Part shown: positions 1 to 64,000 of the stretch, in pieces
Layout: the number at the start of each line of letters is the position of its first letter
Numbering within the stretch: position 1 is the first letter of the stretch
Assembly (NCBI RefSeq): GCF_016432865.1
Contig: NC_067400.1
Coordinates: 556,636,001-556,700,000, forward strand
From: Antechinus flavipes
Taxonomy: Eukaryota
Reading direction: 5' to 3'
DNA length: 64,000 nucleotides
Translations under genes and position numbers: made by a program
The notes under the pieces: generated by a model
What the model was told of the DNA's origin: nothing
The model's database searches: none
Seen by the model: only the letters and a program-made list of their open reading frames with translations

Positions 1-904
1 AGTCCATGCCTTCAAGAAGATCAGATGTAAATGGGATGTACAATGTACAAATAACAGACAGGGATTTTTGGTTTATTTGCTTGTTTGCAGAAATGAAAGA
101 TGGCTGATTCAAAGGGAGGAATGAAATGGCACCTTCCAAAGTTGGAATAAAACTATTGTTTCTCTAAAGTGTCTAAAATAATAGCTTATTCTCTGCTATT
201 TATAGATATTTTAATTAATTTTTTAAAATTTAACTTAATTTGTTAGCTTCATCCATACAAAGAAACAGAAAACTCTCAGGAGAAAGATAGGTATACATAA
301 AATTCAAAGCTACCAAGGTGAGAAGAAAATAGTAGTCTGATTCCTGAAAAATATTGAGGGTGAATCCAATCTATATGGGCTTAGAACTTCAGCATTGTTC
401 CATGGGCAACCTTGTATGTTTTCAAGCCAAAAAGAATAGAAATTTATAGATATAAAGATAGACTTACAAAAGGACATGGAACAGTTTTTCTTTGTTTTTT
501 TTTTAATTTTGTTGTGTTGATTTTGTTCTAACAATATATAATATTACATAGTATTGTTTTTCTATATCTATTTGATCATAAAAAAATTCTATTTTTACTG
601 GGAACAGAGTACAATTTTTGGAAATTTGATCTATATATACATGTACAAACACATTCTCTCACTCCTCTTACCATGCAGATTTTCTCTAGGTGTAAATGTA
701 TATTTCTATGTGTGCATAAATATACATTTATATTTATTTATATGTGTATATATACATATTATATTTTCATTTTTCAGCTTGGAATTTGTTGCAAATTTGA
801 CATGTATAGAAATAACAAGAAAAAAATAGAAATCCTTGGCTATACCTTGTCTGATTAACCCAGTTATTATATCTTTGTAATTTCATACTCCTATACTTCT
901 ATCA

Positions 905-1849
905 TCAATTTGCCTTCCCCTGGAAGAGATGGTGAATTCCCTGTCGGATCTGCTTGGTCTTCACCGTATAGATGATAGGATTCATCACAGGAGGTGATAG
1001 CAAGTAGACATTGGCCATAATCACATGGACCAGAGGAGGGGCATGTCGGGCAAAGCGGTGAGCCATGGATATTCCCACCATTGGTACATAAAGGACAAGC
1101 ACAGCCAAGATATGGGACAAGCAGTTATTGAAAGCTCTGAATCGCTCAGCCTGGGATGCAGTGCCCAGGACACTATGCAGGATTAATCCATAGGAGACCA
1201 GGATGAGGAGAGGGTCAAGCACAATGATGAGCAATACCAGTCCAAACCCGTACCAGCTGTTGACTCGAGTGTCAGCACAGACCAAGCGGATCATATCTTG
1301 GTGGAGGCAGTAGGAATGGGATAGGAGACGAGAGTGACAAAAGGGCAGACGCTTAAGCAGGAAAAGTGAGGGCAGTACTGCCAAAACACATCGAATGATA
1401 ATGGCTATCCCAATTCTTCCAATGACATTCTCTGTGAGAATAGAGGCATAGTGAAGTGGGCGGCAGATGGCAACAAAGCGGTCATAGGCCATGGCCAACA
1501 ACACTGAAGACTCCATGAATGAGAAGGTGTGAAGGAAAAAGACTTGGGCAAAGCAAGCCTCAAAGCTGATTTCCCGGACATTGAACCAGAGAAGTTGCAT
1601 TACTGTGGGTAGAGTGGTAAGGGTCAGGCCCAGGTCAGTTAGTGCCAGCATGGAGAGGAACAGGTACATGGGTTGGTGGAGTGAAGGCTCTGTCCAAATG
1701 ACAGTCAGAATGGTAGTATTGCCCATAATAGAGATTGTGTATAAGCAGCAAAAAGGGATGGAGATCCAAATGTGCATAGCCTCAAAACCCGGGATGCCCA
1801 TAAGAATGAAGTAGAATGGCAATTCAGTGGCATTAGTGGCTTCTGACAT
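905..1849 (-). CDS. OR51Q1: Class I olfactory receptor, OR51Q1-like paralogue A (314 aa from ATG at 1849)
   Basis: Intact ORF with OR motifs [61 protein letters not shown] and HQDMIRLVCAD match human OR51Q1 as remembered. The ORF track starts at GTG 1864; the first ATG is at 1849 (MSEATNAT). Confidence 0.93.
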   Translation of the reverse strand: MSEATNATELPFYFILMGIPGFEAMHIWISIPFCCLYTISIMGNTTILTVIWTEPSLHQPMYLFLSMLALTDLGLTLTTLPTVMQLLWFNVREISFEACFAQVFFLHTFSFMESSVLLAMAYDRFVAICRPLHYASILTENVIGRIGIAIIIRCVLAVLPSLFLLKRLPFCHSRLLSHSYCLHQDMIRLVCADTRVNSWYGFGLVLLIIVLDPLLILVSYGLILHSVLGTASQAERFRAFNNCLSHILAVLVLYVPMVGISMAHRFARHAPPLVHVIMANVYLLSPPVMNPIIYTVKTKQIRQGIHHLFQGKAN

Positions 1850-1864
1850 GACTGGCAAATACAC

Positions 1865-1880
1865 CTGTAATAAAATGACT
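1865..1880 (-). promoter_or_regulatory. Putative 3' splice acceptor of a 5'UTR intron of OR51Q1-like A
   Basis: Minus strand reads tcattttattacAG|gtgtatttgccagtcATG, with AG 15 nt before the ATG. This is the usual architecture of OR genes. Confidence 0.6.
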
Positions 1881-2399
1881 TTAAACTTACTTTTGTCAGA
1901 AATTATGCTCTTTGCAGCATTATTTTTTTTAATAAAATAAGGAATTTAAGGCAAGTAATTACTTTAGGAGTATGTTAAGAGTTCAATAATCATCGAATTT
2001 TGAAATAGTTGAGTGATTTGATATCAAAAAAGAAACCCTGAAAGTAGGTAGAGCTGATGTCTTGATATAGGAATCAGAAGAATATATCTCATGCTATAGA
2101 TCTTTATTAATCATCTGTAATTTATAATCATCTGAAATTAAATGAGAACATTCTATCACAATCATACTGATAGATACACCAATCCTACGTCTAGATACTA
2201 ATTACAAAATTTATCTTAGAGGAAAGACATGATGGAAAGAAATCTCCTGGCGGCACACATCAAGAGAGCACACACCATTTCAAATTCTATTACACACCCA
2301 GTTATAAGAATTCCAAAAGGTCTATGTCAATAGAGCATGCAATGGTGATTCAAATACTGTTCTGTTGATCATGTCTTACCAGCCTTAAGTAAAAATGAC

Positions 2400-3600
2400 T
2401 TGATAACACTATTCCCTCATCTCTAATTTAATCAGTCCACTCTAGTGAAATTAATCTCTCTATTGGCCCATTCTACTGTGCTCTTTGGGATTATAGCTCT
2501 CTTGTCAACAAATTGCCAACAAAATTATAATCTTAAATTTATGAACAACACTTCTTCCATTTCTTCATTTTAAAAGAACTTTGTTTCTTCTCTCAAAGCT
2601 CCCCTTATTGCTAAAATAGGTTTAGGATGTTCAATATGGAGTTATACTTTATTCCTCATTACTCCTTTCAGGTGATTCTCCTCCCAGTACATCACACGGG
2701 ACTTTTCTCTTTTAAGATCAGGCACTTAATTTATACCACCTTCTCCCTGTACTTATTATTGTTATCAAATAGCCTTTCAGTTCCCTAAGACTTCAGTATC
2801 TGGTTCAGTTTTCTTCTCCATCCTACACCCAGCTCCATAATCCTCAAGAACTTTACTATTCAGATTGACAACACTTTTACTGTTCTAATCACTTCTTCAA
2901 CTTCTCCAATTCTTTGTCCATGACACTTTGATGACATACCGGCACAGTCACATTTTAGATTCTACCATATCATAAAAATGTATCCTTTCCATGATAAATT
3001 GTGACAATATTTTTTCTATGAAGAGCTACCCATTTTTCTAACTCTTCCATTCATCAAAATAACAATAGTATCTGATATATAGAGTGTGTCAACCACTTCA
3101 GTATCTTTGCCAAGAAAACCCCAAAAAGGAATCACAAAGAGTTGGATAGGATTGAAAAATGACTAAACTACAATGCTAAAATCACTGGTCCCTAACCATT
3201 CCTAGTGTGAAAATCCTTTGTTGGTTAAATTCTGCTATCTGATTCATCTTCTGTTGCTACATAAAATGTCAATATATTTCTGTGTAAGTACATAAAAGAA
3301 TGACACTGACATGATGTTAATTCCCCAAGTTCAATATATTGATTTTGATCAAATCCTTTTTGCTTTTGGGAAATCTTCCTATTTTATTCTTCCTGAACTG
3401 TTTACCAAAGAGAATATTTCAAACCTGTTCTTCATTATATTAACCTAAATTGTTTTCCTACATTTACAGCAGAAGGTCCAGCTCTCCACTTCCAAGGGAA
3501 AAAAATGATTTTATGTTCCAAGAATTCTCCAACCTTTCCTCTTCCACTCCTCAAAAATTTTCAGCACTACGATGCAAGACAATTCCAAAAGATCCATGAT
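2400..3600 (+). mobile_element. Degenerate LINE-2 ORF2 remnant (approximate bounds)
   Basis: Pyrimidine-rich L2-like sequence; ggcacagtcacattttagat resembles the endonuclease xGHTLDL motif. Confidence 0.45.
3086..3172 (+). mobile_element. MAR1-type SINE 3' tail (RTE-derived)
   Basis: ccacttcagtatctttgccaagaaaacccc...aaagagttggataggattgaaaatgactaaac resembles the RTE/BovB-like tail of marsupial MAR1 SINEs. Confidence 0.6.
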
Positions 3601-3969
3601 GAAAAGTACTCTTCACCTCCAGTGAAAAAAGTGATGAACTCTGAGTGAAGATTAAAGCCTGTTTCTTTCACTTTTTGTATTTTTCAATTTGTCTAATATG
3701 GAAAGATTTTGCATGACTTCACATATAATTAATATTTTGCTTGCCTTCATGACAAGTGGGATAGGGTGGGAAAATGAGAGAAAGGGAAGAATGTTTTTAA
3801 AATGTATATAATTGGGAAAGTTTAACATTATTTTAATTTTAAAAATTCAATAACAATATCCACTTTTCTTTCCTTCCTTATGGGCACATAGGACTACTTC
3901 TCACTTCAGTCCTAGTTCTGTTCTCAAGGGATCAAACAAAACAAGTATAACTCTTAACATACTTCAGAT

Positions 3970-4150
3970 AATAGGATTATAAATTTAGAGTTGGAGGGGA
4001 CCTTATAGACCATATAGTCAAACATATTCTACTAAATTCTGTAGAATTTACATAATAAGCCCAACATTATGCAATAGTGTCAGAATTAGGATTTAAATCT
4101 ATAGGTTCAAGTTCCAAAGCTAGTGTTCTGTCTACTGTACTAAATTGCCT
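3970..4150 (-). mobile_element. MIR-family CORE SINE fragment
   Basis: ttagagttggagggga-ccttatagacc...cagaattaggatttaaatc...gtctactgtac is typical of antisense MIR/MIR3. Confidence 0.55.
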
Positions 4151-4536
4151 ATATTTATACTTTGCTGAAGACTATGTCAACTAAGCCTTTATTCCAAATT
4201 GAGCATCTTCACTCCCTTCTACTATTCCTAGTAAGCCATAATTTCAAGATCTGTGATGTATTCTAGACAAAATCCTATGGTCAGTCTCCAGATTAGCTAT
4301 ATGCATATTTAATATAATCCTTAAAGTTCAATTCAAATAAATCTCTTTTAGGAAATCTTCCTTGATTCATCTGGTGCTTGCCAAATATATTAAAATAGAA
4401 TTCCTTCTATGGATAGGTTAGTAACTAGCTAGAAATTTCATAATATTTTTAGTAATCATGTCAATAATGGGCTCTGATCCCAACTGTTTCATTTTACATC
4501 TCTTACATATTCATTGTAAAATATTGTACATCATAG

Positions 4537-4580
4537 TTATATATATATATGTATATACATATACATATATATATATATAT
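4537..4580. repeat. (TA)n/(TATACA) microsatellite
   Basis: Read directly from the sequence. Confidence 0.9.
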
Positions 4581-4599
4581 TCTTAGTCTCTAAGTTTTC

Positions 4600-6130
4600 T
4601 GACATCATGATAGTTATCCTAAACTTTGTATCTCCTATAGTAGCCAATATATTTCTTTTCAATATGATATTGATATTGATAAATTTTTGTCTTACTGAAT
4701 TTAGTAAATTTAATCTCATAGCTCTTAATATGAAAAATATTCCCATGGTTTTCCTTTTGCCTCTCCCCATCTTTTATTTCTTTGCAAGACACCGTACTTT
4801 CCTATCTCCAACTTCCTAATTCTTCATTACACTCCATATTCTTCTCTTATCATCACTTTGGGGCCAGTTGCCTCATTTTCTAAAGAAAAAGTAACACTTG
4901 TGAATATTTTCGCTAAGTGATAAAGGAAAGAGATTGACATTGTACAGGATCCAAGGCTAAAAGTCATCTTAGAAATCATCTATTTCATTTCATTTATTTT
5001 ATAGATGAAAAACCAAAAGCCCAAAGTGTTTACATGCTCATACAGCTGTAGGTAATTAGAATTGAATCCCAAGTTTTCTTCCTCCAGCTACAATGCTCTT
5101 GAATATAACTCACTGAATCCAAATGTTATTTCTATGCTGATAATTCCCAAATCTACTAGTCCAATTTCTCTGCTCACCTCTAGTCTCACATTAACTATCA
5201 GACATCTCAAACTGAATATTCCATAGACTTTTAAACCTAATATATACAAAACTGAACTTCTTTTCCCACCAAAACCTACCCCTTTCCCCAATATCTTTAT
5301 TATAGTCAAGGATACCATAATCCCAGTCACTAAGCTCTAAACCTAAATGTCATCTTCAACTCCTTACTCTCTGTTACATCCCATATTCAATCTGTTTCCA
5401 AGTCTATTCATTTTACCTTCATATCTTGAGTCTGTCATTTGGCTCTTCTAACACCCTCTTGTAGGCCCTCATCACTTCATACCTGAAATATCGAAATAGA
5501 TTACTGGGTTGGTATCCCTTCTTCAAGTCTCTCCCTCTTCCAATACATCATCTACTCAGTTTTCCAAAGGGATTTGTACAAGCACAGTTCTGTCATGCTT
5601 TCCTTTAACTCAATAAACTCCAGTAGCTTTCTGGCATCTCTAGGTGGAAATATAAATTCCTACTTGGCATTTATATCTCTTCATCAGATAGCCCCTCTCT
5701 ACTTTGCCAATTTTCTCATGCCTTATATTCCTTACCACAGTCACCATGTAACCAGTGATTTTTTTTTCTTTCTTGCTATTCCTCAAACAAGACACTCCAT
5801 CTCCAGACTCTGGATATTTTCATAGACTATCCTTCTGCCTATAAGGCTTCCCTTTCAAATCTCCACTTTCTGCATTCCTGGGCTTCCATAAAGTCCTAAC
5901 AAAAATTCTACCTTCTATAGGAAGCTTTTTCTAATTTCTCCTAATTCTAGTACCTTCCTTCTGATGTTTATCTCCAATTTATCATGTATAAAGCTTGTTT
6001 GTACATAGTTGTTTGTATGTCCTTTCTTCCATTAGACTTTGAACAACTTGCGAGCAGGTAATGTCTCTTTTCTGTATATCCCTAGTGCTTACCCCACAAT
6101 AGGCACTTAATAAATGCTTATTAATTGATA
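4600..6130 (+). mobile_element. LINE-2 3' portion (interrupted by a MIR at about 4940-5090)
   Basis: tatgctgataattcccaaatctac at 5133 encodes YADNSQIY (degenerate RT YADD motif). Ends in the L2 3' terminus cacaataggcacttaataaatgctt at about 6096-6120. Confidence 0.75.
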
Positions 6131-7127
6131 CCTTCTAGCTATATTGTGATTGCTCTCAGATTAATTTTCTTAAAGCATATATATGACCACATCACTCTTT
6201 CAAACATTGCCACTAAAAATATCATTTTCTACAAGATAAACTCCAAATACTTTTCTCTGGCATTCTAGACAATCAGGTTCTCATCGTGCCTTTCAGCCTT
6301 ATTAACCATCATTCCCCCTCAGATACCAAATATTCTAATAAACCTATATTATTTACTATTCCATTGTTATTTTCTGTATATATTCATATTCCCCCAGTGT
6401 TTGTACTTCTTTTCTTCCCTATATTTCCCCTTTCATTACCTTCTTCAAGAACTTATGCATTCAATTTGATTCGATAAACATTTGGTTAGCATTTGTTCAA
6501 GGCATATTTTTTTCATTTTTCAAAGGCTTCCAAAATAATGTCTGGCGTGTAGATTACCCTGAAATGCTCAGAAATACTCTCTCTTATTCTTCTGAACTTT
6601 GCTTTAAACTTTGTAGCACTTTTTAAAAACACATATCTAATTTTTATTGCCAAAAATTTGTAAATTAACTCTCCACGTAGATTAAAGCTTCTTAATGTCA
6701 GATTCAAATCTTATTTTTTTAATGTCTATCTCCTCCCAATATTTCCAAGGATGGGACCCAGGAAACAAGTTTCATCACAAGGTCAAATGACCAAATAAAC
6801 AAAAGAATGAATGAATGAATAGTGAACTAAGAATGTGTCCCTATGCTCAGTTCCAACATTAACTCTTCTATCCTTCAGTATTCTTTTCCTTCTTACTTTT
6901 TCTGTCTTTCCATTCATTCATATTTCATCTATTCAGAAAACTGAAGAAATACTGCGTTGAAAGGAACTTTAACAGTTATCTATTATAGTGCTTATTTAAG
7001 TAGAAGCCCCCACTACAATATATGTGAAAGAAAGCATTAGCATCTATTTGAAGACCCTCAGAAAAAAAGAATCCTCAACTTCCCTATAAAGTCCTTTCAA
7101 CTTTTAGTTGGTTTTGCTCATTTTCAA

Positions 7128-7343
7128 TCTTTTGTGACCCTTTTTGGAGTTTTCTTAATGAAAATATTGAAGCAGTTTGCCATTTTCTTCTCTAGCTCAT
7201 TTTAAAAATGAGGTTATAGAAGTAAACAAGGTTAAATGGCTTACCCAGGTTCACACAACTGGTATGTTTTTGAGGCCAGATGTAAACTCAGGGCTTCCTA
7301 ACTCCAGTCTCAGCACTCTATCCACTACTTCACCTAGCTGCCC
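7128..7343 (-). mobile_element. MAR1-type SINE
   Basis: ttttgtgaccctttttggagttttctt...gaggccagatgtaaactcagg...ctctatccactacttcacctagctgccc: antisense tRNA head, CORE and RTE tail. Confidence 0.75.
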
Positions 7344-7379
7344 TATATTCTGCTTTACAACATCCTCAGTTTTTAGGAA

Positions 7380-7530
7380 GAGACAGCATTATGCCATGGA
7401 AATTTTAATGGATTTAGAGTCAGAAGACCTGGTCTCATATAGTGACTGTATCTTCTGATTCTGGTAAATCATAGGTCTAATTTGTCTCATCTATAAAATG
7501 AGGTTGAGATAGATTGTCTCTATGGATTCT
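7380..7530 (+). mobile_element. MIR fragment
   Basis: ggatttagagtcagaagacctgg...ttgtctcatctataaaatgagg CORE-like sequence. Confidence 0.55.
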
Positions 7531-10039
7531 TACACCTTTAAATTTATTCATTTTATTCTTATATCAAAACTAAAAGCCTCTATGAAATTTATATTCAGTA
7601 CTTCTCTCACTTACTCCTCATATAAACAAAACAAGTTCCTTGCCTTCCTTCTGTCTTCTCCATTTTCTTTTTCTTTCCATCACTTCTTCATATCTATTCC
7701 CTTCTTTACCTATAATTCCACTCTGTTCTGTGTCCTCCTTCCTCCCTACAGTCTGTCTCCCCTCCTAGAATATATCCTGATGGATAGTAACATGTGCAAA
7801 GAGAACCTAAATAGAAAACAAAGAGAGAAAATTTAGCTCACAAATATATTCTTTCTTGAAGAGACACATTTTGCTTTCACAAACTTTTCCATTCTCAAAA
7901 AATTATTCATCACTCCCCTAAACTGTCATTATTTTGAATTTTTTTTACTTCTCCTTTTACTGGAAAAATGTCCCTTTTCCTAAAGAAGTCCAAGCCCATT
8001 TCCTTCATAATTTAACATCAAGATAGCTCTTTGGAAGTGTGAATATTCACCCGTTAATGCAGATCACTCAATAATTTCTTAAAAATTTCTCCCTTTTCTC
8101 ATGACTTCTTGGAGTGCATCTTCCCCAGACTGTGTTGACCCAAGATATGAGAGTCTCACTCCCTAGAAACTTACTCTTTACTCATTTTATGTCCTCAGAA
8201 AGAAAAGGAAAAGCAATAATTTCTTGTGATCTAAGGCTTCTTATACCTTATTATATAGGTTCACAATCGAAAATCACATTTAAAAAGTTGGAGGTATCTA
8301 ACTTTCTGTTGCCTGGTTCTAATTTTCATCCTTCAAAGCACTGACAGATACCACACTGAAATTATAAATGATCAACAGCAATTAAAGGAGAGAATTTAGT
8401 TATTTTACCATCACTAGGATTGCTTGGCTTAGGAAATACTGAACCAATGGTTGGCTTCTAAGAGTCTGAATAGAGTCCCTGTCTCTATCCTAATAATAGT
8501 GCAGAATGCTGGTCCCTAGCCTTCCTCCCCTAAAATAGACCTGAATAACTGCACCTGAGGGAACAAGATAACTGGAATTTCAAACAATAAACAGAAATAG
8601 GAAGAGGAGGAGAACCTAAGACCATAAGAAGTCCCAAAGGAAGTGCAATCTCCAAGCAGCAAAATATTCAGTGACTTATGAATTTGTCTTTTATTTGTTA
8701 CAGTCCATACTCTAAATACATTTGCTTATGCCACCCCTGAATACTCCATGAATTTGTTACTCTTGACATAAACTGGGATTGCCATTGGATTGCTGTTAAT
8801 TAATCTTGTTTCATTTTCTAAAATTTATTGCTTTTGTATTGTTTTGTTTTTGTTGTTGTTTTGTATGAATCTGTCTAAGTTTTCCCTGATTTATAGATTC
8901 TGGCTATAACAAAAGTGCTAAGAAAACCTTTGAATGAAATATAAAAGCCATCAGTGTCATCATTAATAAATTAATACTCTCTGCCTTCATTTTTACACTT
9001 TAGTCAACGTTTTATATTAGGGTAACTTCATTCTTTCACTTTCCCTGACTGTGAATGAGTTTTGAATGTTTTATATGATGAAATATTCTATTTGAGATGT
9101 TTTTGATATACCTCCCTCTACCCCTAGCTTCCTGGATTGCTAAAGTAGAGATTTTATGGCATTGGTATATTAATGCAAGATCAAAAGGATTATAATCCTT
9201 GATTCATCACTCAACATACATAAGATATTGTCAAGAATTGATTGTTCATTTCAAGCTACTATGACTCACAGATCAAAAAAGGCATCTCTGAAAAATCTAA
9301 ATTATTAGTGTATTTATTATACACAGCAAATGGATAATTATGAAAATCATAATAATTCTTTCTAACCTCCCAATGATCCCACTCTCACTTTCTCAGTAGA
9401 AACCCTTGCCTCAGATTTCACTAGAAATGAAAAGAGTCCATTCAGCAAGAGCTCTTTTCTCTCTTTTCCAGTACATCTGACAATACTAAGATGCTTTCTA
9501 TAACTCTCTCCCTTTTTACCTATATCTTATGAAGGTGGGCACCAAAGGTAGATGAGCAACCCTGAAAAGACTTGGCAAATCCTCAAATCAGCTGTGCTAA
9601 TCCTCATTGAAGATTAAGAAATGCTTGGCACTAAGTGACTGACTGACCCATACTATTTTAGAGGTTTGAGGAAACATTATTTTATTTATGTATTTGTTTT
9701 TTTCATTCATTCATTCATTAGTATTGCTAAATCTCACAGATATTGCACTTTCAACCTTCTTGTGGAAAGAATTAACTTGATTTTTGGAAAAGAAAAAGTT
9801 AGTTTGGAAAGTCTCATTGTCTGCAAATTACACCTACAGAATTTTTAGCCTTGATTTATATGATTTTTTTCAAGGAAAGGGAGAAAAATGAGCATCTGCA
9901 AGAATATTTGTTTGTGGAAACAAGAAGTTTTTTATTGATTTTGATCCTAGTTCAAAATAATTAAAAATCTTGATTTTTTATTTTAAAAGTTTTAGATTTA
10001 GCAGCAGTAGTATCTGGAGAGATTAAATTTAATTTGGAA

Positions 10040-13000
10040 ATTTATATCTTATTTTTTAAATAGTTTTTTATTTCCCCCGAATTATATGTCAAACAATTTT
10101 TAGCATTCATTTTTACAAGATTTTGAATTCCACATTTTTCTCTCTATCACCCTCCTTTCCCCTCTTCTGAAAATGGTAGGCAATTTGATATAGACTATAC
10201 ATGTATGTAATACATGTTAACATATTAGTCATAGTTATAAAAGAACAAAGAGGTCAAAAGGAAAAAAAAACATAAAAAAAAAAAACAAAAGAAAAAATAT
10301 TCTTCAATTAGCATTCAGAGTTTTTCAGTTCTTTATCTGGATGTGGGTAGAATTTTCCTTCATGGGTACTTTGCACTTGTCTTGGATATTATGTTGCTGA
10401 GAAGAGATCCTTCATTGTTGATCATCACACAATGTTGCTGACACTGTGTACAATGTTGTCCTGGTTCTGCTCATTTCACTTTGCATCAGTTCATATAAGT
10501 CTTTCCAGGTAAAACCATCATTTCTTATTGCACAAAAGCATTCCATTGCATTCATATACCACTTTGCTCAATTAGTCTACAATTCATGGGTGTCCCTTCA
10601 TTTTCCAATATTTTGTCACCAGATAAAGGGTTGATAAAAAATATTTTTGCAATCTGGATGCTTTCCCCTTTTTTATGATCTCTTTACAGATCTAGTATAC
10701 AGAACTAGTGTTGGTATTATTGGATCAAAGGATATACACAGTTTGGTTGCCCTTTGGGCCTAGTTCCAAATTGCTCTCCAGAATGTCAACAGTAATTTAA
10801 TACCCCAAGTTTCCCATAACCTCTCCAACATTTACTATTTTCCTTTTCTGTCATATTAGCCAATCTTTTAGGTGAAAAGTGCTATTTTAGAGTTATTTTA
10901 ATTTGCATTTCTCTTGTCAAAAGTGATTTAGAGCAATTCTCCATATGTTTACAAATAACTTTCATTTCTTCATCTGAAAACTAAATGTTCATATTTTTGA
11001 CCATTTATCAATTAAAGAATGCCTTATATTCTTGTAAATTTGACTCTGTTCTCTATATACTTAGGATATGAGGCCTTTAATAAAGAAATTTACTGTAAAA
11101 AAGTGTTTCCCAGCTTTCTGCTTTCTTTATGATCTTGTTAGCATTGAGTTTTTGTGCAGAAGCTTTGTAATTTAATATAATTAAAATTAGCTCTTTTATA
11201 TTTTGTAATGCTCTCACTCTTATTTGGTCATGAATTTTTCCCTTCTTCATAGATCTATCAGAGAGATTATTTCTTGCCCTTCTGATTTGTTCATTATATT
11301 ACCTTTTATATCTAAATCATGTACTCAATTTAACCTTATTTTGGTATATGGTGTGAGATGTTGATCTATATCTAGTTTAGGCCCTATTTTCAATTTTTCC
11401 TAGCAATTTTTGTCAAATAGTCAGTTATTATCCCAAAGACTGGATTTATCAAACACTATGTTATTATGGTCATTTACTATCACGTCTTATGTACCTACTC
11501 TATCCCACTGATCTACAACTGTTTCTTAACCTTTAAGAATTTGAATGCTATAACATTTGATGCTTACATGTTTAGTATCAATACTACTTCAGTATCTACG
11601 GTGCCTTTTAGGAGGCTGTAGTTTCCTTCCTAATCTCTTTTAATTACATCTATTTTTGCTTTTGCTTTATAATTAGAATTGCTAAACTACTTTTTTTTTT
11701 TTAACTTTAACTGAAGCATGATAGATACTGTTCCAGTTCCTTACCTTTAGTCTGTATGAGTCTCTTTGCTTCAGGTATGTTTCTTGTAAGGATCATATTG
11801 TAGGATTCTGGTTTTTGATCCACAAGCAAGCAAGACAGATTTCTAAAGTTAAATATCTGATTACGTATATTATTCTCTCTTTGAGCCAATACAGATTAGA
11901 GTAAGATTCAAGCAATGCCCATTGCCCATCCACTCCTCTTTCCTTATACTGCAATACTTTATATGAAGTAATTTATCTTATTCTATCTCTATCCTTTCTT
12001 CCTCTCAATGCACTCTTATTTATTTTTATATCATTCCTTCAAATTCACCTTATATCCTTATTTTCTGTCTATGTATATATCCTCTAATTATTCTATTTTT
12101 AAGAATTGTAGGTATCATCTTCCCATTCATGGATGATAACAGTTTAGCTCTATTGAATCTCTCATGTTTTCTTTTCTCTTTTTTGCCTTTTTTAGACTTC
12201 TCTTGGATCTCAATATTGGAGATCAATTTATTTTTGACTCTATAGTCTCCTTGTTATTTAAGTTTTAAATTCTTCTATTTTATTAAATAGTCACTTTTCC
12301 TCTTGAAGTATTATGCTTAATTTCCCAGGATTGTGATCTTTGGTTATAGTCCCACCCTGTTTGACTTCAGGAAACTCACTTTCCATGACCTCTGATCTTT
12401 TAATGTTGCATCTGCCAAGTCCTGTGTATTCCTGATTGTGACTTCCCAATATTTCATTTTTTTCCTAGTCCCTTGTAGTATTTTCTCCTTGATCTGATAG
12501 TTCTGGAATTTGGATATTATGTTCCTTGATGTTTTTATTTTGTGATCTCATTCCTGAGGTGATCACTGGATTCTTTCAATGCCTATTTTGCTCTTTGGTT
12601 TCAGGATATCAGGACAGGTTTTTTTTTTCCCCATTTGGCCAATTCTACTTTTTAAGCAGTGGTTTTCTTTTTTCAAGCCTTTGATTCCTTTTTCATAATT
12701 CTCTTGCTTCATTCTCATTTATTTTTCCAATTTTTCTTCTATGTCTCATATGATTTTTAATCTTGTTTTTAATCTCTTCTGTTATTTCTAAGCTTCCAAT
12801 TTTTGTTTGAGGTTTTGTCCATGGGTGTTTTGACATTGCTGTACCCCTCTGAGTTTGTATATTTTCTCTATCACAATAATAACTTTCAGTGGTTATACTC
12901 TTTTCAGTGGTTGTTTTTACTCATCTTTTATTGTCTTTTTTTTCCTTTCTTTTAAATTGAGCTCTCTTCCCACAGTGGAAGGAGCATAGTCTCAGGCTTC

Positions 13001-13643
13001 TTGTGCTAGTGACTGTTGCCTCTGACTTTTTACCTGGTGTTGCACCAATGTTGCCCTGAGGCCCATGGAGGACTCATGTCTGGTGCTAGGATGGAATGAG
13101 GATGGTTGATGCTGTCAGAGATATAGGAAACTGGCAACTAATCTGGTGCTGATCCAGGGTCCTAATGAGGGTGTCTGGTTTCTTCTGAGGCCAGTGATGT
13201 GTTTCTGAGTTTCTTTGGGGCTGCACTGAAGCGCTCTAGCCTCTGACAACTGTTTGTTTTCCCAGGATTATGCTGAGCATCTGGTGGTTCACAGAGCTGG
13301 AGTCTGCCTGACTCCATGCTGAAGCATGTGTGCATCTTGGAATTGGCATTTGCTTGCCACTGCACTGGGGCTCAGGATCTTCTGCTGGTTTGTTAAGTTG
13401 AGGCTTGCTGCTAGCTTGCAGGGATGCTTCCTGTCCTGGATGATACTCCTTTTTTACCCAAGTGAGACAGACTTTCCTGCCAATATTGCAAGTTTCTTGA
13501 GCCAACTGATTGTTTCACCTTGTCTTTTTGCTAGTTATGTTCTTCAAGAACTATTTTGTGGTATTATTTCATAGTTACTTGCAGGTGAATATGGGAGAAA
13601 GATGGTGATTTATTGATTATTTAATCATCTTCGCTTCCAGAAG
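10040..13643 (-). mobile_element. Old L1 with both ends present and a large internal ORF2 deletion
   Basis: Antisense 3'UTR (about 10040-10330), ORF2 C-terminus (to about 11520), abrupt jump to the endonuclease region, ORF1 (about 12100-12900), and a GC-richer 5'UTR ending at gaacttctggaagcgaagatg (minus strand) near 13643. Confidence 0.75.
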
Positions 13644-14529
13644 TTCATTGTCTGAATATGATTTTTTTCCTATTCAAAAAACGTATTGGGGGAATATTTT
13701 ACTCATACCCACAACAACCCTCCCACCTTCCTTTTTCCAAATCAGAAAATACTGAGTGAGTAGCTGACTATTGATTATAAATCACTGAATATTACAGAAT
13801 CTGTGGAGAAAATTTGACAATTATTCCAAACTGGTTGCTATGTTCTAAAGTTATTCAATTATTGGCTTACTGCAGGATGGTAAGAAATAAGGCAACATAA
13901 TGAAAAGGCAGACCTTTGTATATAACCCAATTTCATTTGATATAGAATATTGATGGTGTTGTATAAAAAATTTTATTCTCAGGATAAATATTTATACTAC
14001 AGGCTGTCAAAGAGAAAGGCCACATTCAATGTTGAATCCATAGAATCTAATTAAAAGACTGCTGCAATGAGAAAGTGATATCGAGTTTCTGTAATCTGAA
14101 AGCCATTGTGGCAATCTTGATAAATAGTGGCTCCACTATTCTGAGAAAACCCCTGTGACATTTTTGTTAGCTTCCATGTAATGATTCGAGTTTGAATTTG
14201 AAAAATCCCAGAATACCTTTGTCTTATTAGCAATATTTTTTTGTAAAATTGATGATTGCATGGAAATGTTTTTAACAAGAAAAGAGTAGAAAGCTCTTAG
14301 AGAAAACCTTGTATAAGCTAAATGAGTGTGAAAAATGACTACTTCTCACAACTGTCTGGTATTGAGTGACAAATGTAAACTTGCTAGTTTTAAAATTAAT
14401 TTAAGAATTACCTGCATCCTGCTTTAAGTTTTAAACACTGAACATCTGGAACTGCCTTTTTAATTTGAACAAAATTGGAAGTACATTGATTGCTTAGTCA
14501 AAAATAGAACAAAACTGATTTTTCTTCTA

Positions 14530-14730
14530 CCACATGACAAATATGGAAATATATTTACAAGGACTATATATGTATAACTTATTTCAGACTATTTTCTGTC
14601 TTGGGAAGGGGGAAGGTAAAAGAGGATGAGAGAAAAAAATTGTAATTCAAAATCTTAGAAAAATGAATGTTGAAAATTATCTTTACATATAGTAGGAAAA
14701 ATAAAATAACATTGAGGGAAAAAAATTTAA
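14530..14730 (+). mobile_element. L1 3'UTR fragment
   Basis: caaatatggaaatatatttac...ggaagggggaagg...aaaatgaatgttgaaaattatctttacat...aaataaaata matches the marsupial L1 3' end pattern. Confidence 0.65.
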
Positions 14731-15374
14731 AAAGATAAAATGTCAATAGCTATCCACATGGAATGCTGTTAAGTACTTCCAAAATTTAGTTAGTTTCACA
14801 TAGATGTATATCCCTCGGAACATTAATAATTATTTTACAAAATTAAATCCCAGGACTTTTCCAAATCAACTTCCCTATCATGCTGTTTTTTCTTTGAATT
14901 AAATTTTGTTAACTTTGTTAAACAGAACTGAGGTAATCCTGTTTCAAGCCCAGGCATGATAAAAGTATTGATATTGTTTCAACCTTGTTTTTCTTCCTCC
15001 CTTCATGGCAATTTTTTTTTCACTGTAGGCAAGATATTGTTATGAAATTTAGTATTACTACCACAATGCATCCCTGAGTCCACGGTGATTAGGCCACAAG
15101 GGCAAGGGAGAAAAAAAACAAAACTTACTGATTTTATTTCTATTGTTTTCTCCTTGTAGATATTGCTATGCTATTATTAGGAGGTTGCTGCCCTATCTTA
15201 GGGAAATGGCATTTACTAGACCTCTTTGTTTAAGAGAATAGATTGAACCAGCAAGTAATTTTGAAGGACATTTTCTTTATACAACTACAGATAACAAAGG
15301 TCTATTTCAGTTTAAAACATGTACATCAAAACCATCTTGTACTGACTAAGAAATAGAGTAATGGATCCTTGGAA

Positions 15375-16770
15375 TATCTTAAGTTTTCAACACACAATAA
15401 TGATTATAATAATCTATTATTTGATAAACCCAAAAATTCCAGCTTCTGGGAGAACTCCCTATTTCACAAAAAATTCTGGGAAAACTTGAAAATAATATAC
15501 TAGAAATTCAGCATAGGCCTACATCTCAAACTTCACATCAAAATAAGGTCAAAATGAGTACATGATTTTGGCATAAATGGTGATACTATAGGCCAATTAG
15601 GAGAGCAAAGGATTGTTTATCAGATAGTTTGAGAAGGGAGGAATTTATGAACAGAGAAGAAATGCAGATTATGAAATGTGAAATAGAAAAATTTGGTTAC
15701 ATTAAATTAAAAAATATTTTGCACAAACAAAATTAATACAATCAAGATTAGAAGAGAAGTAGAAAGCTGGGAAACAAATTTTCTAGCTAATATTTTTGAC
15801 AAAGGGCTCATTTTTAAAATATATAGAGAAATTATTCAAATTTATAAAAATACAAGCCATTCCTCAATTAATAAATAGTCAAAGTATATTTACAATTTTC
15901 AGATGAAGAAATTAAAATCATCCATAGTCATATGAAATTATCTAAATCACTATTGATTAGGAAGATGAAATTTTACAAACTTAGGTATATCTATCAGATT
16001 GGCTAAGATAATAGGAAAAGATAATGACAAATATTGGAGGGGATGTGGGTAAATAAGGACACTAATGTATGGTTAGTGAAGTTGTGAAATGATCTGACTA
16101 TACTATAGAGCAATTTGAAGCTATGCCCAAAAGGCTGTCAAACTATTCATATTCTTTGATCCAGCACTGCCACTACTGGGTCTTTATTCCAAAGAAATCA
16201 TAAAAGTGACAAAAGAATTCATATATGTAAAAATGTAGCAGCTCTTTTTTGTGGTGTCAGAGAATTGGAAAATGAGTAGATGCCCATCAACTGAAGGATG
16301 GATAAAATAGGTTGTATGTGAAAATAACAGAATATTATTGTTGTATAAAAAATTATGAACAGAATGATTTTAGAAAGGCCTGAAAAGTCTTACATTAACT
16401 GGTGCTGAGTGAAAGCAAAACCAAGAAAACTTTGTATACAGTAACAGCAAGATTGTGCGATGATCAACTATGACAGACTTGGTTCTTTTCAGCCATTCAG
16501 TGTTCCAGAACAGTCCCAATAAACTTTGCATGGAAAAGGCCATTCAAATACAGAAAGAGATCTAGGGAGATTGAAGTAAATCAACACATGCTATGTTCAT
16601 TTTTTTCTTCTTTATTTTTTCCTCAGGGTTTTTCTCTTTTTTCTGATTTTTCTCTCCCAGCATGATTCACATGGAAATATGTTTTTTAAAAATGAATGTA
16701 CACATATAACAGAAAATTATATTTTATATGTAACTGGGGAAAATACAAATTTTTTTAATTAAAAAATATA
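15375..16770 (+). mobile_element. 5'-truncated L1 (ORF2 C-terminus and 3'UTR), degenerate
   Basis: tttgataaacccaaa (FDKPK), gagcaatttgaagctatgcccaaa, and a 3'UTR closely similar to the other L1 copies in the window. Confidence 0.85.
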
Positions 16771-16879
16771 GTGAACTGTGCTTGAATTCATATATTGGAA
16801 TTATCTTATTTATACTTATGTTTTGTGCAACACCCAGAAATTAAACCCTTGTGTGACATCATCTATGTAAGATCCAAAT

Positions 16880-17000
16880 GCTAAGCTGATCCCCAAACAA
16901 GAACTCACTTTCCCCATAATTTAACCTCCCTGATCTCAGTTTCCTTATTTGTAAATTAAGAACATCAAGTCTTCTAGCTTTAAGTCTATGATTCTGTGAT
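16880..17000 (+). mobile_element. MIR fragment
   Basis: tttaacctccctgatctcagtttccttatttgtaaa CORE and the ctatgattctgtga tail. Confidence 0.6.
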
Positions 17001-17304
17001 ATGAAAGGCCCAACTGTGGCCCAACTCAAGGAAGCTTTTACACTGATCAAAGCCATAATCCTGAGAGCTTTCCATGTCATTGGTCACTTATTGCTCAGGA
17101 CATCTTTCTTTGATTAGAAAAGAAAACTTCTTCCTGACATTTATCCTTTCTACCATTTATTTTTACCACATAGTGGTTTCTATTTCCATGAATTTCCCTA
17201 TAATCTCAGAATTTATATTATCCACTATTAAAATTGACTATGCCCTCTGTTCTAACCTTTCACAATATATCCCAAGTAATCTGATAGTTCTTTCCCCTTA
17301 ATCC

Positions 17305-18252
17305 CTAGTGTGCCTTCCCTCGACAAAGGAGGCGGAAGATTCCCTGGCGAATCTGCTTAGTTTTTACACTGTAAATAATGGGGTTCATCACAGGGGGGGA
17401 TAGCAAGTAGACATTGGCCATGATCACATGAACCAGAGGAGAGGCATGTCGGGCAAAACGGTGAACCATGGACAGCCCTACCATAGGCACATACAGGATA
17501 AGTACAGCCAAGATATGGGACAAACAGTTATTGAGAGCCTTAAATCGCTCAGCTTGGGATGCAGTGCCCAGGACACTGTGCAGGATTAATCCATAGGAGA
17601 CCAGGATGAGGAGAGGGTCAAGCACAATGATGAGCAATACCAGTCCAAACCCGTACCAGCTGTTGACTCGAGTGTCAGCACAGACCAAGCGGATCATATC
17701 TTGGTGGAGGCAGTAGGAATGGGATAGGAGACGAGAGTGACAAAAGGGCAGACGCTTAAGCAGGAAAAGTGATGGCAGTACTGCCAAAACACATCGAATG
17801 ATGATGGCTATCCCAATTCTTCCAATGACATTCTCTGTGAGAATAGAGGCATAGTGAAGTGGGCGGCAGATGGCAACAAAGCGGTCATAGGCCATGGCTA
17901 ATAACACTGAGGATTCCATAAAGGAGAAGCCATGAAGGAAGAAAAACTGGGCAAAGCAAGCCTCAAAGCTGATCTCCCGGACATTGAACCAGAGAAGTTG
18001 CATCACTGTGGGCAGAGTGGTAAGGGTCAGGCCCAGATCAGTTAGTGCCAGCATGGAGAGGAACAGATACATGGGTTGATGGAGTGAAGGCTCTATCTGA
18101 ATGACAGCCAGGATGGTAGTATTGCCCAAGATGGAGATAATGTATAGGCAACAGAAGGGAATGGAGATCCAAATGTGCATGGGCTCAAAACCTGGAATGC
18201 CTGTAAGGATGAAGTAGAAGGGTTCTTCAGAGGTGTTAGTGATGGCCAGCAT
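17305..18252 (-). CDS. OR51Q1: Class I olfactory receptor, OR51Q1-like paralogue B (315 aa from ATG at 18252)
   Basis: Intact ORF with the same diagnostic motifs, and AQFFFLHGFSFMES as in human OR51Q1. The ORF track starts at TTG 18279; the first ATG is at 18252 (MLAITNTS). Confidence 0.93.
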   Translation of the reverse strand: MLAITNTSEEPFYFILTGIPGFEPMHIWISIPFCCLYIISILGNTTILAVIQIEPSLHQPMYLFLSMLALTDLGLTLTTLPTVMQLLWFNVREISFEACFAQFFFLHGFSFMESSVLLAMAYDRFVAICRPLHYASILTENVIGRIGIAIIIRCVLAVLPSLFLLKRLPFCHSRLLSHSYCLHQDMIRLVCADTRVNSWYGFGLVLLIIVLDPLLILVSYGLILHSVLGTASQAERFKALNNCLSHILAVLILYVPMVGLSMVHRFARHASPLVHVIMANVYLLSPPVMNPIIYSVKTKQIRQGIFRLLCRGKAH

Positions 18253-19884
18253 AACAAAAAGATGGACTTCTAGGTCCAATTTCTTTCTGCAATGACATAA
18301 AATTCATTTTAATTTTTATGGGAATTATTTGCTCTATAGTTTTCCAGTTTATAAAATATTATATTATAGAAATAGAATTTTAGGACTCTGGAAAGATTTT
18401 AATAATTCTGTTTTCCTTGTGTCAAATTATTATGAAATAAATAGAAAAAATAACTTGAGGCAGAAAAATGTTATCCAATTATTGTGCTCAAAGTATTTTA
18501 CTCAAAATATTTCACTCACCTATCAACTGAAATGAGTAGAAAACTGTGCACATCTCTCAGATGGGTCCAAAGAACATAGTTGAAGTCATAGCTTTTGAAA
18601 CAGAAAGAGACAAAGAGTCTGCTTTTGACACTTGAATGATACTCAAAAGATATACACAGGCTCCATTGAAGCCATGTGAACACTGAAAAAATTAAATGGA
18701 AATTTTCTGTTAGAATTCTAGCTTAAGAAGCCAAAAATAAAACTAGTTTTAATAACCCACTAATGTACATATTTCAGAGAGACCTACATGACCAGAGACT
18801 AATGAAATGAGGGAAGAATGGGACAGGGTTTTCCAAGAAGTAAAAAACAGTAAGTTATAGATCAGTAAAGGCAGAGATGAAATTTCTAGGAGTCAGCTGA
18901 AAATCAATCTCCAAATGTGTCTTATTGGTTAAATTATACCCCAAATTTCTAAACTAATAATTGAAACTGTGGGCATTCCAATACATAAGTTATAATTTGA
19001 TCACTAGTAGTATACTTGTCACTCTTCCAACATACACTAATCCAACATTCACTTTGCTTATGTAATGCTCCCAATATCCCCAAACACCTTGAATTATTTG
19101 AAAGTTGAAATGAATTTACAAATCATGTACACACATACATATGTAATTTATCAATAAATATACATATACATAAATTTTAGCTAATTTCAATATACGTCTG
19201 TACACATAACCATTAATAAATACTCACTGACAAAAATTACAATGACAGTGATAGTCATCAAGCACTAGCATTACAAAGGCAAAATAGTGGCTATTCTCAA
19301 TGAACTTACATTCTAATAGAAGAAGAATATACAGGTTTATATAAAATACAAAGAAGATCCTAAGTATACTTGGATTATCAATGAACAAAAGAGCCTTCAT
19401 GAATGAGGTATTGTATATGAGTCTATACTCATGATCTACTGCTCCATTTTTCCTTGAATTGATCATTCAGAACCAAGTTAATAGGTGATTAATGACTGAC
19501 TGCCTATCTGACCTAAAACCTAGAGTTTTGGAGTCCTTTATGTCTTTGCAACTATTCCCAAATTAAAAAAAAAAAAAACCTTCTCATTCCATACCCCTAT
19601 TCTATACTCTAGAATCATTCTGTTTGTGGCCATGTGTCCATGTGTGTGTAGATATGTTTTAGCATGTATGTGTAGCTTCCTATAGTAGTCCTTTGGTATT
19701 TGGTATTTCCTTGTGCTCCTGCTAGATGATCCTGTGCTCTGCTTGAAGTGCTAGGAGAGAAACAATCCTTCAGGGTCTATTACACTGCAAAGGCGTCAAG
19801 TATGACCCTGAGGATGTTCTATAACAATAAGCCAATCTAAGGTTGGAGAAGACTATCACCAGGTGACTGTCACTAGGTGGAGAG

Positions 19885-19897
19885 TTTTTTTTTTTTG

Positions 19898-19928
<31 letters not shown>

Positions 19929-19930
19929 TG
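19885..19930. repeat. poly-T/(TTTTG)n microsatellite
   Basis: Read directly from the sequence. Confidence 0.9.
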
Positions 19931-19964
19931 TCCACAACTACTCATAAAGACATAAGCAATTGCA

Positions 19965-20079
19965 CCAGCTCTGAAGTCAAGAGAACCTGAGTTCAAATTT
20001 GATCTCAGACACTTAATACTTCCTGTGTATCCCTGAACAAGTCATTTAACCCAATTGCTTCAGCAAAAAAAAAAAAAAA
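19965..20079 (+). mobile_element. 5'-truncated WSINE1-type tRNA SINE with poly-A tail
   Basis: caccagctctgaagtcaagagaacctgagttcaaat (B box)...aacccaattgcttcagcaaaaaaaa; degenerate TSD aaagacataagcaatt/aaagacaaacaatt. Confidence 0.85.
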
Positions 20080-21486
20080 GACAAACAATTACTTTAATAA
20101 AATCATGGTCTTTGCATTAATGAGGATGATATGGTAGATATAGATAAATATGAATTGATATGAAATGACAATAAGCATAGAAAGATGACAGCTAAAGATT
20201 GAAAGCTAGAGAAATAAGTGGATAAATGATACAATTAATAGATAACAAATATAGTTTATCAAATGTATCTTACTCATAAATGAATAAAAAAAGCTTATTA
20301 ATGACTTAACAGATGTCAAACAATGTGCTAAATGGTGGGGATACAAAAGCTTAAAAACAAAATAACCTCTGCTTTGAAGGAGTTATACCATACACAGAAA
20401 AGTAACAGTTTAGGAGAATGCTTTTTGACTGGAAAGTCACAGGAAGAGTTGTTAGAAGCATAGGACAATATTGCTAGTGCTCTCTCTCTTTCTCTCTTCC
20501 CTTCCTCTATCTCACTGTCTCATTTTCTTCAGTTCTCTTGTTCCAAAAGTCTTAATACAGCTTTAAGCTTTAGTAACATCAAAAATATAAATGCCACAAA
20601 CTGACAAAATCATCATTTGAAAGATTAATTAATTAAATTTATTTTATTCTCCATTTATTTGCCTTTGTTGATTGAATATTAATTTTTTTTTTTAATTTCA
20701 ACAAAATGGAGCATCCTGTAGTTGTGTATTCTGTGTGTGAATACACACACAGTTTCTGGATGAGCCTTTCTCAAACCAGTGGATCTTCTACTTGGCTATA
20801 TTGGTTACCTCATTTACCTCCATTATATATTTTTTCTTGTGTTGTCATGTCAGAACTTTCATTTATACATCAAAACTTTACTTCATGAATGATATCAAGC
20901 CTACAATTACAAGAACAATTTTTTTGGTCACTGAGTTACAAGTGAAGAAACTTGATGGAAGTCATTGAGGTAATTTTAAACTTTCTGAAAAGGGGGAAAT
21001 GAACTACTACTAGAACTCTTCAAACTTGAAAATTGACTGGAATTATGTATAGCATAAGACAACGGTTATGTTGAATTTAAATAAGAAATAGGTAGATATT
21101 TTCAAAATTTTGGTAATCTTTCAAATGTGTTTTTTAATGTATATGCTTTTACAATCCTAAAGTGATTAAAGCTTAAAACAGCACTAAAACCTTTGGACCA
21201 CTCTTAAAATAAACTATTTCTTTTATCATGCTTATGGTAAACTTACTCTGATTTATAATATAGATTCCTCACTGAAACTATCACCATGACACTGCCCCAA
21301 AGACAGCTCTCACTGTTGAATGTTGAGAGAAAAATGGGCAACTAATCTTTGTTATCTCTTTACTCTCTAAATCCTAGTCCTACTCTCCTAATCCAGTGTT
21401 CTTACCACTGCCACCTACCATGTTAGACCTTACCAAATGCTCCTGAGAACCACCTTGTCTAACTGTAAATCTAGTACAGGGATCAG

Positions 21487-21578
21487 GGGGAAAGGAAGGG
21501 AAAGAAAAACAAAGGAAGGCAAGGCAAGGTAAGGTAAGACAAAGAAAGGCAAGGAAAGGGAAAGAAAAGAAAGAAAAA
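21487..21578. repeat. Purine-rich (AAGGN)n degenerate repeat
   Basis: ggaaaggaagggaaag...ggcaaggcaaggtaaggtaag, read directly. Confidence 0.8.
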
Positions 21579-22289
21579 TTTTATTGGATGATGTTGCATG
21601 GCCTTTTGTTGAATATCTTTCTTTAATTCTACTTGTTCTCTTTGTCTGAAGTCCATTTGGCCTTAATTTCCATCAAGATAAAGAGGGAAATTAAACAAGG
21701 ATCTAATCAATATTTGTAAGAGCATAATCTCCAAACAAATTCATCCTCATTTAGCCTCCCTCCCAGTCCATATTCTTTATATCTAGTTGTATACACTTCT
21801 ACTCCCAGAACCCATAAACTTGCCATAATATTGCTTTCTTTCTCCTCCCCCTCACTTGTGTGTGCCTATCCAATATCTCCTGTTCTCACATACCTTTTGT
21901 TCTATGTAGATTCCCATGTTCGTTGGAAGGACAGGCAAAAGCAAGATTACTTATAAAGTCCTCCTATGGATTATCATGTGATTATATGAAGTCCCTGCAT
22001 TCTTCAATTCTTCAATACATCTATTAGAGGTGGGGCTCTGAGATCTCCAGCTAAGGGAATGCAACCATAGAAACTGGGATAGAGGGGAGGAGAGGATTTG
22101 GCTTAACTTTGTTTCCAAGAGGACAGGTCATGTGTCAAATATCTGGAGACTTCAATTAAGGATAGACTCATACTTATTAAGGAAAACTGTGTAATCGACA
22201 ACAATATGTATGATTGATTCAGAATCCATTAATTGGAAGCCCATGAGATTCTCTGTAATACAAAGGTCCAAGACAATTCCAAAGGACTG

Positions 22290-23410
22290 ATAATGAAAAA
22301 TGCTGTCTTTCTCCAGAGAAAGATGAGATACAGTCTGAATGCAGATCAAAGCACACTACTTTTCACTTTTTTTGTTTTTTGTTTTTTGTCTATCTTCTTT
22401 TACAACATGATTAATATGGATATGTTTTGTCTAACTGCACATAAAAAACCTATGTAAAATTATTTATTTCCTTGAGGAAGTGGATGGGGAGAGAGATAAG
22501 GAGGAACAGGATTTGGAACTCAAAATTCATTCATTAATTTATTTATTTATTTATTATAGCTTTTTATTCACAAAACATGTGTATGGGTAATTTTTCAACA
22601 TTGATCCTTACAAAACCTTCTGTTCCAACTTTTCCCCTCCTTCTCCCACCCCCTCCCTAGATGGCAGGTAGTCCAATACATGTTAAATATTTTAAAATAC
22701 ATGTTAAATACAACATATATATATATATATATTTGCGGTTATCTTGCTGCACAAGAAAAATGAGATCTAGAAAGAAGGTAGAAAAACCTGAGAAGGAAAA
22801 TAAAAATGCAAGCAAACAATAACAAAAAGAGTGAAAACGCTATGTTGTGGTCTATACTCATTTCCCATAGTTCTCTCCCTGGGTGTAGCTGATTCTCTTT
22901 AACACTGAACAATTGGAACTAGTTTGAATCATCTCATTGTTGAAGAGAGCCATGCCCATCAGAATTGATCACATATAGTATTGTTGTTGAAGTGTATAAT
23001 GATCTCCTGGTTCTGCTCATTTCACTTAGCATCAGTTCCTCTAAGTTTCTCCAGGCCTCTCTGAAATCATACTGCTAGTCATTTCTTACAGAGCAATATT
23101 CTATAACATTCATATGCCATGATTTACTCAGTCATTCTCCAATTGCTGGGCATCCATTCAATTTCCAGTTTCTAGCCACTACAAAGAGAGCTGCAACAAC
23201 ATTTTTGCACATATGGATCCCTTTCCCTTCTTTAAAATCTCTTTGGGATATAAGCCCAGTAGTGACACTGCTGGATCAAAGGGTGCACAGTTTGATAACT
23301 TTTTTTTTAACATAGTTCCCAATGGCTCTCCAGAACAGTTTGGATCCAGAACTCAAATTTTTTTTTAAAAAGTTATCATTTTTTTTTCATGTAATTGGGA
23401 GAAATAATAG
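22290..23410 (+). mobile_element. Old L1 3'UTR fragment split by a younger antisense L1
   Basis: L1 3'UTR runs to gaactcaaaatt (22516-22527) and resumes at gaactcaaattt (23349-23360). Confidence 0.7.
22528..23348 (-). mobile_element. 5'-truncated L1 (dasyurid-type 3'UTR) nested in an older L1
   Basis: (TTTA)n tail, a 3'UTR similar to the 48960-50803 copy, and a 12 bp near-perfect TSD. Confidence 0.88.
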
Positions 23411-24454
23411 AGTATTGCTCAAAAAATGTAGAAATGCTTTCTAAAGAAGGATAGTATCCAAAATCATTTTTGGTGAGCATTGACTTGAAAATTAAGGGAG
23501 ATAATAGTTTCAGATCCGCAGCATCATTTGTCTAGACCACTTCCTAATAATTAAATTTAGAAAAGGGGAAAATGAACTAATACTAAATTCTTTAAAATTT
23601 AAAATTACTAAAATTCTTTAAAAGCAGTTTCATTGGTCATGTACAGTTTAAGACTAGTTGTCTTCCAGTGTCCTTTGTAACTCATATTCTGTGAATATTA
23701 CAGTGGTCTAGGATGGCATTTATGAGATGATAAGACATGACAATATACATAGCAAGATGAAAGCTAAAGATTGAAAGCTAGAGAAATAAATGTTTAAGAT
23801 TAGGTTCACTAGACTTCATATCATTTGGGGAAGCAAAAAAGAACAAAAGCATCACAAGTGAAAATGATATGATTGGTTATAAAGTCTGAAGTGTCATAGA
23901 TGATGAAAAACAATTTGATAGGATGAAAGTTAGGAGTGCAGGACTAGCAAAAACCATTCATTCTATCTTATTGCTGTGGAAAGCTCATTGCTGCTGTCCA
24001 CTTGTATGATTCATTACAGTTATAACAATAACAGATCAGACTTTCTTGAATGACAGTCAGCATTGCAGAGTTAAGAGATTTTCTGGGACACATTTGTATT
24101 ATGCAAAGTATATTAGGGAGACATGGGCAGTAAGATGGATAAAGACAATAAATATATTTCTTTGATTTAAGGTGATTCATAAGACAACTTAGCTCAGAAA
24201 GAATAGCTGAATTTTTTAACTTAAACTCAGAGACAAGGAAACATAATTTAGGCAATTTAATAACATATTGGTGGCAATACAAAATAGAATCAATAAAAAA
24301 TAAAATTAAAATCAATATAATTCTATCATAAATCAGATTTCAAGTTTAGAAGAATGATAGGTGGAAGCTTCTTTATTTTTACTATACTCTAACTGAAATT
24401 TGGAATTTCTCCAAATTATAAATTAAAAAAAAACAACAAATAAGCATGACTGTT

Positions 24455-24522
24455 AAGGGGAATAAAGACTTTAACAGACTGCCAAATGGATTCCATGACA
24501 CAAAAAAGATTAAGAAACCCTA
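24455..24522. mobile_element. hAT-Charlie (MER5-like) MITE end fragment
   Basis: cagactgccaaatggattccatgacacaaaaaagattaagaaaccct resembles the MER5-like MITE terminus. Confidence 0.55.
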
Positions 24523-24777
24523 AACTAAATAATGACAATAGTCTTCTTCATATCTAAAATTCTGTGATTCTGTCCCTCTACTTAGTATCAATTATTCCAT
24601 TCTTCAAATCCACTTAATTATACTCCAATTTGTTACAATAATAACATGAAAGAAGTTGTCAAATGCTTTAGCTATGAGAGAATTGTCAAAACATGATATA
24701 TAGAATGCTGGATTTGGATCCAGAAGTCCTGGGTCTAGGTACCAACCTAGAATTAACTACTATACACATATGGCTGT

Positions 24778-25067
24778 TGTAATAAGGGAGCCACCCGCCA
24801 GTGACTACTGGAGGTCTAACTCAGACCTGTAGAATGGATCTCTTCATTTGAGAGGATGAGGATGATGATACAAGGAGACTGAGAGGCTGTTGCATTCTCT
24901 GACCTCTCTCCTCTTCCCTCTTGCCTCCAATTTCTTTCATTACTAATCCACAAGGAACATCTGCATAAGTAAAGGCTGCTTTGCAACTCCTTCAAGTGTT
25001 GTGATTCACAGCTGTGGAGGCTCTCTGAGAATTGACCTGCCCCTTCACTTAGGCATGGTCCTTAACA
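24778..25067. mobile_element. Solo LTR (family A), copy 1
   Basis: TG...CA ends (tgtaata...ccttaaca). Aligns with the reverse complement of 28568-28852 (gatgatacaaggagactgagagg, gagaattgacctgcccct). No clean TSD seen. Confidence 0.7.
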
Positions 25068-26716
25068 GTTATAGAATTATATGCATGCTTGCACTATTTC
25101 TTATAAGTATGATGTGAGGAAAACTTCACATCACATTGTATGTATTATATAATACATACAATAAATTTTTGTAATTATTAATTTGTAAATTAATTTTTGT
25201 AAATGTAATTTTGTAATTATTGTAAATTTTATAATATTAAATATTATAAATATTAATGTGCTATGTAAATGTGAATTATTAATTATTTTAAATAGCACTT
25301 CTGATCTCTTAGTGATATATATATATATAAAGGAAACGTGGTGATTTGATATGATTTTATTCGGTCCACAACCAATTATTTAGTGCTAACTATATATTCA
25401 GTGACTCTGCTAAGCAGAATTCTCATAGCACTTTCTAACTTCATTCACTCATGGTTTTCTGTTTTGTTTTACAAATACCTGTGCATTTGGATTTGTGTGT
25501 ATGTGTGTTGTGTGATTGCATGTATCTCTTCCCCCCTCACTAGACTGGGTTTCTACTTAAGATCATATATACTGGGACTTTCCAATTCAAAAGCAAACTC
25601 AGAACAGTACACAGAATATGAATTTTACAACATATTGTTTATTATTGAAGTGAGAAAATAGACTTGAAACTTCATAATTTTAAAGACCTAAAAAGAATTT
25701 TTATTGTTGCTTCTACTAACTTTATTAGTTAAATCTTATATTAACTTGAAACATTTTTTAATGGTGGGCTTCTGAATGAGAATGAGAAATCTATATCCAC
25801 TCCCTCCAAACTCCCCTAACACATACATATTCTGCAGGTACTTCAGAGAAATTAGACAGAAAAGAGTGAAAATGCTATTCTTCTGAGAATCCTGTCCCAT
25901 AATGAGATGTATGGATATCCTCTTAGAAGCTTTTGGTTTAGTGAGAAAGACTCAGATCCAGATTTTGGGGCAAATATATCCTCCCCTTTCCCAGATACTA
26001 CCTAGATTTGAACACCTTACTGATTGTCTACCTTGGATATTAATCTTATGTATTGAGGGAGATGGGAAGGGAATAAGACTGAGAAAAGAGATATAGAAAA
26101 GTGGTCAGTATCCAGGCTCCCTACCTTAAGCTTGCTGGGCTGTGAAAGTATGGAATTGGTGTGGTATATGGGTGACTGAAGTTGAAAAGAAAGGGAGTCA
26201 GTGCAGGAAAGATCTGCCGTACCCAGGGGAAGGAGATAATCTGATCTTCCATTGACCTGTGCATGAATTCCATTAAATTTTATCATCCATGCCATCCCAT
26301 CTCTCATATGGACATGAGGAAATGTTAATATAGCATTGTTTAAATGTTTGGGAGATGGATGGAAGTATATAGGATGTACAATTTGGGGAAATGGGAGAAT
26401 CTTAGTGTTTAGTTGCCACCCAGATTGCCTCATTATTATCTAACATATTTATACTTGGATCTTCTGTTTCCTATCTCCTTCCAGATATCAAATGACTGAA
26501 AACAATAAAGACCTAAGACTCTAAGTGTCATGTTTTATTCATGCAGAATGTAGGAGTAGATTTAGTGATCTCTAAATAAATTTCAAGATGATGTCTAGAG
26601 AGTTTTTTCACTGACTATATAATCTAAGATGAATAAATACCTAGAATTGAACCCACTGCAGAATTCTCAGAATTCTCAGAAATTCACATCCAAAGAGTTG
26701 TACCACAGAAGAAAGG

Positions 26717-27667
26717 CTAAGGCCTTAATCTGGGCAGACAGAACCTGCGGAGGATACCATTCCTAATCTGTTTGGTTTTAACACTATAGATAATTGGATT
26801 CATAAATGGAGGAAAAAGGAAATAGACATAGCTCATAGTGATGTGGACCACATGTGGGGCATGTTTCCCAAATCGATGAATCAGAGACAAACCAATCACT
26901 GTGACATAGAAAACTAAGACACAACAAATGTGGGAGATACAGGTATTTAAAGCCTTGGTCCGTTCCTCTCCAGAGGCAATGCTCATAACAGTTTTCAGAA
27001 TCAGTATATAAGAGAAAAGAATTATCAGGGAGTCCAGGAAGAAGGTAAATGAAACCAGAACCATAGGATAGATGCGATTGAAAGTGATGTCTGCACAGGC
27101 CAGCTTGATGACATCCTGGTGGAGGCAGAAGGCATGGGAGAGAACATGGGAATGGCAGTAAGGGAACCAGTGTAGTGGGATAATTGGCGGTGCTACTAAT
27201 ATGAAGCCCCTCAGCAATGCCCCAATGCCAATTTTTGCCACTCTGGAGTTGGTGAGGATAGACCTATATCTTAATGGGTTGCAGATGGCAATAAAACGGT
27301 CATAGGCCATGGCAAGCAAGACCCCCGACTCCACTATAGAGAGGGAATGGATGAAGTAGGCCTGGGAGAAGCAGACTTCAAGGTGAATCTCCCTGTAATT
27401 CAGCCACAGGACCCCCAGCACTGTGGGCATGGTGGTTAGGGTCACTAAAAGGTCTGTGGCTGCCAGCATGGCCAGGAAGTAATACATGGGTTCATGGAGA
27501 CTATGGTCATCCTTGATGAGAAAGAGGAGGGTACCATTGCCAAGAATCACTGAGAAGTATACAACAAAAAAGGGAATAGAAATCCAGTGATGAACTGCCT
27601 CTAAGCCTGGGAATCCGGTTAGAAGAAAGGGGGATAAACTTGTATTATACCACATAATGGTGTACAT
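26717..27667 (-). CDS. OR51B5: Class I olfactory receptor, OR51B5-like body with an OR51B6-like C-terminus (316 aa; alternative ATG at 27655 gives 312 aa)
   Basis: Intact ORF with [60 protein letters not shown] and [16 protein letters not shown] are B5-like. Confidence 0.9.
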
Positions 27668-28539
27668 GTCTAAGACTCAGTGAGGTTGCTTAATATATAA
27701 GAGCCATTGGGTCCATCCTAAAAATATACAGAGTTACTTCCCACAGTGAGGTTGTTCAGTCTTATAGAAGAAAAAGAACTGAGATTTCAGGATATAGTTT
27801 GAACTTGGATCAAGTATTAAAGATGATGATTCCAAGGCTTTCCCTGTAGTTTGGCTCCTAACTTTAGCAGAATTCCTCAGCTTTAAATTCTGGTAGGGAC
27901 CATTTTTATCATCATATCATCCCTTGGCTTTTTGTTCTTTGAAGTCCTTCTAATAATGGAATTGACTTGTCTTTCTGATTAATTGTAGTCCATTGTTCCC
28001 AACACATGTATCCAGTTAGACTTATTGTCCCAGGAACATAGGTCTCTCCTTTCTTTTTTCATTTCTCCCTGTAAGTCATGTTAGCAGCATGCTTTGAGAC
28101 CTGCATTGGTAAGGGAAACCATTAAATTACTATAGATTATATAATTTATAGAATAGACTATTTAGGCTAAAATATCATAGAATTAGTGGTTTAAATTTTA
28201 TAGTATAATTAGTCCAATCTTCTCATTCTAGTAATAAGGTAACTGAGTACTATTGGGGTTGAGTGACTTGTTCAGAGTTGCATAGACTGTAAGCAGCCAA
28301 GGCAGAATCACAAGTCCCTTCACCATAAATGAATGAGCAGATCCACTTCAGAGGGTAATTCATTTCTGTCTTTTTCCTTCATGAGAGAGATCTCATGAGA
28401 GATGAGAGATATTTCTAATCTTTTGAGGGGGTCTGTCTTAAAGTAATGTTTAAAAATGCATAAAAAATACAAAAGGGCTACAAAGAAAATCAATTGTATT
28501 GATAAATAGTTATGAAAAAAAATTAAGTTCACAAGCTCC

Positions 28540-29950
28540 CATTAGATTTTTGGAGAAGAGAGGAATTTGTTAAGGGGCAGGTCAATTCTCCGAGAGCCTC
28601 CATAACTGTGGATCATAGCATCTGAAGGAGTTGCAGGGCAGCCTTTGCTGACACATTCCAAGCAAATCTTGGAATGAAATAAATTGGAGGCAGAAAGAAG
28701 AGGAGAAAGGTGAGATAATGGAACCGCCTCTAGTCAGAGAGGTCAGAGAACAGCAACTGCCTCTCAGTCTCCTTGTATCATCGTCTCACATGAGGACATC
28801 CATTTTGCAGGTCTGGATTGTATCTCCACTGTCAAACAGCTCCTGTGTCACAAAAGGAATGTATGACCAAAGAAGAACTAAAGAACATTATGAAAGGCAA
28901 AATGAACAATGTTGATTATATTAAATTTAAAAAGTTTTGCACAAACAAAACCAAGAGAAACAGAATTTAAAAGAAAGTACAAAACTGAGGGGGGTAGAAT
29001 CTTATAGCTAATATTTCTGATAAAATATTCCTAAAGTAAGTAAAGAATTGTGTCAAATTTATAAGAATACCTGTCATTTCCCAATTGATAAATGGTCAAA
29101 GGATATGAACACACAATTCTCAGATGAATTTAAAGCCATTTATAATTATATGAAAAAATGCTCCAAATAACTTTTGACTAGAGAAATGCAAATGAAAATA
29201 TCTCTGAGATACCATCTCAAACTTCTCAGATTGGCTAAGATGACAAGAAAGGACAATGATAAATATAGGAGGGGATGTGGGAAAACTGGAACACTAATAC
29301 AATGATGGTGGAGTTGTGAAATGATCCAGCCATTCTGGAGAGCAATCTGAAACTATGCCCAAAAGGCTATAAAACTGTAAATACCTTTTGACACAACAGT
29401 CCCATTATTAGACCTCTATCCCAAGGAAATCATAAAAGAGGAAAAAGGACCTCCATGTGCAAAAATGTTTATAACAACTCTTTTTTTGAGCAAAGAATTG
29501 GAAAATGAGTGAGTGCCCATCAAGTGGGAAGTGGTTGAACAAGTTGTCGTACATGAAGGTAATGGAATATTATTGTTCCATTAAAAACGATGAACATAGA
29601 AAAGCCTGGAAAGATTTACGTGAACTGATGCTGAGCAAAACAAGCAGAACTAGGAATGCATTGTACCCAATAATAGCAAGAATGTGCAATAATAAATTAT
29701 GAAAGATTTGGTTCTTCTCAGTAGTTTAGTGATCCAAAAGAATCCCAATAGACTTTGGACAGAAAATGCCATCTGCAACCAGAGAAAGAATTAAGGAGAC
29801 TGAATGTAAATCAATATATGCTATGTTCACTTCTTTTTTCTAATCTTTTATCTCTTCCATGGTTTTTCCCGTTTGCTCTGATTTTTCTCTCCCAATATAA
29901 TTCATAAAACAATTACGAATAAAAATTCATAAAATTAAAACAAATTTAAA
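28540..29950 (+). mobile_element. 5'-truncated L1 (ORF2 C-terminus and 3'UTR)
   Basis: gattatattaaatttaaaaagttttgcacaaac (DYIKxKxFCTN), ccagccattctggagagcaatctg, L1 3'UTR and an A-rich tail. Confidence 0.88.
28568..28852. mobile_element. Solo LTR (family A), copy 2, inverted relative to copy 1 and inserted in L1 ORF2
   Basis: tgttaagggg...gtgtcaca. The L1 text tggagaagagaggaatt resumes as aaaggaatgtatgaccaaagaag after it. Confidence 0.75.
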
Positions 29951-30561
29951 TTAATTAAAATTAAACGATTAACAAGTAAAAATTGTTAAACAATTTAAAA
30001 TAAACAAACTAAAATTAAAAATAAACTAAAAAAAAGTTCACAGGCTCCAATTTGAGAACTTTTAAGTCAATAAATTTCTATAACTGTTGTAATATCCCAT
30101 GCCTTCTCATTTCTCCTTCTTTTAGTCTGTCATCTTTCCTGGCTCCTATATAGAAATTCTATCTGTCTTCTAGTTCTTTCTCTCTTTGGCTTCCTCCTTC
30201 CTACTTTAGAAACTTTACTTCTGATACTGTGATGTTGGGCAAGTCGCATTACTTCCCAGATTAAAATCTGTATCTCTGGTGGAAAGAAAGAGATAACATC
30301 TTTTGACCTTGACATCTTCTTATTGTCTGAGTTCTTTCCATATACAAGAGCCCCTGTGAACTATTACCATGTTTCCATGAAAATGTAGGTACCCACCTCT
30401 CTATCATAGAAGATCTTAATCAGATCCCTACATATTTCAAGGGGAATACATCTGTTACCTATTCAGATGTACTCACAAAATCATCAAGTCAAAGAATTAG
30501 AAGGTAACTCAAAGACCCCTATACCAGGAAGAAAAAAATCCTCTCTATAAAATACCCATTC

Positions 30562-30698
30562 ATGGAGCAGCTAGGTGACAGAATCTAGTGAATAGAGGAC
30601 CTGCCCTAGAGTAGGAGAACCTGAGTTCAAATCTGTCCTCAGATGCTTAACACTTCCTAGCTGTGTGACCTTAACCCCAATTACCGTGCCAAGAAAAT
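30562..30698 (+). mobile_element. WSINE1-type SINE
   Basis: gcagctaggtgacag...gaacctgagttcaaatctgtcctcagatgcttaacacttcctagctgtgtgacc...aaccccaatt. Confidence 0.85.
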
Positions 30699-30769
30699 TA
30701 TCCATCCAGACTTTGTTTAAAGGCACATAGTCTTGGCTTTAAGACCATATTTTCCAAGGAAGCTCATTC

Positions 30770-31340
30770 CACTTTGAGAAAATTCCTTTTAATAAGATGT
30801 TTTTCTTTCTTTTACATCAAACTTAAATATGTGTCTTAGAATTGTCATAAATTGCTACTATTTCTATCACCTATGATCAGATAGAAAAGATCTAATGATT
30901 TTTTTTCCATAACAATACTTCAATGGTTTCCAGATAGATATCTTATCTCCTCTTTTTTCTTCTCTAGGCTAAATACTTCCATCCAGTCCTTTGACTGATC
31001 CTCATATGAGAAGGACCCAAGACCTTTCAGCATCATGACTGCCCTCCTCTGAGGGCATAGAGAGTTCTATGGGTGATCAATCCCCTTCTTAAAATGGAAT
31101 GCCTAGAACTGGACACTACTCCAGATATGGTTTAATGTGAGCAATAGACACTATCATCTGCTCAGCCCTTCTCAGTATCATATTAGCTTGCTCTATTACA
31201 AAATCCCACTGTGGACATATACTCTTTGTCATCCTTCAGAACCCCAAGATCTTTATCTCAGATGGACTAACTTTTAGACAATCCTTTCTTATCTCATAAT
31301 ATGAAACTCATTTGTTGAGCCCAATTGTAAAATGTTACAT
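30770..31340 (-). mobile_element. CR1/L3 LINE fragment
   Basis: cttctctaggctaaatacttcc...gaactggacactactccagatatggt is typical of antisense CR1 ORF2. Confidence 0.6.
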
Positions 31341-33102
31341 ATTAAGTCACCCAATGTTCTAGCCACATGGCTCCCCTAAAATTATGGAGATCCTGGAATC
31401 CAGATAATGCAAGTGAGTCTTCATTAAGAGATAGAAGTATCTAGGTGACACAGTAGGTAGAGTACTAGACCTGGAATCAGAGAAAGACATAACTTCAAAG
31501 CCAGGGTCAGATACTTACTAGCTATAACATCACTTTGAGTTAAGTGGTATGTGCTTTATGTCATTTATAGAATTTGAAATTCAGGAGAGGTCATTAGGCT
31601 TGCCTAAATGCACAGAGGAACTAAATGAGGAATACTTAAAACAAGTATTCTGATCCTAATCCTAGATCTCTTGCCACTGTTACCTATTCCCTTACTCTTT
31701 AGGCAAATGAAGCATATTAAAGGATATACTCAACCTCTTAAATTTGTAAATTGGGAATTGAGACACAGAGCAGGAAAAGAAACTACCCAGTCATTTAGCC
31801 ACAGCTTCTTGGAATCCTACCCCCTGCTATAAATCCAGCCTTGGATATTAAAGACCTTCTCTGATTCATTCTACTCCACCACAGACTAAATGATTTTGCA
31901 TCAGCCTTGAGATATTTACTGACTTTTACATTAATCAAACTGTTATCATGCTCAGTAACTCATAGATAAACTGAAGCAGATTGTCACAAAGTAGATATTG
32001 TCATTATGCCTCATCTTCTTTAATAATCCCTCTTTCACTTCTGACCCTTTCAATCCATTATGGCTTTATTATATTTAGAATCCTAAATTTGGTGGTGGGA
32101 GCTGCTCTGGGGTGCCTGGGCACAATCCCAAAGGGATAAAGGAGCGATAGGGAAATTCTAGAGATCATACTAGGAAAGACAAATGGGGAGATGAGAACAA
32201 TATTTAGGAAAACTGAAATCCCTTTCCCTTCAGAGCTCACAGCCTCCTCACCCTTCTATCCAGTTTCTTCCCAAATCCTGATTTTCAAACACATTTCCCA
32301 CAAAGAATGTGGCTTTTTAACCCCATAAAAAAAAGGAGAAAATGACATTGAGATCAACTATCTCCAACTATCCAAAGCAGCATATTATTCACCAGGAAAG
32401 TACTTGAATATGGAACTCCCTTGCATTTCTTAATGGTTATTTGGGTCATAAACTCATGGTTGCTCCTTTCTAATCAGAGAATTTAAAAATTTGGAAAGAA
32501 CATTTTAAAAATTAGTATATCCAATACCCCAATACATAGATGAGGAAACTCAGTCTCAGAGATAGATAAGGATGTATATCTATGAATGCAGGCATTGTGG
32601 ACTTCTATATTTGTCACTTACTATTCAAAGTCTTTAATTCCAGATAAAGGACTCCTCTAATTCATATTACCCCGTTTTCAGAGTTCAGGGAAACATAGGG
32701 AATCATCCCTGAAATTCTTTTACTTCTGAATTCTCATTGCTCTCTGTTCACCAAAGGCACTGCTGAAATATTGGGATGAAGTCAGAATTCATTGATACCT
32801 GGATGAGCTCTCAGACTGCAGGCTATAGTCTCTGATTTTACTTGGAATCCCAACTGGACTCTTGATATTTATGCTGTAAACTGGCTCCCCAGAGCCCTTT
32901 CCTCTTCCAAAACACTAGAGTCTTGGGTGATCTCAACTTCCCTCCCCAAATCCCCATTTTTATCCTGTGAAGATCTGGACTCCTTAAGGCATATTTTGAA
33001 AATCTCTCAACTTCTTCCCTGTACTGAAGGGGAAAGATTAGAGTAGATTTAGTCACTCAAGATTAACTTCTGTAGAGCAAGGAGGGAGGAGCAGACATAG
33101 GG

Positions 33103-33734
33103 TGTAATGCTGGAGAAACTGAGGCAGAAGAGAGATTAGAGAGTTTTTAATATTTTATTAATGGGAGAGTAAAACTGACGGGACAGGACTCTCATCTCAA
33201 ATTATCCAGTCAGACAGAGATAAAAATATACTTTGATAAAGATAAAGATTCCTTGGTCCCAGGACTGGAGGAGACTGTCATCTCAAAGAATCCAGCGTCC
33301 AGCATACAGCCACCAGCTGCCAGCCTCCAGCAATGAATTGAGGAACCTCTACTTCTTAAATACCTTTTCTCTAAACAAAGGAAGGGGTGAGAAGTGTGGG
33401 AAAAAACTTCTGTCAGGATGGAGGAGGCCATAAACCCAAAAAACACAGAGACACGATGTCTGAATACACAGAGATAAAGATGTCAGTGAAATATCTTGAA
33501 ATATTTTAAAGGGATATTGTATATTCTTGAGGAAAGAAAAGAGTCAGGAGGTCTACTCTCCTGTTTATCTTGCTAACAATTTATAACCTTAGAGCAAATG
33601 GCCCTCAATCTTAATGGACCAGAGCCCGGGTTACAACTTAGGGGATTGACACAGAACAGTTAAAGAAACTGAAACAAGGGAAACTAGTACAGGGAAACTG
33701 AGTCAGGACAGTTAAAGAGAACTGTGGCATAACA
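33103..33734 (-). mobile_element. Solo ERV LTR (family B), copy 1
   Basis: tgtaatgc...ggcataaca TG/CA ends, AATAAA on the minus strand near the end, 4 bp TSD aggg/agga. Termini are shared with 46296-46826. Confidence 0.85.
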
Positions 33735-34137
33735 AGGACTATAGGACAAAGTTTTAGATTTGGTTTTAAAACAACTGGATGTGAATAATGGCTTCCATCT
33801 TTCCAATTGTGAGATTTGGGACAATTCAATGCATTTAAGTTCCAGTTCCTTCTTCTGCAAAGAGAAGAAAACAATGCTTGTTTTACCTGCCTCAGGAGAC
33901 TGCTGTGAAGAAAGCACTTACAAACTTGAAAGAACTCAGGGAGTGTGGAATGTTTCTTTTTCTATCCAAAGACTTCAGGGTCTCCCAATTACTTATCAAA
34001 TAAAATATTGACTCTTTTGCCTAGCAGGCTCTTCACAATCTATTTCTACTTTATTTCTAGTTTTGGTTTCTATTACTCAGCTGTCATGAATTTTACATTG
34101 CAATCAGAGTATTCTCAATATTTTCACAACAGGAAAT

Positions 34138-34154
34138 TTGTGTGTGTGTGTGTG

Positions 34155-34190
<36 letters not shown>
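34138..34190. repeat. (TG)n microsatellite
   Basis: Read directly from the sequence. Confidence 0.95.
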
Positions 34191-34239
34191 ATGTAACTTT
34201 ACTCTTGATATTCACCAAAGGGAAGCTTAGTGCCACAAT

Positions 34240-34490
34240 AGATAAGAGATCATGATTCAGATTCAGGAAGATGAGTTCAAATCCAATCACAGACATTTAC
34301 TGGCTTTGTGACTTTGGACAAGTTCCTTAAATATTTTCTGCCTCAGTTTCCTCATCAGTAAAATGAGTATAATAATAATGCTACCTTCCCCCGAGGGTTG
34401 TCTGGGAGCATCAAACAAGATAACATATGTAAAGTCTTTGAAAACCTTAAAGCACTTTAGAAATATGAATCATCATCATTATCATCATCA
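34240..34490 (+). mobile_element. MIR SINE
   Basis: gagttcaaatcc...gtgactttggacaag...gcctcagtttcctcatcagtaaaatgag...aaagcactttagaaat, followed by a (ATC)n tail. Confidence 0.8.
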
Positions 34491-35230
34491 TAATTCTCCG
34501 TCTCTTACTTAACATCTTAACATAGTCTCTCATAGCTGCTGCCTGTTTTTTGAAGGCATGCTGGGCTGTTTATATTGGAGTGAAAATGGATGGAAGGAGA
34601 CAAAAGAGAAGCATTTATTTAGTGTTTATTATGTATTGGGCACTTTCAAATATTATCTCATTTGATCTTTATAACAACTTTATGCTATTATTATTCACAT
34701 TTTCCAGTTGAAGAAACTGAGGCAGATAGAGCCTAAATGACTTGCACACATTTATACAGCTAATGTCTTGTGGTCAGATTTGAATTTAGATTTTCCTATC
34801 TCCAAGATCAGTATTCTGTCCACTACAACTAAATAGTGCTATTAGCAGAACATTGATCTGATGACCAAGGGAATTGTATTTTTCTATCTCTTTCTCCCCT
34901 TAAGAGACTTCAGTGGACAAAGTACCAGTGGTGACTTCATGGGATACTGGGACTTTATTTCTGTCTTTTCTCCTAAAACAACCTTGAGCCAGGCACCTCA
35001 TAGGAAAGCAGTGGCTAGGAGAAAGTTAAATCATGGGATAGTATCTCTGGGAGCTGCAGGAACCCAGGAATCACACCTTTTCTTTTTTTTTTTTTTTTAC
35101 AAGTTAATTACATGACGACTGATGTAAATGGAGCTGCTAAAGAGATAAAGAGCTCACCATCACATTTTTCATATTTCTGCTACCTATAGAAACTCAAGCT
35201 ATCACTTACTAGGGAATATACTTTGTAATT

Positions 35231-35247
35231 TGGTCAGCAGGTGGTAC
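35231..35247 (+). promoter_or_regulatory. CTCF core-like motif 1
   Basis: TGGTCAGCAGGTGGTAC; 2 mismatches to TGGCCAGCAGGTGGCAC. Confidence 0.4.
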
Positions 35248-35303
35248 TATCCTTAGGTCACCAATTAAATGGAATAATTCAAGGATATTGTTTTTTCTGA
35301 ATG

Positions 35304-35336
35304 CTGTAGTAACCCCTACTTGTCACCAGAGGGCGT
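35304..35336 (+). promoter_or_regulatory. Extended CTCF motif (upstream module, 6 bp spacer, core)
   Basis: CTGTAGTAAC-ccctac-TTGTCACCAGAGGGCGT versus the consensus CTGCAGT(T/A)CC-N5/6-TGGCCACCAG(A/G)GGGCGC. Confidence 0.65.
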
Positions 35337-35339
35337 TCA

Positions 35340-35480
35340 GGCAAAAAACTTTGGTAGGGTTCATGAAATTGTTTTTATTGATTTTTTATTAACTATTTCA
35401 ACATAATTAAGTTTCTTAGCAGCCTAACTTTTTTTATGCATTTAAAAATATTATTCTGAGAAGAATTCCATAAATTTTAC
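35340..35480. mobile_element. hAT-Charlie MITE remnant
   Basis: ttcatgaaattgttttt...gcatttaaaaatattattctgagaagaattccataaattttaccaaact is similar to the MITE at 60689-60884. Confidence 0.5.
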
Positions 35481-35487
35481 CAAACTT

Positions 35488-35680
35488 TGTCCAACTCTTC
35501 ATGACTCCTTTTGGAGTTTTCTTGGCAAAGATACAAGAGTAGTTTTACCATTTTCTTCTCCACTTTATTTTACAGATAAGGAAACTGAGGACAAGAGTAT
35601 TCAGTAACTGGACCAGGATTACACAGCTAGTAAGTGCCTAAGGCCAGATTTGAACTCGGAAAAATGAGTCTAGGTGATTA
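35488..35680 (-). mobile_element. MAR1-type SINE
   Basis: tgtccaactcttcatgactccttttggagttttcttggcaaagatac...gataaggaaactgagg...ggccagatttgaactc. Confidence 0.8.
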
Positions 35681-36374
35681 GATTTCTTAAAGCATAATAT
35701 TAAAAAGAAAGTACTTCTGATCTAAGAGTATGGAAATACAAATGAAAAATTAATTTGAAATACTAAGATTGTGGAAATTTCTATCAGAACACTCCAATCA
35801 ACCTATCAATTTATGTTAATAAAGCTCAGTTGATATTCTTTCCAAGGCAAAAAGGATGAAGACCTCAAATTAGCGGGTTGTAGCATGTGAGTGGGAAAAA
35901 GTGGAATTTATGAGAGATTTCGAGGTAGAATTCATAATTTACTTGGTTCTATTCTATTGAATTCTAATCTAATCCAATCTGATCCAGTCCAATTTAATCC
36001 ACTCAAATCCTATTCAATGAAATGTAGACATTTATTCAGCATAGTTATAGATAGCATTATATAAAGTGCTTTATGAAAGAACAAAGTAAAAGCAAAAAAG
36101 AATAGTAATAGACATGCCCTGATCTCAATCTGTTTACATTGCACTGATAAGACATTACATGCTATTACTATAAAATTCTTGAATAAGTTGCTGTTATGAG
36201 ATCAGTATAATTAGATCTAGATGAGATACCAACATACACTCATGTGGCTGCATGTTCATATTATTTCAAAAAAAAGTGGAATTTAAATAAATACATAATA
36301 GATTAATAATATATCTTCCTTCAACATGTTGCTCTTTGTTGTATATGAAATATATGTACTAAGTATGCAATAGC

Positions 36375-37950
36375 TTTTTCAATTCTAATTTTGCTTGAAT
36401 CTAAATGTTTTAAAATTGCAAAACCTTGTGTTCTGAATTTTTTCTCTCTCTTCTCCCCACTCCTTCCCCTAGATAGTAAGTAATACAGTATATGTTAAAC
36501 ATGTACAATCCTTCTATACATATTTCTACAATAATCTTGTCGCACAAGAAAAATCATATCAAAAAGTAAAAAAAATGAGACAGAAAGCAAAATGCAAGCA
36601 AACAAAAACAAAGAGTGAAAATATTATGTTATGATCCACATTAAGTCCCCACAGTCCCCTCTCTGAGTGCAGATGACAAGACCATTGGAACTGATTTCAA
36701 TCACTTCATTGTTGAAAAGAACCACATCCATCAGAACTAATCATCATATAATCTTGCTGCTATACAATGATCTCCTGGTTCTACTCACTTCACTTAGCTT
36801 CTGTTCATGTAAGTCTCTCCAGGCATCTCTGAAATCATCCTGATGATCATTTCAATAATATTCCATACCATTCATATTCCATAATTTATTCAGCCATTCT
36901 CCAACTAATAGATATCTACTCAGTTTTTAGTTTTTTGCCATTATGAAAAAAGCTGCCATAAACATTTTTGGACATGCGGGTCCCTTTCCCTCCTTTTATG
37001 ATCTCTTTGGGATACAGGCCCAGTGGAGCACTGCTGGATCAAAGGGTATGCACAATTTGATTGCCCTTTGGGCATAATTCTAAATTCCTCTCCAAAATGG
37101 TTGGATCAGTTCACAACTCCAACAACAATGTATTAGTGTCCCAGTTTTCCCACATCCCCTTCAACATTTGTCATTGTCTTTTCCTGTCATCTTAGCCAAT
37201 CTCAGAAGTATGTAGTAGTACTTCAGAGTTGTCTTAATTTGCATTTCTCTGATCAACAGTGAGAGAATCTTTTCATATGACTAAAAATGGTTTTAATTTC
37301 TTTATCTGAAAATTGTCCGTTCATATCCTTTGACCATTTATTAATTGGAGAATGGCTTGAAGTCTTATAAATTTGGGTCAATTATATATTTTAGAAATGA
37401 GGGCTTTATCAGAACCTTTGAATTTAAATTCCCCCCCTCAATTTATTTCTTCTCTTCTATTCTTGTCTGCATTAATTTTGTTTGTTCAAAAATGTTTTAA
37501 TTTAATATAATCAATATTATTAATATTGCATTTCATAATCTACTCTAGTTCTTCTTTGGCCACAAATTCCTTCCTTCTCCACAGATGTGAGAGATAGACT
37601 ATCCTTTGTTCTTCTAATTTGCTTATAGTATCACTCTTTATGTCTAAACCATGAACCCATTTTGACCTTATCTTAATATAGGATGTTAGGTATGGGTCAA
37701 TGCCTAGTTTCTGCCATTCCAATTTCCAATTTTCCCTGCAACTTTTAGTAATAGTGAGTTCTTATCCCAGAAGCTAGAGTCTTTGGGTTTATCAAACACT
37801 ACATTGCTATAGTTATTGACTATTGTGTCTTGTAAACTTAATATATTCCACTGATCAGTAACTCTGTTTCTTAGCCAGTACCAAATGGTTTTGATGGCTG
37901 CTACAGTATAGGTCTGGTGCAGCTGGGGCACCTTCACTTGAATTTTTTTT
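36375..37950 (-). mobile_element. 5'-truncated L1 (ORF2 C-terminus and 3'UTR)
   Basis: ORF-track fragments AIKTIWYWLRNR..FDKPKDSSFWDKNSL and WQKLGIDPYLT..SKWVH are L1 ORF2. Confidence 0.9.
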
Positions 37951-38249
37951 TCATTAATTCAAATTAAAAGTACACTCGAAAATACTAAACAGTACTTTTG
38001 GTGATGAAAAAAAAAAAACCCTCTGGAAAGTATGAGAATTTCCAACAATTAAGGAATGACTTAATAAGTTATGGTATATGGCTATAAGATTAATATTCCG
38101 TAACAAATGAGAAAATAGATAACTTTCAAAATTTACAGGAAAATGTATATGAATTGATAGTGTGAAATGAGCAGAAAGAGAAAAATAATTTGTATTATAT
38201 TATATAAATAAATTATATTTTATATTTTAAAATATTGTACACAGAAGCT

Positions 38250-38306
38250 ATACACACACACATATGTGTGAGTGTGTATCATAAATCACAGACTCTGTGT
38301 GTGTAT

Positions 38307-38340
<34 letters not shown>

Positions 38341-38350
38341 GAGAGAGATG
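38250..38350. repeat. Compound (CA)/(TG)/(GA)/(GACA) microsatellite
   Basis: Read directly from the sequence. Confidence 0.85.
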
Positions 38351-38570
38351 TTCAGTTCTCTTAGTCGTTTTCAATTCTTCACGATCCCCTTTTGGGTTTT
38401 GCTTTTGCAAAGATACTACAGCAGGCTGCCATTTCCTTCCCCATTTCATTTTACAAATGAAGACACTGAGACAAACAGGGTTAAGTGGCTTGCTAGTAAA
38501 TGTCTGAGGCTGAATTTGACCTCAGTTTTCCCTACTCTAGTTCTATATTTGCTTCCCCTTCCTCCAACTG
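38350..38570 (-). mobile_element. MAR1-type SINE
   Basis: gttcagttctcttagtcgtttt...cttcacgatcccttttggg...aaacagggttaagtggcttgc...gaggctgaatttgacctcag. Confidence 0.75.
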
Positions 38571-39139
38571 TGATAAATTTGAAAAGAAGAGAAAACAAAT
38601 AGATTTCTTTTTGGTTTTATTTTTCTTTAAACAGACATGTAGAAAAGTACTATAGAAATGAAATGCATGAACTTTTAGATAGGAACTATATTATTAATTT
38701 TATTTAACTGCTTTATTTTGTTACAGGTAATCTGGGAATAATCTATACATGTTTGTAATATTAAAAAAATCAACAAAATAGAAATAATACCATGATCTTC
38801 AAAATTTTACTATTCTGTGGCAAAATTCTGTTTACCCTACTCTACTTTTACCACTGACTAGGAGCCTTGACTTCTAGTTCCTGCATTTATTTTCTTACAA
38901 GATCATGTTAGGGCTAAAGCACAGGTAACAAGTCAAGAAGAGAGAGGACGAGGGTGATATTTATCAGTTATTCAAGGTCATTTGGATGGGGTCAAGGTCT
39001 TACTATATTTTCATTAGACCCAGACTACCTCTTATGGGATCTCACTATTTAGAAACTAATATCCTCTTCTTCAGACCTTGCTACCACTTCATGGCTTCTC
39101 ATGTTCTTTTCCCCAACCCCTAATCTTGAGCTACCGTAA

Positions 39140-39402
39140 CTGCTCACCAGCCCAGGGACTTAGGAGTCCTTAGGAAATAGCTGAGGGACCAAAAGATTCC
39201 CCAGATACCTAAGCAGAAGGTACCCAAGCAGAAATTCCCCAGAAATCTGACAAAAAGGGTGAAGTTTCCTGAGGAGAATTCATCTTGGATAAATGTGCCA
39301 CCTCATGTGCCTCTGAAAAGACTCCAGTGACAATGGCAGAAATGAGCCCTTGGATAAGATCAGAGTTTTTTCCTCAGCACTGTGGCACTGGCTCTGGTGA
39401 GT
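39140..39402 (+). promoter_or_regulatory. Candidate promoter and non-coding first exon of the OR51B6-like gene
   Basis: Cluster of O/E (EBF)-like sites (cccagggact, tccttaggaa, ttcctgaggag) in non-repeat DNA, followed by the consensus donor CTG|GTGAGT at 39396/39397. Confidence 0.4.
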
Positions 39403-40206
39403 GAGGGGGAATAGGAAATAGATGTGGGGAGTGGATTTGCCTTTAGATCTGATTTCCTTACCATCTTTATAAATGGAACAGAGAAGCCTATTCTCAGTAT
39501 TCTGGCATGACTGCATGGACACTATTCAGCTTAAAGAGACAGTTTCATAGAATTTTTGACTCAGAAACTCACACAGAAAGATCACATTTGATCTCAAGTC
39601 CTGTCTTTGATATAATAGAAAATCTGCTCTTGAGTTAGAAGTTATAGGTTAAATCCTCTCCCTTCTATTTACTTATTATGTGATTTTGGATTAGAATAAT
39701 TTAATCTTCCCATACTTCAATGTATTTTTCTATAAAAGCAGGGAATTGTGTTAGACAGCTTCTAAGGTCCCTCCTAAACCTGTAATTAAAATTCTCTGTC
39801 TGTTTTCAGAAAAATAACTTAGCTTCTCTGAACCTCAGTTTCCTTCTATAAAATCAGAGTTTTGGATTAGATGTCCTCTAGAGTCACTTCCAACTTGAGC
39901 AATTCTCAGGACAGCTTCAATTGAGACTTAAGTCAAGCTTCCTTATTCTCTCTTATAAGAGTCCACTTATTTCTGGAACAGAAAAGAGAGGATTTAGAAA
40001 AGAATAAATGGAAAATGGATATACAATCCTAGGGATATAATGTCCATTTCTACATCTGTATAATTCTCTTTTCAATACTAAACATCCTCTCATCTCCCTC
40101 AATATAAACCCTAAGGACCTCCCAAAGCATTTCTCAGCTCTCAAACAAGGACTGAAAATGCATGTATCTTTTTCCAGGCTGTTGTTTGGATAATTATAGA
40201 AAGGGT

Positions 40207-40377
40207 NNNNNNNNNNNNNNNNNNNNNNNNNNNNNNNNNNNNNNNNNNNNNNNNNNNNNNNNNNNNNNNNNNNNNNNNNNNNNNNNNNNNNNNNNNNNNN
40301 NNNNNNNNNNNNNNNNNNNNNNNNNNNNNNNNNNNNNNNNNNNNNNNNNNNNNNNNNNNNNNNNNNNNNNNNNNNNN
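40207..40377. other. Assembly gap (171 N)
   Basis: Run of N. Confidence 1.
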
Positions 40378-41324
40378 GGAGAACATTGCCTGAGCACTAA
40401 ATAAGACCAGAGAAAGACCAAGAGTGAATTTCTCTAAGGCATCATCTACTCCTAGGAAAACTCTAGAGCTTGACACTTTAGGTTTCTAGAGGGCTTAGTG
40501 ATGCCCAGAAAGACAGAAACACTGCTTGAGCTGCTCTAATACAGTGATCCATAGAATTTTCTAAAATTTTGTGAATTTAACACATCTTAGACATGTCAAT
40601 AGCCAATAATCACATGAATATAGTCACCTATAATAAAATATCTAGACCCCATATGCTATGTGTATTCATGTAAATATCTATAACTTTGTCTAGCATATCA
40701 AAGTTTTGTGAATAATCATGATTTTTCAGCTTGTGGAACTCCATTGTAATTTTTATGACACATATATAAATATGGATATGAATATATACATATATGATAT
40801 GTATGTGTATACATACATACATACATACATACATGAGTCAGCAGGGTGTGGGGCAAACTAGTCTTAAAATCAACAAAACCTGGGTTTGAGTCCCACTTTT
40901 GAAATATATTTACTGTGTCATCCTAAGAAAATCACTTAGCCTTTTAGAGAGAATAGGCAACTCTTTAAGACCATTGAAAAATAGTTGCCAATCTGTGTAA
41001 TAAATACACACAAGTAAAATCACAAATTTGACTTTCTGTGTATTTATTTATTTATTATTACTTATGTATGCCTGTTTGTATATGTATACACACATATGTG
41101 TACCCCTCTACTCACAAACATACTTATATCTATGCATATAGCTGTAATATTAATTTTGATCCAGATCTGTGATTTCAACTGTGTGGAACTTAGAATTTAA
41201 AATCTTCAGGAATTTACTGGGAGCACTAAATGGTTACTTGATTTGTATAGAGTCACACAGTAATTTTGTGATAAGGACTTGAACCCAAATCTTCCTAACT
41301 CTAAGATCCATTTTGTCATGCCAG

Positions 41325-41466
41325 GAGACAGAGAGGAGAGGTCAAGAGAGAGAGTGAAAGAGAAAGAGAGAGAAGAGAGAGATACACACACAGAGAAAGA
41401 GAGAGACAGAGATAGAGATAAAGAAAGATAGAGACAGAGACGGAGAAACAGACAGAGATAGATAGT

Positions 41467-41548
<82 letters not shown>

Positions 41549-41635
41549 AAACAGAGAGAGAAAATAAGAGAGAGAAATATGCTGATAATATAGAGACAAA
41601 TGGACAGAAACAGAAGCATAACTGAGATAAAGAAG
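41325..41635. repeat. Long compound (GA)n purine tract
   Basis: Read directly; it produces the Leu/Ser-rich spurious ORFs at 41206-41752. Confidence 0.95.
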
Positions 41636-42949
41636 AGTGTGTGTAATAAACACAAGTATATACAGTATATACAGGCACACATACAATTGTAATTGTGATT
41701 TGTAGGTACAAGGAAGCAGAATCTGACACCACCCTGTTGTCACTTTCTTCAAATAGATTTTGTTACCTCCTGTTACCAGTAACTTTAATCTTTTGAATTT
41801 TCATTCACACAGTATCTTTTCCTCTGTATTAGATTAAGAAATAGCTTACAAGAAATATAAGCTCTTTCTCCTTACTTTGTAAGAGATATGATAACTGGAG
41901 TTTGCTAGCAAAAAGAGGCTAGAATTCCAAACAGAGGCATTTTTGATACAAGGCTTCACAATGTTCTAGACAAATAGAGACAACCAAGAAAGGTAGAGCT
42001 TTACAGAGCTTCTACCTTTATTAAAGTGGGTCTGCAGATAAGAGGAGACTTTCTGTAATTTCATCCACAATTTTAGCCAGTAATGCCATGATAGAACTAG
42101 TTTCACATCCTAGGATACAGCAGCATAATATAGAAAGATATTATTTGTGATGATAAACTTGCAAAGACCTATCCAGGTTCTTCTGGAAAGACTTGGCCAT
42201 TGAGTTAATAAAATGGGATTTTCTCCCTTTCTTTGATTGAGATCCAAGTCACAAGCCCAGGGACACATAGTTAGTAGATGTCCTAAATGACACTTGAATC
42301 ACTACTCCTTTGGTTCTCTTCTCTCTATTACTTCATGAATCACCTCAACACTAATGCAACAGAGTTACTTTGAGGATCAAATGAAGTAGTACATGTGAAG
42401 TCCTTTGCAGATTTTAAGTGTTATCTGCACATAAGTTCTTAAATGGAAAGCAACAAGTTGAAGTCACAGGGAGACAGAAAAAAAAATGTTCTAATCCTTA
42501 AAGCTCTCAAAAAAAAAAAAAAATGGAATGGAATGGGATGCCCTGGGAGATAGAAGATTCTCCATCAGTAATTTATCACGTGACTAGGAAAAGGGAAAAA
42601 GTGACTGGGAAGTATAGTATCTGATCACAGATACCAAAGTAAAGGCCAGATGACTACTGATCAGAGATTTTGTGAATTGGCTCCTTATTCAGGCATAAAT
42701 TGAACTAGATGATTTCTGCCTCCCTCATCAGTTCTAAAATCATATCATTCTATGTGTCTGTTTCCTATCCCTCAGGCTTTCCAAAGAAAAGACAAATCTT
42801 TCTCTTTCTTGCTGTCCCTGAATTAGCACTGGGAAAATGGGCAGTATTTAAATAAGTCCTTTGCTTCAAGAAATCCCCAAGGCTTGGGAAGTATAAATTA
42901 CAGCCTCCAGAAGGGAGTCTTTTTTACCTGTAAAGACCCCCCTTCCAAC

Positions 42950-43891
42950 ATGTGGTCCAACAGCAGCAACAGTGCCCCCTTTTTGCTGACTGGTTTCCCA
43001 GGCATGGAAGCAACTCACCGCTGGATCTCTATCCCCTTCTTTACAGTATATGTTTCTGTTATTTTTGGCAATGGCACTCTTCTCTTTCTCATAAAGAATG
43101 ACCACAGTCTCCATGAACCCATGTACTATTTCCTGGCCATGCTGGCAACCACAGATCTTGGAGTGACTTTAACTACAATGCCCACAGTTCTGGGGGTCTT
43201 GTGGCTGAATCAGAGAGAGATTGGCCATGGCATCTGCTTCTCTCAGGCTTACTTCATCCACACACTGTCTATAGTGGAGTCAGGTGTCCTGCTCGCCATG
43301 GCCTATGATCGCTTTGTTGCCATTTGCAACCCACTGAGATACACAACTATCCTTACCAATTCCCAGGTGATAAAGATTGGGACTGTGGTACTGATGAGGG
43401 CTGCTTTATCTATTATGCCCATAATTGTGAGACTTCACTGGCTCCCTTATTGCCATTCTCACATCCTCTCTCATGCTTTCTGCCTTCACCAGGACGTCAT
43501 CAAGTTGGCTTGCGCTGACATCACCTTCAATCGCCTCTACCCTGTTGTAGTTGTGTTTGCAATGGTTCTAGTGGACTTTTTAATTATCGTCTTCTCTTAT
43601 GTTCTGATACTCAAGACAGTCATGGGCATTGCATCTGGGGAAGAACGGGCCAAGGCCCTCAACACCTGTGTGTCCCACATTTGCTGCATCCTTGTCTTTT
43701 ATGTCACTGTAGTTGGACTGACTTTCATCCATCGCTTTGGGAAACATGTACCGCATGTGGTCCATATCACAATGAGCTATGTCTACTTTCTTTTCCCCCC
43801 ATTAATGAACCCAGTGATCTATAGTGTCAAGACTAAGCAAATACAGAATGGTTTTCTCCGCATGTTCTCTCATCATAAAACTGGAGCATAA
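42950..43891 (+). CDS. OR51B6: Class I olfactory receptor, OR51B6-like body with an OR51B5-like C-terminus (313 aa from ATG at 42950)
   Basis: Intact [37 protein letters not shown] and [16 protein letters not shown] match human OR51B6 as remembered. Acceptor-like tcttttttacctgtaaAG at 42935; AATAAA at 43954. Confidence 0.92.
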
Positions 43892-44519
43892 CCTCTCTTT
43901 AGATAAAGCATATGAAATCCTGAGTTATGGTTTGCAGAGATGAGTTTTGGTGGAATAAATAATTCTAATATAATAATAATGGAAACTATAAGGAAGTCAT
44001 AGTTTTATAAGATTATATATTGTAAAGAAATGTAAAGGAGAATTGATCCTAAAGAAAAAGCTAATAAGTGTAAAATCAAACATGACTCACCATCATCAAG
44101 AGAAAGGGATTTTAATGAACCCAAAGGAAAAAATGCACAGGGCTATTTACAAAGACACAAAGGGAGGCATAAGAGCAAAGGATAGGTTCCTAAGAAATAG
44201 CATATTAGATTCAGGATCACAAGAAGGCTAGAAAGGAAAGGAAAAATCAGTGCTCTAGTTGTGAGGTCCATTTTTTGAATATGTAAAAGTCTTGAATAAC
44301 CAAGTTTGGGAAATTTTCCCAAAAACATCACTATTGGAGATCTGGGATTACAGGGACCATAGCTTATAATTTAAGACTTCATATTATTTGCAAATGCAGT
44401 AGATTAGTAGGTGATAAATCTTGGTTCCTCATTTTAAATTCCTTTTGTATTTTGTTTGGTCCTGGGGGGAAAAAAAAAAAAAGCCCTGGATTTGTAGTCC
44501 AAAGACCTGAGTTCAAATT

Positions 44520-44830
44520 ACAACAAATCCCAAACTGCATGATTCTCTCAGGATTGTTAAATGAAAACCAGATTAGATTTGGCCCCAGAAGTTAGAACTA
44601 AAAACAATTTGTGGACTTACAGGAAAGTATATTTGGGGGTCAAAAAAACAAAGAATTTCTTAATAATTAGAGCTGTTAAAAAAAAAAAAGTATAGCTAGA
44701 TCCCTCAAAAGATATGAACTCACACTAGAATTCTTCAACCAGAAGATAGGCAATCATTTGTCTATAATACTATAAATGGATATCGGGTGAATGAGGTTGG
44801 ATTAGATGACCTCTCTGAATCTTTATAACT
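44520..44830 (+). mobile_element. CR1/L3 3' end (preceded by a MIR fragment)
   Basis: aagaatttcttaataattagagctgtt...ggttggattagatgacctct...actttgaaattc. Confidence 0.6.
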
Positions 44831-45039
44831 TTGAAATTCACCAATAATTCTGTGATATATACACATTGTTTCTTCTCATCTTAATGGAAGATTCTAATCA
44901 ATATAGCCTAAAAAAAAAAAAAAAAAAACTTAAGCTAAAAGTTGTTATGGAAAAACAAGCATATATTGAACCTATACCCAGTCCTGGATTCTGCAATATA
45001 ATCAAACTGAACTCGTCTCCATTTCTCACATATATCACT

Positions 45040-45400
45040 CCATCTCCCATCTCCATGCTTTTTGCACTGGTCAGTCAGTTCCCATCCCTGGAGTGCTTTA
45101 AAAATGCCACTTAGGCACCATTTTCTACATAAAGCCTTTCCTGATCTCTTGAACTGTTAAGGTCTTTCTTCCCTCACTAATTTGTCTTTAAATAACTTGT
45201 CTATATTTATATTTATTGATTTCATATTAATACCATATATATTTTTATATGTAATTGTTATCGCCTCTAATGGAATTTACTTATTATGAGTAAGGACTGC
45301 TTCATTCTTTGTCCTTATATCCTCAAAGCCTAGCATAGAGTCTGGGAAAAAAGTAAGAATTTCATTAACATTTATTGGCTTATCAATTGATTAATTGACA
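45040..45400 (+). mobile_element. LINE-2 3' end
   Basis: aagcctttcctgatctc...gtaaggactgcttcattc...cctagcatagagtctgg. Confidence 0.6.
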
Positions 45401-46295
45401 ATTGATTTAATTGACATTAATTGATGTAAGATACAGTTCAACTGGATCATCTCAAGTATTTTGTAGATGAAACTAAAAGGACAATAAATAGAATTGAAAT
45501 GCTACATGTCTGCTAACTTTTTATTGCAATTTATTCTCATAAGAAAGAATAATAGAAATATTTGGCCTCTACCACATAAAGACTATCTAATTCCTTATCT
45601 TCTTCACACACACTCAGTCTCCAGACTACTTATTCTTTTAGCGGTGAAAATATTAATAATGTCTTTCCTAAATTTCTTCTTCTCCAGGCTAAATATCCAG
45701 AGTTCCTTCAACTGTTAACATAAGTCTCCAGTCTTCTAAGTGTTCTAGTCCCCATCTTTTTAGTCACACTAATTTTTGCCAATGTCCTTTATGCAATTGT
45801 TTATTTGGACAGATTGTTGGAACAATAGAACTTTAAGGTTGGGTGGGATGGGGAGGGGGGGAACCTTGGATCACTGGGATCACTTTACAATCACTGACAG
45901 ATTATTAGAACAGAAGCACCCCAAGGTCAGGGGAATCTCCCTACTGCTGTCTCCCCTAGAAGCTATATTCCATCAATTTTGCTTTCCTTTTGTACATGTT
46001 ATATTTATTTATTTTCGTATATTTCTGTTTCACCACAGTTGAACATAAACTTCTTGTAGACAAAGACTATTTCATTTTTGTCTTTGTAACTCCAGTCGCT
46101 AGAAAATTGTCTAGCACAGCCCAAATTTTTAATTAATGCTTCCTGAATTGGATGCACCAAAACATAAAGTCCTTGAGAGCAGGCATTGTTTTTCATTTTG
46201 TTTCCATTTCCCCATGGCCTATCATAGAAAAATATTTATATTGTAGATGCAAAAGACATTTTTGTTTAATATGACTTAGCAGAATTCCTAGGCCA

Positions 46296-46826
46296 TGTAA
46301 TGCTGAAGAAAATGAGGCAAGATAGAGATTAGAGAGTTTTAATATTTTATTAGAGAGCTTGATTGATTGACTGGATTGGACACATGTCTTAAAGAATCCA
46401 GAAGCTAATGAAGAATTCCAGGGATTTTTATAAGACTCCAACTATCAGGGAAACAAAGACAGGGATGGTGAGAGCACTGGTGAGTGAGAATTTCCAGGAA
46501 CAGACCATAATTTGGTTCCAACAGGTTGAGGATAAGGTAAATCCTTATAAATTGGGAGTGAAGAAGTTGGTCAAACTAGAGACAGAAAGTCTGGAACAAG
46601 AGATATGTTTACCTATTTCTAAATAAACTATCTGCAATTTATGGCTCTATGGAATGCTAATAGTCAGAGTCCCAGCCCTAATTTATATCAGTCCTAATGG
46701 TCAGGGAAAAGGGGGGGACATAGCATACTAGCTCAGGGAAACTGAAATATCATAATTCAGGGAACCTGAGGTATTATAATTCACAGAAACTGAGGCAGAA
46801 CAATTCAAGGAAACTGTAGCATAACA
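46296..46826 (-). mobile_element. Solo ERV LTR (family B), copy 2
   Basis: tgtaatgc...gcataaca with a perfect 4 bp TSD GCCA (46292-46295 / 46827-46830). Confidence 0.9.
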
Positions 46827-47389
46827 GCCACAATTCCTCATTTTTAAGAAAACTTTTAATGTCATTTTTTCTTTACTTGTCTACTTCTGACTATTGATAA
46901 CAAATACTGCTCTAACTATTCAGATCATCTAATATAGTGAAGAGCATGACTATGGGCCACATCATTACAGACTTGTTGAAGTTCTAAGTTTTATCCGAAG
47001 CTCAATCTTAGTGTTTTGTTTTTCTCTACATATGTTTTCTCCCTTGTTAACCTTAACAACTCACATAACTTCAATTATCATGTCTAAGCTATTAAATTTC
47101 AAATATACAATTCTATTCCAGACCTCTCTCTTGAGCTCTCTTGCCACATTTCTAATTATCTTTAAAAGAGGAACAAGCAGCTAGGTGGTATAGTAGATAA
47201 AGCACTTGGTCTGCAGACAGAAATACATGAAATCAAAACTGACCTCAAAGACTTATAAGTGGCCCTGGACAAATCACTCAGATTCTATCTGATGCAGTTT
47301 CCTTCATAGTGAAATGAGAGTAATATTGTGAAGATTACATGAATTAGAACAGGATGGGATAGACATGATCAAACAATTTATCTGATGTA

Positions 47390-47760
47390 GACCGATGATT
47401 TTTTTTAATAGACTGAATGTTCAATGAATCAAAAGTTTAACACATCAAATCCTTTCCCTTAAAAAAAATCTCCAAAAATCTAACACAACCTTATATTGAA
47501 TTAACAGATTTTAGTTGCATTAACTACTAACTTCTGTAAATTAATAGTGCAACAATAATCCCCATCTAAAATTTAAATGATCTTAAATTGCATTGATTAC
47601 TCAATTAATTAAGTTGTGAGTGGATTAGAACAAGATGAAAACTAGTCTCATCATACTCTGCTGTCATTAGACCACAGATGAAGTAATGTATTTTGTTCTG
47701 GGAGTCACATTTTAGAAAGGCAATTGACATATACATATTTAAGAAAGAAACCAGGGGAAC
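47390..47760 (+). mobile_element. CR1/L3 ORF2 fragment
   Basis: catactctgctgtcattagaccac...gttctgggagtcacattttagaaagg resembles CR1 ORF2 (YSALxRPxL..W). Confidence 0.5.
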
Positions 47761-48959
47761 AAAGAATTTTTTAAAATGTTACAAAAGGATTGGCAACTGT
47801 TATACAAAAAAAATATATTTCTCACAGCCTAAAGTAATAACCAGATGCACACAATAACCCTAAGTGGGACTGGGCTTAGGATGTATACAATGATGGGAAT
47901 GAGCTTAAGAGGACTTCCAGGGTCAGTATTTTTGGAGAACAATAATTGACCTTACCTGTAGAAGCACCTCACAGGTGTGATGCCCAAGTAAGCAGAAGAA
48001 CAGAAATTGGCAAGTTCACTCTATGGTCATGCTTGTCACTTTGATCTAGTGTGTGAGACTAAGTTCAGGTTCTCGTGAGAAACTTAGAATCCTTTTTGAT
48101 TCAGCAAGAAGAATAAATAACTTTGCATACCAGGAAAAAAAAATTACAAAACATAATATTTGTATTTAGCATAAGACAGTACAACAGAGGTGCTTAATAA
48201 ACACTTGTTTCCATCCTTGTTTCCTTCTTTCCAATTTATTCAGCTGCCCAGGATATAGTATACCCTCAAGAGGAAGGAAGCAACTATGAGTTGGTACTTA
48301 ATAAGTGCTTAATTCCTTTCTCCCACCCTTTGTCTTCCTTTGTTTCCTTCTTATAAAACATCATTACCTGTCTGCCTCATAGTAACTCCAAATTCTATAT
48401 ATCCAAGAGACTTCACCACCTTTTATCCTCTCTCCAAATAAATCAACAAATAAATAATCCTGTCAGTTTTCCTAATACTCATCTGTTAATAGTATTACCA
48501 ATCTTCTAGTCATCCAAGATCTAACCCTTATGGGTCTCTACAACTCATCATAATCGGTTACCAAAATCAGTCATTTCTCTGCTACAATATTTTTTGTATT
48601 CAGATTCTCTCCAGTTAGTCTGTCACCATCCTATTTCTAGCCATTGATTTTTGTATTGTATTGTATTGATGATTGTAATAGACTAGTAGAAATGAAAGTT
48701 ATGCTCCAGGTGGGGTGTCACATAGGCAGAGTACATTAGGTCAATTAGCAACTTAAGTCTCAGATTGGTAGAGTTAAGAAAAGCAATTGATCGACATAAG
48801 AGTTGAAGATGGATTAATGAAAAAAATAAATGCAGTAGTTCCAAAAAGGGAAAAATATCTATTACAGGCTTGAAAAAATGTTCCAAGTCAGGCTAATGTG
48901 AAACTAGGTGCTCTTTAGAAGATATAGTTCAGCTATGGTAAGGAATAGAAAAGTTACTT

Positions 48960-50803
48960 TTTTTTTTTTTTTTTTAATAATAAATTTTATTTTATTTAAT
49001 AATAACTTCGCATTGACAGAATCCATGCCAGGATAATTTCTACACGACATTATCCCTTGCAATCACTTATGTTTCGTTTTTTCCCCCTCCCTCCCTCCTC
49101 CCCCCCCCCCAGGATGGCAAGCAGTCCTATATATGCTAAACATGTTGCAGTATATCCTAGATACAATACATATTTGCAGAACCAAACAGTTCTCTTGTTG
49201 CACAGGGAGAATTGGATTCAGAAGGTAAAAATAACTCGGGAAGAAAATCAAAAATGCAAATAGTTTACATTCATTTCCCAGTATTCCTTCTTTGGGTGTA
49301 GCTGTTTCTGTCCATCATTTCTCCAATGAAACTCAGTTAAGTCTCTTTGTCAGAGAAATCCACTTCCATCAGAATACATCCTCATACAATATCGTTGTCG
49401 AAGTGTATAATGATCTCCTGGTTCTGCTCATCTCACTTAGCATCAGTCCATGTAGGTCTCTCCAAGCCTCTCTGTATTCATCCTGCTGGTCATTCCTTAC
49501 AGAGCAATAATATTCCATAACATTCATATACCACAATTTACCCAGCCATTCTCCAATTGATGGGCATCCATTCATTTTCCAGTTTCTAGCCACTACAAAC
49601 AGGGCTGCTACAAACATTTTGGCACATACAGGTCCCCTTCCCTTTTTTAGTATCTCTTTGGGGTATAAGCCCAATAGAAACACTGCTGGATCAAAGGGTA
49701 TGCACAGTTTGATAACTTTTTGGGCATAATTCCAGATCGCTCTCCAGAATGGCTGGATTCATTCACAACTCCACCAACAATGTATCAATGTCCCCGTTTC
49801 CCCGCATCCCCTCCAACATTCATCATTGTTTTTTCCTGTCATCTTAGCCAATCTGACAGGAGTGTAGTGATATCTCAGAGTTGTCTTAATTTGCATTTCT
49901 CTGATCAATAGTGATTTGGAACACTCTTTCATGTGAGTGGTAATAGTTTCAATTTCTTCATCTGAAAATTGTCTGTTCATATCCTTTGACCATTTATCAA
50001 TTGGAGAATGGCTTGATTTTTTATAAATTAGAGTCAGTTCTCTATATATTTTGGAAATGAGGCCTTTATCAGAACCTTTAATTGTAAAGATGTTTTCCCA
50101 GTTAGTTACTTCCCTACTAATCTTGTTTGCATTCGTTCTGTTTGTACAAAGGCTTTTTAATTTGATATAATCAAAATTTTCTATTTTGTGATTGGTAATG
50201 GTCTCTAGTTCATCTTTGGTCACAAATTTCTTTCTCCTCCACAAGTCTGAGAGATAAACTATCCTATGTTCCTCTAATTTATTTATAATCTCGTTCTTTA
50301 TGCCTAGGTCATGGACCCATTTTGATCTTATCTTGGTATGTGGTGTTAAGTGTGGGTCCTTGCCTAATTTCTGCCATACTAATTTCCAGTTATCCCAGCA
50401 GTTTTTATCAAATAATGAAATCTTATCCCAAAATTTAGAATCTTTGGGTTTGTCAAACACTAGATTACTATAGTTGACTATTCTGTCTTGTGAACCTAAC
50501 CTTTTCCACTGATCAACTAATCTATTTCTAAGCCAATACCAGATGGTTTTGGTGACTGCTGCTTTATAATATAATTTTAGATCAGGTACAGCTAGACCAC
50601 CTTCATTTGATTTTTTTTTTCATTAATTCCCTTGAGATTCTCGACTTTTTATTGTTCCATATGAATTTTGTTGTTATTTTTTCTAAATCATTAAAATATT
50701 TTCTTGGAAGTCTGATTGGTATAGCACTAAATAAATAGATTAGTTTAGGGAGTATTGTCATCTTTATTATATTTGCTCGGCCTATCCAAGAGCACTTAAT
50801 ATT
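48960..50803 (-). mobile_element. Young 5'-truncated L1 (1844 bp)
   Basis: Perfect 14 bp TSD TAGAAAAGTTACTT (48946-48959 / 50804-50817) and a poly-T tail. ORF2 is readable from [18 protein letters not shown]; there is one TGA at 49759 where Trp is expected, and a homopolymer slip near 50610. Confidence 0.97.
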
Positions 50804-50842
50804 TAGAAAAGTTACTTAAAGAGTTGCAGGAATTACTTAAGA

Positions 50843-50844
<2 letters not shown>

Positions 50845-50912
<68 letters not shown>

Positions 50913-50942
50913 CTCTCCTCTCCTCTCCTCTCCTCCTCTTCT
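50845..50942. repeat. (CT)n/(CTCCT)n microsatellite
   Basis: Read directly from the sequence. Confidence 0.95.
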
Positions 50943-53523
50943 TTTTTTTTGGAAGCTGAATATTCTGTGATTATCTTTTTTTTTTTTTATTCTGTTGAAT
51001 GGGAGTGGGGTAAAGAGAAAAGAGAAAGCATATATTACAAAGAGGCAAATATTTAAGGCTAAAGATCCTAGCAATTAGAGAGCCAAAAAAAGAATGAGTT
51101 GCCACAGTATTTCTTGATTTATTATCACTAGCATATGTAAATTCTGTGCCTTTCATTTCCTTTGTGGATTGGTCAATTTAACAGATAATCATTCATTTGA
51201 AGAACAATGGTTACTAAATTATGGGGAATGGGCAAGAGAAATTCTCTCTCCAACTGTTAAAAAAAAAAAAAAAAAAAAAAAGGCTTTTCCTCCCTAGAAA
51301 GGAATATCTAGGAGATAATACAATGCAATTTAATAAAGTCCTAAGTATAAAGCTCACCAACCATATCACACTCCAAGCAATCCCTTCCTGATCCCCATTG
51401 CATTTCAGTTTTCTTTTACTTGTGATTATACTCTTTTTCAGATTATATGTGTCCCAGTTTCTGCCTCTTTAGGATCATAGGACCATATATAGAAAGCTAG
51501 AAGGGATTTCAGAGGTCATCTGGTCCAATCCTTTCATTTTACTGGAAAGAAATGAGTTTCAGGGAAATCACATGATTAGTTTAAAGTCTCACAGTAGAAA
51601 ACATATCAGAGAAGAAATTTGAACTTTAGTAAGGTGTGTTTTCCCATTCTGCTGTTTCTTTCAGAACCACTATATTCTTCTGTAACTTGAACAAATTTAA
51701 CTTACTTTTTAGGAGGCATCTTGGTTACATAGAAAAAAAAAAAAAAAAGGCCAAAGAGTCAAGTAATTATTTGGATTGTAGACATAGCTCTATCATTAAT
51801 TACATGGTCTCAACATGTCATTTCTTCCCCCATATAAAATTAAGAGATTGAACTATATAACCCAATATAAGCTACTTTTTTTAATACTGAGGCAAAAGAA
51901 TAGAGTTCTAGTTTTGAGGTCACAAAGGTCTTTATTGGCACATTCTTGTCACTATTTACTAACTGTGTGATCACAGCCAAAATCTCTTTGAGCCTTAATT
52001 TCTTCAGTATCTACTTCACAGAATGGTTTTATCTCAAATGAGATAATCTAATGAGATGATGTGCATTTAAATGCCAACTATTATTTTATTATTTTAATTC
52101 TAACCTAACCTCTTGGAAATTACTATTTTTCCCCCATTGGATCTCTGCTGATCTTTTGCCTCAATTCCCCTAAGTCATTTCCTCTTTAAAAAATAACACT
52201 GTTTAGTTATGCCAAAGTATTTCCAAAATAATTCTCATAACTGTATGTTACATGTAGATAGTAATGAAGAATCCATACTTCTGAGATATAACTCCAGCCA
52301 AAGATACATCACTCTTAATATGAAAGAAAGAAATTTCCAAACACTGGGCCAGGGATTTTTATTCTCAACAATGGTAATTATCATGTAAACTAGAGAATAA
52401 GGAAAGTGAGATAAGATAGAGATGTGAAACTTACTGAAATTATGATTTCACAGGAATAGAGAAATATCAAGTGGGGAAACTCCAAAGACCTTCCTTTCAG
52501 TTTATAGCCTTTGAGGGATTTCTAGAGCATTGAAAGTCACAGTCAGTAAATGTCAAAGATGAGACCAGGATCCCAAATCTTCCTAGTTTTGAGGCTTTCT
52601 CTATCCACTATGCCCTGGCATTAAGAAAAATATAAGGAAAAACTTGTGATATAAACTAATACAAATTATAGTCATTTATTCATCTACTAAAAAGCATGGA
52701 TAGAGAGATCTTATTCAGTTCATTCCCTTTTTCTACTGTATGAGTGATGATAGTCAAGCCAGATGCCCTACAAGAAAACTCCCCAAATAAACTGCAATGA
52801 AGATAATTAAATGGATTAATAAAACAGTTCTGGACTTTGGAAGATCCCTCTCATAATAAAATCATAAATCTGGTACAGATATGTCAACTACTCAACTGGA
52901 TTGGAACTGGATCCATTATTTCATTTGGGTAGGAGGTCCCACATGATCTTTACCAGTGCAGGACTCTACCTTTTTTTTTTGCAAATTATAGTCTTGGAGG
53001 ATTGCCTAGATCACAGAGAGATTAAGGATCTTTCCTATGATTACATGGTGAATATGTATGAAAAATAGGACTTGAACCAGGTTCTGTCCTGTTTTTCAAG
53101 AACAATTCTTTATGTACTTTACATTCTGACACTCTACTACTTCAGCCTTAGGCTAAATGACACAAATTAATGTAATGACTATATATATTATTAAATGTGA
53201 AGTTAACTTTTTGAAAAATTTAACTGATGAAGACACTAAATGGTTCACATCTACTCAGACTTCAAAGGATTCCATAAAAACCTCCAAATTGTTGTTCATG
53301 CATTATGGGCTTCTCCTCACAACTTGGAGCTTCTTCCAGATAAGGACTCTGTGATTATCTTTCTTTACATGTCTAGTATTTAGCATAACGCCTGGCACAT
53401 AGAATATACCTTTGATAAATCCTTGCTTACTGACAACTTAATATATTCAAATAAATCATTTTGGGGGGATAGTTCATCTCTAAAAAGTTTTCAACATTTT
53501 CCCTGTTACAGAGCCCAGCCCCA

Positions 53524-54471
53524 TCATCGGAGTTTCCCCAAAGAGACCACCTTGAGGATGGCTCGACGGATTTGCTGGGTCTTGACACTGTAGATCACAG
53601 GGTTCATCAAGGGTGGGAAGAGCACTGAGACTGTGCCCATCAGCACATGCACAACAGGAGAAGCATGGCGCCCAAAGCGGTGAACAATGGACAAGCCGAG
53701 CACAGGCACATAGAAGCACAGCACAGCCAGGATGTGGGACACACATGTGTTAAGGGCTTTGAGTCTCTCCTTGGCAGAGGCGATGGAGAGCACGGTGCAG
53801 AGGATAACTGTGTAGGAGACCAGGATAAAGAGCACGTCAGAGCCCATGGCCAACATGATAACGCACAGACCATAGATGCTATTGAAGCGTGTGTCAGAGC
53901 AGGAAAGCCGGATCATGTCCTGGTGTACACAGTAGGCATGAGAGAGGGCCCCCGGGCGGCAGTACTGGAAAGTGAAGAGGCGGAGCGAGGGGGCTGCTGT
54001 GATAGCAGCAGTCCTCAAACCCAGCACTGCCCCAGCTAGGGCCACGCGGGGGCCAGAGAGGATGCTGGAATAGCGCAGTGGGAAGCGAATGGCCACCAGG
54101 CGGTCCAGGGCCATGGCAAAGAGGACAGCAGACTCCATAAAAAAGAAGGAATGGAGGAAATGCAGCTGGAGAATGCAGGGCACCAGCCCAATGGCCCGCG
54201 CATCAAACCACAGTACACCCAGCACGGTGGGCAGAGTCGACATGCACAGACCCAAGTCTGTCACTGCCAGAATCGCCAGGAAGTAGTACATGGGCTGGTG
54301 CAGAGAGATCTCAGTGCGCACCAGGTGGAGGATGGTGATGTTGCCCAGGACAGCCACAAGGTAGCCTGCAAAGATGGGCAGAGAGATCCAGCAGTGAGCC
54401 CACTCCAGACCTGGGAAACCAGTCAGCATAAAGGTGGTAAAGCTGAAATTGGTCCTGGGCAGGTTAGGCAT
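53524..54471 (-). CDS. Class I olfactory receptor, OR51 family, atypical GC-rich member (315 aa from ATG at 54471); subfamily not firmly identified
   Basis: Intact ORF with [59 protein letters not shown]. The ORF track starts at TTG 54495. NAGNAG acceptor (ccaAG aAG) at about 54487. Confidence 0.93.
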   Translation of the reverse strand: MPNLPRTNFSFTTFMLTGFPGLEWAHCWISLPIFAGYLVAVLGNITILHLVRTEISLHQPMYYFLAILAVTDLGLCMSTLPTVLGVLWFDARAIGLVPCILQLHFLHSFFFMESAVLFAMALDRLVAIRFPLRYSSILSGPRVALAGAVLGLRTAAITAAPSLRLFTFQYCRPGALSHAYCVHQDMIRLSCSDTRFNSIYGLCVIMLAMGSDVLFILVSYTVILCTVLSIASAKERLKALNTCVSHILAVLCFYVPVLGLSIVHRFGRHASPVVHVLMGTVSVLFPPLMNPVIYSVKTQQIRRAILKVVSLGKLR

Positions 54472-55449
54472 CCTTGGAAATTCTTCTTGGGACAAATTGG
54501 TATGGAGTAGTTAATGAAACAAAATTTTTAAAAAGGCCAGTCTCTCCCATTAATCCCAAACCATCACTTGCCTTCTTGTTACCCTAACACAAGCTGAATC
54601 TCCATAACCTGCTTTTGACACAGATTTTAGTCAAAATTTCTATTCCTTCCTACCACCATTCTACCGTGCCCCTTTGTATACTTTTGTCAACTGCTAAGAT
54701 TTGGATTATTTGCACTATGAATTTTCTCTGATATCCATAATGCTGCTATAGAAAAATGTAGAGTTGTAAAGATTTGGCCTTTACTAAATCCATGTCATTT
54801 ACCATTTAGTGGGCATTCCCTGCTTCTCAGAAATCGTAATATCTTTGACTCTGACTGATAAAAACTCCCCCCCCAAATAGTTCAAGTCCTTCCTCTTACC
54901 CTAGATACACCCTGCTTTTTACCAATGAGCATACATGCAAAAGTCATCTACTATGATTTTTTTTTTCATTTATTTACTACTTATCAATGTTTCCTTTCAG
55001 GTAAATCACCTTTAAAGCTTTTGATCTCACTCATATTATTTGTAGAATGAAGCAACTAGCTAGATTATTTCTAAGGTTATTTCTAGCTGTAAAATTCAAG
55101 AATTCTCCCTATTTATTCCTCAAGATGTGAGCAGATGAGTAAACTTTTGGTTTTTTTTTGTTTGTTTGTTTGTTTGTTTGTTTTTTAGTAGGGGAGATAT
55201 ATATGTATATCTGTGTTGCAGAAATGTTGGATATATCAAAAGAAAATACATTGATACATTTTGAAAAAAACTTTGTTTATGATCCGAAGACATTTCAATC
55301 TAAACACTACTTTATACTTCTATCAAATCCTGGAGAATACTCAATGCAAATCTCCTATCATCAGAATTTGGTTTGGTAATTAAGCTATATGTACAGTAAA
55401 AATTAATTTCATCCATTATTCTTATTTATGCCACTAAATAATTAACATC

Positions 55450-56320
55450 ACATCAATGTCCTTATGTATCCCCTTTCCTCCCTTTAGCAGCTAAAGACCT
55501 CATTATATTTTTCCAGAAAATATTGAGGCCATTCATAGAGTACTCTCTTCTGCTCTCCTTTTTATTTTATATCTCTTAGATATTTCCCCCTACTATCTTC
55601 TCCATCATTCATTCTCCCATGGAGATGTGGCCACTCTCTTTATAGAGGCCAGCATCTCTTTATTAATTTGTGTTCCTCTCCCCTCACCTTCTCCAGCAAA
55701 TTTCTCTTCAATTTATTCCTGTCTACTCACATCCTTCCCTACTCCCATTCATTCTCATCTCAGTTGATAAATGATTTTCCTAATGTGCAAGTCTGATGAA
55801 GTTATCCCCAAAGCAGTAAACTCCATCTCTTCCTTATTGCCTCCAGGATGAAAGCTAAAGTCTTGGGTTTGGCTTGTAAAATACTTTCATAACCTGACCT
55901 CTACCCTTCAGGTCTTCTACATTTGTCACTCACCGACATTCTATGATATAGATATACTAATCTAATAGTTATTACTCTGACACAATACTTTATGTTTATT
56001 TCTTCACTGTTCCCCATGACTGTAATGCTTCCCTTCTTCACTTCTACTGTGTAATTTCCTAGGTTTCTTTCAAGATTCAGGCCAAATATTATTTTCTTGA
56101 GGAGGACTTTCCCTGTTCTTCCAGTTGCCAGTACACTCCCCTTAGAGATTATTTTCACCTATTCCGTAAAAATTCTGTATGTAAAAAAGTATTTACATAC
56201 TTAAATTATAATATAATCTTCTTAAAGAAAGAGGCCATGTTTTTGCCTTTCTTTATATCCCTAGGAAACAATGCATGTCAAAAAATAAGTACTTGAAAAA
56301 TGCTTCTTGAGTAATTGATT
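55450..56320 (+). mobile_element. LINE-2 fragments including the 3' end
   Basis: gtaaactccatctcttccttattgcctccagg...gaggccatgtttttgcctttctttatatccc...aataagtacttgaaaaatgctt. Confidence 0.65.
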
Positions 56321-58990
56321 TCCTATGCTCATTGTCTCCTCTAGTTTTAATAAGAAACCCCTTCCTCTCCACATGGAAAAATTATTTAACACGCTATATT
56401 CCAATCAACCTACCTCAAGATCCCTGAGATAGTTTTCTTCAATTGTGCTTTCTCTAATCAATATCTTTATTCTCTCCTTCATTTGCTCTTTATCCTTAGT
56501 CTTCAAACATGTATAGTGCCTCTCTGAGTCGAAAAACACTTTATTTAAGCCAAATATTTCCTGTGCTTATTATCTCCTTTCTTCTTTTTTTGTAGTGAGT
56601 AATGAGTTTCCTTTCTGATACCTACTAAAAATGTTTTTTCTAAATTCATCAATATGGAAAAGAGGAAAAGAAAAAGTGACCTGTCATATCAAAGGCTTTT
56701 CTCCATTCTAATTTTCCTTGAATTCTCTAAATTCATTGACACTTTTAATTCTCCATTTGTTATTGAAAATCTTCGCTAGGTTCCATGATATTGCATAATC
56801 CAAATATCCTTCTCTTCTTAACAAAATTTCTCATTTTGGTCCAACAAGGGGAAAGTATTGTCCTTGAAGTTAGTAGACATGGGAATCAGGAGTCCTACAT
56901 TCAAATCTGTGCTTGGAGACTGATTATATGAGAAAGTCCCTTAATTTCTCTGAGCCTCAATTTTTTTTTTACCTGCAAAATAGAGCATATTCATGCTAAT
57001 ATTGCCCATTTCATGAACTTCCTTTAATAAAGCACTAATATATGTTAATGTCCTGTCATGATCTTTCATCAGACTTAGCCTGCACTAGACACTCTGTCTA
57101 GGTTTATAAAAGTGATATCAATATAGCTGAATCTCCACTTGATCTGTACATGGTGGGACATCCTACATTTGTTATCCAAGGACACATTTCTCTCAGCTTA
57201 GAAAGAATTCATGAGTAGGCTGGCTGCTGGGAGAGAGATAAGATATCAAGACTCAACATCTTTCTACCAACTTGTGAAAGGAAGACAATTCTACAAAAGG
57301 AGGAAGTTCTTAGACTATAAAATTAAGGATTTCTCAAGTAATGATTTACTGTTTTTATTATTTTTGTTATTATATTTAAGAAGTCCTCAATATTAGTTTT
57401 TGATGTTCTTTTCTTTTTCTCCAGAGAGTTGGAGGAAAGGGAAATAAAGGGCCGAAGAAAAATTAAAGAATAAAGAAAGGGAATACCTAAATGATAACAA
57501 TTCAAATTTAAATAACACTCCAAAGCTTACAGAGAACTTGCTCAATAATTCTGAGTCAAAAAGCACACATATTATTATTATTCCCATTTTACAAATTATT
57601 ATCTATAAAGACTATCTCCTAAGGAAATCCATTCAATTGATGGACAGTCTGACCATTAGATATAAGTTACAAACAAACAAAATTTGTCACCAAAATGCCC
57701 AATGTTATCCTCTGGTCATCAAACTTCTTCCATACAACAAATTTTCCAATAGCTGAAAAAAGTAATCTCATCCTCTCTCAGGAATAGTATTTATAAAGAA
57801 AAAAAAAGGATAATTGAAAAAATAGAAGAAAAACTTTAAAGAGTGAGAAAATTATCACTAAGTATCTAAGTTTTGAATTTTTTTCATTGATTACTGATTT
57901 AATTTTGCTCAAACTTATGTTTGTAAATGATTCTTTGAGCTTTTAAAATGTATGCTGTGTTTAACTTATATTTGTTTAAATAAGGTACTTTTTAGTCTTA
58001 GAAAAGGCAGGGACAGAGTCTTGTAATAATTAGTTTAAAGCATTATAGAAACCTGAATAAAGGAATTTCCCTTCTAGAGGAATGGGAGCCTCTCTGGTGA
58101 TTCTGATGCCATGTTGCCTAACCAACATGCATTTTCTTCACTATGTATTCGTGCCTTTCAAAAAATGGCACAATATTCCATCTTTGGACTTATTATGACA
58201 GAAAACAAGCCAGCAAGCCAAAAAGCATTTATTAAACTTGTTGTCAGTCTGGCTTATTGTGTACCCACACAATTATGTTGAGTCCTGGGGATAAAGTTAC
58301 AAGTAAAAAGAAAAATGCTTCCTGCCCTCAAGTAGTTTACATTCTATGGGGAAAATACAAAACACAAATCACTTGGGTTGAGATGGCAGCTGAGGTATGG
58401 TGACCACAAAGTCAAGACCAAATCTGAAATAGGAATGGCAGATGGCAGGCCTGGGCCCACCTCCTAAATGGAGGTCCAGGAGGACCTCACTAATGGGCCA
58501 AAGAAGCCAACATGATTTAGAGAGGTTTCAGATGAGGCAGCAGCTGAGACAGAATAACAAAATCTAAAAAATTAAAAGTAGGGTTGGGAGAATAAGCCTC
58601 TGAAGCAGCAAAAGGTCCATAAGGACAGTAATACTTAATTCTCCAGACTTATCATATCCCAAACGCTAGAAATGATATTTTAAATTGACTTCTTTTACTT
58701 TGAACTCTTTGAAATCCATAATCCTACAGAATAAAGAACAAATCATATTATACAAGATATCTACCTCCCCAAAATTCAGGAACTCTTAAAATGAAATGGT
58801 CTCTTTCTACCAAAGTTCTTATCATTCACATTTCACTAAACAATTCTTTTGTTTAAGTTAAAAGTAGGATCATAATAGCTATTTTCTTTACATTATCTAT
58901 CTTGTGAAGAGAGAAATTAACCAAAAGGCAAAGACAAGAATGCTTCTTTCAGACCAGAAAGACCATCATAATCTAATAGGATTATAGGAG

Positions 58991-59690
58991 TTAACTGGGT
59001 TTATATTAAAGAAGGGAAAGGGACCCACATGTGCAAAAATGTTTGTGGCAGCCCTTTTTGTAGTGGCTAGAAATTGAAAATTGAATGGATGACCATCAAT
59101 TGGAGAATGGATGAATAAATTGTGGTATATAAATGCTATGGAATATTATTTTTCTATAAGAAATGACCAGTTGGATGAATAGAGAGGCTTGGAGAGACTT
59201 ACATGAACTGATGCCGAGTGAAATGAGTAGAATCAGGAGATCATTATATACTTCAACAACAATACTATATGAGAATCAGTTCTGATAGACGTGGCTCTCT
59301 TCAACAATGAAAGGATCCAAATTAGTTCCAACTGATCAGTATGAACAGAATCAGCTATGCTCAGCAAAAGAACACTGGGAAATGAGTGTGGACCATAACA
59401 TAGCATGTACTCTTTCTGTTATTGTTTGCTTGCATCTTTGTTTTTCTTCCCCAGGTTATTTTTACCTTCTTTCTAAATTCAATTTTTCTTGTGCAGCAAG
59501 ATAACTGTATTAATATACATATATTGTATTTAACATATACTTATTTAACATATATGGGACTACCTGCCATCTAAGGGAGAAGGTGGAAGGAAGGAGAGGA
59601 AAAGTTGGAAAAGAAGTTTTTGCAAGGGTGAATGTTGAAAAATTACCCATGCATATGTTTTGCCAATAAAAAGCTATAATTAAAAAAAAT
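58991..59690 (+). mobile_element. 5'-truncated L1 3' end inserted in a MIR
   Basis: 11 bp TSD GATTATAGGAG (58980-58990 / 59691-59701), an A tail, and gggacccacatgtgcaaaaatgtttgtggcagc from the end of ORF2. Confidence 0.92.
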
Positions 59691-60688
59691 GATTATAGGA
59701 GCTAGGAATATTGAAACACATTATAGTATGAAGGTCTGGTCTAGGACTCAAGAAAATTATTCAGATCCTAAATCTGACATTCACTGCCTATGTGATCATG
59801 TGAAAACTGAACCTCAATTTTCTCATCTATAAAATAAGGGGTTGCCTTTAATGTGCCTTCTTACTATATATCTAAGATCCCATAATTATGTAGTCCAACC
59901 TCCTTGGTGTACCTTCTTTACTAGGAAGGAGAGGCAGGATCCAAACTCAGGTCTTCTGACACCTTTCTATTATACTCATTTCCTCTTTAGCAGATGTCCA
60001 AATATTCAATGAAGTCCTAAGACTCAAGTATATTCTATGTCACTATCAGTTTGGTGATCCATTTGCAAGTCATTCCTTAGACAACTCTTCATGGCAGACA
60101 CCATAAGTCTAGTCTTAACCCATTACTGGTGTTCTTGATCAGTCTGTGGGTCCTCACCCAAATATATGTGAGCATACATCTCACCTCATGGTCATGTGCT
60201 TTCAAGCATTTATCTTCCTGATTTATGATGGCATCTAGTTTTTATTTTCCATTTAAAGGCAGAATATCCTTCTACCAGCACATTAATCACAAGAAATATA
60301 GTGATCACAGTGACTTGAGAACTGTTTCCAAAGGCAAGTTAGGATAAAGCTCTAATTTTCATACTGTCTGTGAGATCCTAACCTCTTAAGATGCTAGACA
60401 ACTTCTTAAGTTGCAGAGAAAATTGCTGACCTGTTTGGCAGAAAGAATGTCCCAATCTATGAGTGCTCTATGAAATCACTTTTCCAGTCTTTTTCCTAAT
60501 AATATTTCACATACCAACAAATCTCAGTGATAACTATGATGTTGAATTTACCTGCTCTTAGCAAGATATCTAACTGACTGTATTTCTTTGCCATTTTCTG
60601 TGCATTGGTATCTGATCTCACAAATGTCTATTCTCTATCACTTCCTCTTATGAATTATGATTCTCAAGTACTATTCTTTTCTTTAGGT

Positions 60689-60884
60689 CAGAAGTTCTTA
60701 ACCTGGACTCCATGAACCTGGATTTTCTTTAATATTTTTCTAACTGCACTTCAATATAAACACTTTCCTTTTTAATCCTGCTTATTTTATACATGTAAAA
60801 TACATTATGAGGAGTTCATAAGTTCTACTAGATTACCAAGGAGGTCCAAAATGAAGAAAAAAAAATGCTAAGCAAAACCTCCTG
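60689..60884. mobile_element. hAT-Charlie (MER5-like) MITE
   Basis: Starts cagaagttcttaacctgg and ends with the degenerate inverted terminus gctaagcaaaacctcctg; about 195 bp. Confidence 0.6.
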
Positions 60885-62661
60885 TTCTCTGTAGATTTCA
60901 TTTAATTGTTAGATGTAAGATCTTTTCTCAACCTTCTCTTTTTTTCAGTTTAAATTGAAAATATGACATATCTTTTGACTACATTGCTTTTACTTTCTGC
61001 TAACAAAGAAATCCAAGAATAGGGAGGTGACATTCTGTACTTATAGGTCTGAGAAGAATGAGAAAAGAAAAGTCTGAAAGACAGAGCAGCCTGAAAAAAT
61101 GTGGGAAGGGGAGAGAGACAGATATAGAGGCAAAGATACAGAGAAAGACAGAGCCAGAGGAGACAGAGACAGATAGGGTCTGAGGTAAAGAGAGAAGGAA
61201 ATATTCAACATCTCAGGAAGGGTGGGCTAAGAGGAGGAGGAAGTTAGACTATGGTGAGAAGAAAGACTCGGCAAATGAGACTTAGTGAAAAGAAGTAGAA
61301 AATACTGACCCTACAATGGTATTTCTCTGAGGCCATTTAATTCAGGATTTTGTCTTTTGACATGATTGTTCTTTCTTGATGAGATATGAATGTACCTAAT
61401 CTTTCAAAACCTCCAGGACTGGAAATTCTGTGACCACTTTCCATGACTCATGTGCTACAATTCCTAGGGGAAACATAGCAGTAATGGGGCCTCCTGAATT
61501 TAGGATGCTTTCCTTCTAACAATCAGTCTGATTCTAAAGTTCTCTGGCCTTAGGATAGTCCTACAATCATAGCTGATCGTCAAATAGATAATCTGCTGGG
61601 TTGTGTTATGCCCTGAATAAAATTACTATGGCCACCTACTTCCCTTCCTTGCCATTAGGACTGGAGGAATTGCATCAGGAAAAGCCTTGACATACCGTTG
61701 AGTCATAAACTCCAGGTGCTTAATCTCAATCCTTGCTGAGATGATTCCCAATCCTTTTGAGTACTGCTTCACTGTCTCCTGCCCTCAACCTTCTTATTTT
61801 AATCCTATCCTGTCAAGATTAAGTTATGATCCTTTCCTGGAATCAAGGCTTGTCTGCCCACCCAGTGTCCTTGTCCCCCTTATCTGCCTTTGTTTCCCCT
61901 ATAAGATTGTACATTCAGATTATTTATTCTGTTTTCTAACCCTAAATAGGTAAAACTCTATATAAATTCCCAACCTCAGTTTCTCTGGGTATAATGATTT
62001 TGAACATGAATTTAATTTGGTCAGCTAGCCACATTAAAAAATTAAAAACCAATCTCTACCATACCTCAATTTCTCTAGCATTACAAGTGATAATCAAATT
62101 CCTGAGACAATAGTGAATAGAATACTCCTCATTTCTACTTCTAGGCCATAAAATTAGCATATTAATGACATGAAGAACTGGATAAATTTGTCTTCTTGTC
62201 CTTTTGGAATTTAGCCCACTTCACTTGGCATTACAATGACAATAAACTTTGCCCCTTGACTTAGAGATGGGTTCAGGCCTGCCAAATCTTTTGAGACACC
62301 TTTCTATACCAATCTGCCACTCCAACCTTTTAAGGTCTCCCTTCTGAATCTCCACAATGACCACCATCAGTATCTCACTCAGTTATTGAGCTACAGCATT
62401 TCTCTCTTATATCTCTTTCCATGTAGCTTCAAACCTTTCTCTTGTGTTCTATTTTTTGAAATCTGCTATGTGGGATTTGAAAATAGTAGAAAGACTGCTA
62501 GATATATAGTTAAGAGTCTGTATTTCCAGGCTCTATTACTGAAAAGCTATATAGCATGAGACAAATCTTTCATGTAAGAGATTTGAATCAAAAAGGGTTA
62601 TCTAATAATTAACCTCCTTGATTCAAAGTACTGTATTGAAGATCAAGTGAATTTGTGGAAG

Positions 62662-62917
62662 AGAGGTGTAGTGATGCACACCTACAGGTCTTGATACTGA
62701 AGAAGCTGAAACTGGTGGATCACTTAGGTTTGGGAGTTCTGAGATGCGGTACAACTGAAGCCCATCAAGTACCATGTTTGAACAATATATGAACTTTTCC
62801 AGATAAGAGACCAGCAGGTTACATGAGAAGGGGTGAATTAACTCAGATCTAAAGTGAAGTTTAGCAATGGGGTGGGGCCAATGACAGGGTCTGCGCAAGC
62901 AGATCCAGTCTCAAAAA
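62662..62917 (+). pseudogene. 7SL (SRP) RNA retrocopy or 7SL-derived SINE
   Basis: Colinear with 7SL: aggtgtagtgatgcacacc (GGGCGCGGTGGCGCGTGCC, CpG-decayed), ggtggatcactt..ggagttctg, gaccagcaggttacatgagaaggggtgaa (S domain), ending agatccagtctc plus an A tail. Confidence 0.85.
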
Positions 62918-62954
62918 TTGATTGATTAATAAGAAAAATAAAAGTCTTTGAAAA

Positions 62955-63105
62955 GGGGTAGCTAGGTTGCACAGTGGTTGCATCAGCCCTGAAGTCAGGT
63001 GGACTTGAATTCAAATATGACCTCAGACACTTAACCTTTCCTAGCTGTAAGACCCTGGGCAAGTCATTTAACCCCAATTGCCGCAGCAAAAAATAAAAAT
63101 AAAAT
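62955..63105 (+). mobile_element. Full-length WSINE1-type tRNA SINE
   Basis: ggggtagctaggttgcacagtgg (A box)...gacttgaattcaaat (B box)...aaccccaattgcc plus an A tail; 17 bp TSD ATAAAAGTCTTTGAAAA (62938-62954 / 63106-63122). Confidence 0.93.
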
Positions 63106-63287
63106 ATAAAAGTCTTTGAAAAGTAAAAAGATTGCAAAAATGTAAGTGATAGGTATTGTTAATACTTAATATTCTTTCTCTCCTATCCCCTCCTATTTCC
63201 TTAGGTCAATAATTCAAGATTCTGTTCCAGCCATTAGAGATCATCTTCTGGCAGGGCTGAATTCCAGTCCCTATACTCTTCATATTT

Positions 63288-63600
63288 ACTCACCTGCTTT
63301 CTTTATCAGCTGGGCTTCCTCTGCCCACATCTGCAGAACCCCAGACCTGTGCTCTGCCTATCTAGTACCTCAATCTTTTTTCCCTAGGGTGGTTGATAGC
63401 CTTTGGGCCACCCTTTGCTACTGAGATATTTATAGTAACTGCACAAACAATGCCTCTAGGACTTCAGGCTAAGGCTTAATAGTGACTCTTAAGGGACTCC
63501 TATATTCATAGGAAGCCTTTGAATTCACAGGTCTTGGGGAGTTGGGAGGGGGGGAGGGAGGGAGAGGGTCAGGGCTCCTCCCTCCTTCTCTCCTTCCCTG
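63288..63600 (-). promoter_or_regulatory. Candidate TATA promoter and non-coding first exon (probably of the OR at 53524-54471)
   Basis: Minus strand: G/C-rich tract at 63540-63600, CTATAAATA at 63427-63435, O/E-like TCCCTAGGGT at 63381-63390, and the donor CAG|GTGAGT at 63294/63293. Confidence 0.45.
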
Positions 63601-63838
63601 CCCAAATGGATCAAGATTTTTAAGTTTTACTGCTAAGAGACCTTAGGAATCAACTAGTCTAATTTTCATATTTTAGAGAAAGGAAATGAGATGTGATGAT
63701 AATTAACATTTATATACTGCTCTAACATTTACACAACCTTTCAAATGTATTTTCTTTTTTGAGCCTCCCAACAAAACTTAGAGTTCACAAGTCAAGTCAA
63801 TAAACATTTATTTAGTGCCACTGTGTGCCAAGCATTAT

Positions 63839-63973
63839 NNNNNNNNNNNNNNNNNNNNNNNNNNNNNNNNNNNNNNNNNNNNNNNNNNNNNNNNNNNNNN
63901 NNNNNNNNNNNNNNNNNNNNNNNNNNNNNNNNNNNNNNNNNNNNNNNNNNNNNNNNNNNNNNNNNNNNNNNNN
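63839..63973. other. Assembly gap (135 N)
   Basis: Run of N. Confidence 1.
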
Positions 63974-64000
63974 NTCTGGTAATATAATAATAATAAATAT

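What the first reader, a model, noticed from the sequence alone, without database searches (positions are those of the whole stretch)
35130..35340. Tandem co-oriented CTCF motifs plus a GATA site between the divergent OR51B genes: candidate marsupial counterpart of the distal beta-globin insulator/HS element
Seen: a repeat-free island of about 0.5 kb holds TGGTCAGCAGGTGGTAC (35231-35247). It also holds CTGTAGTAAC-N6-TTGTCACCAGAGGGCGT (35304-35336), a CTCF core with the upstream ZF9-11 module at the canonical spacing, and CTG-N6-AGATAA (35134-35148), which resembles a half-E-box/GATA site. Established: in mouse (HS-62.5/-60.7) and human (HS-111/-107), erythroid hypersensitive sites lie among the ORs upstream of the beta-globin genes; the mouse site binds CTCF and loops with the LCR and 3'HS1. 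Inference: if globin lies toward higher coordinates (the OR51Q1 side is distal in eutherians), both motifs point toward it, as expected for a loop anchor. This would suggest that the globin chromatin hub has a marsupial anchor inside the OR cluster.
Basis: partly seen in the sequence, partly recalled or inferred. Interest (0 to 1): 0.72.

Follow-up and report, generated by a model that had tools for sequence, protein, structure and literature searches.

The report
Old paired CTCF motifs between smell-receptor genes
Two neighbouring binding motifs for the chromatin-loop protein CTCF really sit between two smell-receptor genes of the yellow-footed antechinus and date back to the common ancestor of marsupials, but they are weakened here and nothing ties them to the beta-globin genes.

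Summary
All three motifs are at the stated coordinates. The genome is Antechinus flavipes. The element lies about 7.5 kb from each of a divergent OR51B5-like(-)/OR51B6(+) pair.

With a CTCF matrix recalled from memory, the two sites are the two best matches in the whole 64 kb. They are 89 bp apart on the same strand, in single-copy DNA.

The same pair sits at the orthologous spot in all 10 other marsupials fetched, opossum included. Site 1 is near-consensus in koala, sugar glider, brushtail possum and opossum. It is weakened in dasyurids, and both sites are destroyed in the Tasmanian devil.

Substitution rates in the motifs are not clearly below the neighbouring intergenic DNA, and neutral-decay simulations give only weak evidence of selection.

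The GATA/half-E-box is at chance level and confined to dasyurids.

No counterpart was found within 10 kb of armadillo OR51B5 or OR51B6.

The + gene is a true OR51B6 orthologue, and human HS-111 lies beyond OR51B6, next to OR51M1. So this doublet is not at the HS-111 position, and gene order suggests it may point away from globin.

This scan noted a separate conserved CTCF site upstream of OR51M1, on other DNA 24.8 kb past this window; that is the better positional candidate.

Verdict: an ancient, probably real but eroding CTCF site. The globin link is unsupported.

The parts
35231..35249 (+). CTCF-like core motif, site 1 (TGGTCAGCAGGTGGTACTA)
   Evidence: Best matrix hit in the window, 18.2 bits. 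Orthologous sites score 30.0 in koala, 28.5 in Petaurus, 26.3 in Trichosurus and 24.2 in Monodelphis. The site is deleted in Sarcophilus and decayed in Dromiciops.
35304..35313 (+). Upstream (M2 / ZF9-11-type) module CTGTAGTAAC, followed by a 6-nt linker at 35314-35319
   Evidence: 7 of 10 positions match the CTGCAGTTCC-like upstream consensus quoted in PMC12885311. GCTGTAGTAA is kept with few changes in all 11 marsupials. The linker is 5 nt in non-dasyurids and 6 nt in dasyurids.
35320..35338 (+). CTCF-like core motif, site 2 (TTGTCACCAGAGGGCGTTC), with a CpG at the methylation-sensitive GGCG position
   Evidence: Second-best matrix hit in the window, 17.5 bits, and the only IUPAC core match with up to 1 mismatch. 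Orthologues score 22.0 in Dromiciops and 20.0 in Monodelphis. In diprotodonts the CpG has become TpG (16.7 bits). The site is lost in Sarcophilus, bilby and Trichosurus.
35134..35148 (+). CTG-N6-AGATAA; judged NOT part of a functional element
   Evidence: Chance frequency. Present only in the three dasyurids. This is the fastest-evolving stretch of the island, at 2.0 changes per column.
35095..35480 (.). Single-copy island that carries the doublet
   Evidence: No other copies apart from a short AT-rich stretch, 35382-35461, that matches 28436-28520 at 73%. Alignable in all marsupials. No Rfam family matches.
35480..35690 (+). Old MIR/MAR1-type SINE flanking the island on the right. A second MIR-type SINE flanks it on the left at about 34600-34830.
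   Evidence: Multi-copy in the window and the loci, and orthologous in the other marsupials.
26717..27667 (-). OR51B5-like olfactory receptor gene; its 5' end faces the element, 7.5 kb away
   Evidence: Pfam 7tm_4, E = 4.9e-111. Orthologues are named OR51B5-like. It falls in a marsupial-only OR51B clade.
42950..43891 (+). OR51B6 orthologue; its 5' end faces the element, 7.6 kb away
   Evidence: Pfam 7tm_4. It forms a clade with eutherian OR51B6, SH-aLRT 99. This holds for both the N- and C-terminal parts.

Best explanation
This is an ancient tandem pair of same-orientation CTCF-binding motifs. It lies in unique DNA midway between the divergently transcribed OR51B5-like and OR51B6 olfactory receptor genes.

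The pair already existed in the last common ancestor of living marsupials. At that time site 1 was a strong, near-consensus site, and site 2 was a good core with an upstream ZF9-11 module.

The most likely function (inferred, not shown) is a CTCF/cohesin site that acts as a local boundary or loop anchor inside the class-I OR array. Two sites 67-89 bp apart would give redundancy. Most lineages keep at least one strong site, and the weaker site varies between lineages.

In dasyurids the element is eroding. The antechinus keeps two medium-strength motifs (p about 1e-6 each), so occupancy here is uncertain. The Tasmanian devil has lost both.

Both motifs face higher window coordinates, toward OR51B6. 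Nothing in the sequence marks the element as erythroid or links it to beta-globin.
For: The motifs rank 1 and 2 in 64 kb, lie 89 bp apart on one strand, and chance pairs occurred in 0 of 300 simulated windows.

An orthologous doublet is the top matrix hit in the 21-kb loci of 9 of the 10 other marsupials. Site 1 scores 24-30 bits in koala, Petaurus, Trichosurus and Monodelphis. Site 2 scores 22 bits in Dromiciops, which has lost site 1. Eight of 11 species keep at least one site of 20 bits or more, against 4.3-5.8 expected under neutral decay (P = 0.05-0.2).

The upstream module is kept in all species, and its linker stays at 5 or 6 nt. Published work says this module marks high-affinity, insulator-type CTCF sites, and that tandem sites insulate more strongly (PMC12885311, PMC11417384 and PMC7087399).

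The DNA is single-copy, so this is not a SINE-borne motif.
Against: There are no occupancy data for any marsupial at this site.

Substitution density in the motifs (0.74 and 0.95 changes per column) is not significantly below local intergenic DNA (0.98). The whole island is no slower than its surroundings.

The neutral-decay simulations give P = 0.005-0.2 for site 1 and 0.05-0.7 for site 2, depending on the threshold and on the assumed ancestral base.

The antechinus copies each carry two penalised core positions. A crude consensus search is at chance level.

The devil lost both sites, in two independent assemblies, so the element is dispensable at least there.

The matrix was recalled from memory.
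Confidence: 0.55

Rival explanations
1. Fossil site. A CTCF site that worked in the marsupial ancestor, and perhaps still works in diprotodonts and opossum, is no longer bound or needed in the antechinus. What we see is slow neutral decay in slowly evolving DNA.
For: The motifs evolve at about the local neutral rate. Dasyurid copies are the weakest of all species. The devil lost both sites through an 18-bp deletion plus three changes in site 2, where 0.6 changes were expected on that branch (P = 0.025). Simulation P values are mostly above 0.05.
Against: Both antechinus motifs still pass usual scan thresholds, p about 1e-6. The site-2 CpG and the upstream module are intact in antechinus and Sminthopsis. 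Two medium sites side by side can still load CTCF.
Confidence: 0.27
2. One reading: this is the marsupial counterpart of the distal beta-globin CTCF anchors (mouse HS-62.5/-60.7; human HS-111/-107 or the '5'-OR51B5-CBSs'). It would loop with the LCR and 3'HS1 in erythroid cells.
For: In eutherians the OR51B genes adjoin the beta-globin LCR. The human locus has 'two closely spaced upstream CBSs' named after OR51B5 (PMC8500713). The mouse distal sites interact in a CTCF-dependent way (PMC2243019). The marsupial element is a two-site, same-orientation CTCF doublet next to OR51B5-like.
Against: The globin genes were not located.

HS-111 lies next to OR51M1, beyond the B genes, and this element does not. 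A separate conserved CTCF site upstream of OR51M1 was noted by this scan (s1-198800), and it fits that position better.

The orientation of OR51B6 and the gene order suggest that the motifs point away from globin (plus inference).

The GATA motif is not conserved.

No homologue was found within 10 kb of armadillo OR51B5 or OR51B6.

In mouse these distal sites are in any case dispensable for globin transcription.
Confidence: 0.09
3. Promoter-linked element for OR choice. The island would be the leader-exon or promoter region of OR51B5-like or OR51B6, and the CTCF motifs would work like the promoter CTCF sites of clustered protocadherins.
For: The island is equidistant (about 7.5 kb) from two divergent OR coding exons, a typical distance for OR leader exons. 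AT-rich homeodomain-like blocks at 35364-35415 are the least-changed stretch among Australidelphia. Pcdh promoters carry tandem forward CTCF sites (PMC7087399).
Against: There is no RNA evidence: no RNA run holds the stretch, and the read-laying run failed. The homeodomain-like sites are not kept in opossum. No role of CTCF in OR promoter choice is known to me.
Confidence: 0.07
4. Pure chance: two CTCF-like strings in AT-rich DNA.
For: A crude consensus match is at chance level. A scan of about 250,000 windows would meet one or two such pairs by chance.
Against: Orthologous sites in other marsupials are near-perfect consensus (p = 1e-9 to 1e-11). Zero of 300 simulated windows hold such a pair.
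Confidence: 0.02

Closest known systems
[quoted passage not shown]
   Same: CTCF motifs sit in intergenic DNA of the OR51 array that flanks beta-globin in mammals. They come as closely spaced sites and are probably constitutive, architectural sites.
   Different: Human HS-111 sits next to OR51M1, distal to OR51B6. This element sits between OR51B5-like and OR51B6. No sequence homology to a eutherian locus was found, but only armadillo flanks were tested. The orientation relative to globin is unknown and possibly opposite. There is no conserved erythroid (GATA) signature. Occupancy and looping are untested.
Human '5'-OR51B5-CBSs' (two closely spaced CTCF sites upstream of HS5; Huang 2017, as cited in PMC8500713)
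   Same: Two closely spaced CTCF sites associated with OR51B5 on the LCR side of the cluster.
   Different: Their exact position relative to the OR51B5 and OR51B6 coding exons could not be read from the text held. They are convergent with 3'HS1, so they point toward globin. The marsupial pair points toward OR51B6, which in human is away from globin. No human sequence was compared, by rule.
Tandem or two-part CTCF insulators (IL3 insulator with two sites; Pcdh HS5-1a/b; alpha-globin HS-38 with upstream motif)
   Same: Same-orientation multiple sites, and a core plus an upstream ZF9-11 module at a 5-6 nt linker. This is the class reported to bind tightly and to insulate best.
   Different: Those elements have been tested functionally; this one has not. 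The upstream module here matches only 7 of 10 positions, and the antechinus cores are sub-optimal.
Conserved CTCF site upstream of OR51M1 in the same antechinus cluster (scan note s1-198800)
   Same: Same genome and same OR array, about 53 kb away. It was also judged a conserved CTCF motif with no demonstrated globin link.
   Different: It is a different intergenic interval and a single consensus site. Its position matches human HS-111 better than this doublet does. I could not read its sequence or orientation.

Membership tests
CTCF-binding site (core M1 motif) | High-scoring match to the CTCF core matrix | tested here: met
   18.2 and 17.5 bits, ranks 1 and 2 in 64 kb, p about 1e-6 on a uniform background. 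The matrix was recalled from memory, not fetched. The IUPAC core with up to 1 mismatch finds site 2 only.
CTCF-binding site (core M1 motif) | In vivo occupancy by CTCF and cohesin | not testable with these tools
   No ChIP or ATAC run holds the stretch. Opossum liver CTCF and STAG1 ChIP-seq exist (PMC3368268), but the peaks could not be read here.
CTCF-binding site (core M1 motif) | Purifying selection on the motif bases | tested here: inconclusive
   The sites are orthologous in 11 marsupials. Changes per column are 0.74 and 0.95 against a background of 0.98. Neutral-decay simulation gives P = 0.005-0.7.
Two-part (33/34-mer) CTCF site with upstream ZF9-11 module | Upstream CTGCAGTTCC-like motif on the same strand at the preferred linker | tested here: inconclusive
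   CTGTAGTAAC matches 7 of 10 positions. The linker is 6 nt in dasyurids and 5 nt in other marsupials, against the 'typical 5 bp, range 2-7' stated in PMC12885311. The JASPAR matrices MA1929 and MA1930 were not available.
Distal beta-globin CTCF anchors (HS-62.5/-60.7, HS-111/-107) | Lies on the LCR side of the beta-globin cluster, linked to it | not testable with these tools
   No globin gene lies in the window or in any fetched locus. Scan notes list none nearby. No globin protein id was available for a coordinate look-up.
Distal beta-globin CTCF anchors (HS-62.5/-60.7, HS-111/-107) | Position next to OR51M1, distal to OR51B6 (human HS-111) | tested here: not met
   The element lies between OR51B5-like and the true OR51B6 orthologue. 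The human order OR51M1, HS-111, two further features, OR51B5, OR51B2 comes from the figure legend in PMC2926601.
Distal beta-globin CTCF anchors (HS-62.5/-60.7, HS-111/-107) | Motif points toward the globin genes (convergent with 3'HS1) | tested here: inconclusive
   Both motifs are on the + strand and so face higher coordinates. OR51B6(+) orthology and OR51M1 reported beyond the window's end (s1-198800, unverified) favour globin at lower coordinates. The OR51Q1-like genes at low coordinates argue the other way.
Distal beta-globin CTCF anchors (HS-62.5/-60.7, HS-111/-107) | Sequence homology to the eutherian element | tested here: not met
   Neither the 10-kb flanks of armadillo OR51B5 nor those of OR51B6 hold a BLAST match to any marsupial copy of the island, or a CTCF motif above 13 bits. 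This is one eutherian only. Mouse HS-62.5 itself was not fetched, and human was not compared, by rule.
Distal beta-globin CTCF anchors (HS-62.5/-60.7, HS-111/-107) | Erythroid hypersensitive site with GATA1-type motifs | tested here: not met
   The single AGATAA is at chance level (one WGATAR per 264 bp) and confined to dasyurids. The E-box spacing is 6, not the 7-8 that I recall as canonical.

The most novel reading that the evidence does not exclude
The doublet is one anchor of a loop domain kept across marsupials inside the class-I OR array beside beta-globin. Its partner could be the conserved CTCF site upstream of OR51M1, about 53 kb away. Alternatively, if globin does lie at higher coordinates, it could be the outer 5' boundary of a marsupial beta-globin chromatin hub. 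The Tasmanian devil, which has lost both motifs, would then be a natural knockout.
Probability: 0.1. Interest if true: 0.55.

Novelty: new member of a known kind. Interest (0 to 1): 0.3.

Why it matters
If bound, this would be a CTCF site about 80 million years old that partitions the OR51B genes next to the beta-globin locus in marsupials. Three features make it a convenient natural system for studying turnover and redundancy of tandem CTCF sites. One site weakens where the other stays strong. The linker shifts by one base in dasyurids. Both sites are lost in the Tasmanian devil.

It does not at present tell us anything about the evolution of the globin chromatin hub. In mouse the comparable distal sites are in any case dispensable for globin expression.

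Tried and rejected
- Chance occurrence: rejected.
- SINE-borne CTCF motif, as in the opossum MAR/MIR expansion of Schmidt 2012: rejected. The doublet is single-copy, while the flanking SINE is multi-copy. The typical marsupial SINE-head motif GGGCAGCTAGGTGGCGCAG is a different sequence found elsewhere in the loci.
- Erythroid GATA/E-box composite: rejected.
- Structured RNA: no Rfam hit.
- Inversion with breakpoints inside the two OR coding regions (scan note s1-196648), which would have flipped the doublet: not supported. Both the N-terminal and the C-terminal parts of the + gene group with eutherian OR51B6.
- Eutherian counterpart: not found in armadillo. There OR51B5 and OR51B6 lie 192 kb apart.
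- Locating beta-globin: failed. Scan notes mention none. No globin protein id was available, and I did not type one from memory.
- Key older papers (Bulger 2000; Splinter 2006; Bender 2006) are not held.
- Reads: the look-up of sequencing runs gave only coded, probably DNA, holders. Those places lie in the left SINE, not in the finding.

Full report
**What is there**

The window is AT-rich (about 34% G+C) and comes from the yellow-footed antechinus, Antechinus flavipes. Two things show this. Earlier scan notes name the species. The window's OR proteins sit on the same 636,717,922-bp record as named A. flavipes proteins.

The window holds five intact class-I olfactory receptor genes, all strong Pfam 7tm_4 matches. 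By the names given to their orthologues they are:
- two OR51Q1-like genes, at 905-1849 (-) and 17305-18252 (-)
- an OR51B5-like gene, at 26717-27667 (-)
- an OR51B6-like gene, at 42950-43891 (+)
- an OR51L1-like gene, at 53524-54471 (-)

The finding lies about 7.5 kb from each member of the divergent B5-like/B6-like pair.

**Is it more than chance?**

I scored the window with a CTCF matrix of the JASPAR MA0139.1 type. I recalled it from memory, so absolute scores are approximate.

- The two sites are the best and second-best 19-mers on either strand of the whole 64 kb, at 18.2 and 17.5 bits.
- On the AT-rich background p is about 3e-7 and 5e-7. On a uniform background it is 1.3e-6 and 3.7e-6.
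- The next hits all lie in G+C-richer coding exons.
- First-order Markov simulations give 0.14 such hits per 64 kb. None of 300 simulated windows had a same-strand pair within 150 bp.
- A crude IUPAC core with up to one mismatch finds only site 2, against 0.71 expected. Within this genome alone the case is therefore moderate.
- The DNA from 35150 to 35380 has no other copy in the window or the fetched loci. The flanking MIR/MAR1-type SINE has many.
- The GATA part is not significant. WGATAR occurs once per 264 bp and CTG-N6-AGATAA four times in the window.

**Orthologues**

I started from the 90%-identity cluster of the OR51B5-like protein and a word search. From these I fetched the gene plus 10 kb of flank from Tasmanian devil (two assemblies), fat-tailed dunnart, koala, bilby, wombat, tammar, brushtail possum, monito del monte, sugar glider and grey short-tailed opossum.

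The intergenic region aligns throughout, and the doublet sits at the orthologous position in every species. It is the top matrix hit of the 21-kb locus in 9 of the 10 species.

Matrix scores in bits:

| Species | Site 1 | Site 2 |
|---|---|---|
| koala | 30.0 | 16.7 |
| Petaurus | 28.5 | 17.7 |
| Trichosurus | 26.3 | 7.6 |
| Monodelphis | 24.2 | 20.0 |
| wombat | 23.9 | 16.7 |
| tammar | 23.5 | 16.7 |
| bilby | 23.2 | partly deleted |
| antechinus | 18.2 | 17.5 |
| Sminthopsis | 16.7 | 17.5 |
| Dromiciops | 4.2 | 22.0 |
| devil | deleted (18 bp) | -7.2 |

The devil's losses appear in both assemblies.

The upstream module GCTGTAGTAA is kept with few changes in all species. Its linker to the core is 5 nt, except in the three dasyurids, where it is 6 nt. 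Published work describes a CTGCAGTTCC-like upstream motif, bound by zinc fingers 9-11, typically 5 bp from the core. It is present in 13-15% of sites and enriched at insulators (PMC12885311; PMC11417384; the 33/34-mer of PMC3368268).

AGATAA exists only in the three dasyurids.

**Is it under selection?**

This is the weak point.

I estimated branch lengths from 4,841 aligned local intergenic columns on the accepted species tree. The total came to about 1.2 substitutions per site.

Fitch changes per column:

| Stretch | Changes per column |
|---|---|
| site 1 | 0.74 |
| site 2 | 0.95 |
| upstream module | 0.67 |
| GATA stretch | 2.0 |
| local intergenic baseline | 0.98 |

Site 1 is at the 23rd percentile of background windows and site 2 at the 54th. 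The island as a whole is no slower than its surroundings. An earlier 10-species profile ranked the two sites only in the best 16% and 25% of windows.

I then simulated neutral decay of the inferred ancestral motifs along that tree.
- The observed retention of site 1 has P = 0.005-0.2. The value depends on the threshold and on whether the ancestor had T or C at position 15.
- The retention of site 2 has P = 0.05-0.7.
- Eight of 11 species keep at least one site of 20 bits or more, against 4.3-5.8 expected (P = 0.05-0.2).

There is a suggestive compensation pattern: the species with the weakest site 1 have the strongest site 2. It is not significant.

The conclusion is that the pair is ancient and was ancestrally strong. 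Near-consensus motifs of this kind (p = 1e-9 to 1e-11) are very unlikely to be random sequence. Maintenance by selection is not demonstrated, and in dasyurids the element is eroding. The devil branch carries three changes in site 2 where 0.6 were expected (P = 0.025), plus the deletion of site 1.

**Relation to beta-globin**

Established in the literature:
- Mouse HS-85.5, HS-62.5/-60.7, HS4/5 and 3'HS1 contact each other in a CTCF-dependent way, and they are dispensable for high-level globin transcription (PMC2243019).
[quoted passage not shown] The upstream sites are convergent with 3'HS1 (PMC8500713).
- A figure legend gives the human order as OR51M1, HS-111, two further features, OR51B5, OR51B2, then OR51V1 on the far side (PMC2926601). 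HS-111 therefore lies beside OR51M1, beyond the B genes.

Shown here: a maximum-likelihood tree places the window's + gene firmly with eutherian OR51B6 (SH-aLRT 99). This holds for its N-terminal and its C-terminal parts separately. That also gives no support to the scan note proposing an inversion with breakpoints inside the two coding regions.

The B5-like gene falls in a marsupial-only OR51B clade. The Q1-like pair lies outside OR51B.

The doublet therefore sits in the B5/B6 interval, not at the HS-111 position.

An earlier follow-up in this scan (s1-198800, which I did not verify) reports a separate conserved CTCF site upstream of OR51M1, 24.8 kb beyond this window's end. That site matches the HS-111 position better.

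From memory, human OR51B5 is on the minus strand and OR51B6 on the plus strand, with globin at lower coordinates. If marsupial synteny follows this, globin lies toward lower window coordinates and both motifs point away from it. The motifs are on the + strand, so their 3' (ZF3) end faces higher coordinates. The OR51Q1-like genes at low coordinates argue the other way, because OR51Q1 is distal in human.

The globin genes themselves could not be located with these tools.

**Eutherian counterpart**

The last two locus look-ups went to armadillo OR51B5 and OR51B6. These genes lie 192 kb apart there. Neither 10-kb flank holds a match to any marsupial copy of the island or a CTCF motif above 13 bits. 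This is a negative result for one eutherian only. No human sequence was fetched or compared.

**Other checks**

- No Rfam family matches the island.
- No RNA run holds the stretch. The holders are coded, probably DNA, runs of several related organisms.

**Verdict**

It is an ancient, ancestrally strong tandem CTCF site in the OR51B5/OR51B6 intergenic region of marsupials. It is probably still functional in several lineages, is of uncertain status in the antechinus, and is lost in the devil.

The erythroid and beta-globin reading is not supported by anything tested here, and the element's position contradicts part of it. It is a new member of a known kind and of modest interest. Its main value is as a natural series for studying turnover of tandem CTCF sites.

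Noticed in passing
L001:3631-3730 and L002:3643-3742 (Sarcophilus, minus strand): The Tasmanian devil has lost both CTCF motifs. An 18-bp deletion removes site 1, and a C-to-T change, a 1-bp deletion and a G-to-T change disrupt site 2. The result is identical in two independent assemblies, which makes the devil a natural knockout of the element.
   Followed up: partly
window 35314-35319, and the orthologous linkers in L001 and L003-L011: All three dasyurids carry a 1-bp insertion in the linker between the upstream module and the core of site 2, giving 6 nt against 5 nt in the other marsupials. These may correspond to the two spacings of the published 33/34-mer CTCF motif; this was not checked against the matrices.
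   Followed up: partly
L003:18107-18125, L009:8253-8271 and 769-787, L008:331-349: The marsupial SINE-head sequence GGGCAGCTAGGTGGCGCAG scores 12-15 bits as a CTCF core. This fits the MIR-family (MAR_Mdo) CTCF expansion reported for opossum by Schmidt et al. 2012.
   Followed up: no
window 905-1849 and 17305-18252: Two OR51Q1-like genes form a tandem duplicate about 16.4 kb apart. They carry identical CTCF-like 19-mers inside their coding regions (1457-1475 and 17860-17878, 15.6 bits). In one devil annotation the two genes are fused into a single 629-aa model.
   Followed up: no
window 35347/35348, and 35193/35194 relative to L008: Dasyurids lack about 38 bp just downstream of site 2 that all other marsupials have. 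Trichosurus carries an insertion of about 430 bp upstream of site 1. Monodelphis has about 2.5 kb inserted between the left part of the island and the doublet, and only 67 bp between the two sites.
   Followed up: no
L012 and L013 (Dasypus novemcinctus CM059756.1, 93.99 Mb and 93.80 Mb): In the armadillo the genes named OR51B5 (+) and OR51B6 (-) lie 192 kb apart. The corresponding pair in marsupials is about 15 kb apart. Both are divergently oriented.
   Followed up: no
window 49759-50460 (-): A 233-aa ORF with no Pfam hit. It looks like the C-terminal cysteine-rich end of a LINE-1 ORF2 (it ends ...CWRGCGETGTLIHCWWSCE), so it is probably a LINE fragment.
   Followed up: no
window 40207-40377, 63839-63974 and 41206-41682: Two runs of N (assembly gaps or masked sequence; left untouched) and a long CT-rich low-complexity tract that gives a spurious 158-aa ORF.
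   Followed up: no
window 26717-43891: The scan note on swapped C-termini and an inversion in the OR51B pair is not supported by the split trees. Both halves of the + gene group with eutherian OR51B6, and holding the B5-like clade together with eutherian B6 is rejected for the C-terminal part (p-AU 0.02).
   Followed up: partly
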